Of a stretch of 64,000 bases of DNA, positions 1 to 64,000 are shown piece by piece; the first letter of the stretch is position 1, and each line of letters opens with the position of its first letter. Source of the stretch: Marsupella aquatica (lineage: Eukaryota; Plantae; Marchantiophyta). The notes below the pieces were generated by a model. The model saw only the letters and a program-made list of their open reading frames with translations, ran no database searches and had not been told where the DNA came from. Made by a program: the position numbers and the translations under genes. The stretch is from assembly GCA_973895155.1 (NCBI GenBank), contig OZ316894.1, positions 15,554,699 through 15,618,698 on the forward strand, in the 5' to 3' direction.

Positions 1-1666
1 CCACACCTGAGGAGATCTTTGATGTTGTGCGGCATGCAAATGTTTTGAGTTCATTGGATCTGAGGGCAGGGTACCATCAGCTTCCAATTAGGCATGCTGA
101 CAGGTCCAAGACAACAATCTGGGGGATTGATTCTTATGGCAAAGATTGTTTGTATCAGTGGTTATTCTTACCATTTGGGTTGAAGAATGCACCAGCTGAG
201 TTCCAGAGAGTCATGGATCGAATCCTTGCAGGTTTGGATTTTGTCAGATGTTATATTGGTGATATTTTGGTCTATTCTTCTATAGTGGAAGAACATCAAC
301 AACACTTGTAGATTGTGTTGGAGAGATTGAGAGCACATGGGTTGAAGCTCCATCCTAGCAAGTGTAAGTTCTTCCAAGACCAGATTGAGTATTTGGGCCA
401 CACTATATACCCAAGGGGATTGGGTGTACAACAGACTGAAGTGGAGGCCATTACATAGATTCCTTGTCCTACTGATGTGAGTAGAGTTTGTGCATTCTTG
501 GGATTGGCGAGCTACTATAGGAGGTATGTTAAAGGATTTAGCCAGCTTGCTAAACCTTTGACCATACTCACTAAGTTGGATCAGGAATGGATTTGGGGTG
601 ATGACCAAGAGCATGCCTTTCAGGAGTTGAAGCAAAGGTTGGCATCATCCCCTATTTTGAGAAGACCCATTTCAGGCAGACCATTTCAGCTACACATTGA
701 TTGGAGTGGAGTAGGACTTGGAGCAGTGCTGACTCAAAAGGATGATGAGGGGAATGAGTTTGTTGTGGCTTATGCCAGTAGATCAAACAATTCAGCAAAG
801 GCTAAGTATAGCTCTTATGAGGGAGAGTGTTTGGCAGCAGTGTGGGTTGTTGCACACTTTTGTTGCTACTTGTTTGGTAACCCCTTCACCTTGATCACTG
901 ATCATCAGCCTCTTAAGTGGTTAATGGAGTCTGACAAGCTTACAGGGAAGCTTGCACGATGGGCATTGTTGTTACAGGAGTATGATTTCCAGGTGATGCA
1001 TAGGCCTGGAAAAGTGAACTTGGATGCAGATGGATTAAGCCGCAATCCATGTACCAGTCAGTAGGATGAGACTAGAGCCAGATGGCATGATGAGTCAGAT
1101 AAGGAGATGGTGTCAGGATGGCATGCATCTACCTTTCTTTGTTGGGTGCCAGCATACAGTGGATCTGTGGACTCTACCTCATTGGATGGAGTGGATGATG
1201 AGTCTTCAGATGTGGATGTTGGTGAAGTAACTTCTGGACAACAAGATATTCACAATGATGTGAGAGTGTTGGAATATCTGCGTAGTGGTTCTATTGTTGG
1301 CAGTGTTGATGCCAAAGAACGTGACAGGGTTCTACAAAGAGCCAAGAGGTTTCGATGGGAGGGAAACCATCTTTTGAGAGTACTGCATGATGGTAGGGTG
1401 TTGGTGGTACCAAAACCATCACAACGAGTACATTTGGTGCGACATGCACACAAGGAGTTGGGGCACTTTGGTGTGAAGCGCACTTATAGTTTACTACAGA
1501 CACAATATTGGTGGCGTGGTATGCACACTCATGTCCAGCAGTTGATAGCTAAGTGTGTGGTATGTGATAGAGTGAGAGCATCATTTAATGCTCCCACTCC
1601 CCAGTTGCACCCGTTGTTGATCATGGGTTTGGGATATCGTTGGAGTTTGGATTTTGCTGGTCCATT
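1..1666 (+). pseudogene. pol: gypsy pol, 5' segment: RT, RNase H, integrase Zn-binding (HHCC) region
   Basis: Motifs LDLRAGYHQ, PFGLKNAPAEFQR, YIGDIL (degenerate YIDD), DWSGVGLGAVL, TDHQPLKWL, H..LGHFG...C..C, WSLDFAGP. One frame with in-frame TAG stops at 309 and 1062. Confidence 0.92.
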
Positions 1667-1947
1667 CACTAGTAGAAATACCCCCTATTTTTGACCAAAC
1701 CACTATTGACTAATGTGACAAGGTTATGGAAGTTTAGGGAGTTATCACTACATATGTCTTAAGTATCACTTCTACAAACTATCCACTCATTTGTTGCAAC
1801 TCCTTCATAAGGAAAATGGCAGGTCCACTATCCAAGCCAAATGTCTTAGTGCTAAGTACTTATGTGAGTGAGTGCTAATCACCAATTGCCAAACATTCAA
1901 GCTTTTAATGTGAGAAAGTCTCAAATAGTAGAGGTACCCCATTAGGT

Positions 1948-2075
1948 GAGCCCCTTACATGTCACTGGCTCCTTTACATGAGCCCCTTGCATGTCATTGG
2001 CTCCCTTACATGTCATTGGCTCCTTTACATCAGCCCCGCTTGCATGTAACTGGCTCCCTTACATGTCACTGGCTG
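1948..2075. repeat. short tandem repeats (~20 bp, CCCTTACATGTCAYTGGCT) in the CACTA-A subterminal region
   Basis: About 5-6 imperfect copies of cttacatgtcactggctc are visible. Confidence 0.75.
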
Positions 2076-2850
2076 AGTACATTAGTACTCTCCACCCTTG
2101 TGCGCGGGAGCAAAAGTTTAAGGTCTTCGTCCGCAGAGAGGGTTTAGCGAGGGGAGGGGAGGGGAGGAGGAGCAAATGAGGTGACTATCGATAGTCGATA
2201 GTCGATTGATCAAGGAGGGAGGAGGAGCGAATGAGGAGTGTGTCGGGATTTCTTCTCGCTACCACTCTTACTAGAGCTTTTAGGAAGGCGGAAGTGTTTA
2301 CGACCACACTTGAAGCACAATGGCAGTGATTTTCAGTCGAGTGCTAAGTGCGAGAGCGAGTGCTCCCCGAAGGCATTGCGGGGGCATTGCGGTCAGTTAT
2401 TTTAGGGTTAGAGCATAAGTTTGTGGTGTGGGGGTCCGTCTTCCGCCATCTGCTTTGTAAGTACTTACCTCTGACTTTGCCATGCGCAACATTGGAATGG
2501 AGCTTTGCATGTCTGCTATCACAATGCTTGCTCTCGGTAGAAAGTGACAATGCGCAAATGCGCCCTAGACTTACTCTTTGCCTTGCGCGAAGCCTTGCTG
2601 TGGTCATCGTAGTCATCCAACACCTCTACAAAGTTGAGTTGCGGTGCTGGTCATCTCCGTCTCTCGGTAGGGTCTGATTGCTGCTATTGCCTTGCTTTCT
2701 TTCTCTTTGATATGCTACGGTAGGGCTAAGTTCTACTGGGTTCCCTGAGTTCTACAGGGTTTCCTCTCTTGCTCAATTCTCTCCTCGCTCTCTCTCGCCC
2801 TCTCTCTCGGTCTCGCTCGTCCATCGTCTCCGCTCTCCATTGTCCTCTCT

Positions 2851-4343
2851 CTTGCAGATTTTTCTCACTTGCGATCCTCAAGTACGTACAAAATCTCTCC
2901 CTCTCTTATGCACGCCCATCACTATAGCAATCTGAGGTCGGGGCCGGGGTCAAACTTGGATTTCACTATGGAAATGTAGATCAAAGTATATTGTCGGCAC
3001 TTTCATTCTGCTTTGGCTGTGAAGCTTGAATCCCCACCATCCTTATACACTAGTATTCTAGTGTGCGGAAGTGTTGTGTAGAACTAAGGTGGGGTGCGGG
3101 GGGTTTTTCTTTGCCTTTGCTGAGCTGCGATTTCAACTCAACGGTCCTGTATTCCATGTACAGGACATTAGTCAAATGTGATACTCTATAATGTACTCCT
3201 CCATGGACAACGGATGAGCCACAGAATTGATGAGCCACACTCTGTCTGTGGCACTTGCAGATCAATTTTCCACCCGTTCGAGAGCTTTCTCTTTTGCCAA
3301 GCTAGGCACAAAGAAATCATTCCAGGGTTTCTCAACTCCTGAGGTCTGCAATCACTCAGAGCCCTCTGCATTGTCATTGCTTTGTCTTCACTGGTGGTCT
3401 CAGGGTCGGGCATTTGTGCTACCATTGCCAATATTTTAATTTGCTGCTCGTAGACTCGCATGTTTGCTTCAATATGCTACTCTACAACTAAGTTCTATTG
3501 GGTTCTTTGACTTGTGAATTCCTTTATTCAACTGTGAAAATGCTAGCCCAACAATTGTCCACTTTTATTCTACACAATCTTTCAGGATTAGCAATCGAGT
3601 GTCCAATCTTAGAGTCCCGGGTCTTCTCGCACGTCTGTACCAACTTTGGTTTGACTACTTCAACACTGAGCAGAATTTTCTCCTTGCTTAATTCTCTCCT
3701 TGCTCTCTCTCCGTCCGTGTGTCTCTCTCCACTTTGTCAGTACTCTGTTTGTTTGTCTTTGCTCACCATCATCTTCTCTGCTGCAGAATTTTCTCTCTCT
3801 CAATCCTCAAGTATGTACAGAAATCTCTCCCTCTCTTATGCATGCCCATCACTATAGCAATCTCAGGTCGGGGCCAGGGTCGAGCCAGGATTTCACTATG
3901 GAAGTGTAGACTGGATCATAGTATAGTGTCGGCACTTTCATTCTGCCTCGGCTATGGAGCTTCAATTGCTCTAATGTCATACACTAGTATTCTAGTGTGC
4001 GGAAGTGTTGTGCAGAACTAAGGTGGGGTGTCGCGTTTGTGCTGCCATTGCCAATATTTTAATTTGCTGCTCGCAGACTCGCATGTTTGCTTCAATATGC
4101 TACTCTACAACTAAGTTCTACTGGGTTCTCTGACTTGTGAATTCCTTTATTCAACTATGAAAATGCTAGCCCAACAATTGTCCACTTTTATTCTACACAA
4201 TCTTTTAGGATTAGCAATCGAGTGTCCAATCTTAGAGTCCTAGGTCTTGTGGCACGTTTATACCAGCTTCGGTTTGACTACTTCAACACTGAGCAAAATT
4301 TTCTCCTTGCTAAATTCTCTCCTTGCTCTCTCTCGGTCTGTGT
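2851..4343. repeat. internal segmental duplication within CACTA-A
   Basis: ~2851-3096 matches ~3780-4030, and ~3412-3720 matches ~4035-4343. Confidence 0.85.
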
Positions 4344-5002
4344 GACAAGACAAACCAATTTACGGGATGTGGTGGATAGGATGTTAAGGCTGGGTTGGGT
4401 TGATAGGGTAGGGGTTATTTGGGATATTTGATTGGATTTTATGTTTGGGGCGTCGATTGTATTCTACTGGCCTTCTTGCTGTGCTGAGCAATGTCCTGCT
4501 GTGGACTTTTGAATTCTGTCTAGGGCATTCCTGTCTAGGGCAGGACAGGAGAAGTCTGCACAAATGATTGCTGCTAGAAATGCAGTGAAGAATCCTACGC
4601 TTACAGGGAGGGGAGGACATGCACCAGTAGTAGCCAAATTGGTTGGGTTCCCATGCCATACATATCTTTATTTACATTTCAATATTTGAGTGGACTGTAT
4701 GTAGTTGTAGCAGCACACTACGTTTAGGCAAGATTGACATTGAGAAACGTGTCTTGCAATGTTTATGTGCTCCAGAAAAAGCTTACTGGAGAGAAACCCA
4801 CAAAAGAGGAGGTTGTGGCAGAAATTAAAAGGGTAAAGTGTGATGAAGGCAACATTGGATCTAAACAGGTAATTTAGGAGCATTATTGATGGACAATCTG
4901 TTATACGTACAATCCTTCTTCAGATGTACAGTACTGTCAGCCCTTATGCAATTGTAAAATTGCTGAGAAGAGTCGTTTGGTTGGTGTATGTGATATATAG
5001 CA

Positions 5003-6160
5003 GGGAGCAGTGTCTACCCTTACAGAGATATCAGACCGGTTGAAGACTGTGGAGAACGCTTGGCCATCAGTAGAGACTGAGATCAAGAGTCAATTCAAGG
5101 ACATAGCTAGTCTTCTTCAAAGCCAAGGATCAACCTTAAGGGAAGTACAAGCTGAACTACGTGAGTTGCGGGCGATGCACATTGCTGGCAGGGTTGAGCA
5201 CCCAATTGCACATCCATATGAAGAGCCTGCAAATATTGTGGAAGTTGTGCCTACAAAGAAGAGTGGTACATGTCATCTGAAATCATGTTTAGTGTAGTGT
5301 GACTTTACCTAGGAATTTGAGGTTCATGGATGCAGGATGGTTCAGGTTCAGGTTCTAGACCCTGAAGGTTTGTTACATTGTGTATCAGGTGATCAGATTG
5401 CAGTGGCTGCAGTAGATCCAAAGATCATCGAACCTGGTAAACTGTCATTGAGAGTAAGTAAATGTTGGTTTGAAGACTCTGTCTGGCCTGTTAATGTGGT
5501 TGAGTATCTATGCCATGTACGTTCAATTAGTGCAAACTTGATGGTTTGTTGACAACTTTAGTGCCTATATGCTTAGTTGTAAATGAAGGAATTTGTGGCT
5601 GCTATTGAGGTACAGAGCCAGCACAGGAGGAGGTGCGCATACCAAATCCAGCAGGCAGGAAGAGGAGACGAAACTTAGAGGCTACCAAATTTTCAGATTC
5701 ACAGGAGAAGCAGAGTGATGACAATGATATGATTTTCATAGACTCTCAGCCTCCCCCAGGTATTGGAGATGAGTTTTCTCAATCCCCACCACTGATGAAC
5801 ATGGGAAAGATGAGGACTAGAAACAGTGGGAAGGAGACTTTGCCTTACAAGGCACCAAAGAAGAAGAGAAATAACACTTCTCCAAAAGGGACAGCAGTGA
5901 GCATTGTAGCACAGTCTTCTAGGCTAATGGCAACTGATAATTCTGGTGTTTGTGTTGGGACCGGCATACTTCAAATTGAAGCAAGTACTTTCCATGGAAA
6001 GAAGGTACTTGCTGATCATGTTGTGTTGTTACTGACTGCTGTCAGTAAGCCAAAATATCTTCTACCCTTTCCAAACAAGGGAGATGATCCGTCACACATC
6101 CATCTTGTGGATGCTGTGGAATCATTTGTGATGTGGCCAGAGAAATTTGTAGAGTGTTAG
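5003..6160 (+). pseudogene. tnpA: TnpA-like 3' exons (Tnp1/En/Spm-type C-terminal domain) of CACTA-A
   Basis: ORF 5010..5297 (TLTEISDRLKTVE) and ORF 5633..6160 (VCVGTGIL..FHGKKV..DHVVLL..LPFPN.GDDP...DAV.SFVMWP) align with the CACTA-C exons at 34107-34410 and 32945-33529. Confidence 0.7.
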
Positions 6161-6655
6161 GTACCAAGTACAATTTGAGACTCAAATGTGAAGGATTGTT
6201 TCAATATATGGCCACAATTTTGAGTACATGATGGGTAATACTGTTTTTTGATGGATTGCTCATATTTTTACTCTGTTATTATGCCATTGTTAGTTGGATT
6301 GGTGCTTTTGTGGCATGAATGACTCAGTCTCGAATATGAATGACATCATTGTCTACGGAAACTAGTGCGGTCAAATTAGTGTTACCAATCACTCATGGAA
6401 AACCCTATATGACTCGAACTAAGTCATTCTAAACACTTATGTTTGACTGATGTATAGATCTAAATACTTGAGCCTCTAGTCACTAAAAAGACTATTGACA
6501 CTAGTCAATAATATGACTAAGTCAATCCAAGTCACCACTTTTACGACTACTAGTTGCAAGAACGACATCAGTGATTTAATGTCATAGATGACCGGTTTTA
6601 GTCATAGTCAGTCGTATTTTATGGTCAAAAATAGGGGGTATTTCTACTAGTGATT

Positions 6656-7656
6656 ACTAACCTCTTACCCAACGTCATAATCGATATGTTTTGGTCATGG
6701 TGGAGCACTTCTCCAAGTGGATTGAGCTAGTGGCACTGCCCAATAAAGCTAGTGGAGGAGTTGCTGCTACATTTTTGGATCGTGTACTCAATCATTTTGG
6801 AGCACCAACTGAGTTCTATGGAGAGTTTGAGAGTTTGTGTGAACAAGCTCTGATTGATCATCGTACCACCTCTTGTGATCATCCCGAGGCAGATGGATTA
6901 GTTGAGAGAGTTGTGCAAATTGTGAAGAGAGGATTGCGTAAGTATGGCTTGCAGGTTGGTCATTTGGGATATTGGGATCTCTAGCTACCTTGGTTAGCTA
7001 TGGGCTACCGTTTCACTTGGCAAGCATCACTTGCATCCTTCTCACCTTACTTTTTGCTCTATGGTAGAGAGCCAGATTTGCCAACAGCTATTCGTCGTGA
7101 TGCTGCACCAGTTGTGAACTTGGATGATCCTGATGTTTGGGTCAAGGTGTGTTCAGAGAGAGCACGGGTATTTCAGAGAGTGATGCCCATGGCTTTTGAC
7201 AACCTTGCCATTGCCCAACATCGTGATACTTTGAGCTATGCCACTATTCGTGGAGGAGGTTATCGTGCAAGCATTCGACGATTTCATCCTGGTGATTATG
7301 TTTATTTGCAATAGACAGCACCCACAACACTTGATGTGACCATAGGCCGGACAATCTTACGTGTGCATGAAGTGTTGCCTTCTGGTGTCCTAATGTTGGA
7401 GGAACGCAATGGTATGGTTTGGAAGGATCATGTGCGCAACTGTGCACCATGTCACCTTCCCAACATTGATGGTACAGTAGATCCAAGCTTGGCACATGTT
7501 CATGCTGGCTTGAAACATATGTTGTGTGGATCTACTCAGGGAGCAACTACTATGTTGATTTGTGATAAGTGTTCTAGAGGATGGCACATGTCATGTTTGA
7601 CACCACCATTGCAGGTGATTCCTAGTGGATCATGGTTGTGTCCTCAGTGTCGGTGA
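6656..7656 (+). pseudogene. pol: gypsy pol, 3' segment: integrase core plus C-terminal PHD finger
   Basis: YVLVMVEHFSKWIE, HPEADGLVER, SPYFLLYGREP; PHD C..LICDKCSRGWHMSCLTPPL..IPSGSWLCPQC. In-frame stops at 6982 and 7312. Confidence 0.9.
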
Positions 7657-7831
7657 AACCGACTAGTTATCATTTGTGTTCTCTTGGCACATATGGATTG
7701 CAGGTAAGTGATCGATGGGGCTCACTTGCACTCGGCCTCCTGATCTTCACACCTAAAAAGGTGTATATCAACCTTGTAGAACTCATGGCTAGCTAGAGTT
7801 AGGGGACCTTACTCCCAACTAGGGGGGCGAT

Positions 7832-8434
7832 TGTGGGTTTTGGACATGTGTGGACATGAGTTCCACTTGTATTCCATTCTCTTGTGTTTGTGATGTGGCA
7901 GTGTGACTATGTTTGGATGTATGTGACAAGCAATGTATGTTGTGTAGCGATGTGTATGCGCACGACATCTGTCACACCATTCTAGGTGGTGTTAGAGTGT
8001 ATCGTACTATCTAGATCCATATGTTTGGTATGTATGCTATATGAGCCAATAAGGTTCCGTTAGGTTTGTGTGAGAGGGTACTTCTCACTTGTGAGGCATT
8101 GAAAGGTCATCTTTCAATGTTGAGCCTTGGAGAGAGAGGAGCTTGAGTGGCTATGGTGGCTGTGAGCTCCGCTTGTGTAACGTGGATTCCTTGAGTAGTG
8201 CAAGGTGCGTTGGCTTGACATACGTGTGTGATCGGATCGGTGCGGGATCGATGGGGTATTGTTGATCGGGATCGTTGTGCCGATTGTATGGAGATTATTG
8301 TGGGTTTTGGACATGTGTGGACATGAGTTCCACTTGTATTCCATTCTCTTGTGTTTGTGATGTGGCAGTGTGACTATGTTTGGATGTATGTGACAAGCAA
8401 TGTATGTTGTGTAGCGATGTGTATGTGCACAACA
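7832..8434 (+). repeat. 3' LTR (603 bp) with a 136-bp direct repeat at both ends (7832-7967 and 8299-8434)
   Basis: Directly follows the PPT. TG...CA ends. The two near-identical TGTGGGTTTTGG...GCAC(G/A)ACA blocks are seen directly. Confidence 0.75.
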
Positions 8435-8949
8435 CATGCCACCAACTGGCTATGCCCATAATTTTCTAGTTAGGCATCCGTACACGGAGTGCCTTAACCC
8501 GTTATGATCGGGCCAACCCAGTGCTCATGCCTAGGCCCTCAAAACCCATTTTTTGCTTGGGGCCCCCAATTGGCCAAACCTGGGTCAGGCCATAACTCTT
8601 GCCCCAAGCGTCCGTTGCACACAAAGTAAACTCCATTTGCCTTGGGGCCAAGAGGAGCTCTCACTCAAGCCCTCAGAACTCAAAGTCCATCCGAGGGTCC
8701 GGATGGTCGACCTTGGGTCCGGCCCTTTCCCCTGACCCAACCAACCCTCAACTAGTCTAAGTCCCTAGTGTGTGTCACCAGCTTAGCGCCTTGCCTTTGC
8801 CAGTCCCACGCCCATTGCCCACAAGTCTTCCCATGCTAAGTCCTCCCCAAATGGCTTGGACCCATAGGGGAGCTCGGCGTTGGAGTCAGCGACGCCGGAG
8901 CTAAGTGTTAAGGTAGTCAAGTTTTGCGACTGCAACTCCAGCACTATAA

Positions 8950-11900
8950 ATACTTCCATTGCGTCTCGATCCCTCCGCCTCGAGTGCCAATCCCAGTCTC
9001 AAAATGACTACTTGCCGTAGTCTCTCCATTGAGCCTTAGCACTTGGCGTTTGCTTCTTTGAATCAAGAAACTCGATCCAGGGAAAAACAAGTACCATAGC
9101 TTGTCAAAAAACAAGAACTCAACTTCCACTCGTCATGTTGCACTCATTCCACAAATGTCAGCCAACCAGGTACCAAAATGACCAGTGTGCTTTGAACTAC
9201 AACTTGAGCAATAACATGCAATGCCTCGCACACTGCATATGGGATTGCATAGCTCACACCATCAAGAAAAAAACTCTGGTCTCACCTCCCACAAAAATGT
9301 CGTACACAAAACTTAACCAAAAATTCCAGAAGGATGCAAACTTTGATTTCGCCACACCACAAACTCCGATTAGTGATTTCTAAGCACCGTTAGAAAACCC
9401 TCACATTGATCTATTGGCTCAGCCATAACATTCAAGTTTCATGCAACAAAACTCCAAATACAACACCAACTTTGAATGCTGGAAAAATTGTTACGAAAAA
9501 GGCTTGTCACCTCCCAACCTGGCTCTGATATCTGCCAATTGTTGAGCATTGATGACATTCACAATAGCATGCCCATAACCATCCAACAATCAAGTAGTCA
9601 ACACACAAAGATATGTGGTTCACCTCCAGATGAGGCTACGCCCGCGGGAATGCACAAGAGCTTTATTGCACTCTAGGCCAACTGACAATACCAAGCACCC
9701 ACAACACATGTTCTCCCTATCTCTCAACTGGCTCCATAACAATGAGCTCGAGTTTCCACTATCTAAGCAAACACCACTTGGGTATAGTGCGTGCACAACA
9801 TGGCTAACCTAACCTAGTTTGCGACTAAGGTTAGCCCTAACTATGGTATAGTCATAAATCTAGACCTAAGAGTTAATCCTAATAGGGGTTCACTTATGCC
9901 TCTCCTTCTTATGTGCTCTAGTGCGCAAGCTCTGTTTGATGATCTCATTGGCCATGAATGCCCATTTGTTTGTCTCCCCAGTACGCATCTTGACAGTGTG
10001 CCTTATTTTTAGAGCTTGAGCCTGATATTCAAAAGGGAGGACGCCAAGGGGCTTGGACCAGGAGATGACCTCCCAAGTAATGCGGGCCTTCTTGTTGCCT
10101 CCAACCTGATTTTGTCCCCAAATGAAGTGCCACAAACTTCCTCCATCTTGTTGTATCCATTGTAGTGTAGGCCCGTCACCATCAGATGATAGGGGATTGA
10201 CCGGAGCACATGCCTTATAAGAATGGAGCGGCCAGCCATAATGAGGCTCCAATTAGCCCAATGATTGAGCCTTTTCCTTTGGTTTTCCAGCAGGAAGGCA
10301 GTCTCTTGAGAGGGGCAAACCTTGTAGCCAACTGGTCAGCCCAGGTACTCAATCACCACCCCAATTCTAGCTAGTTTACAGTGAATGTTTTGTAGCCAAG
10401 TTGGGTATCTCCCTTCAATGAAATAGATACTTAGGGATGATTTTTTTATTTCTGCACGTTCAGCAAGGCACTAGAGATGTTTTTGTACTGCTGCACAATT
10501 CCACTAGTTCTATGAAATTCCCCTTCAGTGGCCTCCAAAAACAATCCTGTGTCATCAACAAACAGTTGGTGGCAAAGCCTTTCCTGATCGCCCAATTTCT
10601 AACATTTCAGCTCCCCACATCTGAGTTGCTCCTTTACTAATGCTTTTAGAGGTTAGGTTGTGAGAGTAAAAAGGATCGGTGAGAGGGGGCGCCCGTGTTG
10701 CACACCCGCAACAAGCTTATGGGTTCAGTGAAGTGGCCATAGATGTGGACCTTGGACTGGGTATGTTCCACCCTCTTTCACCAAAAGGATGACATGCTCA
10801 TCAATTCTCATGGCTCTCAACACCGTCCATAGAAATGAGTGGGCCACACTATCGTAAGCCTTAGTGAAGTTAAGCTTGAGAAAAATGAGTTATTGCTTTC
10901 TAATGGGTGCAAATTCTTGGGCCAGCTTGTAGGTAAGCAAGTTGTCCAAAATATCCCTACCCTCCAGTAAGCTGGTCTGTTGACCATCAACTAACTTACA
11001 GGCCATAGATTTTAATCCATTGGCCAGTAGCTTAGCAATGATCTCCTCAGTCAAAGTGTGCATGGTGAGGGGTCTCCAGTTAGTGAGCTCGAGGGTGTCA
11101 AGGTTCTTGGGGATCACCTTAATAACTCCAGCTGAAGCTCTAGATGTCAATTTCCCATCCTTCCAAAAAGCCTTCACCGCAGAGCAGCACACAGGTTTCA
11201 TAAATGACCAGCCTTTCCAGAACATCTCAGCGGTACCAGCCGGTGACCCCATCCATCCTTGGAGCTTTCTCCTTATGGTATGATTCAACAACTTGCTCAA
11301 TCTCATTGTCAGGGGACAAAGCTCAGCTTTTGGTTATCAGCAGTTGTGGCCTGCTCAAAGATAAGCTGCATTGCAGCATCCCTAAGATCACTTTTGATCC
11401 TCCACTCCTGGATGGACAGTATACAAATCAGAGTAGAAACAGAAAATTTCCTGCAGAATCTTGTCCTCATCTTCAGTCACTTCTCCACTAGCAAGCCCCA
11501 ACATCTTGATGCTTTGCCTTGAGCTGATTAAAGAAGTGCTTACTAGGTGCTTCCCCAAGCATGAGCCACCTAACCTTGCTCTTCCCCCAAAGTCTTAGTG
11601 CATCCTACCTTTCCAGGTCCCAAGAATCATCCTCCAACTTGCAAAGCTCAACATTCTTCTCAGGGGTTGGGTTAATTTCTACCTCAATAAGTAGGCATTG
11701 AAGGTTTTCCCCTCAGTACCCTTGGACTTGAGCTTTGTGACGTTTCTATTTCTCAGCCTGCAGATGTTTCTTAACACCCCCTCAAGCCAAATCCCAATTA
11801 ATTAATCCTTTGGTCATGACTGTCCACTTGGTGTTCCAGCCAGAGTTTCTCAACTGCTGTCTCTTTCTCTGGTGTATCAATTAAATTGGCGTCCATCTTG

Positions 11901-12170
11901 AAGTATGTGCTGGACCTTTGCTTACCAGAGCTTGGTTTTTTGGTTTAGAACAAACGTGCAGGTCACCGTAATATGGTCAGATAGGGCTTGCCCCCCATCC
12001 TGCATTTGTAGTTGTCTTCACAAATTCACACCAACAATTCTGATTGTTGCGGTAATTTGATCCAGTCTTGATTGATCATACCAATCAGTCTACCTGGTCT
12101 GTTAGTGAAATGCGGTCCCAATCTCTCTCTAGCGCAAAGGTAGTTGTCCACAAGATCCACTCACGTGATC
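8950..12170 (-). mobile_element. decayed L1/Tx1-type LINE (APE endonuclease remnant, RT, C-terminal region)
   Basis: RT motifs GVIKVIPK..NWRPLTM..IIAKLLAN..Q....GRDILDN (10890-11306) and KLNFTKAYDSV.HSFL nearby. ALSDH endonuclease motif near 11975. Many frameshifts; ends are not defined. Confidence 0.75.
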
Positions 12171-13544
12171 GACAAGCGTCAAATGCTTAGCTAAGATTAG
12201 ATGTGCTACCCATCACAAAACTGGATTTCAGTTTGTTTTGTATCTATTGGACATGAGAGTGATTGCTACAAATTGCTATGTCCAATTGATGTTTTGTGCA
12301 TGACACCACGCCATCTTAATACACTATAATAAATACATCTATTTTACATCCATATGATGTCTATACAATGCTGAAAGTTCATTTCATTACATTATGAAAC
12401 ATATATAGTTTTTGTGTAGATTTGCTATTGATATTTTAATTTATTTGATAAAAACCTTATGTTCCATCTATAATTGGTGTATAAACTACACATATACAAC
12501 TGTCATAACTTTTTGACCAAATAAACTGAAATAACTTTTGAATTCAAAAACTTTGGAGTAAATATTTAACCAAAATATTAAGTTCCACAAATTCTCATAC
12601 AAGTTAAAGTAAGGACAAAGGGAAAACTTTATTTCAAACAAACTTTGTTCCTCAAACTACATAGTACTTCCCAGAGTCTTGATTTATCCACCATTTTTGC
12701 TACTGTTTCTACAGATAACCTAATTCCAATAAAGTGTCAACATGTGAAGATTCCACAGCTGGTTGGAGATATTCACTGGTGGTAACCTCTAAAAGACCTC
12801 ACTGCCAAAACATATTTGCAACTAACTACCCTTTTTCTTAGTCTGGGCGGGTATGATAGCCATGACAAAAAACATAAAACATAAAACCTGTTACCAGGAA
12901 ATTTTTTGCTGTTAACAGTCAAATTTTACCTGTTACCAGTAAGCGATTCCCTGTTACCAGTTTTGCATCAACCATAGCCCTTTGGCCCAAATGAAAAACT
13001 ACACTAATCACAGAATTTTTCTTTAGTGAATTAGGTTTAAAACAAACAATTATTTTTTGCCATCCGATGGATGAAGAGTACTAGCAATCCTCCCTTGCAA
13101 CAACATTTTGATCTGGAAGATAACTGAACACGGTATGGGGACTATACTCAATGAAACATCATTCAAATATCACTATTCATCCAAGCTAAAAAGTGAACCT
13201 TAGGGTGGGACCCACCACAGAACAAGTGAAGAGTAGTGTCCAAATGAACTCAATCAAAATGAGTTCACTTAAATGGACCGAGTACCGTGACAAACAAATG
13301 ACAAAACACCTCCTAACAATTTATTTCAGAATAATTGAATAAACGCGGCTTGAAAGATAAAACAGAATGATATCAACTTACACATTTTAAATAAAACATG
13401 TTGTAATGCTTACACTACACGCGTACATAATAAAGCAAGAAAAGTAAGATTTTTGGAAGCAGCGCCCGGCGCTAACCAAACAATACTGAATAAAACAAGT
13501 AACATATCCATTGGGTAAAGACAAAATAGTGACTATCCGTTATA

Positions 13545-16500
13545 TTGAACGACCTATCCGGAAGTTTCAGCCCCTATTATAAGCCATTCAAGTTCTGCCT
13601 CTCCAAGACAAGCCTGACTTCGCCCACAGTCAAAATTGGTTGGCTACAAAGAGTCGACTCCTCAACCTCAAGTTTGAAAATATTTATGTACACCCAGTAT
13701 AGATGTTTACAAGGCATGTACGAATTGCCACGCGAATGTCGTAGGAAGAAGTCCTCACAAGAGCAAGCAGGGAAGATACAGATTTGCACAAAGTACATGC
13801 CTGGTGATCGAAGGTTCTCATGGGTTCGAATTCAAAATTGCTTTCCAAAAGCATTTCCAGTCCGAACATTCCATTCCCCATCCAAACTCATCTCTTCTTG
13901 TCGTGCAGACTCCATTCGCTTAGTGTCACCCACAGTGAGATTAGACCAAGGTCTTGAGTTCCTCCCATTCCGACTACCCAGCCGGACATTTGGCTCCAAA
14001 AACCTTATTGTTTCTGGGAACACATTCACATTTATCTTGAGGTCAAACAAAGATGGTGCAGATCGACTCGATCCTGTTGTTCGGGCTAAGACAAGTCCTT
14101 GCTCTTCGAGGAACGTGATTTCGGAAGGAGATAGGCTTGTACCCTTCAGAACAGGCAAAATTTCAGGAAGAGGAGGAAGCTGATGAACACCACGACGCGA
14201 ACGACTCTTATAACAGATTTGGTTTGGGCAGAACCAAATCATTTTGGAGATCGGTTCGCCCCTGAAGAGACGATGGCCCTTCATGACAATTCCAACAATA
14301 CCGTCAGACGAATGGAAGCCAACCTTCTTGATACAATTCCGACACTCATCGCGATCAGAACTCCCATTGAGTGTCCCATTACACTGGGGACCTGCTCCAT
14401 ACTTGGACGTCCGTCGTAGCTGCCACGGCCCCAGAGGGACATCCTTCTCTAGCACAATCATGTGTGGAAGTGGATTCTGAAGTGAGGCTGGTGCACTGAG
14501 CGGAGGTTTTGTGGATCTTGTTATACGGGTTGTTTGAGGGGTATTGTCCAGTGAATCAGTATCACCATCTGATGTGTCCATACCAGAGAGATTCACCACT
14601 CTTGTCACAGGATCATTAGAATTTGAGGGAATGGAGGCAAAGTCAGTTCTATTTAGGTTTTTCCTTTTCAAACCATGAGTATTTGGTGGGGTTATGAGAA
14701 CGGTGTCATGCCGATGGGAGTCTTGTGGAGAGACAGTCCCAGTTGCATGTCCCTTTCTCTTCATTGACTTGGTCACGATATCTCCGGTAAGGGGAGTACT
14801 TCTTTCCAAATTGAAGTCCGCCGCGTTGGAAAGAAGCATGTTGGTCGCATCTTCAAATAACCTCGGCAAACCTGCTTGATCGGCGGAACGGAACGCCAAT
14901 TCCCATATAGTCGGTCCCTTTCCTCTGTTCAACCCTTTTTGATATGCACTGTATCCCGCAACTTGAGAAAGGGCTCGGTTTTGGTCAACTTTGCATGCTT
15001 CAAAAAGACCAACTTTTTTCTTTGTATCCCAGGCTTTCATAGATGCATGCCTTGATTCTGACCCTGTACAGTTGGGAATCAAGGCACCTTCTTCTGCGCT
15101 TTTGCTCTGCCATAGTCCGAATGCAGTAATCAGTACTAGCATTGTATTACCAGCGCCCGGTGCTGGCACCGACAAGTATTTATAACATACGTGAAATACA
15201 ATTGCAATTATGATTTTGGAACTTTGTGGACATGTTGGACTCAAATACGAGCAAATCATACCAGCGCTTGGCACTAATATAAAGTTGATGGAAATGAAAG
15301 ACAAGAGAGGAGATGGATGTCATACCACTCGAATAAAATTGCCCCACTAGCGCCATCAAACAACCCACCAGGATATCCAACTTTGTAGCATCATGAGCTT
15401 TCCAAGGACACAGTTTCCTGATTGCCACCAAACCACAATCTCTTGGGAACACGCAATACGCTACCACAAATGTTGGAGCGTTTCTTAGTTTCTCCCAAAG
15501 TCTCCGATGTTTCGATTGACATTCTTCGAGTACTCCTTCCTTGGAATGCCAATGGAAAGATTGATAAAAGTGAAATGCATCAGAGCGCTCCCTCTCCGGG
15601 TCTGGGTGTCCACCTAAAAAAACATTCCGCACAACATTCCATCCAGCTTGTGCATTGTCCGCCATAAACCCTTGGATGACAACCTCCTGTAATCCATTCT
15701 CCTTGCAAACCTCAATCATAACTCTCCAAGCCTTTTCAAAAGACTCAGTGTCTTCACCTTTCAACTCGCATGTGAAAATTGTACAAAGTGCACGGAAGTT
15801 ATCGTCGTAGACATGCACGCTAAAAGTAAACCAATCGGTTGTGATACGCTGCATCACATCAAAACTGACCCAGGCTCCTTTGATTCTTCCACCAGGTTGT
15901 ATCTGTCTCAAAAGATCCACACCGGAACCGTGACCCTTCATGGTCATTTTAAAGATGTGAGGCCTATCGTCTTGACATCCCTGACCCGGGAGCAAATACC
16001 TCTGGAGAAATGACAGGATAATCTTCTTCTGCATTTGCGAGAGAAAATCAAGTTCACCCCGACCCTTTTGGTCTATCCTAACGCTCCAACAAAGAGATGC
16101 AAACTTCTAGGGAGTGGAAAGTACCATCAGAGACTTCCATATTTCAGTTTCTTCAATATCGACCATGTCGTCAACATGTTCGCAGAGAGCTTTCACTATG
16201 GATCCTATAGCAAAATTCAAGATCCTAGCTGGTTTTGCCAGAGGATTGGCTTCATGATTTTTTTTAATTAAATCCTCAGCCATCTTCTCCGCACTCCTAC
16301 AAAAGGTTTTTCTACCTGGATGGTTATGCTCACCTATATGAATCGCCAGGCGGGACATATAACTACATGTTTCCGCATCAAGTAATACTTGCAGGTACAT
16401 ATAGAACAAACGGGCAGGGCAGTACTTGACACAAAAAGGAATCTGATCACAATAATGACATACAACACCGTCCTCTTTGATAAAAGATCCGACAGCATAC

Positions 16501-17050
16501 TGACCACTAAGCTGGAGTACCCTGCCATGCCTTAGCATTTGCCTTCTTCTTCCTTTGGAAGTACTCGCAGGACTTGTTCCGACATTGAATGAATCCCGTA
16601 CAGGTAACCTTACCAAATTGTCAAAGTTTTTTTGGCTGAACGTTCGCGGTAGTTGGAAATATGCGTGTCCAAATGTAGCAATCTTTGGCACGGTCCATGT
16701 CCCTAAGCCTAGAGCCTTTAGAGAGCATCTTGTCAATTGGTGGCAATTCAAACACGACGTTCCCATTATACTTAGTTGGCAGACAGGAGACTTGCTCATG
16801 TCTGAAATCACCCGTTGATATGAACCTCGATAACTCGCTATGACCAGTGGATTTGAGTAACATATCCATCGCACTGCGCCGATACATGACCTCCAACTGG
16901 TTGGAGCTTCTTGGAGTCTCACCTTTAACAACAGCATGTTGCGGGACTTTCATTTTCAACATAGGACTTGGAGTGTGATCTCCATCTTCACTAGAAGAAA
17001 TCTCGACAACATCAAATGGAACTTGGGGGACACTAGACGGTCCTTCATGT
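13545..17050 (-). pseudogene. Mutator-type transposase (Cys/His-rich N-terminal region, DDE core, SWIM zinc finger)
   Basis: CPARLFY...IHIGEHNHP; WVSFDVMQR, FMADNAQAGWNVVRNVF, DAFHFYQS (DDE core); CSCEDF...CKHLYWV (SWIM, 13577-13798). Stops at 16107 and 13832, frameshifts, and a probable intron at ~15110-15325. Confidence 0.75.
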
Positions 17051-18354
17051 TGTCTTACTCAAAGTGAGCACAAAATCCCCGCGTATAGATGCCAAAACCG
17101 TTCACCATCATCCACATTGAATGTTGCTGCATCTTTGATGTCATCACTAGTTTCGAGCTCTCGAACAATGGCCTCAATATCATTCATCTTCAAATCAAAT
17201 CTCCCGCAAAGGTATCTCTCCCGGACCTGCTTGTAGGTGTCTTCCACAGGGACGGGGATGGTCACAATATCCCCAGTCCCAAATCGGGATAGAACGATGG
17301 ACCGAGATATTGCAATCAAAAACAAATAACAAGGGCTGTAATGTTTCAAGGAAGAAAAGTCTATGGTAATATGGAGCTTGTATCAGTCAAACCTGGGAAC
17401 TTCACATTAACAGATCCGTTTGTATAAGACATAAAACATAGTTGACATAGGATCCGTTGGCGCCATAAATGAATTTTGTCGTTTTTCCCCGATAAGTCCG
17501 GATGTCAGACGCATATATAATGCCAAAAAAGACACCACAAAAATCTTTAACAGACTCTAAGATATTGTATCGTTGGAACAATTTGAGTAGCGCTTGGCGC
17601 TAACTAAAATATCTCAAACATAATATGCCCCAAATCTCGATATTCCATACTAGCGCCTGACGCTAGTATATGAAAAACCCTCCAGATATCCATGAATACT
17701 ATGAAATAATTGGATTTAAATGATCAATGAAAATGTGAATTCTTTTAGAACTATGGATGAAAAATACTTGTTATCACTAGCGTCGGGCGCTAGTATAGGA
17801 TGCAAGTAATGTTTCCCAAAAACCATTAAAACAATACACATTTCTTTAAATATGGGGTTGTTTTGACAAAATTTATTTACTCGAGCCACCATTTCAAACC
17901 TATTCTACAGCTGTTGTTTTTACTACCGCCGGGCGCTACCATGACAAACATCCCAATTATGTACTTCAAGGGAAGGTGTTTATAATAGCGCCCAACGCTA
18001 GTATTCCGAGTGAGGGAGGAAAACGGTCATAACGGTAACACTTAACGGTAACTTATGAGTTCCGTGTGTGTTATGCTTCTTCTACCGCTTGATTTAGCTA
18101 ATTAAGTTCTCCACATACATATGTTGGAATCCGCCAAACTTACGAGCTTCTCGCTTTAATCAAAGAGTTCCGCTGAACTGCACCCTCCTTCTAGAATATA
18201 TTACACGTTGAGAGTTGATTAGAGTTCCATAATTTCATTGTACGATAGTTCGTACGCTTCTGGAAGGAAGACGATGGAGGTATTCCCCTCTTCATCCAGA
18301 GGGTATAGTGCTATTCCTGACCAAGAGCGAGCTTATTCTGAATCCTTGTAGTCT

Positions 18355-18830
18355 TTGTTTACTGGTTTAGTTTATACACGTCGTGTAACTCATTCCACAA
18401 AGTTGCTGCCTCCTACTTATGTTAGCGCTATTTTGGTTCCTAAATCTCTGCGTAGAAAGATGGAGAACCTCGACATGATTGCGATCCAAGATGTTTCGGA
18501 CTGCGCACTCGCGGAGACTGATCTCATCTCAAAACATGTCATGTGTTTTGGAAAGGATTCTCGTGGATTTGACAAGGAGCCGCCTCGAATCCCTCTATGC
18601 CAATTGGTTCACATAGAGGTGGTTTGTACTTTGCAAAAAGATAGCTCTTCCATCGAGAAGCTGAAAGACTCGTTTCGCAATATGGGTTACAATTCATCCA
18701 TAGGAATGCGTTTCTATGTGCAGCCAACGGATGAGAATGGAATTGTTTTGACCTGTACCCAAGAGATTCATGAGTCATGGGATGCAATTTGGCAATTGGA
18801 GAATGAGAAGTTTGAGGCTGAATGCAAGGC
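18355..18830 (+). pseudogene. divergent second ORF of MULE-A, resembling the N-terminal part of ParB/Srx-like proteins; truncated by LTR insertion
   Basis: The pattern IPLCQL..V..L....IEKLKDSF...GY.....FYV........WDAIW..EN.KFE resembles uncharacterised bryophyte TE proteins that continue into a DGNHR motif (from memory, unverified). Cut at 18831. Confidence 0.45.
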
Positions 18831-21800
18831 TGTGATGCCTAGCTAGGAATCACTAGGCCAGTTTAAATGATAAAATAAGGAGTAAACCCTGGAAACATAT
18901 TAGTGTAGTAGCAAAAATATGGAAAATATAAACAATTAAGGGTGGCTATGGAACCCGAGCCGAGGCCGGAAGTAAAAACGCCGGGGGAGGGAACACGATT
19001 AGGTTAGGGCGCGCTAAGTGCCGGCGGCTATAGGTAACTAACCGGAAGGAAGACCAGTCAGGGAGGGGTAAGGATTGATCGCAAGGAATGGTGGCTCATT
19101 TGCAAGCACGAACTAAGCAGACGACTACGGGAGGCCAACTACTATCCATTGCTCAGGCAAGCACTCGGGGTGGAAGCAGATACCAAAAATCAATGCAAGA
19201 AGGGTATGAGCAACGTCAATCAAGCTGCTCATTTTTGGGGATGCCTATTAGAATGGGAAACTGAGTACATTGGGACCTACGAGGACAAAGAATCGGAGAG
19301 AGCCGCTTGGGAACGGTAGGAGCTCGCTCGACTGTGGGAGCTACAGAAGTCTGCCTTCTTAGGAGGAGAACTCATTATGGCTGAATTCTCGTGGACGCCT
19401 TCTGCCAACAAACTCGACGATCTTCTGTTTTGTGAGAACAGAATAGTCGGCATCCGGGAGGCCATCAACCGCTGCAACGACATACACTGGGAGTTGAAAG
19501 GTAGCACGGAGGGGCGGACAAAGGCAACGGTGCTAGGAGAAACATCCACGGAAGCCGCTATGAAGAGGAAAGGGAACATCAATGAAGAGACCACCCCTGC
19601 AAAGAGAACGAGGTCGGCGGCACCAAGGAAGCCAGCCGAGCAAGGGAGCAGGAGGCAGGAAGAAGCCAACGAAGAGGAGGTTGACCCCATCAATGCCGTT
19701 CCAACCAGGGATGACACCTGGAAAGGCTGGGCGGCGACCCTCCCCGAGGAAGTGCAATTACACTTTGCATGCGAGGAGGATGCATGCTTTACGGCTATGC
19801 AGACTCGGAAGTACCAGGGCTTCATGGCCGGATCCGGCTTGGAAGCCTTCGTAAAGTTACCATGGCTAAAGCCGGAGGTGTCGGATTCAGACTTATTAGA
19901 ATTTGTGGGATCTTGGGAGCCCGAGACCAATTCCACAAGGGTGTATGGGAAAGAATTCTATCTCACTCCCCAAGTGATTGCCGAAGTGTTTGGCTTGCCG
20001 ACGGGCAATAAGACCAAAGTAGATACCTGGAAGACCTTGCCAGACAAGGAGTTCCGATTATTCCCAGGGCCATCAACTAAAAATGGCTTCTTTCAGAACA
20101 CCTGCACCAACCCGCACATAGGAGAGATAATCGATTTCTTGCGGGTAACCATGCACTGCAACTTGCCGAAGCCAGAGATCGGCAAGGCACAGATTTACCT
20201 GGCGGAGAGGCCAGACCCCAGCCGGGACTACAATGGATACCTCCTCACCCAATTGAAGAAAATCTTGAAGGAGGAACAATAGGTGATTGGCAAGGGAAGC
20301 GTGTCCCGACTTGGCTATCATATGCCGCTGTTGTGCCGGTATGCTTGAAGTCAAATATTCGCCCCGGTACTTCCCGTGCAGGCAAGAGCACCAGAGGAGG
20401 TTCCAGAACCGAGGCCGGCAACAGAGAAACCGACCCAGCCCGATAGTCCTACAATCGAGCAGGTGTTTAGGCCGAGGAAGGAGGACTTGCCGATGCAGCA
20501 ACCAGGCATGCAAAATCTGCTGAAATTGCTGGAGAAGGAAAGGAGAACGACAACGGCAACGGGACCGGTACAAAATACTGCTCCCAAAGTTGGCCTAAGT
20601 CAACTTACAAGGGAAAACCCCTTTACCGGGATCAAGGAGAGAAGGAGGCCGGAACACGAGCCGGGAGTCCGAATGTATGTAGGAGCCTCAAGTCCCGAAG
20701 CTGAGGAAAAACAGCCCGAAGCTCCTGGTCGCGACAGGGAGAAGAAGAGATCAACGTGGAAGCCGGAGGAACCAGGACCCGTGATCTGTGAGGCCGTGTT
20801 CACGGTAAAACCAGGAGAGCAGCGGGGGGAGCCGGTAGTCCAAGCCGTAGAGGAGGCGGTAGAAGGCTACGAACATGATGACTCCGGCTACGGGTCAGAC
20901 CATCATGTTCTAGGAGTAAGGACCTGTGGCAGGTTCATCCCCACTCTTCCAAGAGTAGTTTGAGGGGACCCCACCCAACAGAGCAGCCCCGAGTCTTCTC
21001 CACCAGATATCGCTCCCCCAAGCTTTGACGGCATAAAACAGATGGCACAAGAGTTTCAGGAGCGACTCAGGGAGGAAGAGAAGGCAGCCTTGGCTAGGGA
21101 GAAAGATTTACCAGGGGGAGAATGGCCAGAGCACATCAAGCGGCTTGCAGAAAAATAAAGCAGCCCTCCAGCCATGATAGAAGAAATCCGCAAGGCGGCT
21201 TGGGAACAAAGGCCGCAATGGGTGATGCCGATGACTTCTACTCACTCTGCCTATGCTAAAGAAAGAGCCATGGAGTACGGGGAGATGTGTGGGGAACTTG
21301 CGCTCAGCATCTTCGGGGAGGAGTTGGAGCAGGGACCCTTTTTCCAGAGGGAGATGTTGGAGAAGCGCCGATTAGAAGAAGCGGTGGCTTTGGAGAGAAG
21401 CAAGAAGGACAAGGTCATCCGTCGGCTTAGGGCAAGGGAAGCCAAGGTAGAAGACCTGAAGGCGGCCAAGAAAGCCCAAGATGAGCTGCGGATTAAGTGG
21501 CATGAGCTAAACATCATGCAGGGGCAATTGGATACCGCGCAGTCTGATAATCAGATTATCAAGGATAAACTGACTCAGACCCAAGGAGAGTTGGCCGATG
21601 CGATCAAGGAGAAGGAGAAGTGGAAGCGAGAGCTGAGAGATGCAGAGGAGGCCCACATAGCAGCCAACAACTGGGCCATGGCGGAGACCCAGAGAAGGGA
21701 GAGGGCGTTGAAGGGGGAGCTCGAGGATATCCGCGGAGCCCTTGAGCAGAAGGAGGCCGAGTTAGGAAAATCCTATCAGGCGATCATTGTGCTACGACAG

Positions 21801-23558
21801 GAGCTCGCATCCATGATGGCCAGCTTCAAGGCCAACCTCCGTGAGAAAGACGACCAGCTCGACCAGACTTATGCCAAGATGAATAAAATGGAGTTTGAGG
21901 TCGTAACGGAGCTTGACAAGGAGCTAAGAGCAACCCAGGAAGAGAGGGCTACCTTAAAAAAGAAGCTTGAGGAAGCCTAGAGAGAGTTGGAGGAAGCCTA
22001 GAAGGAGCGGGAGGAGGCGCGCAAGGACCTGGACAAATTGCAAGAGGAGTTGGAGGAAAGCACGCGGAAGATGGAGAAGTTACAGCGGCGAGCCAACAAC
22101 CAAACGGAGCGGCTGAAGAAATAGGCCGCAGTATTTAAGTGCTTGGCTTCCTCAAGTCCAACTCCAATAGGGGCAACCAAGTTGCTAGGAGTAGTACTGG
22201 CCGAAGGACAAGCCGAGACACTCGCACCGGTGCCGGAGGTAAGTGGCAAGGGGAAGGGACCAGCTGCCAAAACAAGGAAGAAGAAAAAGCAAAAACCTTT
22301 TGAGTCGGGGAGTAACACGGCTTCTCAAGCCATCGTGACCAAGGAGGTAAACCCGACACCATCCTCAGGCAGGGTCACCACAGAGGATCCAACTGTCCTA
22401 CAAGGCGGGGATGGCAAGGGCAAAGCCGGAATGCTCAGTGATGAAGCCGATGTACCAAATCCACCACTAGAATAGGCCAGGGAAGCCGTAACCATATTGG
22501 AGGCCGTGGCCGATGCTGAGGCCAAAGCCGAGGGTGGACCTAGTCAGGCCAATGGAGAGTTGACTCGGTCCGGAGCAGGTAATCTGTCAAAGGACGGACC
22601 TACGGTAGTGGCTGCGGAGGAAGTGTTGGGGGCGTCCATTGAGGATCAGCCACCACTACCATGACGGTGGTGGAGGGCCGCTCCTTTTAAGGAGGGCGGA
22701 CATGGAGGGAGGAGGCGTGAGTGGGCAGGGCGGGCTCAGATCTCCAAGTTTAGAATTAGGATCAGGACCAGGAGGTGGCCCTGACACTTAGCTTAGTGGG
22801 ATTGCAGATCCACTGGTAAGAGCAACACTTGTGCTCCTGCCTCGCTGTACATAGGTAGATTACGGTCAGGTTAGATTAGGCTTACGCTGCAAGGAATTGG
22901 GCGGATCCACTGCCAGGATAAGTACCTGGGCAACGGGGGGGGGTTCACGGCCTTCTTCCTTAGCAAGTTTTTAGTGCACCAGCAGGACTAGGATCAAGTA
23001 GTTAAAGAAGCTCTTGGTTAGTTATGCTGTGACCCGTGTGTATATTCATGTTTCCTCATACTTAAGAGATGAATAGAGTTGACCTCACGGCTTAGTTCGC
23101 AGATCTTGTGTATGAGAAGTATTGTTTGTATGGCAAGTGCATGGTATAACTCAGTCAGAAGGAGTCATTTTGCTATTTGTGTGTTGCATTAACTTGTTTG
23201 AAGATCGCCCACATCAACCTAGAAGGGAGTAAGCAAGGTAGTAAGAGTTGGATGTGTCGAGCTGAGAGAGGTCTTAGCGGCTTACCCAAGCCAGTTGGGG
23301 ATCATTCTGGTGGCGGAATCCAAACATACCTAAAGGGAGACTAGGAGAGGAGGACAATGGAAGGCATAGAAGAGGCCGGCTTCACATCTCATGACCCGAT
23401 GAAGGATCTGTCCAGTATATGTGTGTAAAATGTTAGTCAAAGTTAGCAGCGTCCCATGCCGCTAAGCCGCGAAACCGGCCTCGCCAAGAGCAAAACCTGC
23501 AAGAATCGGCTTGTGCAAGGGGGTTTCTTGGGTTCAGGGAGCCATGGGACGCACCACA
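18831..23558 (+). repeat. giant LTR, copy 1 (4,728 bp)
   Basis: Ends TGTGATGC...GCACCACA form an inverted terminal match. Followed by a TGG-type PBS. Alignable throughout with 50114-54747, starting at the same TG. Confidence 0.85.
19206..22664 (+). pseudogene. LTR-internal ORF, copy 1 (~1,150 codons; plant-mobile-domain-like region plus long coiled coil)
   Basis: ORFs 19377, 20376, 21174 and 22143 all lie in one frame, separated by point stops. GLEAFVKLPW...LLEFV..W......VYGKEFYLTPQVIAEVFGLP, followed by an E/K/Q heptad-rich region. Confidence 0.8.
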
Positions 23559-23562
23559 TTTT

Positions 23563-23580
23563 TGGCGCTAGATGGAGGGG
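23563..23580 (+). other. primer binding site TGGCGCTAGATGGAGGGG
   Basis: TGG-initiated motif 4 nt after the LTR-terminal CA. The primer RNA is not assigned. Confidence 0.75.
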
Positions 23581-24009
23581 GCATTTCTTAAGCCATGAGA
23601 TATGAAGTTAGGAAGCAGCGTAGGTAATGACTGAACCTACGCCAAGGGAGGAAAGAGCGATTCAACGGGAGAGAGCTTGTCTACAGCAGCTCGCCGGGTG
23701 GCATGATACACGACGGCGACTGAGAGGGGCATAAAGAGCTAGTAGCTCTGAAATTGAGAGTGGCATCGAAGAAGAAATACCAGAAGAGGAGTCGGTAAGG
23801 AGAAGTGAGTCCCCAACCAACATGGGGGAACCGGAGGCACAGCCAGAAGAGAGGCTAGGAACCAGACTGAGCCAAAGGTTGCGCATTCATTACAAGGCAT
23901 TTCATGGGAGAGGAGATGAGGATCCAGACGAATGGTTGGATGACTTCGAGGGAACCGCTGCAGCAAATGGAGAATCGGCCATCAAGATGCAAATTCTTCC
24001 CGGCCTGTT

Positions 24010-27000
24010 GGGCCTGACCTCCGTGACAGGAAACAGTAAACAGGAAAAATCATAACAGGAAAAATCAAGGAAGATAACAGGAGTTTTTGCCCTCACAACA
24101 AAAAAAATATTTTATTTTCAAGAGCCAAAAATATATTTTCTATGATATTCATGATCCAGGCTATCGCTTTTTGTCATAATGGGATAAGTTTACTAGCGTC
24201 GTGCGCTAGCCAAAATACAATGATACGTTTTCATATTAGTTGCAAGGGTTATAATTAGCAAATTACATCACATGTTAGGCAAACAAAATGTGCATTGTTT
24301 ATTGGAAAGTATGTAATTTGTATTTTGTCAGTGGATACTTAGCATTTTGGCAAGGGTTATCATTAACACCCCCTCCCGACGCTAGTCAAAATACCATCAT
24401 AGTTTTTACATAGTCACAAGATTTACAATTAACATACAACAAATTCCTATGTTTGTTGAACTCTTACAAAAATGCAATATACTTCTCCTATAAACCAAGT
24501 GCGTCTTTCTTGCATTTGGCCAAATCTGATCCTCTTTAAATTCTAAGGGGGAGACTTAAAGTGTACATCATCATCAAGATTATTGAAAGAGTGCTTACGT
24601 GAGGGACACAGTCTTGGCCAAAAAACTCCTCATTTGGAATATTTTTTATCTAATTCCTAATTAAATCAAGTAATACATATTTTATATTTTTCAAGTTGTT
24701 GATTCTATATATGTGGGTTGTTGTTATTTTCATAAAAAAAATTAGAATTACTTCTAAATTATTCTCATAAGAAGGTGAGGTGCTTAAGAAAATGAGAAAA
24801 GTTTTAGGCTACAATAGGATTAGAGTTTGACACTCTCTAGCAACCCCAAAATATCTAGTATAGTGTTAGGAAAATATGATAGTAATGTCATACTCTACTA
24901 TACAAATTGGCGTAATTTGATGTGTTTAAAGGTCATGAAGATCAAACTCTTGGATTAAATCTAGAAATAAATCCCATAATAGCTCCAGATGCAAAAGAAA
25001 TTGAGACAAATTGAATATATTTATATGATATAATTCCTAATTTAGTACCTAATTGCTATCTCAATAGTCCTAAAATCTTGTGCAGAATGTATAATAGCCC
25101 TAGGCGCTATCGTAAATCATATTTATTTGACGTATTGATTGATAAAAGTATTAGGTGCTATCATCAAATGACACATTTATGTGTAGAAACATCCATCATT
25201 TTTTAAAGAAACTTTGGCACAAGAGTTAATTACAAGAAATAATAAACATAAATCCACAAAACAAATTTAATAAAAAAGATAAAAAAGATACAAATGTTAC
25301 TAGCCTCGGGTGCTGGTAATATCTTACTTGGCTTGATCCCCTCTAAGAATGATATTATTTTAAGAATTTTTCTACAAAAAATTGAGCTAAAATTAGTATA
25401 AAACATTTAAAAATGTTACTAGCGCCGAGAGCTAGTAATATTCAAGTCACCAAGACACTCCAAAATGACACTATATGAGTGCATGTTTACAAAAGATAAG
25501 TAAGCAAAGAGTAAAAAAAATGATAAAATATTACTAGCGCCAAGAGCTAGTAATGTCACACCCACCTAGACCCTCCAAAATGACACTATTTTGAGTGTCT
25601 TTATGGGAAAAAATTAAGCAAAAAAGGCTATAAAAATAAATTAACATTACTAGCGCCCGGAGCTAGTAATGTCACACTTGCTTGGACCCTTTAAAATAAC
25701 ATCATATTGAGTGTATTTATGAGAAAATTTTACAAAAATTGGGCTATAAAAATAAATTAACATTACTAGCGCCCGGAGCTAGTAATGTCACACTCACTTG
25801 GACCCTTTAAAATAACATCATATTGAGTGTATTTATGAGAATTTTTTTAGAAAATTGGGCTATAAAAATAAATCAACATTACTAGCGCCGGGAGCTAGTA
25901 ATGTCACACTCGCTTGGACTCTTTAAAATAACATCATATTGAGTGTATTTATGAGAAATTTTTAGAAAATTGGGCTCTAAAAATGAATTAACATTACTAG
26001 CGCCGGGCGCTAGTAATGTCACACTCGCTTGGACTCTTTAAAATAACATCATATTGAGTGTATTTATGAGAAAATTTTACAAAAATTGGGCTATAAAAAT
26101 AAATTAACATTACTAGCGCCGGGCGCTAGTAATATCACACTCGCTTGGACCCTTTAAAATAACATCATATTGAGTGTATTTATGAGAAAATTTTACAAAA
26201 ATTGGGCTATAAAAATAAATTAACATTACTAGCGCCGGGAGCTAGTAATGTCACACTCGCTTGGACCCTTTAAAATAACATCATATTGAGTGTATTTATG
26301 AGAATTTTTTTAGAAAATTGGGCTATAAAAATAAATTAACATTACTAGCGCCAGGAGCTAGTAATGTTACACTCGCTTGGACCCTTTAAAATAACATCAT
26401 ATTGAGTGTATTTATGAGAAATTTTTTAGAAAATTGAGCTATAAAAATAAATTAACATTACTAGCGCCGGGAGCTAGTAATGTCACACTCGCTTGGACCC
26501 TTTAAAATAACATCATATTGAGTGTATTTATGAGAATTTTTTTAGAAAATTGGGCTATAAAAATAAATTAACATTACTAGCGCCGGGAGCTAGTAATGTC
26601 ACACTTGCTTGGACCCTCCATAATAGCACCATTTTGAGAAATTTACAAGAGAAATTTTACGCAAAAAATGTAGAAAAACAAAGGAACATTACTAGCGCCA
26701 AAAGCTAGTAATGTGACTTTGGCCCAAACCCTCTAGAAAAACAATTTTTTTGAGTCTGTGAGCTTTAATTATTTACTGATATACCACCTATTTCACTAGT
26801 AGTATTACCGTTTTATCTCTTGTGTTTGCTATTGTTGTTAAATACACCAAAGGATATTTTGGAAGGTCATGCAATTTTGCAAGTAATAAAGAAATATCTA
26901 TGTAAATGAGACCTCACCAAAGAGGACTCTTTGTTGGCGTTGAGTGCTACTATGGTAATATGAACAAAAATGACTATAGCCTGAAGGATATATTTTGATA

Positions 27001-28158
27001 AGCGCCAGGCGCTGCTATAAATTTTGGTCAAAACCAATGGCTCTAATTATCAATTTATTATATTACTTTGTGGTGCTACTATATTATATCATCATTTGTA
27101 ACGTTTTAATGGTTATATTATCACTAATATTATCTAATGTCACGGCTACTGACCTTGTTACTAGAAAAAAAGAACATAGCATCCTCTAATGGTCTAAGGC
27201 GGTTTAATCAAAATTTACAATATGTCAAACTCCTCATCATTGGTTAGAGCATTCAAATGACCAGAGTGTATTGCATTTGATAGCAAGAGTATATCTTTTT
27301 GCTCACATCACTCTACGTGAGGATGTTAACCTTTGGTCAATCCACACATTTACAATCTTCTCGGTAGTACTTTGGAAGATGCATGGAACCCTTGATATGA
27401 TGTGCTCCTTTATCGATAGTTTCTCACTACTAGACGTCCAAATCAAAGTATGATTCAATATAATTCAAGTTAGTTTGAGCATGATAATTAGGGTGTCTAA
27501 AGGGGAATAAACTTTTGTCTTATAATCTTTATATAGTTTTGACGTCGTGCACGATAGGTTTGAGCGTGAATATTGGTATATACATAGATGAACTAACAGT
27601 TTCTTTGGTCATAATGTTATATACAACAATCCTCTTGGCGGACCACCATATATGGAGTGTCTACGCTTAGCAAAGGAATGAAGACTCAATCAGCAAGACA
27701 ATCTCATCTCCCGTCTCATCTATAGGGGAAGAGCAAGTTCATTGATTATCCTTAGATGTCAATGGAGATGCACTAGAGTTGGCTTGCGCTAAATGAGGGA
27801 TCAGCTTGAGAGAGCATAACATTCCAGATCCAAACACTCAAGAATTGCAAATACTTACTTGGTTAGGATTTATATGTACTTCTATTGCTCTTGTGATGAT
27901 TTTTGTTGCAAGCATTCTTGAGCTATTATCAAATGATGCCTTCATGTGTAGAAAATCTTTGGCGCTAGTAAAGATTTATGTCTATAATAATTGTATCTGT
28001 TACATATATTACAGTTGCTCAGTTCAAATTGTAGTGTAATTTTGGTCCTTAAAGAGGGAATTTTCTTTCGGCATTGCGCACAAAACTCCTGTTATCTTTG
28101 ACCATTTTTGCTGTTATGATAATTCCTGTTTACTGTTTCCTGTCACGGGGAAAAACCT
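24010..28158. mobile_element. MULE-B: non-autonomous Mutator-like element (4,149 bp, AT-rich, no transposase)
   Basis: 9-bp TSD CGGCCTGTT (24001-24009 and 28159-28167). Imperfect ~70-bp TIR beginning CCGTGACAGGAAACAGTAAACAGGAA (24021 onward, and ending at 28148). Confidence 0.93.
25290..26720. repeat. tandem array of ~116-bp units, each with the palindrome ATTACTAGCG-N5-(C/A)GCTAGTAAT (13 copies)
   Basis: The TTACTAGC core starts at 25297, 25416, 25531, 25647, 25763, 25879, 25994, 26110, 26226, 26342, 26458, 26574 and 26689. Central units are nearly identical; edge units are diverged. Confidence 0.95.
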
Positions 28159-29689
28159 CGGCCTGTTCAAGGGTGAGGCTAGGCCCTGGTACAAAGCATT
28201 GGATGTGGAAGATCAAGCCATCTGGCATACCTTCAAATCACTATTTGTAAAGGAGTTTCGACCCATTGGAACCTCAGAGCTAGCAGTGCTGAAGTTGGGA
28301 CGACTTCGGTTCAAGGAGAACAAATCCTTCAAGAAGTTCTTGCAATGCTTCCAAAAGCTGGTAAGACGTACAAAGACCAATGCGTCTGAAGGTATGCAAC
28401 TTCAATGGTTGGTGAATGCTTTACCGCAGAAGATGAGTTTTGCAATTAGGAAGGAGAACCTAGAGACTTTAGCCGAGGCAATTAGGAATATTCAATTGTA
28501 CATTAATGCAGATATCACAAGCCGGAAGAAACAGCTCAAGTCTGAGAGTTCCTCATCGGAGGAAGGATCACCACATAAGAAAAAAGATAAGAAAAAGAAA
28601 CATTCTAAGAAGTCAAGAAGTGATAACTCAAGCTCGGATAGTGGAAGTAGCAAGAGTGAGTCATCTTCTAGTTTTGAAGAAGAAAAATCCAGGAAAAAGA
28701 AGGGCAGAAGGAGGGGGAAGTTGAAAGTCAAGCTAGAGGCTAAAATGCCAGATAACATCGTAGCTCTTACCGAGCAGCTTAAGGCTATAATAGCAGAGGT
28801 AAAGCCAAAGAAGAAAGTAGTACTGGAAGATAGCTCTGTATGGTGTGCCTTATGTTATAAAACCGGACACCATAAAGATGCATGTCCTAAACTCACTACT
28901 AGTCATGTTCGGCATATAGCTGAGGTCAGACCGTGTCAAGGAGAAGTAGAGTACTTTCTAGGGGATGCCGTTGATAGTGTTTTTGGCATCAGTGAGACTG
29001 GAGCACGAGACCTATCCAACCGACCTGCATCTCTCTAGTCAGGAACAATCCGGGCATGATTGTAAATTTGAATGACTTACAATATATGTGCGTTGGATGC
29101 AGACAACAGACTATGGATGGGAGCATGGAGTAATTAGGGCTTTCTTTTGCTGATCACTACAACATATTTGACACTTTTGCGAAGGTATTTTTGTTGACGC
29201 TCTTATATTTCCGATGGGCGGGGCTTGGCATAATTTGCGAATCAACCCGCATCGCAATTTGCGATTCTATCCCTGTTGCAAAGATAATACTTGAAGCGCA
29301 TTATATTGCTAATACGTTGCAAAGTAAGTGATTTTGCAATTTTTACCGAAATGCACCGAATGGAAATGCGCCTTTTGAAGACGCCAAAATTGCTCGCTGA
29401 CTCCAAAACTAAATGATGTAAATATTTGCGAAAGAAGGTTGGATTGAAAATGTTTTGCGATAGTACTTGTTTGACAAGTTTAAGAATATTGGAGGATGGA
29501 AGATTTGCGAAACGGTGAGAATATGAAATTTGTGATTGATTTTGCAGCACAAGTTTGCGAATAGTATAGTATGGAAATATTGAGAAACGAGAAGCTTCAT
29601 AGAAATTGCGAGTCCGCTGAGATTTTGTGAGCTTCGCAAATTGTTCACAAACTAAAAATTAAGATTATTGTGAGGTGAGACAATGAAGA

Positions 29690-29870
29690 GGGTGGATGGT
29701 CCAATATATGGATGGGGCAGGAGGGAAGAGGAAGGGAGGATGGAGGGAGGTACAATGAAGGATGGAAAAGGGAGGGAGTACAATGGAAGAGGAAGGAGGG
29801 AGGAGAAAAGAGGAAGGGAGGAGGAGGGATAGACGTACCACGGAGGAGGGAAACACGAGGGTGACAATGA
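29690..29870. repeat. GA-rich low-complexity tract
   Basis: GGAGGG/GAAGAG-rich purine run. Confidence 0.7.
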
Positions 29871-30115
29871 AAATTATGGAATAAGTAGGAAATAAGTTAT
29901 ATTGAGCAACAAAGGTTAGATAGAAAATTGCATGTAAAATTCACAAGTGATTACAATAAAACAGTACAATACATATGTCATGAGTATGACTCATTCAAAA
30001 GTGAATGGCAAATATAAATATAGACAATAATTTTTTTATATCACCAAACATGAACAAATCAAATATAACATGAACAAATGTCTAGGTTGGACCCAAGTGC
30101 ATATAAATATGTCCC

Positions 30116-32107
30116 TCACACTTGGTCCTCATCGGCCTCAAGGTCATCTAGGTCTGATACAATAACATCTGGCTTCTTAGAAACAATGGAACGAGAACGT
30201 GGCACACAGGTGATGACAATTGACCACTCGGTGTCTAAAGGGTATGGAATGTAGAAACATTGCTCCAAGTGTGATGGAAAAGCAAATGGTTCTGATGTTT
30301 GCCAATGAGATGCTTGAACACTAGTGGCACTTGTCTTCAACCGTGTAAACCCACTCTCATCTTGAAGTACAATGCAATTTTGACCAACAAGGTTCACTTT
30401 GAACCACTTGCACTTGAAGACATATTCCTCCAACTTTGAATGGTTGTCATATGATACCACCAAGATCTCCTCTATCTTCCCATAGTGTGGCACAACATCT
30501 CTAACAATGTTCCTGTCATGGCGGCTGCTTCTAGAGTCTTGAGAAAATTCCCCTTGAACTCCACAATCAAAAGTACGACCCCTCTTCTCATCAAGGGAAG
30601 AAACCCTGAAATTAACAAAACCCACAAATTTTTATTACACAAAAGATACCATTAATGTAATAATCATCAAAATATGACACCCATCCCTAAATAGCCAAAA
30701 CCCACATGGCCTATGGCATAAATATAGAAACCAACATTACAGTTATGGATGTCATTAATGATAATAGAAAGTTTTTAAACAATAGAAATAACTAATCAAA
30801 ATAAGGTCTACATGAATTAATAGAGGAAGAAAGGTTAGGTACTAGTGGACCTGAAGTGTCTCCCTTGTGTCCACATAGCCGTCTTGGATGTCACCACTCT
30901 CAAAGGGCCATGAACAATGGTCCGAACGTCATCTGTGATGGTAGGAAAGTGGGACACATCTCCTCCTTGTGTCACCATGTCATCCAACTCAAGCAACTTT
31001 TGCTTCATATACTCATGCATCTTAGGAAAAATTCTTGCTCTTTGACTTGTTCTCTTGACATTCTCATAAAACTCTCTCCATTTCTCCATGATATTATTAT
31101 TACTCAACATAAATGTTGTCAACTGTGACCACTCTGTTGATGTCAACATGCGTGTTTTTGTGGCACCTGTTAAACGGTCCTCCTCCTCTTCTCTTTCCTC
31201 CATCCAAGTACGTGGACAAGTAGGATCAATGGTGGCCAAGATGTTACTACAATAAAACATACTCTCTGCTGCCAAGTATCCTATAGCTATGCTTCCCTCC
31301 ACCCGTGCACGGTTACGTACATAAGCCTTCAACACCGCCATGTAATGCTCAAGCCAATACATCCATCTACAATGCACTGGACTAGCAATGGCAACCTCCC
31401 ACACAAGATGCACAAGTAAATGAACCTGACAATCAAAGAAGGAAGGAGGAAGGGCTTTCTCCAACTTGCATACCACCTTAGCTGCCAATACCTCCATCCC
31501 AGGGATCTCTTCTACATATATCTCCTTTGAGCATATCCATCTCAACAAACGACCCAATGACCAGATGACATCTAGCACTCTTCACTCCCTATACCTATAA
31601 TTGCCACTAGCAATATATGCTGCAATAGGCGATGATAGTCATGTGTCTTCAGAGATCGTGGCCACTTGTGATTGTCCTCCATCCCAAAAACTTTCCGAAG
31701 GTTGGCACCATAGCCTGTAGGGAACCGCATCTCTCCTATACGGTTCCAAAATTCACGTCTTTGGCCAACACTCAACACCCAAGGAGCAGAAGGATGATTC
31801 TCCACACCTGTGATAGGATCAGTTGTCACCCAAACATCTGGATGCATTTCCATCTCCTTGCATGCCTCCCTAAAATTAGTGTCCTTCTCCCCATAAAAAT
31901 GCTTTATCAAAGCCTTCCCCACATTTCCCTCTATGTGCATGGGGTCTAAGAGATGGCGGATCTTCAACTCAGACCAATAGGGCAAAGTGGCTAGTATACT
32001 CCACCTGGTCAAACCTGTCCTATCAAAGGTGAAGGAATCATTTGGGTCTACCACCCTATCAGCTAGTGACTTCCAATGTGCAAAACTTGTTGCATCAAGA
32101 ATTTCAC
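30116..32107 (-). pseudogene. tnpD: CACTA-B TnpD, 3' part (end of Transposase_21, DUF4218-like and DUF4216-like regions)
   Basis: RHLLDPMHIEGNV, LKTHDYHRLLQH, PPSFFDCQVHLLVHL, RWMYWLEHYM, FKCKWF, EPFAFPSHLEQCFY. One stop at 31572 and an intron at ~30610-30850. Confidence 0.9.
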
Positions 32108-32944
32108 CACTAGTAGAAACCGGGGGGTATTTAGACCCCATTAAACGACTATTCAGTACCGTATAGGACTTGGAAACGATTGGGAAGGACTCCAGTCCTT
32201 TATAGGACTGTGAGTCGTATGTTTTGTTACTATAATCAACTGAGTCCTTTATAGAACTGGTTTATAAGTCGTTTAATAGACTGGATTTTCAGTCTATTTT
32301 AGTCTTTGTGTGGGTAGCTTTGGTGAGTCGTTTTCAGTCTTTTATGGGCTGAGATGGTGAGTCGTTGGGAACGACTAAAAAGGTTATGGAGGGTAGTCTT
32401 TAAATATACTTTGTGGGGTATGTATAAGTCTTTCATGTCAACTGGATATGAGTGATGAAGACCCCACTATACTACTTGGAATGAACCCACTCTTGTGCAC
32501 AAATAACATATTGCATTCATGTTTTATTGTGTACTTGGAATGAACTCACTCTATAAGTTCACCATTCATCATGTTAACATTAGAATACATAATTTCAGAA
32601 AGCCATCTTCTATACCATGTACACTAATATGAATTCACAGATTCAAACTTCATAGACTACAAAGAAGGTCACAAAGTATTCCTCTATACCATACACACTA
32701 ATACTGAAATGATACAAAACAGATTCAAGTATCATAGACAATCACCATAGAGCCATAGTTTGACATCAATCACTTGTTTCATACATACAGAATTCAGAAA
32801 TATCAATGTCACACACAACGGCTCCTTCATCCTCTTTACCAAATGGAAAAATTGGTACAGATATTTCTTGGATCTTTCCAAGGCAATGTCAAAATGTGAC
32901 ACAATTCACATGATTCTATCTACACTTGCATTCAGTCACTGCAG

Positions 32945-35900
32945 ACTAACACACTCTGATGGCCAGAGCACAAGAGATCCTACTGCATCTGCAATTATTT
33001 CCTGAGGTGGATCATCGTCTCTATTCGGAAATGGCAAATTACAATCAGATACAATCACTGTAGTCAACAACACTACTACATGGTCATCCGGGACCACTTT
33101 GCCATGGAATTTTGCATGATCCGGTCACAAAATGCCTGTACCCACACATACCTGCGAGTCATCCTCCCATGATAGAAGATTATGGACTGGCTCTGCTGTG
33201 GCTATCACCTCCACCTTACCCTGGCTATTTTTCTTGGCTTTCCTGGGTGGCTTATACATGACATTATTCATACCTTGGTTGCGAGTCATGACTTTGGCAC
33301 GAGTGTTTTGTGCTGGTGATCGAGAATTGGCTACACTCTTCTTCAAAGAATCTGCATCCATATTTGACACTTCTGATTGTGTAGCAGGATTTCCCTGCGA
33401 CATCATCTCAGTATCTGCCAACATTGTACTTGCTTCAATTGAAGCATCTACAATCTTACTTGCATCCAATGTTGCTCCCAAGTTTCGAAGTCGCTTCACC
33501 CTGCTCCCACTTGGTTGAGAGTCTGTCAACTCTGCATCAACTACAATTCAGTGTCATGTCCAACATAAGTCAATCACTCATCACATGTGCTAAATGTACA
33601 TGTCACCAACCACAAAGTTGTCACTATCTCCTTACCATTATGAACAGCCTTCTTCCCCTTCTTTGCCATTGCCATATGCTCCATGTCTGCTTCTGTTGAT
33701 CAATAAACACACCACAATATTCACGTTGAATCTATTAACCACTGAATTGTTGCTCACCATTCATATAGAGGAATTTAAAGCATCAGCTTACCTGATACCT
33801 CCTTGGCTATGGTCACTGAGGCATTGGGCACATCTTCTTCATTATTGCTCTTTGAATCACCTGATACATCAATCATGATGTCACTTCAGATCCCAGTTCA
33901 TCCAACCAGTTCTTACAGAAAAGATTACCTCCAACCGGCTTAAGCTTCACAAAACTCCATGCACTTTTCAAATGTAATGTACTGGATCATAGCAGGTTAC
34001 CTGTCTCAGCAACCTTCTTGCCCTTCTGCTTACTGATTACAGGGTCCTTCTCTGCCTCCACTCTTCCTGCATTCAAACCATTCACTCAATTCATGAAAAC
34101 TTACTTCTAACATTTGAACATAGGACACAATGAATAATGGGCCGGTGTCATTTCCATACCTGTGTCAGATTTGCCAATTCCCTTTTTTGTTAACAAGGGC
34201 ACACTTTGTACAATGTTGCCCTCATTGTTTGGTTGGGAACCACCCAATTTTTCAATCACAAGCTTGAAATTAGATTCCACTGATGCAAGAAGGTTCGCTA
34301 CAGATGCCTCCACAATATCCAAACGATCAACCAATTTACTTTCCACTCGAGGGAGTCCACACTCTAATGACTTCAACCGTTCACACATCTCTGTGAGAGT
34401 TGTAACAGTTCCCTGTCATAACACAGCTTACATATCTCAGATAACTGTCCCCAAGAACTGGTTGCTTACTTCCTACTACATTTCTTTCTGATGCTCAAGG
34501 CCAAATAGTCACAGAACATACAGAATTACAACATAATCACCTGTTTGGAAGTTACACTTGTCACCTCACTCCTTTGTTTCATGAACTCCTCTCTCACTTC
34601 TTGTGCTGATGGTTCTTCACCTGTCAATTTCTTCTGCAGTCCACATCAACATACATATGAATGAAACCAAGTGTTGATTGTCAATGAAAATGTAATAATG
34701 GTAGTAAGATGATAAGTTTGAGGCTTACTATCAGGCATGTCACTGCCTTACCAATTGTTCTTTCACTGGAGCATAACTTCCTCTCCCAGCCTGTGAAAGG
34801 TGTTTCACTTTGCCTCGAGCATTTGACATCAGTTCACTCTTGCTCTGTCCAGCCTCCGACATGAACCCTTTGATTAACCGTGTCCATTGATCCAGTTCCA
34901 ATGATGGGGGTGGTGGCATTCTCCTGTTAGAACCATTGTCTATCCACATCCTTTTCAACCTATGCCTCTCTTGTTTCAAAATCCTCATTGCATAATCTGA
35001 TATGCAATCTTCAACTGGGCCCTTACCATCATTACCAACATACTCCCACCGTTCAAGAATGTCCTTGCAGATAGCAGCCCAATCAGCTTTGTTCTGACTC
35101 CTAAACTCTGTAATGCTCAAATCTAACCAACGCAATACTTCTCCTCTTAGGTCAGAATGCCAACGGTTCTTACCATCACATGTGGGAGTTATCCAACCTT
35201 CGGAATTCACTTCTACTTTACCAAATTTGTTACTGTCTCTTGCCTTGGTACTCCCTGAAGCGCTACTAGGTGTCCCTCCACGGCCTGGTGTCCCCCCATG
35301 GCCTGGGGTCCCTCCACGGCCTGATCTCCCCCCACGGCCTCGATTGCATTGTCCAAACCTCCTTGGAGTCCCTGCACATTTACAGGATCCATTTACAGTC
35401 ACTTACATTAGGTAAGTATGAATCATAAATCCCGCTGCCAAATATACAGTGGACTTCAGAGCAATTATGCAATGACCAAGTTACCTCTCCCTTGGCGCAT
35501 AGATGGTTCTGGACCACCTATCCTATTGCTTTGTCTTGATGAATTAGGGGCGTTTCTCCCGCCTGTGAATGATTGCCTCCTATCTGAACGTGGATGGCCT
35601 TTGTTGTTTTCGTGATTGTCCCAATCAGAGTCTGCATACCAACAGGTACATGCCACACTCATGGACCTGTAAGATAAACTCTTTGCCCTAGCTACACATC
35701 AGATAAGTGCATATTGAGCTAAATCTCTACTACCATCACAAAATCACTAGCACAAGGCACTTACTTGTCCAATCATCCTCCTCACCTTTCCATTGCCCTC
35801 TGTACCCGTCTCTACCACGCTCTGGGTGTTCATATTCATCCCATCCATCTTCTGCTCCATCATAGTCATCATCATAATCATCAGGCGTCCCTTGCCAATA

Positions 35901-36107
35901 ACTCTGGCTCCTTCTAGGGTATGGATTATGTGATTTCTCTCTAGCTGCCCACCTACCTGGGACTTGATGAGGGCCCTGTGCATCTTGCACAGGTGCATTT
36001 TTCTGTGAGCCCCTTGCATCTGGGTCTCCATCCATATCCAATCTTTCCTCTTCACCCCACTCTCCAAGCCCCATGTCTGTCTCCATGTCATCACCCTCTT
36101 CCCCCAT
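32945..36107 (-). pseudogene. tnpA: CACTA-C TnpA-like multi-exon gene
   Basis: Exons include 35736-36107, 34740-35370 (W.RLIK.F.SEAGQSKSE.MSNARGKV...GRGSY, Ptta/En/Spm-like), 34107-34410 and 32945-33529 (VCVGTGIL*..FHGKVVPDDHVVV..LPFPN). Confidence 0.75.
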
Positions 36108-36284
36108 AGCTTCTGCACAGCACCCACAACCAAACAGGGAGAATCAGCACACTAAATTCAAAGTATCAATCAATTTCATGCATATCCAACTATCCTAAAC
36201 ATCATTCCAGGCAGCAATTCCCGTTCTATGACTCTGTGCAGGTAGTCATCCTCAACCTCATACTTGCCAATCGCCAGCTGTTGC

Positions 36285-39200
36285 CTATTGCAAATCATCA
36301 ATCTCATCATATTCCATTTGCCCAGGTTCATCATATGTCTCTCTCAATGTTAAGGGGATGTAGTCAGTCCCTGCCCGAGTTGGAAGTACAGTCTCATGAC
36401 TAGGATGCTCGAATGCAGCATGGTCATCCAAACTGAACTCTACTTTACTTCCATCCATCCGCCTGTTCCGTGCTTGGCTATGGCATACCACCCTCCAGCC
36501 ATGTGACTCCTCCACATCTGCAAAGAAAGCCTGTTCAACTTGGCTAGGGAAAACAAAAGGCTCAGACCATTCTGGTACTCTGGACCTAAAATTGGCCAAC
36601 AAGAACCCATCATGATCACTCTTCATGGTGGCCCTTGGTCTCTGCCACTCTGATTTCACCCATGATCCCTTCATCAATATCACTGGGACACTTGTGTTAC
36701 CATAATTCAACACCCAAATGTCGGTCAACTCCCCCACGTAACCCATCTTCATCCACCCCCTCTGTTCTTCAGAGGTTCTCTGCTCAAACACAGAAATCAA
36801 ACCACAATCATATGATACACAATGGTCACCCTGCTCATCCCTCACTCGATAATGATTTCCATAAGCTCTCATCCGTTTGTAGGTCAGAATAGACAATCGT
36901 GGTGGCACAGATAGAAGATACAAATCCTTCTCCATATCTGGGTGATGTCTACTATGCTCTCGAATTGTCACCCGAATCCACTGCTCGAACTGTGGGAAGG
37001 GATCCTGCTGCCCAGAGTGTGCAGCTTTTTGCATATCATATTCCCTGCAATATGAGGTACAGGCATAGTTAGGTCTAAACAACACATGACAACCTAAGAT
37101 CACCCTTGGAACAGACAAGAAGCATCACAACAAAGGCAAGTCAATTCAATCACTCACCTCCACCATGGTTGCATAGGCTCTGTGTTTGCCAGCACATATG
37201 AATGAGCCTTGTCTCGAATCGCAACAGGCAGCTGAACAGCACGTCCCACACCTTCAACAACCTCGCCACTCACTCCATCATCTTCACCAGATTTCCAAAC
37301 TCTTGTCATAGCTTCACCAGACCCAGCCATGTACTCTGTTAGGAATCCCAACGTCTCATCCTTAATGTACCCCAATGCCATGGAAGCCTCTGGCCTGTAG
37401 TATGTTCTCACATGACCTTTCAACAACTTCATGTATCGCTCCATAGGGTACATCCATCTGGTACTGACTGGCCCATACTGCCCTAGCTCTTCTACCACAT
37501 GGATTAGGAGATGAGTCATAACATCAAAGAAAGCAGGGGGGAAGTATATCTCCAAGTCACAGAGGACATAAGCAGCATCCTGCTTCAACTGCTCCAATCC
37601 TTGGGGATCCCACACTTTCACACATATACAGCGAAATACATTGCACAGTCAAAGAATGACATTACGGATTGGTTTCTGCATGAGACCTCTGAGGCATAGG
37701 GGCAGAATGTGCTGCATCAACACATGGTAGTCATGTGTTTTCATACTGCCAAGTTTATTCTTTGTAATATGCTTCTTGAAGGCACCAGCATAGCCAGAGG
37801 GCACTTTCAGACAGCTCAATCTATACAAGAATGTCTTCCATTCATCCTGTGTGCACACATAGGGAGCTTGGAACTTGAGAAGTACATTGGGATTGCTTGC
37901 ATGGGGCTTCAACCAAAGGTGAGGGCGAATCCCCTTCTGTTGCATATCAGCTCGAACTGCTCCTGTATCTTTCTCACCCGACAAGAACTTCAGCAAGCTC
38001 TCACAAATATTTTTCTCAATGTGCATGACGTCCACATTGTGTTTGCTGGGCTCGAATTCCTGCACTCCACAAAGCAAAGAATTCAACAACAGAAACACTA
38101 ATTAACCACATAGGAGGATTGTAACCAACATCAATCCACCATTGCTCCAATCTAAAATTGCAATCATACAGGGGCTGGAGGCTAAGTACATTACCCTCCA
38201 GTACTCCAACTCCAAGTCCATCAAGGTCTGTCTTTTCACACCGTGTTTCACCACTGGATCCTCAGGTTCTCGATCAGTGGCACTTCTCTTGTCCCAATCA
38301 GCCTTCCTGGCTGCCCACCTCAGGACTTGCTCTCTGGTGACCCTCTGTGGTGGGCCACAAAGCTCTGTTTTGTTGTTGAAGTGTGCAATTTGAGACCGTG
38401 TGTGCCTGTAAGGATGATCAACAGGCAGATACCTTCTATGCCCCTGAAATTTCATACTGTGCAGGGCATGCGACCACTCACTTGTCACATTTTTCCCACA
38501 TGGTGTGCACCCCACATAGCCCTTTGTCACTCATCCAGATATGATGCCATGGCCTGGGTAATCTGCTATATCCAGCAAACAAATTGCATGCAGTCTAAAG
38601 GGGCTGGGTTGAAGAAGCCCCTTCAGAACATCATGGGTTAACACCCCTTCTATCCACAAAGTCTTCCACTCTTCCACTGCTGGAGCCAACATGATATCTA
38701 TGAATTGCTCGGTCACAGAAGCTGGTCCAGGGATTAACAGCACCATCATGACAAAAAACCTCTTTGTAGTCATCCATGGGGGAAGGTTGTAATTTAGCAG
38801 CGTAACCGGCCAACATGAATAACGGTTGTTTTTGTCTCCAAATGGGTTTACTCCATCCAGTGATAGACCAAATCTAAAGTTCCGCTTCTCTGCAGCAAAC
38901 TATGGCCACCTCTCATCAACAAATTTCCAATGGTTGGAATCTCCAATGTGACGCTGCAGGCCATCACTGCTCTTGTTATCAGGAGTCCATGTCATCAGCT
39001 TGGAAATGGCAGGGCATCTAAACAGACGTTGTAGTCTAGGAATGAGAGGAAAATGATGAAGAACCTTGGCAGGGTGTGTACATTTCCCTACATTCTTGTA
39101 CCTGTGCTTACCACAATGAGGGCATGTCAATTTATCTGCATGCTCTTTGCGAAAGAGAACACACCCATCAGGGCATGCGTCAATAGACACATAGTTCAGC

Positions 39201-39985
39201 CCAAGGTTAGACATCAATTTCCTAGCCTCGTACATAGTTTTTGGAATTGAATTACCATCTGGTAACACATTTCGGCGCAGGAAGGTCAACAACTCTGTCA
39301 CAAATATATTGGGAACATTGTGATTGCCACAGATGTTCAACAACAACACGACAAAACCCAGCTTGGAGCAGTTCGACCCCTCGTAGATAGGAATGCAAGC
39401 TTCTTTGATGTGTTTTGGGCCCCCAAACACCCACTCCCTCTCTGCTGCACCTTCCCCAATGTCAAAGTCAGGTTCAGCTTGGCCGTCGCCAATGTGTGGC
39501 TGCGGTTCATTGTCCTCTTCTGATTCCACTGTGTCGTAAAAAGCATCAAGGTCTTCAAAAATCTCTTGAACCATTCTTGGGACATCCATCCCACCGTCCT
39601 CAGTGACTGCCTCTCCATCTCCATCTTGGTCATCCACGTTCTCATGTTGGACCCCAGGACCATCATTTGCACAGTCTATGTCCTGCTCTACGTAGTCTCT
39701 ACGCCTAGCTGTATTAGAATCCACAAAGTCAGCTCTCCACTCTTCATCAGAGGAGTCTTCTTCTGCTGGTACATTCCAAACCCTCCACCGAGGGTGCCTT
39801 TCATGCCGCAGCAGGTGAAGGTGCACAGTGTTCAAACTCAACGACTTGAATCCTTGGCACTGTGTGCATGGGCATCTCATCCTCCTACTCCTACCTTGGG
39901 CGGCCCGGGCTTGTTCACGCATCCACAATTTAGAATCATGATGCCTAATCCTAAATGGGTTGTGAAGAGGCAACCTTGGAGCCAT
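36285..39985 (-). pseudogene. tnpD: CACTA-C TnpD transposase
   Basis: MRCPCTQC...HLLRH, IDACPDGCVLF, HFPLIPRLQRLF, LSLDGVNPF, NLPPW, DYPG, DVMHIEKNICESL, PPAFFDVMTHL, WMYPMERYMKLLK, EPFVFPSQVEQAFF. Nonsense codons at 38900, 38531 and 37649. Confidence 0.93.
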
Positions 39986-40311
39986 CACTATACACACGCA
40001 CTCAGCACCCTGTCATTTTATTATGCAAGTGAAAAATACACTTCCTGTTAAGGATTTCACCCCCGACTGTACTTGCCAAAATACGTAACGTTCCAAAAAA
40101 ACAAAAAAACAAAAAATATAGGTGCCTGAGTCATGTACCTATTCTCAAGTGAATGAGACAAAATTCCTAAATGTTTGAGGGTGTCAACTCCTCCGCTGTC
40201 CTCACATGTACTGCCTCTGCACGTACATCCATGACCATATCAGAGTCCAATCATGTATAGTCATAGACACAGGTGCAAGGTGCGAGACCGGTGTGAGATG
40301 TCCTCATCTTA

Positions 40312-40881
40312 CTACCACATCAAATACGGATACCAATCCTGTTGTCGATGCCACTCAGCCCTGAGGTACTCAGGCATGTACATTAAGTCATCAAGGTCTA
40401 AACCCTGCTCATGCCATGGTGGTCTTCGATCTGTGCCTACAAGCAGTGGCAGCAGTGCCCTCCATGGTGCACATGTTGCTACCAAGTCCCTCCACTGGGT
40501 ACTAATTAGTCTATATTTGCAGATATCTTGTGCGCCAGACACCACAAGAACCCTCGGCCAGACATGTGTAAGAACTATATCATCTGCCAAATCAGGCAAC
40601 AAGGAACCACCTACAGCATCGTGCTTGTCTAACTCATCTGCTGAAAAGTAAATGTCCTCTTCCAACTGTGCATCCTCATTCACCACAGCATTCACAACAC
40701 ATCCAAGGTCTGCAGGCATTATCTCGGATGGAGCTACACTCTGTCTGGTTACCAATCCACACAAGTAAGCCCAAGCAGTAGCCATGCACGATGCAACCCG
40801 TAGGAGGACCCTACATAGGGCCTGACGGTCTGGAAGAGGCAGCATACCCACCAAAGTCTTCAGCCAAATAGAGCCCAGCAA
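40312..40881 (-). CDS. F-box-like small protein (CACTA-C cargo; probable ATG at 40719)
   Basis: SLLPDLADDIVLTHVWPRV.....ICKYRLISTQWRDLV fits the F-box pattern LP.LPDD......RV......R.VS..WR.L. Confidence 0.55.
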   Translation of the reverse strand: MLGSIWLKTLVGMLPLPDRQALCRVLLRVASCMATAWAYLCGLVTRQSVAPSEIMPADLGCVVNAVVNEDAQLEEDIYFSADELDKHDAVGGSLLPDLADDIVLTHVWPRVLVVSGAQDICKYRLISTQWRDLVATCAPWRALLPLLVGTDRRPPWHEQGLDLDDLMYMPEYLRAEWHRQQDWYPYLMW

Positions 40882-41021
40882 GTAGATTCACAGTCACACC
40901 CCACGCAGCAGGAAACAACAATCACTTCAACTGTGACCAACCATGACAAGATGAGTTAGTTCAAGGATCACATTTATTACAAAATTGTGATTTATACAAA
41001 AATATGAGGGACTCCTACTCC

Positions 41022-41888
41022 TCACTCTCTCCCACCTTTGCTAAGCATACATCTCCGCTGAATCTTGGAGGGCCAGGCCTCAAAAATATCAAAGTCCCAA
41101 GCATTCTGTCGCTTCCCTCTAGCTGCTGATTCCAGAAGCCAATCAGGGGAAAGCACCCAAAGATTGTTGTTCATGACAAAATCACGCACTGTTGTCTTAA
41201 AGAATTTTCTGCATATTTTCATGTATGACAGACCTACAACATGAGTGGAGGTTTCTGTTAGACTCTCCTCCACTGTCCCACCTAGCTCAACAACTATAGA
41301 CTTGTACAGTCTGCACTTAGTCTCCCCAATTCCTTCTTCTGCAAATACCACACTGAACCCCTTCATAATGGTATTTCTCTCCTTGCCATGCTCATTCAAT
41401 ATAGCATCTGCACGCATAGGATGGTGTCCTATGTTGACAACAGGTCCATATTGGACAGAAGCAAAGTTGGGTTTCTCTGCCGCTGCTTCATAGGCTTCCT
41501 TTTCAGCCAAAGCCTCTGCAGTGGCCTCCTTGACACTCTCCCACAACTCATATTGCTCAGTACTCTGTACACACCTATGTTTAACAGAATCGGTCAGCCA
41601 AGAGACTTCAACTACTTTTAGACCTTGGTTGGTAATGGCAGAATCAATGAAGGACCATGACCACTTGTTCATCACATCCAGCCATGTCCCCGCAACAACA
41701 TGTGTAGTCTGTGGAGTGATGTCCTTGACTTCAGTCCCATGAAACTCTGAGAATCGTTTTTGTACGATTGGCCAACTCACTTGGGTGAACCCATAGTGGC
41801 CAGGAATCAAAATGGCTTTGATTCCAGCCAACAGAGGTGGGTGGTCAACCTTTGTACGTTTCCTAGAGGCCATGTACACACGGGCCAC
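41022..41888 (-). CDS. two-BRCT-domain protein (CACTA-C cargo; probable ATG at 41873)
   Basis: HGTEVKDITPQTTHVVA...KVVEVSWLTDSVK and LGGTVEESLTETSTHVV...VLSPDWLLESAA show the G-G..THVV..W..D/ES BRCT signature twice. Confidence 0.8.
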   Translation of the reverse strand: MARVYMASRKRTKVDHPPLLAGIKAILIPGHYGFTQVSWPIVQKRFSEFHGTEVKDITPQTTHVVAGTWLDVMNKWSWSFIDSAITNQGLKVVEVSWLTDSVKHRCVQSTEQYELWESVKEATAEALAEKEAYEAAAEKPNFASVQYGPVVNIGHHPMRADAILNEHGKERNTIMKGFSVVFAEEGIGETKCRLYKSIVVELGGTVEESLTETSTHVVGLSYMKICRKFFKTTVRDFVMNNNLWVLSPDWLLESAARGKRQNAWDFDIFEAWPSKIQRRCMLSKGGRE

Positions 41889-42471
41889 CTAATCACTGCA
41901 GACCGGAAGATAATGCGTTCACCTGATAATCGGAGGGCCCTTAAAATGCTGCGTTTATAACTTGGTCCAGTCCAGTCGTCTGGTGAGTCTCTGCTCCGAT
42001 TCCAAACGGGAGAAATATTGGGACAAACATACTAGACACCTGCAAGCATGCACCTCATAGTTTGAATATGTGCCTTCACAATATTGAAGGTGACAAGTGC
42101 AATTGTTTTGTGATGCCACATACAGATGTTGTAAATGGGCAGACATTCAATGAGAATACAAAATGTTGGTACACTTTAAGGGAATTCTCGCAAATTAAAT
42201 AGCCTTGTAACTTATATGCTCATAATGAGAAGTCCTGATTTAATTTAAGCAGTGTCATGTAAGTCGTGATCAAAATGATTGCAGAGTTAAAAAAGTTCCT
42301 AGAAGGCTTAAGGGGAGTTTTTGAAGGCATGTACCCAGGAACAAGTAATGAACTTAGGGTACTTGTTGCCTAAGCATCCTCTCCTACAGAGGTCCTTCTT
42401 CTCAAAATTGGAATGTGTGCAATCTCCAAGGTATCCACATCAGGTGCACTATGCATGTACATTATTCAGGT

Positions 42472-43152
42472 TCAAAGCCAAGAAATGTGATCTCTCATGG
42501 GAGTGTGCAAAGTAGGATCTATGGCATGGCGATGACAATAGAAGATCCATCGATCAACACCATGTGCAGAGTGATCATAGATGTGTCTGTCACAAGCATA
42601 GCCTTCTGCTTGACGCTCCTTCAAACAATGAAAGTGCCACATGGTGGGACACCTAACACAGTGGACTATGTCCACCCAGAAATCTTCATCGTGCTGACCA
42701 CATGCCTTGCACTTATGAAGTGGGCAAGCTGTGGCAAGATCGGGCAAACATGAAAAACAAAAGAACCTCACACAATATCTGTCAGGGCATTTCCTAACAA
42801 GTGGTGGAGCATCAACAGAGCCCTCATAAGACCCCAACTTCCCACACTGTGCACACTTAGCCTGCTTCTCCAAACAATCAGTGCACATCCAGCCTCCCTG
42901 GTGTGCTGACGGGAGGCCCACCCCTGGACAGTTGTTTTCTGCAGCAAGGTCAGACTCCGGGTTGAGGTGGAAATGCCTCATGCAAGGGCCCTCACATATG
43001 GCTAAGCCACCACCATCGTCACAAATGGCACAACAATGAGCTGCCTTCTGGAAAATCTGACTTGCGGAGAAGTTACTACCATCTGGCCCAACTACACCTG
43101 TGTTGCTCACCTCTGTCCCCCACTTCTTGGCTAGGATTTTAGGGCGTGCCAT
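42472..43152 (-). CDS. EDM2/NSD-type composite PHD-finger protein (CACTA-C cargo)
   Basis: CAICDDGG.LAICEGPCMRHFH...C..C....C..CGKLGS...C...C...CPLHKC..C...C.RCP..WH..CL...IFYC..H.IDP.L.TP.RDHI follows the PHD cluster of plant EDM2. Uninterrupted 226-aa ORF. Confidence 0.82.
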   Translation of the reverse strand: MARPKILAKKWGTEVSNTGVVGPDGSNFSASQIFQKAAHCCAICDDGGGLAICEGPCMRHFHLNPESDLAAENNCPGVGLPSAHQGGWMCTDCLEKQAKCAQCGKLGSYEGSVDAPPLVRKCPDRYCVRFFCFSCLPDLATACPLHKCKACGQHDEDFWVDIVHCVRCPTMWHFHCLKERQAEGYACDRHIYDHSAHGVDRWIFYCHRHAIDPTLHTPMRDHISWL

Positions 43153-43392
43153 GCCTACGCATGAGACAGATAGTACAATTTAGCAGAGTGCACAGACAAT
43201 ACAATTTAGTGCAGTGTACAAAAAGTATAGTGTAGCATATAGACTAGAGTGGCAATTGCTACTGCAATGAAATGTTCACACACATGTGCAGAGTAGACAT
43301 ACTTTTTGGTTTGTTGAGCCCACACTAAAAACTGATCCCCTCGTACAATAGCTCCACCTACACCTCAATTTTGTGGCTATGATTCACCAAAG

Positions 43393-45095
43393 GAGATCTG
43401 CAACAAGATTTAATGCATTTGAATCACATATAACAGTCGTGACATGTAAAACAGGCATTTTTTGAACAGGATTGGTATCAAGCACTGTGATCAGGGTTGT
43501 AATTTATACATCCTAAATAGGCTATGATAGTGAATGAGACAAATAAGTTAGGCAGAAATCACTTTTTCCAGGTTATCACATGGCCCATTAATTCCAGTCT
43601 TTGAAAGGAGACTTTTAAGTGAGCTTGCTAGCCTCTTAAATTAGGATATTGTACTTAGTGCAGCCATAATAGGATAAGTTATGTACTGTTGACCCTAAAC
43701 CTTGGACCCAAAATTGGTCATAATTCAAAATCTTAAGTAAATATCCTCTCTGTTCAAGTCAAAGTGTTAAGTTATAGGTCAATGGTCTCTGGTTTGTGCA
43801 TGCGGTGTGACAAGTGGTCCTCTAGAGCGTGTGATCCAAACATGTGTAGACACCTTGGAGGAGTTTTGTCAAGCAACAGGGATGGTAGTCAACCTCAAGA
43901 AGACCAAGTGTTTGGGCATTGGCACACGACAAAATCCAGAGCTCTACTTCCAAGGGAATCTGGTGGAATTTGTGAGGACCTACAAATACCTTGGGGTGGA
44001 GTTCTCTCAAAACTTGAGTTGGGCCTCATGTGTAAAATCTAGGGCTGCCAATGGGTACAGAGCTTTTTATGCATTCATGAACAAATGCAAAAGAGCTGGT
44101 CTACACACTTGGAGGTTAAGGAAACATCTCTTTGGAGCTTTGGTGAAACCAGTCATTCTTTATGGAGCACCAATTTGGGGAGCAGGTGTGTCTAAATCTG
44201 GGTGGCAACAGATTGAGGGGCTGCAAAAGCTATTTCTTGAGATGGAGCTTGGGATCAAGTCACAAACCCCATATGCACTTACACTTGCAGAGGCAGGCTT
44301 GTTTCCTTTGGAGGTGGAGGCACTCTTCCACACACTCAAATACATCATGCGTGTAAGAGAGTTGGAGGAAAACAGATTTCCTTTTCATGCCTTGCGCTCA
44401 TCTTTAGCTACAGGGTGGTATGCAGATGTGTGCAGGTGGGCCCATGCTTGGGATTTTCCTGAACATGAATGGCCAACACACCCAACCAAGCTAAGAGCAA
44501 AACTTGAGCAAATGGCTTTGCACAAACTTTGGCATGAATCTAGGCCACGGCAGCAATACTACATGAGAGATGTGAACCCCATGAAGAAATATCGAGAACA
44601 AGAATACTTATCTAGCACTATCTCAGTACAACTTAGACAACTTATTGCTCAGTATAGACTAAGCTCACACCACCTTGAAGTAGAACAAGGGAGATGGAAG
44701 GATATTGACAGGAAAAAGAGGGTTTGTCAACTATGTGATAGCTCTAGTATAGAGAATGAATATCATGTATTCATTGCTTGCAAGTTTTATGAGGGGGTTA
44801 GGATGGCATCTCAAATCTTGGTGAAAGATTTGTATGCATTGTTTGGTCTGCCCCCTCAGCAACTTGGAAGATATATCTTTGCGGTGGATAGGGAAAGGAG
44901 AATAGGTTTGGAAAATCTTTCAGGGCTCTCTAGGTCCATAGTTTCTTTGAGGACATAGTTGTCCTCTTCTGAGCAATCTCTTTTGGTTGCTCTTTTCTTT
45001 GATTGCATTGTACTTTACTTTTTGTGGCAGCTCCTTTGACTTTCATGGTCCCGGAGCTTATAATACATTACCATTACCATTACCATTACCATTAC
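43393..45095 (+). mobile_element. 5'-truncated RTE/RTEX-like LINE inserted in CACTA-C, with (CATTAC)5 tail
   Basis: RT C-terminal ORF; tail at 45066-45095. Candidate TSD CACCAAAG (43385-43392 and 45096-45103); the alternative CAAAGTG at 43760 would move the 5' end. Confidence 0.65.
43807..44958 (+). CDS. LINE ORF2 C-terminal fragment (RT thumb region and CCHC finger)
   Basis: LEEFC...GMVVNLKKTK, YKYLGV, LVKPVILYGAPIWG, RLSSHHLEVEQGRW, CQLC....ENEYHVFIAC. Starts downstream of the YADD motif. Confidence 0.85.
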   Translation: MTSGPLERVIQTCVDTLEEFCQATGMVVNLKKTKCLGIGTRQNPELYFQGNLVEFVRTYKYLGVEFSQNLSWASCVKSRAANGYRAFYAFMNKCKRAGLHTWRLRKHLFGALVKPVILYGAPIWGAGVSKSGWQQIEGLQKLFLEMELGIKSQTPYALTLAEAGLFPLEVEALFHTLKYIMRVRELEENRFPFHALRSSLATGWYADVCRWAHAWDFPEHEWPTHPTKLRAKLEQMALHKLWHESRPRQQYYMRDVNPMKKYREQEYLSSTISVQLRQLIAQYRLSSHHLEVEQGRWKDIDRKKRVCQLCDSSSIENEYHVFIACKFYEGVRMASQILVKDLYALFGLPPQQLGRYIFAVDRERRIGLENLSGLSRSIVSLRT

Positions 45096-45516
45096 CACCA
45101 AAGTGACCGGTGGTGGGGTCTAGGAGGGCAGGACAAGTGACATCGCCAGGCACACTGCAGGATGGCGAGTGGTTCCAGATGATACATTGTGCTCTGTGAA
45201 AAAACCGACATCCAAGAGAACGGTCATCCAACTCTAGGCCAGAAGCCCTACAGGCAGGACAGTCATATTGGCAACTGTGCACACACCCTTGGGCCCTAAT
45301 TTGTGGCGGGTCATGTACTAGAGAGAGAAATACCAAGGATGTTGGGAAGGGTGGAGAAGCAGGTACAGGCCGGCTGTAGTTGTTCCTGGCAACAACTGGG
45401 TACTCAAAGTACCATGCAGACTGGGCTGGAAGGATCCCAAGTCTGACATACTCAAGGCGCAACATCTCTGCCTTGCGTGCAAGCCGCACATGTTCAGCGT
45501 TGCGGGTCCTCACCAT
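45058..45516 (-). CDS. small Cys/His-rich hypothetical protein; the GN repeat at its end derives from the LINE tail
   Basis: ATG start MVRTR; C.H.C..DC..C...C...H...C...H...C......C. Same strand as the other CACTA-C cargo. Confidence 0.4.
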   Translation of the reverse strand: MVRTRNAEHVRLARKAEMLRLEYVRLGILPAQSAWYFEYPVVARNNYSRPVPASPPFPTSLVFLSLVHDPPQIRAQGCVHSCQYDCPACRASGLELDDRSLGCRFFHRAQCIIWNHSPSCSVPGDVTCPALLDPTTGHFGGNGNGNGNGNVL

Positions 45517-48500
45517 AAGTGTTGCTTTTGTGGAGATGTCGTGTGTTCACGTCCTCTGATAAGCACCTTCGATCAGCAAGGTGAGCAGGAGCTGTACTTG
45601 CCTCACCAACAGCAACCAACCTTAAATTATCAGTTCCCACTCACTGTGTCATTCCATTGGTTCCAGCTAGGGGTCACAGTGTAAACATAGCATCAAACAC
45701 TCCTAATCAACTTGCTTACAAACTACAATATCCAGAAAGAGTGAAAGTCTCACCCTCCAGTGAGCAGCAGAGAGGTAGTTCACTAGATGTGTTGATGTGC
45801 AGTTAAACCTCCACTATTGCTTACTTCTGGTGTATGCTGCTCAGAAGAAGACATATTAGTAGCAGCAAATTGCAAATAATGGCCATAAGCAAACCGTGAG
45901 AGTTTGCAGAATGCTACGACAAATCCATCACAGCAGTGCTCCACAGGAATGAAACCAAGCAAAATTTGGTGACCTCGGCCAATGACAAGGCCAATGTAGT
46001 GAACAATCCTTGACCGATCAGGATATGGATTGGAATTACAATTAGTCAGCTCTTCTTCTTTGTTTTCTAACTTTGGGGGAAATGAGCATGACCAGGGAAT
46101 TCTCTGAGAAATAGAAGAATCGCTAAGTACAGTATTCTTAAGAGTAGTTTTGTTCTAATTCTGAAATCTACACATAGGACATTTATCATGAAAACTGAAG
46201 ATCCATTTGACAACTCCATGATAGCCTATTCCGCATTGTGTCCGCCCCATGCAAGCAAGGGGTATTCATCCGAGCTTAGTCTAACCATGAATGATTGTTC
46301 TGGAAGTAGTTGCGACAATGTTTTGGTTTTTTTCTCCTATCCAACTCAATAGCTCACAAACATGGCATTGGACCCATTAACAAATTATACTTGCCATCAT
46401 TCTCAACTGTATTACATGGCCCACACTGCTGACATCCCTGACTCTTAAGGGAAACTCATCTCCTGGGCCAACAACATCTCAGATTCTACAAAAATGAGAA
46501 ACTGTGAAAACTTCTTGATCTCCTATCCTGTGATTGTAGCATGTATGATTTGCTGGGACTGCAGGCAGTTCTGGACCTTGCTGCGCTTTATATACAACAA
46601 CAACCTGAGCTCCATGAATTTGTTTTTAATAGACGTGCGTTTGACCACGGCTACAACTCCAAAACAATCACCAAATCAAATCATAACAAAACCCACTCGA
46701 AAGCTGAACACTAGAACACTGGGAACACACTCAAACAGGTTCTGCAAGGATGGCTCTCTGTCGGATCGGCTAGAGAATCAGGCAGGCTTCCTATTATGGT
46801 CTGCTCAGAGCCTTCCACTCTGGATTAGACTCTGAATCCAAATGCGAGTCTACGCTTTCCGTTGCTGGTCACAACGACGGGCAATCAGGATGATGCCATG
46901 CCGAGTAGAAGAACAAGAAAGCATTCCATAAAAGGCACTGAGATGAACCGTATAGTAAAAGTGGTAGTACTTTCGGTAGCACGACCGACTCGCTATGTGA
47001 CAGTCCGAAGAAAAGCTAAAAGGCTGAAAGGCGATAGATTTTGTGCTCAATGTGACAGGTTTTTTGAAATGATCAAGCCAAGGTGCAAAGGAAAACTGAT
47101 TGAAGGTGACATGGGAAAGTTGTCAATGCAGGAGAAACTCTTGCCTTAGAGTAACCGTGTAACCAGGTAACAATGCAGGAGAAACTCTTGCCTTAGAGTG
47201 CTCGACGCTCCTTCAGCTGGATAGGGGCAGCTCCAACTACACGGTCTGGTCCAATCACCGCCTGCTTTGTTACAAGAAGGTGGACTAAGCCACAGCTGAC
47301 GTCAATCACACTGTAAAAAATGGACAGATGAGCCATGTCACGAAAGCATATATAGTCATTCCTCAATATTAAATGAGACTATGAGAGGGCATATATAAGT
47401 TCACGACTAGGAAAGAGTCTCACCTTGTAGCACGGAGATTCTCAAAGCGCACCAAGATGAGTCATTGTAGCAGGTGAATGTTGGGCGGTGTCATGTAAGG
47501 CGCAAATCAATAGCTCGCTGCCTCCTGTCTCCCCGTCTGTCTCCCGTGCACTTCTACCTCCCCGTCTGGCTTCCCGTCTGTCTCCCACGTACTTAAATTG
47601 AAGTTTTAACAAAAATTGTCAACACCAAGTGCATCAAATGCCAACATATTCACACGGCAGAGCATAAAAGTAGTCACAGTTCATGAATCAGTTCCCTATC
47701 GAATCATGGGCACTACGCCGAGCACTGCGCAAGAGACTAGGATAGACACTGCAAACATGGGGACTTTTGTTTGGCAAGAAATCTGGACATCAAACCTTCA
47801 GCAATGGCAACAGGAAGCATTACATCAAACGAGAGGACATCAAATGAGCAGTCCGGTTATAGGCAAACGGCGACTGACATAGCGGAGGGAAAAAATGCGC
47901 ATTGACATAGCGGACATGCGCACATTGACATAGCGGAGGGGAGAAAAACTACAAAGCCAACTAACCTTTTTAAGGCCCACAATTTCAAGGGGAGGGACAA
48001 AGAGAGCAAGCACTCCAATCTCTTCAATCCCTTCTGCAAGTAGCCGCCAAAATCTACTTCTTGGGGTCCAGCCCATGGATGGAGATCATGCAAGGTGGTC
48101 AATCACAGTAAGTGCAATCGTTGCAATCCACAAACAAGCTACAAATGAAGACACGCAGGAGGGAAAGTCCGCAACACCAACAACATTACCCTTTGTAAAA
48201 CCCCGAGCTTATCTTCTAGTTGCCAACGCTCAAACAAAACCTGCTCGGACACTACCAAAACCCTAATTCCATAAGCTCTCACCTTTGCGACACAACTCCT
48301 GCACTATATTCAGCTGGCGTTGGCCCACTCTAAGCTCCCAAGCTTCACTTTAGTCCGCGCCGCGACTAAAGTTTCACTGCCTCTGTGAGCTTCGCAGTCC
48401 ACCTTACAGATCGAACAAAGCAATCACCTCCCTTCACATCCGCACTAATCACCTTTCGCAAAGAGTTGCAATCACCTTCCGCAATACTAGGAAGCTTGCT

Positions 48501-49584
48501 CCCTCTCGTTCAATGCCTTCTACAGCATGAGCGATCACCTCTGCCGAAGCAACTTCAATCGAACACACAGCAACGGGGCGGGCAGCGACAACATTGACAG
48601 TGAACGATGGACTCTACTCAAACAACCTCAAAGCTGTCACAAAAGAACGAGGAAACATTGAGGCAGAAAACAAAGTCCCTAGCGCCAGGCAACCAAAGTA
48701 TCGGGAAACCAAAGGATCGGGACCAAAGGAAGGGACGACATGCCATTCCAACAACGGGAAGGGGGAACGGGATGCGGGAACGGGCAATTTTTTGATGGTG
48801 GGGATGGATGCCAACGATCCAATGGTCCCTAAACCCCCATCCCCTTAACATGCAACCCCCGACCCTTCACATCAAACCCCCCCTTAACCCCCTTTAGTGA
48901 AAACCCAGCCACCCCCTAGCCTTGACATATAAACCCCCTAATGTGCTTAGGACAACTCGACTGTGGCCACACTATGTTTGCAATGCCAGGGTCATCCATT
49001 TAGAGCGCCGCTTGCAAGCTTTGGCTCTCAAGATCCTCCCAAGGCAGCAAACAAGTTAGGGTTCACGGTCCATGTTCCTTTACCCTAAACCGTTGCGTCA
49101 CTATTTCAATCGAGTGTTCTTCGGCTGGACGTGCCCCTTTACTGACCCACACCCCCTTGAGACCGGTACAAATCTACCTTTGTGCATCTCGGCCTTTTAT
49201 AGATGGATTTAGTAATGGCCAAGAATATGTTGACCATCCCTCTGTAGTCCACCCTCCATGAACCTCACTTCATTAAACCCAAAATCTTTTTGGTCACAAA
49301 ATAAGGCCATTTAATGAGTTATGCCCCTTGCTATCACCCTCTTTATAGAATTACCCCTCCTCAGCATAAGTGGTCATTACCCATGATGTGCTAGACTATT
49401 CATCCTTCACAAAGTAGCAAGGTTACTTTTCATAGTCTTTTAGTGAACCATAAAACACTAATAGTCTTTTGTAGTCTTCAACAAAACCGGTGCAATGGGT
49501 ATGAGTTGTTTTAAGTATGGAAAAAGGACTTAGTGGGCTTAGTCCTATAAGGTATGGTCTAAATTGCCCCGGTTTCTACTAGTG

Positions 49585-50113
49585 CACGCTCATCACCAAA
49601 TGGCATGTCAAAGGAGGAGAATAGAAGTGGGTCAAACCTCATCTCATGCCCCATGCATGGAAAGAAACTTTGTATGCCCAATATAAATAATCTTTCTAAT
49701 CCATGAACAATATATGGCCATGTCCTCTAAGCTTGGGCCACAAGTAGAGCAAGCTTTGTACCCCTGAGTTTGCAATCCATAGACAAAACCAAACCCTGCT
49801 TACACAGAAGAAATCAAACCATGCAAACTTTATGTTAGGGTTGTCACATGAGAAACAACAATAGGAACTACACATTATCGAAGGGTTGCAAATGGCATGG
49901 AAGTCATCAAATGGCATAGTCATGCATTGTCCAACAAATGATCCCTCTCAATTGAAAGACACGTGGAAAACCTCCTGTAATTTTCCTGCCATCATATGCC
50001 CACACTCCATCCCATAATTTTTGAAGTTCTCCAACCAATAGTGCCAAGTAAGTGTCAAAGTTCTTCACCTTTTTTGGACCTGGGATAATCAAAGACAATA
50101 AAAGGAACCCTTT
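49585..50113 (-). pseudogene. tnpD: CACTA-B TnpD, middle fragment (Transposase_21)
   Basis: KGFLLLSLIIPGPKKVKNFDTYLALLVGELQKLWDGV...FQLRGIICWTMHD. Cut at 50114 by the LTR. Confidence 0.88.
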
Positions 50114-53100
50114 TGTGATGCCTAGACAGGAATCACTCGGCCAGTTAAGTAGGTAAAGCAGGAAGGCACCCTAGGAACACCTTAGTATAGGGACAAAACA
50201 AGGAAAATATAAACCATTAGGGGCAACCATGGAACCCGGGCCGAGGCCGGAGGTAAGGACGCTGAGGGTGAAAACTCGATTAGGGTTAGGGTGCGTCGGC
50301 GGCTAGGAAGGATCAACGGGAAGAAGGACCGGCAGAGGAGAGGGGTAAGGAGCGCTTGCGGGAGATGGTGGCTCATTTGCGAGCACGAACTAGGCAGACG
50401 ACTACGGGAGGCCAACTACTGTCAGCTACTTAGGCAAGCACTCGAGGAGAGAGTAGATACCGACGATCGACCTAAGGAGGGTATGAGCAACGTCAATCAA
50501 GCGGCACATTTCTGGGGATGCCTGTTCGAACGGGCAACTGAGTACATCAAGACTTACGAGGACGAGGAATCAGAAAGGGCAGCTCGAGAACGGCAGGAGC
50601 TCGCTCGATTGTGGGAGCTGCAGAAGACGGCTTTCTTAGGAGGCGAACTCATCAAGGACGAGTTCCTGTGGACTCCTACTTCCAATCAACTCGACGATCT
50701 TCTGTTTTGCAAAGACAGTGTCGTCGGCATCCGAGAGGCCATCAAGAACTGCAACGACATACACTGGGAATTAAAGGGTAGCACGGAAAGGTGGACCCAG
50801 GCAACGGTGCTAGGAGAAACCTCCACGGCAGCAGAGATGAAGAGGAAGGGAGCCGTCAACGATGAAGCCACCCCGGCAAAAAGAACGAGGTCGGCGGCAC
50901 CAAAGAAGTCAGCCGAGCAGCAGAGCAGGAGGCAGGGAGAAGCCGAAGAGGAGGAGGTCGATCCCATCAAGGCCATTCCAACCAGGGATGACACCTGGAA
51001 GGGCTGGGCGGCAACCCTACCGGTGGAGGTGCAACTACATTTTGCACGGGAGGAGGATGCATGCTTCACGGCCATGCAGACCAAGAAGTACCAAGGCTTC
51101 ATGGCCGGATCCGGCTTAGAGGCCTTTGTAAGATTACCATGGCTGAAGCCGGAGGTACCGGAGTCAGACCTATTAGAATTCGTGGGGTCATGGGAACCCG
51201 AGACCAATTGCACGAGGATATATGGGAAGGATTTCTATCTTACTCCCAAGGTAATTGCCGAAGTGTTTGGCTTGCCGATAGGCAATAAGACCAAAGTTGA
51301 TACCAGGAAGACCTTGCTTGACAAGGAGTTCCGGTCGTTCCCCGGGCCATCAACGAAGAATGGCTTCTTCCGGAACACCTGCACCAACCCGCACATAGGA
51401 GAGATGATCGACTTCTTGCGGGTGACCATGCATTGTAACTTGCCGAGGGCAGAGATCGGCAAGGCACAGGTCTATCTGGCAGAAAGGCCAGACCCAAGCC
51501 GGGACTACAACGGGTATCTCCTCAACCAATTGAAGAAGATCTTAAAGGAGGAGCAGCAGGTAATCGGCATGGGGAGCGTGTCGCGGCTTGGCTATCACAT
51601 GCCGCTGTTGTGCCGGTATGCCAGAGGTCAGACTTTTGCCCCGGTACTTCCCCTGCAGGTAAGGGCACCCGAGGAAGCTCCAACGCCGAGGCCGTTGGTT
51701 GAGAAGCCTCAACCACCTGTTAGCCCTACGATCGAGCAGGTGTTTAGGCCCAGGAAGGAGGACTTGCCAATGCAGCAACCAGGCATGCAGAGTCTGCTGA
51801 AACTACTGGAGAAAGAAAAGAAATCGGCATCGGCAACAACAACGGCAACGGCAATAATGCAGGACACTACTACAGAGGTAGGCCTACACCGGCTCACAAG
51901 AGAAAACCCCTTTGCTGGAAACAAGGAGAGAATCAGGCCTGAATCCAAGCCAGGTGTTCGAATGTATGTGGGAATCTCAAGCTCCGAATCTGAGGCAGAA
52001 TTGCCTGAAGCTCCTACCGATGAAGAGGAGAGGGAGAAGCCGGACGGCCAAGAAGTAGAGGAGGCAGTGGAGGACTGCAGCCATGATAATTCCGGCTATG
52101 GGTCGGACCATCACGTCCCAGGAGTAAGGACCTGTGGCCGGTTTGTCCCCACACTTCCAAGGGTAGTGCGAGGGGACCCCAACCAGCAGAGTAGCCCTGA
52201 GTCTCCCCCACCAGATGTTGCTCCCCCGAGCTTCGACGGCATAAAACAGACGGTGCAGGAATTTCAGGAGCGAATCAAGCAGGAAGAGGAGGCAGCCCTG
52301 GCTAGGGAAAAGGATTTACCAGGAGGAGATTGGCCGGAGGACATCAGGCGGCTAGCCAAAAATGGAAGCAAACCTCTAGCCACGATTGAAGAGATCCGCA
52401 GGACGGCTTGGGAGCAGAGGCCGCGATGGGCGATGCCGATCACTTCTACTTACTCCACCTACGCTAAGAATAGAGCCATGGAGTATGGTGAGATGTGTGG
52501 GGAACTTGCGCTCGGCATCTTTGGAGAGGAGTTGGAGGTAGGACCCTTTTTCCATAGGGAGCAGTTGGAGAAGCACCAATTAGAAGAAGCGGTGGCTTTA
52601 GAGAGAAGCAAGAAGGATGAGGTCATTTGGCGGCTTAGGAGGATGGAAGCCGAGATTGAAGATCTAAGGGCGGCCAAGAAAGCCCAAGATGAACTGCGGA
52701 TTAAACGACATGAGCTGAACATCATGCAGGGGTAGTTGGACACCGCGCAGGCTGATAATCAGAATATCAAGGATAAACTGACTCAGACGCAGGGAGAGTT
52801 GGCCGACACGATCAAAGAGAGGGAGAAGTGGAAGCAAGAGCTGAAGAATACAGAGGAGGCCCACATAACAGCCAACAGCCGGGCCATGGCGGAGACCCAA
52901 AGAAAGGAATGGGCGTTGAAGGGGGAGCTCGAGAAAATCCGCGGAGCCCTTGAGCAGAAGGAGGCCGAGTTAGGGAAATCCTATCAAGGGATTATGGCGC
53001 TGCAGCAGGAGCTTGCGTCCCTGACGGCCAGCTTCAAGGCCGACCTAAGGGAGAAGGACGAGATGCTCGAACAGACTTACGCCAAGATGAACCAGATGGA

Positions 53101-54747
53101 GTCTGTCATCATTGCAGAGCTCGACAAGGAGCTAAGAGCAACCCAGGAGGAGAGGACTACCTTGAAACAAGAACGGGAGGAAGCCTAGAAGGAACTAGAG
53201 GAGGCACGCAAGGACCTGGATGAGACCCAGGAGGAGTTGGAGGAAATCACGAGGAAGATGGAGAACCTCCAGCGGCGGGCCGACAACCAAACGGAGCGGC
53301 TGAAGAAACAAGCCGCAGTATTTAAGTGCTTGTCTTCATTAGGCCCAACTCCAATTGGGGCAACCAAGTTACCAGGAGTGGTACTGGCCAAAGAAAAAGC
53401 CGCGCCACCTGCACCAGTGCCGGAAGTAAGTGGGAAGGGGAAGGGACCAGCTGCCGAACCAGAAAAGAAGAAAAAGCGGAAACCTTTAGGGTCAAGGAGT
53501 AATCCGACTCCACAAGCCGTGGTGACCAAGGAGGTAGAACCAGCACCATCCTCCGGCATGAATACGGCAATAGATCCCGCTATCATCACAGGTGGGGGTG
53601 GTGCGGCCCAAGCCGAACTACTCAGTAATGAGGCCGGTATCCCAGATCCGCCTCTTGAGCAGGCCGGGGAGACCGTAGCCGAGGCTGAGGCCGTAACCGG
53701 TTCCCGAGCCGATGCCGACGCCGATGGTGGACCCAGTCAGGCCGATGGAGAGTTGACTCAGTCAAGGGCAGGTAATCTGTCAGAGAATGAGCCTACGGCA
53801 ATGGCTGAGGAGGAAGCGTTGGGGGCGTCCATTAAGGATCCACCATCGGTGTCGTGACGGTGCAAGGGCGCCGTTCCTTTTAGGGAGGGCGGACGTGGAG
53901 GGAGGAGGCGTGAGTGGGCAGGGCGGGCGCTGATCTCCAAGTTTAGGATTAGGATCAGGACCAGGAGCGGCCCTGACACTTAGCTTAGTGGGATTGCGGT
54001 CCCACTGGTAGGAGCAACACTTGTGCTCCTGCCTTGCTGTACATAGGTAGATTCGGGCAAGTAGATTACTGTTAAGTAGATTAGGCTTACGATGCAAAGA
54101 ATGGCGGATCCACTACCAGGATAAGTACCTGGGCAGCGGGGAGCTCAGGGCCTCTTCTTTAGCAAGTTTTTAGTTTGCACCAGCCGGGCTGGGATCAAGT
54201 AGTACGAGAAGCTCTCGGTTAGTCATACAGTGACCCTTGTGTATATTCATGTTTCCTCATGCCTAAGAGCTGAATAGAGTTGGCCTCACGGCTTAGTTCG
54301 CAGAACTTGTGTATGAGATGTACTGTTTGTATGGCAAGTGCATGGTATGACTCAGTCAGAATGAGTCATTTTGCTATTTGTGTGTCGCATTAACTTGTGT
54401 GAAGAGTGCCCACATCAACCAGAAGGAAGGAAAGTAAGCAGGGGAGTGAGAGTTGGATGTGTCGAGCTGAGAGAGGTCTTAGCGGCTTAACCAAGCCTAT
54501 TGGGGATCATTTCGGCGGCGGAATCCAAACATACCTAACAAGACGGAGGGGAAGACAGGGGAAGGCCTAGATTAGGCCGGCTACGTATCTCATGACCCGA
54601 TGAAGGATCTGTCCAGTATATGTGTGTAAAATGTTAATAGTAGTAGTAGAAGATTAGCAGCGTCCCATGCCGCTAAGCCACGGAAACGGCCTCGCCAAGC
54701 GCGAAACCTGCGGGAATCGGCTTGAGCTGGGGGGTTTCTTGGGTTTA
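50114..54747 (+). mobile_element. giant LTR, copy 2 (independent insertion in CACTA-B TnpD), interrupted ~21 bp before its end by gypsy G3
   Basis: Starts TGTGATGCCTAG as copy 1 does. Colinear with copy 1 up to GGGTTTCTTGGGTT(T/C)A. No PPT upstream. Confidence 0.88.
50483..53857 (+). pseudogene. LTR-internal ORF, copy 2 (1,125 codons from ATG, two internal TAG)
   Basis: ORFs 50291, 52736 and 53237 share one frame. Homologous to 19206-22664. Confidence 0.85.
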
Positions 54748-56138
54748 TGTCGTATAGTGCTAAGTATCAAAAGTGACTCTTCTCACCTAAAACCAGGGTT
54801 TCGATCCCTTTAAGAACAGATTTCAGAATGAATTGTATAACTTTTATCACTCCGAGTGATTTAGAGTCTTGAGCTCTATGTTGACTTCACTTCTCAATAA
54901 AAAAAATTGAATAAACAAACAACAAAGTAACTGAACTTCTGATTTATGAATTAGAGAAGAAATGAGTAAGGATTTAGAGACTACAAGCTGCTACTGCCAC
55001 TCCTTCAGAAAGGATTTGGGCTCAGTATAGACATGAAATCTATCTCATAATTCATCCATCTCACTCTTCAAAACACAAAGGTTAATGATAATGGAATTCT
55101 CAATCTGATGAAGCAGAAGCTTTCTGATTGCAAATGAATGATATGATTTAAAATGCCGTCAACATGGTTTGACATCAGCGATACACAATTCAGTCAAACT
55201 CTAAACCATATTCCAGAATCAAAGCAACAGTACTAACTACTCTGAGAATCAGAATTTACTTCTCATTTATCATTAACTATTCTTGAATTGGCTAGCGAAT
55301 CCCGACTCTGCAAGCAAGCCTAGCAGTGAATTCAATACGAGTTTCAGAAATCTGCAACTGAATTCAATCACCACAAGAATCTCTTGAATTCAATCTTAAC
55401 TTCAATCAATATAGCTTTACTTCCATACAAAACACTCACAGCATGCCTTGTTACAATGGAAGGAGGAGAAAACTATTCAGAAGACTCAATTCTGAATACA
55501 GTATTAACTCTATTTCTCTCTACTTCAAATGAGCATTCTACTCTGTCTTATAAGTGCTGGAATCCTAAAATGGAGGAGGTAAGAACAGTCGTGCCTTTCC
55601 AAGCTTAAAACTAAACAAGGGAGAAGCACAGCATAAGTACTTCAACAAGGGTGGTAGAATACTACTTTACTAGTAATCTACTTCAAAAACTAAGTGTTGA
55701 GCGGACGCTGCTAGAAGCGTCGGGAGAATCTGGACGCTGCTAGAAGCGTCTTAAGTAAAACCAACGGACGCTGCTCACACTGCTCACAGCGTCAATACTA
55801 GGGTGGACGCTGCTCACAGCGTCGTGTGTTGAAGCTGACGCTTTCCACAGCGTCGGTCGAAATCCTCATAGAGTCTTGGTGGCGGTCGGGCGCTGCCAAA
55901 AGCGTCATGAGGAGGTTGGACGCTTCCGCAGCGTCTTGAGTAAAAGAAACGGGCGCTGGTCACAGCGTCGGGCAAAGTACACTAGGAATCGTCAGGAAAG
56001 CCGGAGATGTCAAATATTTCTATAAGTGTCCAGAACAAGTAAATGTTGGCCGGAAGGTGTCTAAAGTGTAAGTAAATCTTGTGATATGCTAAAAATAAAC
56101 AAGTTTCCAGAAAAAATTGCAGGGACACCCATACCACA
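54748..56138 (-). repeat. 3' LTR of G3 (1,391 bp)
   Basis: TGTCGTAT...ATACCACA inverted ends, adjacent PPT, and an abrupt break in the alignment of the two giant LTRs at 54748. Confidence 0.85.
55704..55969. repeat. cluster of 8 palindromes GACGCT-N5/6-AGCGTC in the G3 LTR
   Basis: For example GACGCTGCTAGAAGCGTC (twice), GACGCTGCTCACAGCGTC, GACGCTTTCCACAGCGTC. Confidence 0.88.
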
Positions 56139-56215
56139 TAGCCCTCCACTTAAATTTCGCCGTGTCCCCACAAGACATGACCGAATTGAATCAGAAGCGA
56201 GTGACATGTTCTTCA

Positions 56216-59200
56216 TTAATAATATTCTGGCTTAATAATCCAAGTAGTGCTCAAAATCATTGACGGGAGTTGGGAGATATCCGAATCCAGAATATAAAAA
56301 TCGAGGTCATGGAATTCTTCTCCGATCTGTATTGGGACTCCTTTAACTCTTCCCCAAAGATTAATGATTCGTCCATCGATTGATATCTGAGCAGATATCG
56401 GTTGTACTTCTTGATGAACAAATTGCTGGCACAGTCTGTGGGAGAGGAAATTAATTCGAGAGCCTGGATCAATAACAAAGTGTTGAATAGCATGTCCTCC
56501 CAGTTTGATCTTGCCTTCAAAGGAATGTTGGAAAGCACGGGGTAAAGAATTCCAACAATCCATAGTAGCTTTGATGTCCCACATGAGCAGATAAATATCA
56601 ATTCGAAGGAGAAAGAAGGAAACAATTGCAAGATGCTGCAAAAGTAACGGCTTATATACATATAAATGACAACACCGTTTGATATCTCTCATAAATGGTG
56701 TCCTTCAAATCTGTGTCCTAGATAAAACACCTTGAATAATCACATCCGGATAAGAAGGAATAATAGGTAGGAACGCTAAACACCTAAGCGACTTGAACCC
56801 TTGGGAAGCCGGTAGCATACATTGTTTTGTAATCAACTGCTCCCTTAGCTTAACAAGCTTCTTCTCATATTTAATTGGAATAGCAAACCCACCAGGACAA
56901 ACCCAAACATAGTATGGATAGGGCCATGGAATTTCCGGCACAAGGGGCGGAAATGGAGCTTGAGCTCGTCGAAGCATATACACTCAACACCAAATTTCGA
57001 ACTCCGAAAACTTATGTCGTCTGTCCTTATCAATGGGAGGAACCGCCTTCCCAGGTTCATATGTGCGAATCAAACTACGAATCCTCGGATGGGATGTCAT
57101 TGGCAAAATCTGCTGCTGCTGCAAAATGCTCTCCATCTCCAGATGTCGAAAAGCTACTCGAAAATGTTTCTTCTCCCACCTGTGAATTGAAGCCAAATTA
57201 GGGATAGGATTTCGGGGTGGCAAATCCACTGTATGCCGAAGTCGAGGAGGTACTCTGATAATGCGAGGGTCTTCGTCTTCTTCTCCATCACTTGGTGCTC
57301 CTATCCAACGGAAAATTACATCTGGCATAGCGGAAGGAATCACTGACTCCTTAACTGGTCGAATTGGCAATGTAACAGGAGACGAAGGAGCAGAAGGTTC
57401 GGGCTCCAGTGGTTCAAATTCTTCTCTTGCAACAGTAGCTGGTTGATCTGCAGTGGGATGCATTGGTACTAAAATAGGAAGTTCTTCTTTAAAATTATCG
57501 CTAGGTAAAGAGACTTCCTGGTTAGTTCGATCTGCCAAAAGTACAGGAAGGGGTAGCTCGTCTGTTCCGATAGGTGCTTCTCCCTGTTCAAAATCCTGGG
57601 AAGATGCTTCAGGAAAGATCTGTCGACTGATAGCATGGCGCAACCGTTTCCAAGATTTTCGAGTATACGTCACTGAAAACTCCTCCCGAATGTTTTTATC
57701 CTCGTTTGTAGCCAATGAAACTGGTGCTGAGCTGGTTGTCGAAGCGGGTGTCTCGGGTACCAATATGGGTACAGATATACCCATATTACCAGATACCTGA
57801 TTGCGACTCGGAAAACCAGCAGAGCCTCCTTCAATCAACTCATCTTCAGGAGAAACCCATTTTACAGGCGGAAATGAAGGAGCTCCTATCGCGGCTATTG
57901 CCTCATCTAATTCCTTAGTTATATCCAAAGGAATCGATATGAGTGAACCAGGTGTAGACCAGGCAGGGTATCTTGCGACAGATTGGGGAGAAGTCACTGG
58001 TTCACCTACTTCGTCTATATCCACAATTGCATCCTCCGAATCAACTTTAACCAGCTTCACAATTTCTGAGCTTAATATTTCTGACTCCTGGACCAGAGGG
58101 ATTTCACCTATATTTGGGCTAGAACTAAGAGAGTCGGACGAATCATACTCCTGTAAAGCCTGCAAAGCATCACTATTTGCCTCTATGGGAACCAAAACAG
58201 GGGTAGAAGTAAATCCATCATACTCGTCCTCAGCAGTAGAATGTTGAAGAGGTTCCCCTGAAAAACCTTCTTCATCCACCCTCACCTCATCTTCAACATT
58301 CATCCGAGAAGCAGAATTATCCTGATCAACATCATAAATAGGCTCGGCAGCACAAGGTGAACACGAGAGTCGAGGTGACATAGAATGCTCCAACCCTGTT
58401 GGCATTGCTGAAGGAACATCTTCGGCAACTTGAGCCTCTCTTGGTTGGTGAAGAATCGGATCGTCACTCCCTTCAGCTGATGCTCTTGTCTCTTTCAATT
58501 TCCGAACTTCACCCACCAGTTCAGGTTCCTCACAGTCGAGTGTTGCACATAGCTCTACCACTGTGGAATTGGCTCGGACTTCTCGTACTTCAGGCATATA
58601 ATTTGCTTCACCGGTAGATGCTCTCTGATTGTTGCGATAAAAATCTTTTTCCAAGACAAGCAGACAGTCATACTTATGGTAAATGTGAGCTAAATAAGGG
58701 GCCAAGTAGGTACACCTTATTTTCCCCGTTTTCAGCCTGCTACGAAAATTTTTGACCTGAGTATGAATTACTCGGTGCAAAACCTTCGTCCAATTGATAG
58801 ACTGCGTCTGTTCTAATGAACAGATCACCGTTGCAGCGAACGAAAGAGTGATGCGCGTCTGGCTTTCTGGGTAGAAAATTGGTGCCAGAAATTGAAATAG
58901 ACGCTGCAGAGAATTATCTAAGCAGTCCGCCGCTAGCCATCCATTCCGCCTCTTGAAAGATCCTGGAGCGAAGAAGGATTCTACATAAACCCGAGGCTCA
59001 CAATCAACCCTCTGTAAATCCTCGCCCTCCATCGGCGTCGAATAGACCTTCGCTATGAGCGCTTCAGTCCAAACACTGGGACGCGAGCGCACACCAATCC
59101 TTTCTTCAGCGTCCCAGACACCTTGATCGATAAGGCTGAATTCGCAAATCTTCCAAGGAAGTTGAAGCAGCTTCTTCAAGCCCATTTTTGCCAGAGCCGT

Positions 59201-59278
59201 CTTCAACTGCCGCCTATGCACTGCATTCGATGGAATGTCTGCGAGTATTGGTCGCGTCGTCAGCTCAGTCTCCGCCAT
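56216..59278 (-). CDS. extra ORF of G3 downstream of pol (764 aa open; frame continues through two TGA to 56216): PMD-like N-terminus, acidic/Pro-rich middle, retropepsin-like C-terminus
   Basis: GLKKLLQLPW...WTEALIAKVY...NGW...DC...FLAPIFYP...INWTKVL...YLAPYLAHIY. ORFs 56984..59278, 56705..56983 and 56216..56692 are in the same frame. FVIDPGSRINFLS...MILSTTWI at the C-terminus. Confidence 0.7.
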
Positions 59279-59339
59279 CGCGTGACTTGTTAGCTCCGTA
59301 AGCTCAGTGAGAATCGTGTTCCATAGTGAACTAGGGCGA

Positions 59340-59531
59340 AGCGCGACTGCTTACTCCTCAGCGTCCCGTTGAGCTGTCGCAATCCGCCATTGTACAAGAC
59401 GCCTAGTCATCGGCTCACAGCGTCTCATGCAACTGAACTAATACAAAAGCGGACCTCTGCACAACGTCCTTTGTAAACTAAGTGGACGCTTCCCCAGCGT
59501 CGAGTTACAATGGACGCTTTTCACAGCGTCC
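59340..59531. repeat. second cluster of GACGCT..AGCGTC palindromes between pol and the extra ORF
   Basis: GACGCTTCCCCAGCGTC, GACGCTTTTCACAGCGTC and 2-3 degenerate copies. Confidence 0.75.
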
Positions 59532-59665
59532 AATGTAAAAACTGAAAGTAACTAAAAAAAATAAAAAATAAAAATATGCCGAATACTTACTAGGGAGGGT
59601 CACTAATTCTAACTAAGTATAACTACCGCCCTCCACTTAAATTGCAACCTGTCCCAGGTGGAATT

Positions 59666-62637
59666 CTAAATGGAAGACTCATAGTACCGTTTAATCCTAA
59701 ACCCATTGATTCTAGTGTTAAGTGGGTGACCATCTAAGGTAGTCAATGAAACTGAACCATTATCCCAGATGTGTGTAACTCGGTAAGGACCAATCCAATG
59801 AGTATGAAGTTTCCCAGGAAATAGCATATAACGAGAATCAAAGACTAATGCTAAATCACCAACATCTAACTGCACTACGCGCAGCTTCTTATCATAAGCA
59901 AGTTTACGCTGGTTCTGAATGGTGACTGTATGGTCTAATGCTAAAAGTCTAACTTCTTCTAATTTAACAATATTGGAAAACCGATGTGAGAGACTATCTG
60001 AAGGAGAGAGTCGGTGTGGTACCAAGATACGTTCCGTTGGTAACGAAAATTCTATTGGAATAATACTATTCAGGCCATAGGTCAGATAGAAGGGGGTGTG
60101 AAGAGTTGTAATCTTCTCAGCGGTGCGGTAAGCCCATAATGCAGAATGGAGCTTCACATCCCAATCTGTCTTGTGAGATTCTACCATTTTATTCAGAATC
60201 TTGCCCATAATGCCATTAGCTCTCTCGGTTAAGCCATTAGCTCGGGGGTTGTAAGGAGTAGTTTTGCGATGCTTGATAAGATAAAGGTCAGTGATTAACT
60301 CAATAGTTGAGTTAAGAAAATGCAAACCCCTATCGCTTACCAACTCCAAAGGACAACCAAACCGGGTGATAATGTGCTCAAAGAGAAATGCAGCTGCGGT
60401 TATAGCATCATTCTTGCGAGTAGCTTTCGCCTCTACCCATTTGGTGGCATAATCAGTGGCCAGAATAATATATTTGCTTCGGCTTTTCCGAGCTGCTGGA
60501 GAAATTGGGCCAATAAAATCAATCCCCCATTTCTCAAATGGTGCCAACGGAAGGATAGGCGTAAGAGGCCATTTGGAACTAGCAGTGGGCTTCCCGATCC
60601 TTTGACAGGGATCACAGGTCTTAATAAAATTGTAAGTATCTCGATGCATAGTAGGCCACCAGTATCCAGCATCCAAAATTTTCTTAACTGTGGTATTCAC
60701 AGCATAATGCCCACCGGTTTCTCCTGAATGTAAAGCTTCAATTACTTGGGGAAGTTCCCTATCCTCTAGACAACGTCGTAATTGTTGATCAGGACCTTGT
60801 TTAAACAAAGTGCCCCGAATAATGGTATAGGGACCCACCTTATGAGCAAAGACAGCTCGTTCTTCCGCATTAAAGCCTTCAGGGAACGTTCCATGAAGCA
60901 GCATGTGCACAATATTAAAATATCGAGAAGACTCCCCTTCAATGTGCCACAAATGCTCGTCAGGAAATTCATCGGAGAGATTATGCTGATTCTCCGGACC
61001 AGGTAACCGAGATAGGAAGTCTGCATTCTCATGATGTTTGCCAGGTCGGACATGAACTTCATAATCAAATTCTTGGAGTAGTAAAACCCAGCGGGCTACT
61101 CGTCCTGAGAGATCCACTTGGTTAACCAAATATTTTAAGGAATTATGATCAGTGTGAAAAGTAACCTGATACCCCAACAAATAGTGACGAAATTTCTTAC
61201 ACGCAAAGACGATGGCCAAAGCTTCCCGTTCAGTGACGGAGTAGTTTTTCTCAGCTGCACTCATTTGGCGGCTGGCATAGTAAATTGGATGGTCACGGTT
61301 TTCCACATCCTTCTGACTGAGATTAGCTCCAATGCAGAACGCAGAAGAGTCAATGAAGACATGAAACTTCTTAGTCCAATCTGGGGGTGACAAAATAGGT
61401 GCAGAGATTAACCGATCCTTGAGCAACTGGAATGCTTGCTGCCGCTCCTCATTCCATGTATATTCCACATCACTTTTTAACAGTTGGGTTAAGGGTAAGG
61501 CAATATTAGCATGTTTATAAATGAACCGACGATAATACCCCACATGTCCCAGAAAAGCACGAAGCTGCTTTAAATCGGTCGGTGGTTGCAACTCCATAAT
61601 TACTCTAACCTTCTCTGTATCAACCTCAATGCCGCGTTGTGAAATAACATGGCCTAACAAAATTCCCTCCTTCATACCAATAAAGCACTTTTCTGGATGA
61701 AGACACAACTGAGCCTCTCTACACTTCTGAAATGTCTTCTCCAAATGGACGAGGTGTTCAGCCGCTGACCCGTAAACACAAAAGTCGTCAATAAAAATCT
61801 CCATGAAATGCCGCAAATATCTTGAAAAATAATCATCATAATGCGCTGAAAAGTACCCGGGGCATTACACAGCCCAAAAGGCATCATGGTAAATGCATAT
61901 GTACCCCAGTCGGTGGTGAACGTAGTCTTGTCGCGATCCTCCTTCCGAATGGACACCTGGTTATAACCAGAGTACCCATCTAAAAAACTGTATAACTCAT
62001 GCAAGGCCACTGAATCAAGTACCAGATCAATAAATGGCAAAGGATAATGATCTTTCCGAGTGGCAGCATTCAACTTCCGGAAGTCTTGACAAACGCGAAT
62101 TTTCGTTTTACCATCGGGTCCCGGCTTTTTGGGGACAATGACAATTGGTGAGACCCATTCACTACTCAAGACCGGGTAGATAAATCCAGCAGTCGTGAGC
62201 TTGTCCAACTCGTCTTTAACCAGGATGGAATATTTGGGATTCAAACGGTACTGTCTCTGTCGGACAGGTACTGCTCCTTCCATAAGGTCAATACGATGTT
62301 CGCCCAAATGTGGATGGATACCTTTTAAATCAGAATGACTCCAGGCAAAGACATCTTTATACTGGGTTAATAAACTGATATACTGTTCCCGTAGCTCTCC
62401 TTCGATATGCTTACCAATATTCAAAAACTTGCCTGGCTCAATTTCGATTTTCTGACAAGCTTTTGGATCCACAATTCCATCCGTGAGGTTTGCCGGCTGA
62501 AGTCCAAGTTTGGATACTTCTGGTGCAAATGGCTCAAGGGTAGCTGACACTCCCATATCATGGTGTAAATCCCTATTAGCCTCAGTATTAGGAGGTTCGT
62601 CTGCTGCTGGGCCCACTTCCGATGATGAAGTTAATTG
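59666..62637 (-). CDS. pol: G3 pol: RT-RNaseH-integrase (1-nt frameshift near 61816)
   Basis: RVCQDFRKLN, FLDGYSGYNQ, MPFGLCNAPGTFQR, FIDDF, TDHNSLKYL, WGIDFIGP, VSDRGLHF, NGLTERAN, WIGPYRV. Confidence 0.95.
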
Positions 62638-64000
62638 TCAGGAGGGCCTAGTTGGTTTTATGGGAGCATCAGACAGATAAACTTCCAAGTAACGAACTTC
62701 CTCCAGTTCAAATTCCAATGGCTGCAGGACTAGCGAAGAGGTCGAAAAATCCGAGGTGTACCCATCATCTGTTTGTGTTTCTCCAAAATGTGGTTCCGGA
62801 ACCCAACTAACAGTCACCTTAGGCTTCCCAAATGAAAGCTCTTGAGATTGCCAATTAACCTGAACTTGAGCCTTATACAACCATGGTCGGCCTAACAAAA
62901 CAGGAAAGCTGGATGGTATTTCCGGATTAATAACCACATAATCCAACAGAAAAGGGACACCAGCAATCAAAGTTTCTACTTTGGTCAGCTTCCCTATGGG
63001 TACCACACGAGACTGATCCGCCATGCGCAAAATCTTGGGAGTGGGCTCAAACTTAGTGAAACCCAAATTAAATGCTGCTGACTGTGTAATCAGATTAACG
63101 CTGGCTCCTCCATCCACAGGAACTCTCCGAATGACACACCCCTGGATTTGAACCTCAATTTCCATCGGTCCTTTGTCCTCCCACTCTGTTCGTAGCACAT
63201 CCACAGAAGGTAACTTCTTCTTCCTCCGTTTTCCTGCAAGGAGGCTCCTCAGCTGTCGCCTATAAACCGGATTGTCCTGTAATAATTCCCCAATGGTGAT
63301 ATGTGCAGGATGATTCTTGACATCTTCAACAATATCATAACCTGGATTTTTCAGTGGCTCTTTAGCTTTGACTACTACTGGTGGGTTAGGAGATTGCACT
63401 TGCTCCTTAACTAGCTCTTCCAGATGGTCTTTCACTTCCAAAGAGATGTCGGGCAAGAAGTATTTTGGGTCATATCGGTCATAAGCAGGGTCGTCTTCTT
63501 TGTCGAGGCCTTCCTTACATGGCTTGCGCCCTTCATCCTTGGGAGCTTTCGCGACCTTCTGATGCTCGTGCTTCTTGGTCTCCTTTTTCTTCGAACGAGT
63601 AGTTGCGTAAATATTAGTCAGAACTTTATCCCGATTCTGAACTCGATCATTCGGCATACCAACTACTTCAGGTTTCACTAAATGACTTACCAAGACATCA
63701 GGCACCACCCCGGATACTGGTTGATGAAAAAGTGAATCTGGCTTTAATTCCACCCGATTTACATCCATATGTTGAATGAAGCTGCATTGCTCCATCTCTT
63801 CAGAATAAACCATCCGAATCTTGGCTTCAGGTCGACTTGCTTCTTTAACTGGCTCTTGAGCAAATCGAACCATCAGCCTAGGCTTAGCCGGATTCGGGCA
63901 TTCCATCGGTAAGTGTCCTTCTTTTCCACAGTTCCCACAGACAGGTGTATACCCCACCTCCTGTTTGGGATAAGGGCACTGGGGTGAATAATGATCAGGT
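62638..64000 (-). CDS. gag: G3 gag C-terminus (CCHC) plus aspartic protease
   Basis: CGNCGKEGHLPMEC knuckle; VPVDGGASVNLI and LLGRPWL protease motifs. Ends at a TGA in frame with pol. Confidence 0.9.
   Translation of the reverse strand, partial: PDHYSPQCPYPKQEVGYTPVCGNCGKEGHLPMECPNPAKPRLMVRFAQEPVKEASRPEAKIRMVYSEEMEQCSFIQHMDVNRVELKPDSLFHQPVSGVVPDVLVSHLVKPEVVGMPNDRVQNRDKVLTNIYATTRSKKKETKKHEHQKVAKAPKDEGRKPCKEGLDKEDDPAYDRYDPKYFLPDISLEVKDHLEELVKEQVQSPNPPVVVKAKEPLKNPGYDIVEDVKNHPAHITIGELLQDNPVYRRQLRSLLAGKRRKKKLPSVDVLRTEWEDKGPMEIEVQIQGCVIRRVPVDGGASVNLITQSAAFNLGFTKFEPTPKILRMADQSRVVPIGKLTKVETLIAGVPFLLDYVVINPEIPSSFPVLLGRPWLYKAQVQVNWQSQELSFGKPKVTVSWVPEPHFGETQTDDGYTSDFSTSSLVLQPLEFELEEVRYLEVYLSDAPIKPTRPS

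Follow-up and report, generated by a model that had tools for sequence, protein, structure and literature searches.

The 64,000-nt stretch of Marsupella aquatica DNA analysed here (the window) contains a CACTA element in which four small ORFs lie upstream of the transposase gene tnpD, and this raises the question of whether such ORFs serve the element or simply travel with it. The reading that we favour, tentatively, is that they are selected, trans-acting accessory genes made from anciently captured host domains, here in a copy, itself dead, of a CACTA family that appears to be high-copy. The features to which the argument refers are, from left to right:

32105..32127, no strand: TSD CAC (32105-32107) and TIR starting CACTA at 32108; 3' end in transposase orientation
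32900..36150, minus strand: TnpA-like exons, limits approximate (Transposase_24, E 0.014, below cut-off)
36285..39985, minus strand: TnpD transposase (Transpos_assoc; Transposase_21, E 3e-35; DUF4218, E 7e-28; DUF4216)
40312..40845, minus strand: F-box-like ORF of 177 aa counted from its first ATG (the stop-to-stop frame starts at 40887), with its F-box motif in the C-terminal half
41022..41873, minus strand: ORF of 283 aa with two BRCTs, a long flexible linker between them and no canonical pocket for phosphoserine (Pfam, alignment, model)
42472..43152, minus strand: intronless ORF of 226 aa holding just the reader domain, an EDM2/NSD-type PHD cluster (Pfam, profile, alignment)
43817..45100, plus strand: nested, 5'-truncated LINE-like fragment, limits approximate (zf-RVT, E 0.03, weak; CATTAC tail)
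45058..45516, minus strand: Cys/His-rich ORF, 152 aa, last ~12 codons from the LINE-like tail, no known family
46079..48800, no strand: variable 5' segment that most family copies lack (about five-fold lower contig depth in X1)
49565..49587, no strand: TIR ending at 49584 and TSD CAC (49585-49587); element 5' end, site of the empty-site loose ends

The element occupies 32108-49584 (17,477 bp), its TIRs are identical at 13/13 and 18/20 positions, and its insertion target is the tnpD of an outer CACTA. In two of four runs (X2 and X5; X handles denote runs, coded by organism) loose ends at 49585 match the sequence left of 32108, and this read-out of the empty site, together with the TIRs and the CAC duplication, bears out the original prediction of a TIR/TSD-defined CACTA. 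The tnpD gene has two predicted introns and in-exon stops at 38900, 38531 and 37649 (a fourth stop, at 38102, falls inside a predicted intron), so this copy cannot make an intact transposase and is dead. By translated similarity the TnpA-like region resembles the other CACTA at 1667-6652. Contig depth over the variable 5' segment is ~360 against ~1800 in X1, with a drop also in X2, X3 and X5. A splice candidate at 49076-49234 (CT..AC, minus-strand-compatible, side 28, in X1 and X3) was too weak to call, and no second cassette was found in the rest of the window.

The Cys/His-rich, PHD-cluster, two-BRCT and F-box-like ORFs are all present on the minus strand where they had been predicted. Between 40013 and 46100 there are four minus-strand frames of at least 150 codons, whereas 300 shuffles gave none in 288 cases, one in 11 and two in 1. 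Co-orientation upstream of TnpD thus stands, but simple head-to-tail contiguity does not, as a 1.3-kb LINE-like fragment on the opposite strand separates the Cys/His-rich ORF from the PHD ORF. We label this fragment LINE-like on the weak zf-RVT match, the tail and presumed RT motifs. Its open frame of 395 codons (43771-44958, plus strand) has no match in phage records or the PDB, and its tail, (CATTAC)x5.3 at 45066-45097, encodes the GNGNGN end of the Cys/His-rich ORF. The possibility that the cassette ORFs are alternative exons of one leader was set aside as unsupported; the acceptor-like sites upstream of them are ordinary (best rank 0.09 among 527).

The EDM2-like identity claimed for the PHD ORF is confirmed for the domain. 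Three NSD-type PHD matches occur in order, all under the Pfam cut-off (best E 1e-5), the profile match to NSD2 has an E of 8e-11, and alignment to a full-length plant EDM2-like protein gives 30% identity over 210 aa, C-terminal TP-x-RDHI motif included; the predicted structure is of low confidence (pLDDT 52). EDM2-like function is not supported. The acidic stretch found before PHD1 in the EDM2-like protein has no counterpart here, and the ORF ends right after the cluster, without the acidic, PGR and methyltransferase-like (ELP) parts that belong to the EDM2 domain list in the portion of PMC7529245 covered. Among proteins of 124-396 aa, five stand-alone homologues are found (81, 75, 54, 39 and 38% identity), four of which share the end position, and a tree separates six short PHD proteins from three EDM2-like proteins of plants (support 100/100, with long branches flagged). 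Viral contigs hold no relative of the PHD, TnpD or F-box ORFs, and a PHD match on a prokaryote contig (L010) was set aside as a single chance hit.

Two BRCT domains are likewise present, with two stretches above the Pfam cut-off (E 6e-14) and a model with two well-folded domains, mostly at pLDDT >90, joined by a linker (136-164) at pLDDT <50 (pTM 0.46). DNA polymerase lambda, considered as a donor for a presumed likeness of the plant enzyme, is not favoured, since its score of 30.1 bits lies below those of REV1 (37.8), BRCA1 (34) and PARP4 (32.3). The phosphoserine pocket is characterised by Ser/Thr-Gly after beta1 and Thr/Ser-x-Lys at alpha2 (PMC10386641, in the portion covered), and the G-x-G spacing of the BRCTs fits residues named in the same portion. 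In the alignment to BRCA1, however, a Tyr precedes the Gly and a Ser takes the Lys1702 position; the motifs are absent from repeat 2 also, and when six full two-repeat proteins were aligned and read by eye, a single one of their 12 repeats had Ser/Thr-Gly. With the pocket motifs missing in both repeats and a low-confidence linker between them, the suggested binding of gamma-H2A.X finds no support. Tandem BRCTs of the phosphopeptide-binding BRCA1/MDC1 type pack rigidly, head to tail, across a short linker. Foldseek comparison with tandem BRCTs gave TM-scores of at most 0.30 and rmsd of 12-22 among the matches listed, the best (9cq3_f) being a chain of an NHEJ complex that we read as Ligase IV. 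Stand-alone homologues number 17 at E<=0.001 (best 63%), and no relative was found among prokaryote contigs.

The F-box-like ORF lies where it was placed, but its F-box domain falls below threshold both here (E 0.08, 13.3 bits; Pfam cut-offs 20.5/24.3) and in all three stand-alone homologues (E 0.001-0.035, 14.3-19.3 bits), which are 51-55% identical and come from a search limited to similar lengths. A match to FBXW11 is weak (E 0.67), and ~50 residues remain after the motif. The Cys/His-rich ORF starts at 45516 as predicted and is without a match in Pfam, NCBIfam or the PDB; a search limited to similar lengths gave two stand-alone homologues (53-54%) with a start motif in common. In the main family form this ORF is cut by the LINE-like insertion, and a 43-nt deletion (40637-40679) in the main X5 contig and a deep X2 contig frameshifts the F-box ORF in a common subfamily, so the coherent toolkit that had been proposed is not supported.

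Is the cassette private to the 32108-49584 copy? Judged from contigs, it appears instead to be common to the whole CACTA family. In runs that are coded as three organisms, near-identical, even-depth contigs together cover tnpD, the four ORFs and the spacers; the main X1 contigs have a depth of 1767-1929 with 0-3 differences per 288-664 bp, and the main X5 contigs a depth of 39-62, contig depth being distinct from copy number. Compared with four main X1 contigs, the copy studied here shows 9 differences in 1,783 bp, a divergence of ~0.5%. The cassette is not bridged by any one listed contig, and its linkage in other copies is read from depth and overlaps. Diverged deep contigs (~87-89%) over the PHD ORF, the F-box ORF and spacer, the BRCT ORF and the spacer upstream of it point to further subfamilies. 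Another coded organism, X8, has deep matches, mostly <95%, in the tnpD, F-box, PHD and LINE bins and little match in the two PHD-flanking spacer bins. X7 and X11, represented mostly by read-length near-identical pieces that look like trace carry-over, were not counted as independent hosts.

As judged from residue retention among homologues, the PHD zinc ligands show purifying selection: cysteines are kept at 22/22 positions against 162/204 other residues (p 0.008) and at 22/22 against 143/198 (p 0.001). Trp and Gly of the BRCT ORF are kept at 26/28 positions against 146/251. The F-box-like and Cys/His-rich ORFs gave no conservation bias with the residue classes tried, the cysteines of the latter (6/8 kept, p ~0.2) being not significantly above other residues. 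Selection on these homologues, which lie on contigs of 1-3 kb, may have acted in host genes or in other elements. Apparently family-wide contigs, closest homologues that are short and stand-alone (among those found) and PHD ligand retention together uphold the view that the cassette is not debris confined to one copy.

The three in-exon stops of tnpD are real, but the contrast drawn between them and the stop-free cassette is not significant (p 0.20, or 0.12 when the equally stop-free LINE frame is counted). Of the indels shown (12 of 114), two fall within ORFs, each 3 nt long. Listed variants are synonymous in 8/19 cases in the cassette ORFs against ~26% expected and in 7/17 in the presumably passive LINE frame; as these come from pre-filtered rows (40 of 836 and 40 of 334), they do not discriminate. 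A neutral-decay simulation gave a probability of no stop of 0.001-0.11 and carries little weight, biased as it is because protein databases hold only open frames.

A second reading, which we find rather doubtful, is that an ancestor gained small host or TE genes selected before capture, and that recent amplification carried them as neutral baggage, in the manner of Pack-CACTA. The LINE-like fragment, whose contig depth equals that of the rest of the family, would be such baggage, and it is as family-wide and as stop-free as the ORFs. Two of the four ORFs are damaged in common forms, ~0.5% divergence leaves too little time for stops to build up, the stop contrast is weak as described, and stand-alone EDM2-like PHD genes exist in plants (L001). 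Yet all four are complete, intronless, co-oriented ORFs, unlike a mixture of exon pieces, the matches in X2, X3 and X8 that are both deep and diverged suggest that they reside in repeats of several ages, and retention of the PHD cysteines is significant already at 75-81% identity. If the ORFs are passengers, the case shows intact-looking cargo amplified without function.

We consider it unlikely that the role of the PHD protein, alone or together with the BRCT protein, is to bind TnpD/TnpA and direct insertions to heterochromatin rather than to counter silencing. The copy does lie inside another CACTA, and the long ORFs of the window look like TE genes; however, this is a single insertion site, a repeat-rich genome would be expected to offer TE-rich surroundings anyway, and nothing ties the PHD protein to the transposase. 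In the portions covered, EDM2 PHDs are described as binding H3K9me2 (PMC7890070) and TE accessory factors as able to modulate integration (PMC13547354). Quite improbable is one required module combining EDM2-like read-through, gamma-H2A.X reading and SCF recruitment: the PHD and BRCT identities hold, the F-box weakly, the ORFs keep a consistent order and orientation, and conserved homologues exist for each of the four, but the EDM2 effector domains and both BRCT pockets are missing, the linker is of low confidence, and versions with a broken F-box or a cut Cys/His-rich ORF have spread. That these are host-beneficial or domesticated genes inside CACTA ends by chance would fit the selection on PHD ligands and is very improbable, given that the whole unit has moved recently, as is shown by its intact TIR/TSD, its empty site and its deep, repeat-like cover.

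Returning to selected accessory genes, we regard these as likely, with some of them dispensable, and as a variant of multi-ORF CACTA elements not described before in searchable literature; the mechanism that follows is a proposal from domain content. The 226-aa protein would bind nucleosomes via its EDM2-type PHD cluster and, without the rest of EDM2, would serve, where the element itself is heterochromatic, as an adaptor or decoy that helps to keep its long transcription unit expressed. The two-BRCT protein, rather than reading gamma-H2A.X, would link DNA-repair factors to excision or insertion breaks as an adaptor that does not depend on phosphate. Probably optional would be the F-box-like and Cys/His-rich proteins; because both would act in trans, subfamilies in which either is broken can still spread. 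The broader proposition, that a land-plant CACTA made the reader half of the heterochromatin read-through factor EDM2 a stand-alone counter-silencing protein and joined it to a repair-adaptor BRCT and an F-box in a virus-like set, seems to us somewhat doubtful.

How does this compare with known systems? The CACTA TIRs, 3-bp TSD and TnpD domains followed head-to-tail by a putative TnpA-like gene resemble maize En/Spm and Arabidopsis EN/SPM, whose tandem TnpD/TnpA layout is described in the part of PMC13547354 covered; the element here adds four ORFs upstream of tnpD, and the main text of that paper mentions PHD, F-box and BRCT 0 times each. The enlarged En/Spm families of Chondrus crispus (16-20 kb, 4-5 ORFs) match it in size class and multi-ORF build (PMC6431247); the accessible part of that paper leaves open which domains the additional ORFs encode, and some overlap in cargo is possible. 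No CACTA with such a cassette was found in the openly searchable literature, judged from titles and abstract starts. Pack-CACTAs share host-derived sequence within CACTA ends (PMC13317346, as far as covered), whereas the element here keeps tnpD (broken) and candidate tnpA-like regions, so it is not transposase-non-coding, and its cargo consists of whole intronless ORFs, ~30% identical to the one EDM2-like protein compared.

VANC and KIU are precedents for selected TE accessory genes (PMC13317346, in part). VANDAL/VANC and the Ulp1-carrying KIU MULEs are alike in using accessory proteins, partly captured host domains, to counter silencing in trans, and in the portions of the papers covered (PMC13317346, PMC10398659) those anti-silencing proteins of DNA transposons in plants that have been characterised are of the VANC type; they belong to another superfamily, however, and VANC recognises DNA motifs, in contrast to the candidate histone-reader domain here. 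If a CACTA family as a whole did carry a histone reader derived from EDM2, this would amount to another anti-silencing route, via chromatin marks. With EDM2/NSD proteins the ORF shares a colinear three-finger PHD cluster, conserved zinc ligands and an EDM2-type C-terminal motif, but it has 226 aa against 1305 aa and is without the N-terminal, acidic and methyltransferase-like regions. EDM2 itself binds H3K9me2 and functions within the AAE complex. PHD fingers are common TE accessories, as in CR1, Rehavkus, Chlamys and other Chlamydomonas TEs; the PHDs of Chlamys are inserted in its core protein, whereas here a separate EDM2/NSD-subtype gene sits in a CACTA (PMC8557442, in the part covered). 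The stand-alone PHD, two-BRCT, F-box-like and Cys/His-rich homologues are essentially unnamed in databases (at most 'hypothetical protein' or 'BRCT domain'), and the CACTA element supplies a genomic context for these protein families.

The cassette lies within a CACTA element, as judged by the element's ends and its TnpD. Among all CACT[AG]...[TC]AGTG pairs in the window, a clean pair at 32108-49584 encloses the cassette, spanning 17,477 bp with the TSD CAC and TIRs identical at 18 of 20 positions. Its transposase features are the following:

36285-39985, minus strand: tnpD, from Pfam profile matches
inside 32108-49584, minus strand: TnpA-like exons

Because tnpD in this copy contains three in-exon stops, the copy is unable to move by itself. 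These Pfam matches, together with the EDM2-type motif, mark the host as a plant, perhaps a non-seed land plant. The 17,477-bp element interrupts the tnpD of an older, outer CACTA, whose frame is found at 49907-50170 and, by Pfam, also at 30116-31581, and right-flank contigs of two public sequencing runs run leftwards into the sequence left of 32108, the empty site. The outer CACTA (30116-32107 and 49585-50170), its tnpD thus split, has no detectable cassette ORF within the window. A second, short CACTA at 1667-6652, with identical 32-nt arms and the TSD ATT, is likely non-autonomous; its TnpA-like remnants resemble those of the 32108-49584 element.

All four ORFs of the original prediction (Cys/His-rich, PHD cluster, two-BRCT and F-box-like) are present, and on its minus strand the cassette region has four frames of 150 codons or more, far beyond shuffled sequence, where none of 300 shuffles gave more than two. 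They do not form the contiguous head-to-tail row that had been described: the Cys/His ORF and the PHD ORF are separated by a LINE-like fragment, overlooked there, that lies on the plus strand, is truncated at its 5' end, has an open frame of 395 codons and carries a CATTAC tail. This CATTAC tail encodes the GNGNGN with which the Cys/His ORF ends, both Cys/His homologues end differently, in a Cys followed four residues later by an Arg, and the same Cys/Arg spacing occurs in one reading frame just past the other end of the fragment. From these sequences we infer that the LINE probably landed in the final codons of the Cys/His gene; the 5-bp direct repeat bordering the fragment is by itself within chance. 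In contigs of the public runs, the fragment and the remainder of the element are equally deep (1929 versus 1767-1817 in run X1, 45 versus 39-62 in run X5), and its insertion is therefore likely to have preceded amplification of the element family.

Of thirteen public runs, none of them recorded as RNA, 11 contain part of 40200-43700 and four contain at least half its words. The main comparison took in runs X1, X2, X3 and X5, which are coded as three organisms. There, each of the 30 bins of 39600-49800 has coverage, and the main contigs are near-identical and of even depth across genes and spacers, with a decrease confined to 46079-48800. Among the contigs listed, none spans the whole cassette. 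Depth in the main X1 contigs exceeds that of the shallowest listed contigs ~125-fold, a ratio that hints at a family of the order of 100 copies, depth not being equal to copy number. Deep contigs ~87-89% identical over the PHD, F-box/spacer and BRCT regions suggest further subfamilies. Four further runs match more weakly. In X8, the matches over tnpD, F-box, PHD and LINE are deep and diverged, with little over BRCT and Cys/His; the cassette is represented by shallow pieces in X10 and only by trace pieces in X7 and X11. A 43-nt deletion within the F-box ORF, which predominates in X5 and is also found at high depth in X2, cuts against a cassette conserved family-wide. At 47711-48118, a joint running back 408 bp in each of X1, X2, X3 and X5 suggests that other copies of this variable 5' segment contain a tandem duplication.

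Pfam identifies three PHDs of NSD type in the PHD ORF, which also matches NSD2/NSD3 in profile comparison and is colinear, at 30% identity, with a 1305-aa plant protein of a metagenome contig that was labelled EDM2-like from its layout, as outlined in PMC7529245 and PMC3776765. The EDM2-like assignment holds for the cluster only: the ORF ends directly after it, and is therefore a reader-only fragment, and the acidic run preceding PHD1 in the EDM2-like protein is absent. Plant transcript-like contigs (L001, L003-L007) code for stand-alone EDM2-type PHD-cluster proteins that lack the rest of EDM2, so that reader-only versions exist outside the element's family too. In a tree carrying long-branch warnings, six short PHD proteins cluster separately from three plant EDM2-like proteins.

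The BRCT ORF does encode two BRCT domains, but reading of gamma-H2A.X by them as a tandem unit is unsupported. The Ser/Thr-Gly and Thr/Ser-x-Lys motifs described for phosphopeptide-binding BRCTs (PMC10386641) are absent from both repeats in the alignment, the structure model predicts a flexible linker, and in a structure search no solved tandem BRCT superposes on the modelled protein as a unit. Metagenomes also contain a wider unnamed family of small proteins with one or two BRCTs (P0013, P0016, P0018, P0023 and P0031; ~28-33% to the window's BRCT protein). An F-box identity for the F-box-like ORF is plausible from a motif recognisable here and in all three homologues, but everywhere below the Pfam threshold. 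The Cys/His ORF matched no family in Pfam, NCBIfam or PDB searches.

Each of the four ORFs has stand-alone homologues close to it in length, almost none of which bears a name: five of 112 candidates for PHD, two of 648 for Cys/His, three of 105 for F-box and, from a representative library, 17 for BRCT. PHD cysteines are retained far better than other residues in all five pairs and BRCT Trp/Gly preferentially in three of four; no such bias was found in the F-box (0/3) or Cys/His (0/2) pairs. This retention shows that the protein families have been under constraint, which may have acted inside CACTA elements or elsewhere. The contrast between stop-free cassette ORFs and three stops in tnpD is not significant, and the nucleotide variants listed are few and non-discriminating.

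We consider it most likely, though tentatively and at somewhat under an even chance, that the cassette comprises trans-acting accessory genes. The reader-only EDM2 derivative would serve as an adaptor or decoy on the element's own heterochromatin, the BRCT protein as a phosphate-independent adaptor to repair factors, and the F-box-like and Cys/His proteins would be optional; we infer every one of these functional steps. EDM2 itself binds H3K9me2 through its PHDs, and transcripts in heterochromatin are kept from early polyadenylation by the AAE complex (PMC7890070, PMC10852260). That the ORFs are neutral passengers is less probable, yet the strongest alternative. Steering of target-site choice is unlikely. 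The full four-part toolkit originally proposed is more doubtful still, and domestication of the ORFs is highly improbable.

Earlier work has described En/Spm families that are large and carry several ORFs (PMC6431247), PHD fingers serving TEs as accessories (PMC8557442) and anti-silencers with captured domains (PMC13317346). Repbase and most subscription journals aside, searches of the literature brought up no CACTA that carries genes for an EDM2-type PHD, a BRCT and an F-box protein.

Elsewhere in the window, a tandem array of ~116-bp units at 25279-26742, with a near-palindromic CATTACTAGCGCC...GCTAGTAATG core in every unit, is enclosed by a 67-nt inverted repeat pair (24021-24087 / 28082-28148), and related motifs occur at 17757 and 17903. 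Two copies, ~74-94% alike, of a 4.5-kb element lie at 18900-23540 and 50190-54750; its long coiled-coil ORF (840 aa) has no Pfam match. At 56984-63999, gag-pol frames, which we take from their motifs to be Ty3-like, are followed on the same strand by a 788-aa extra ORF.
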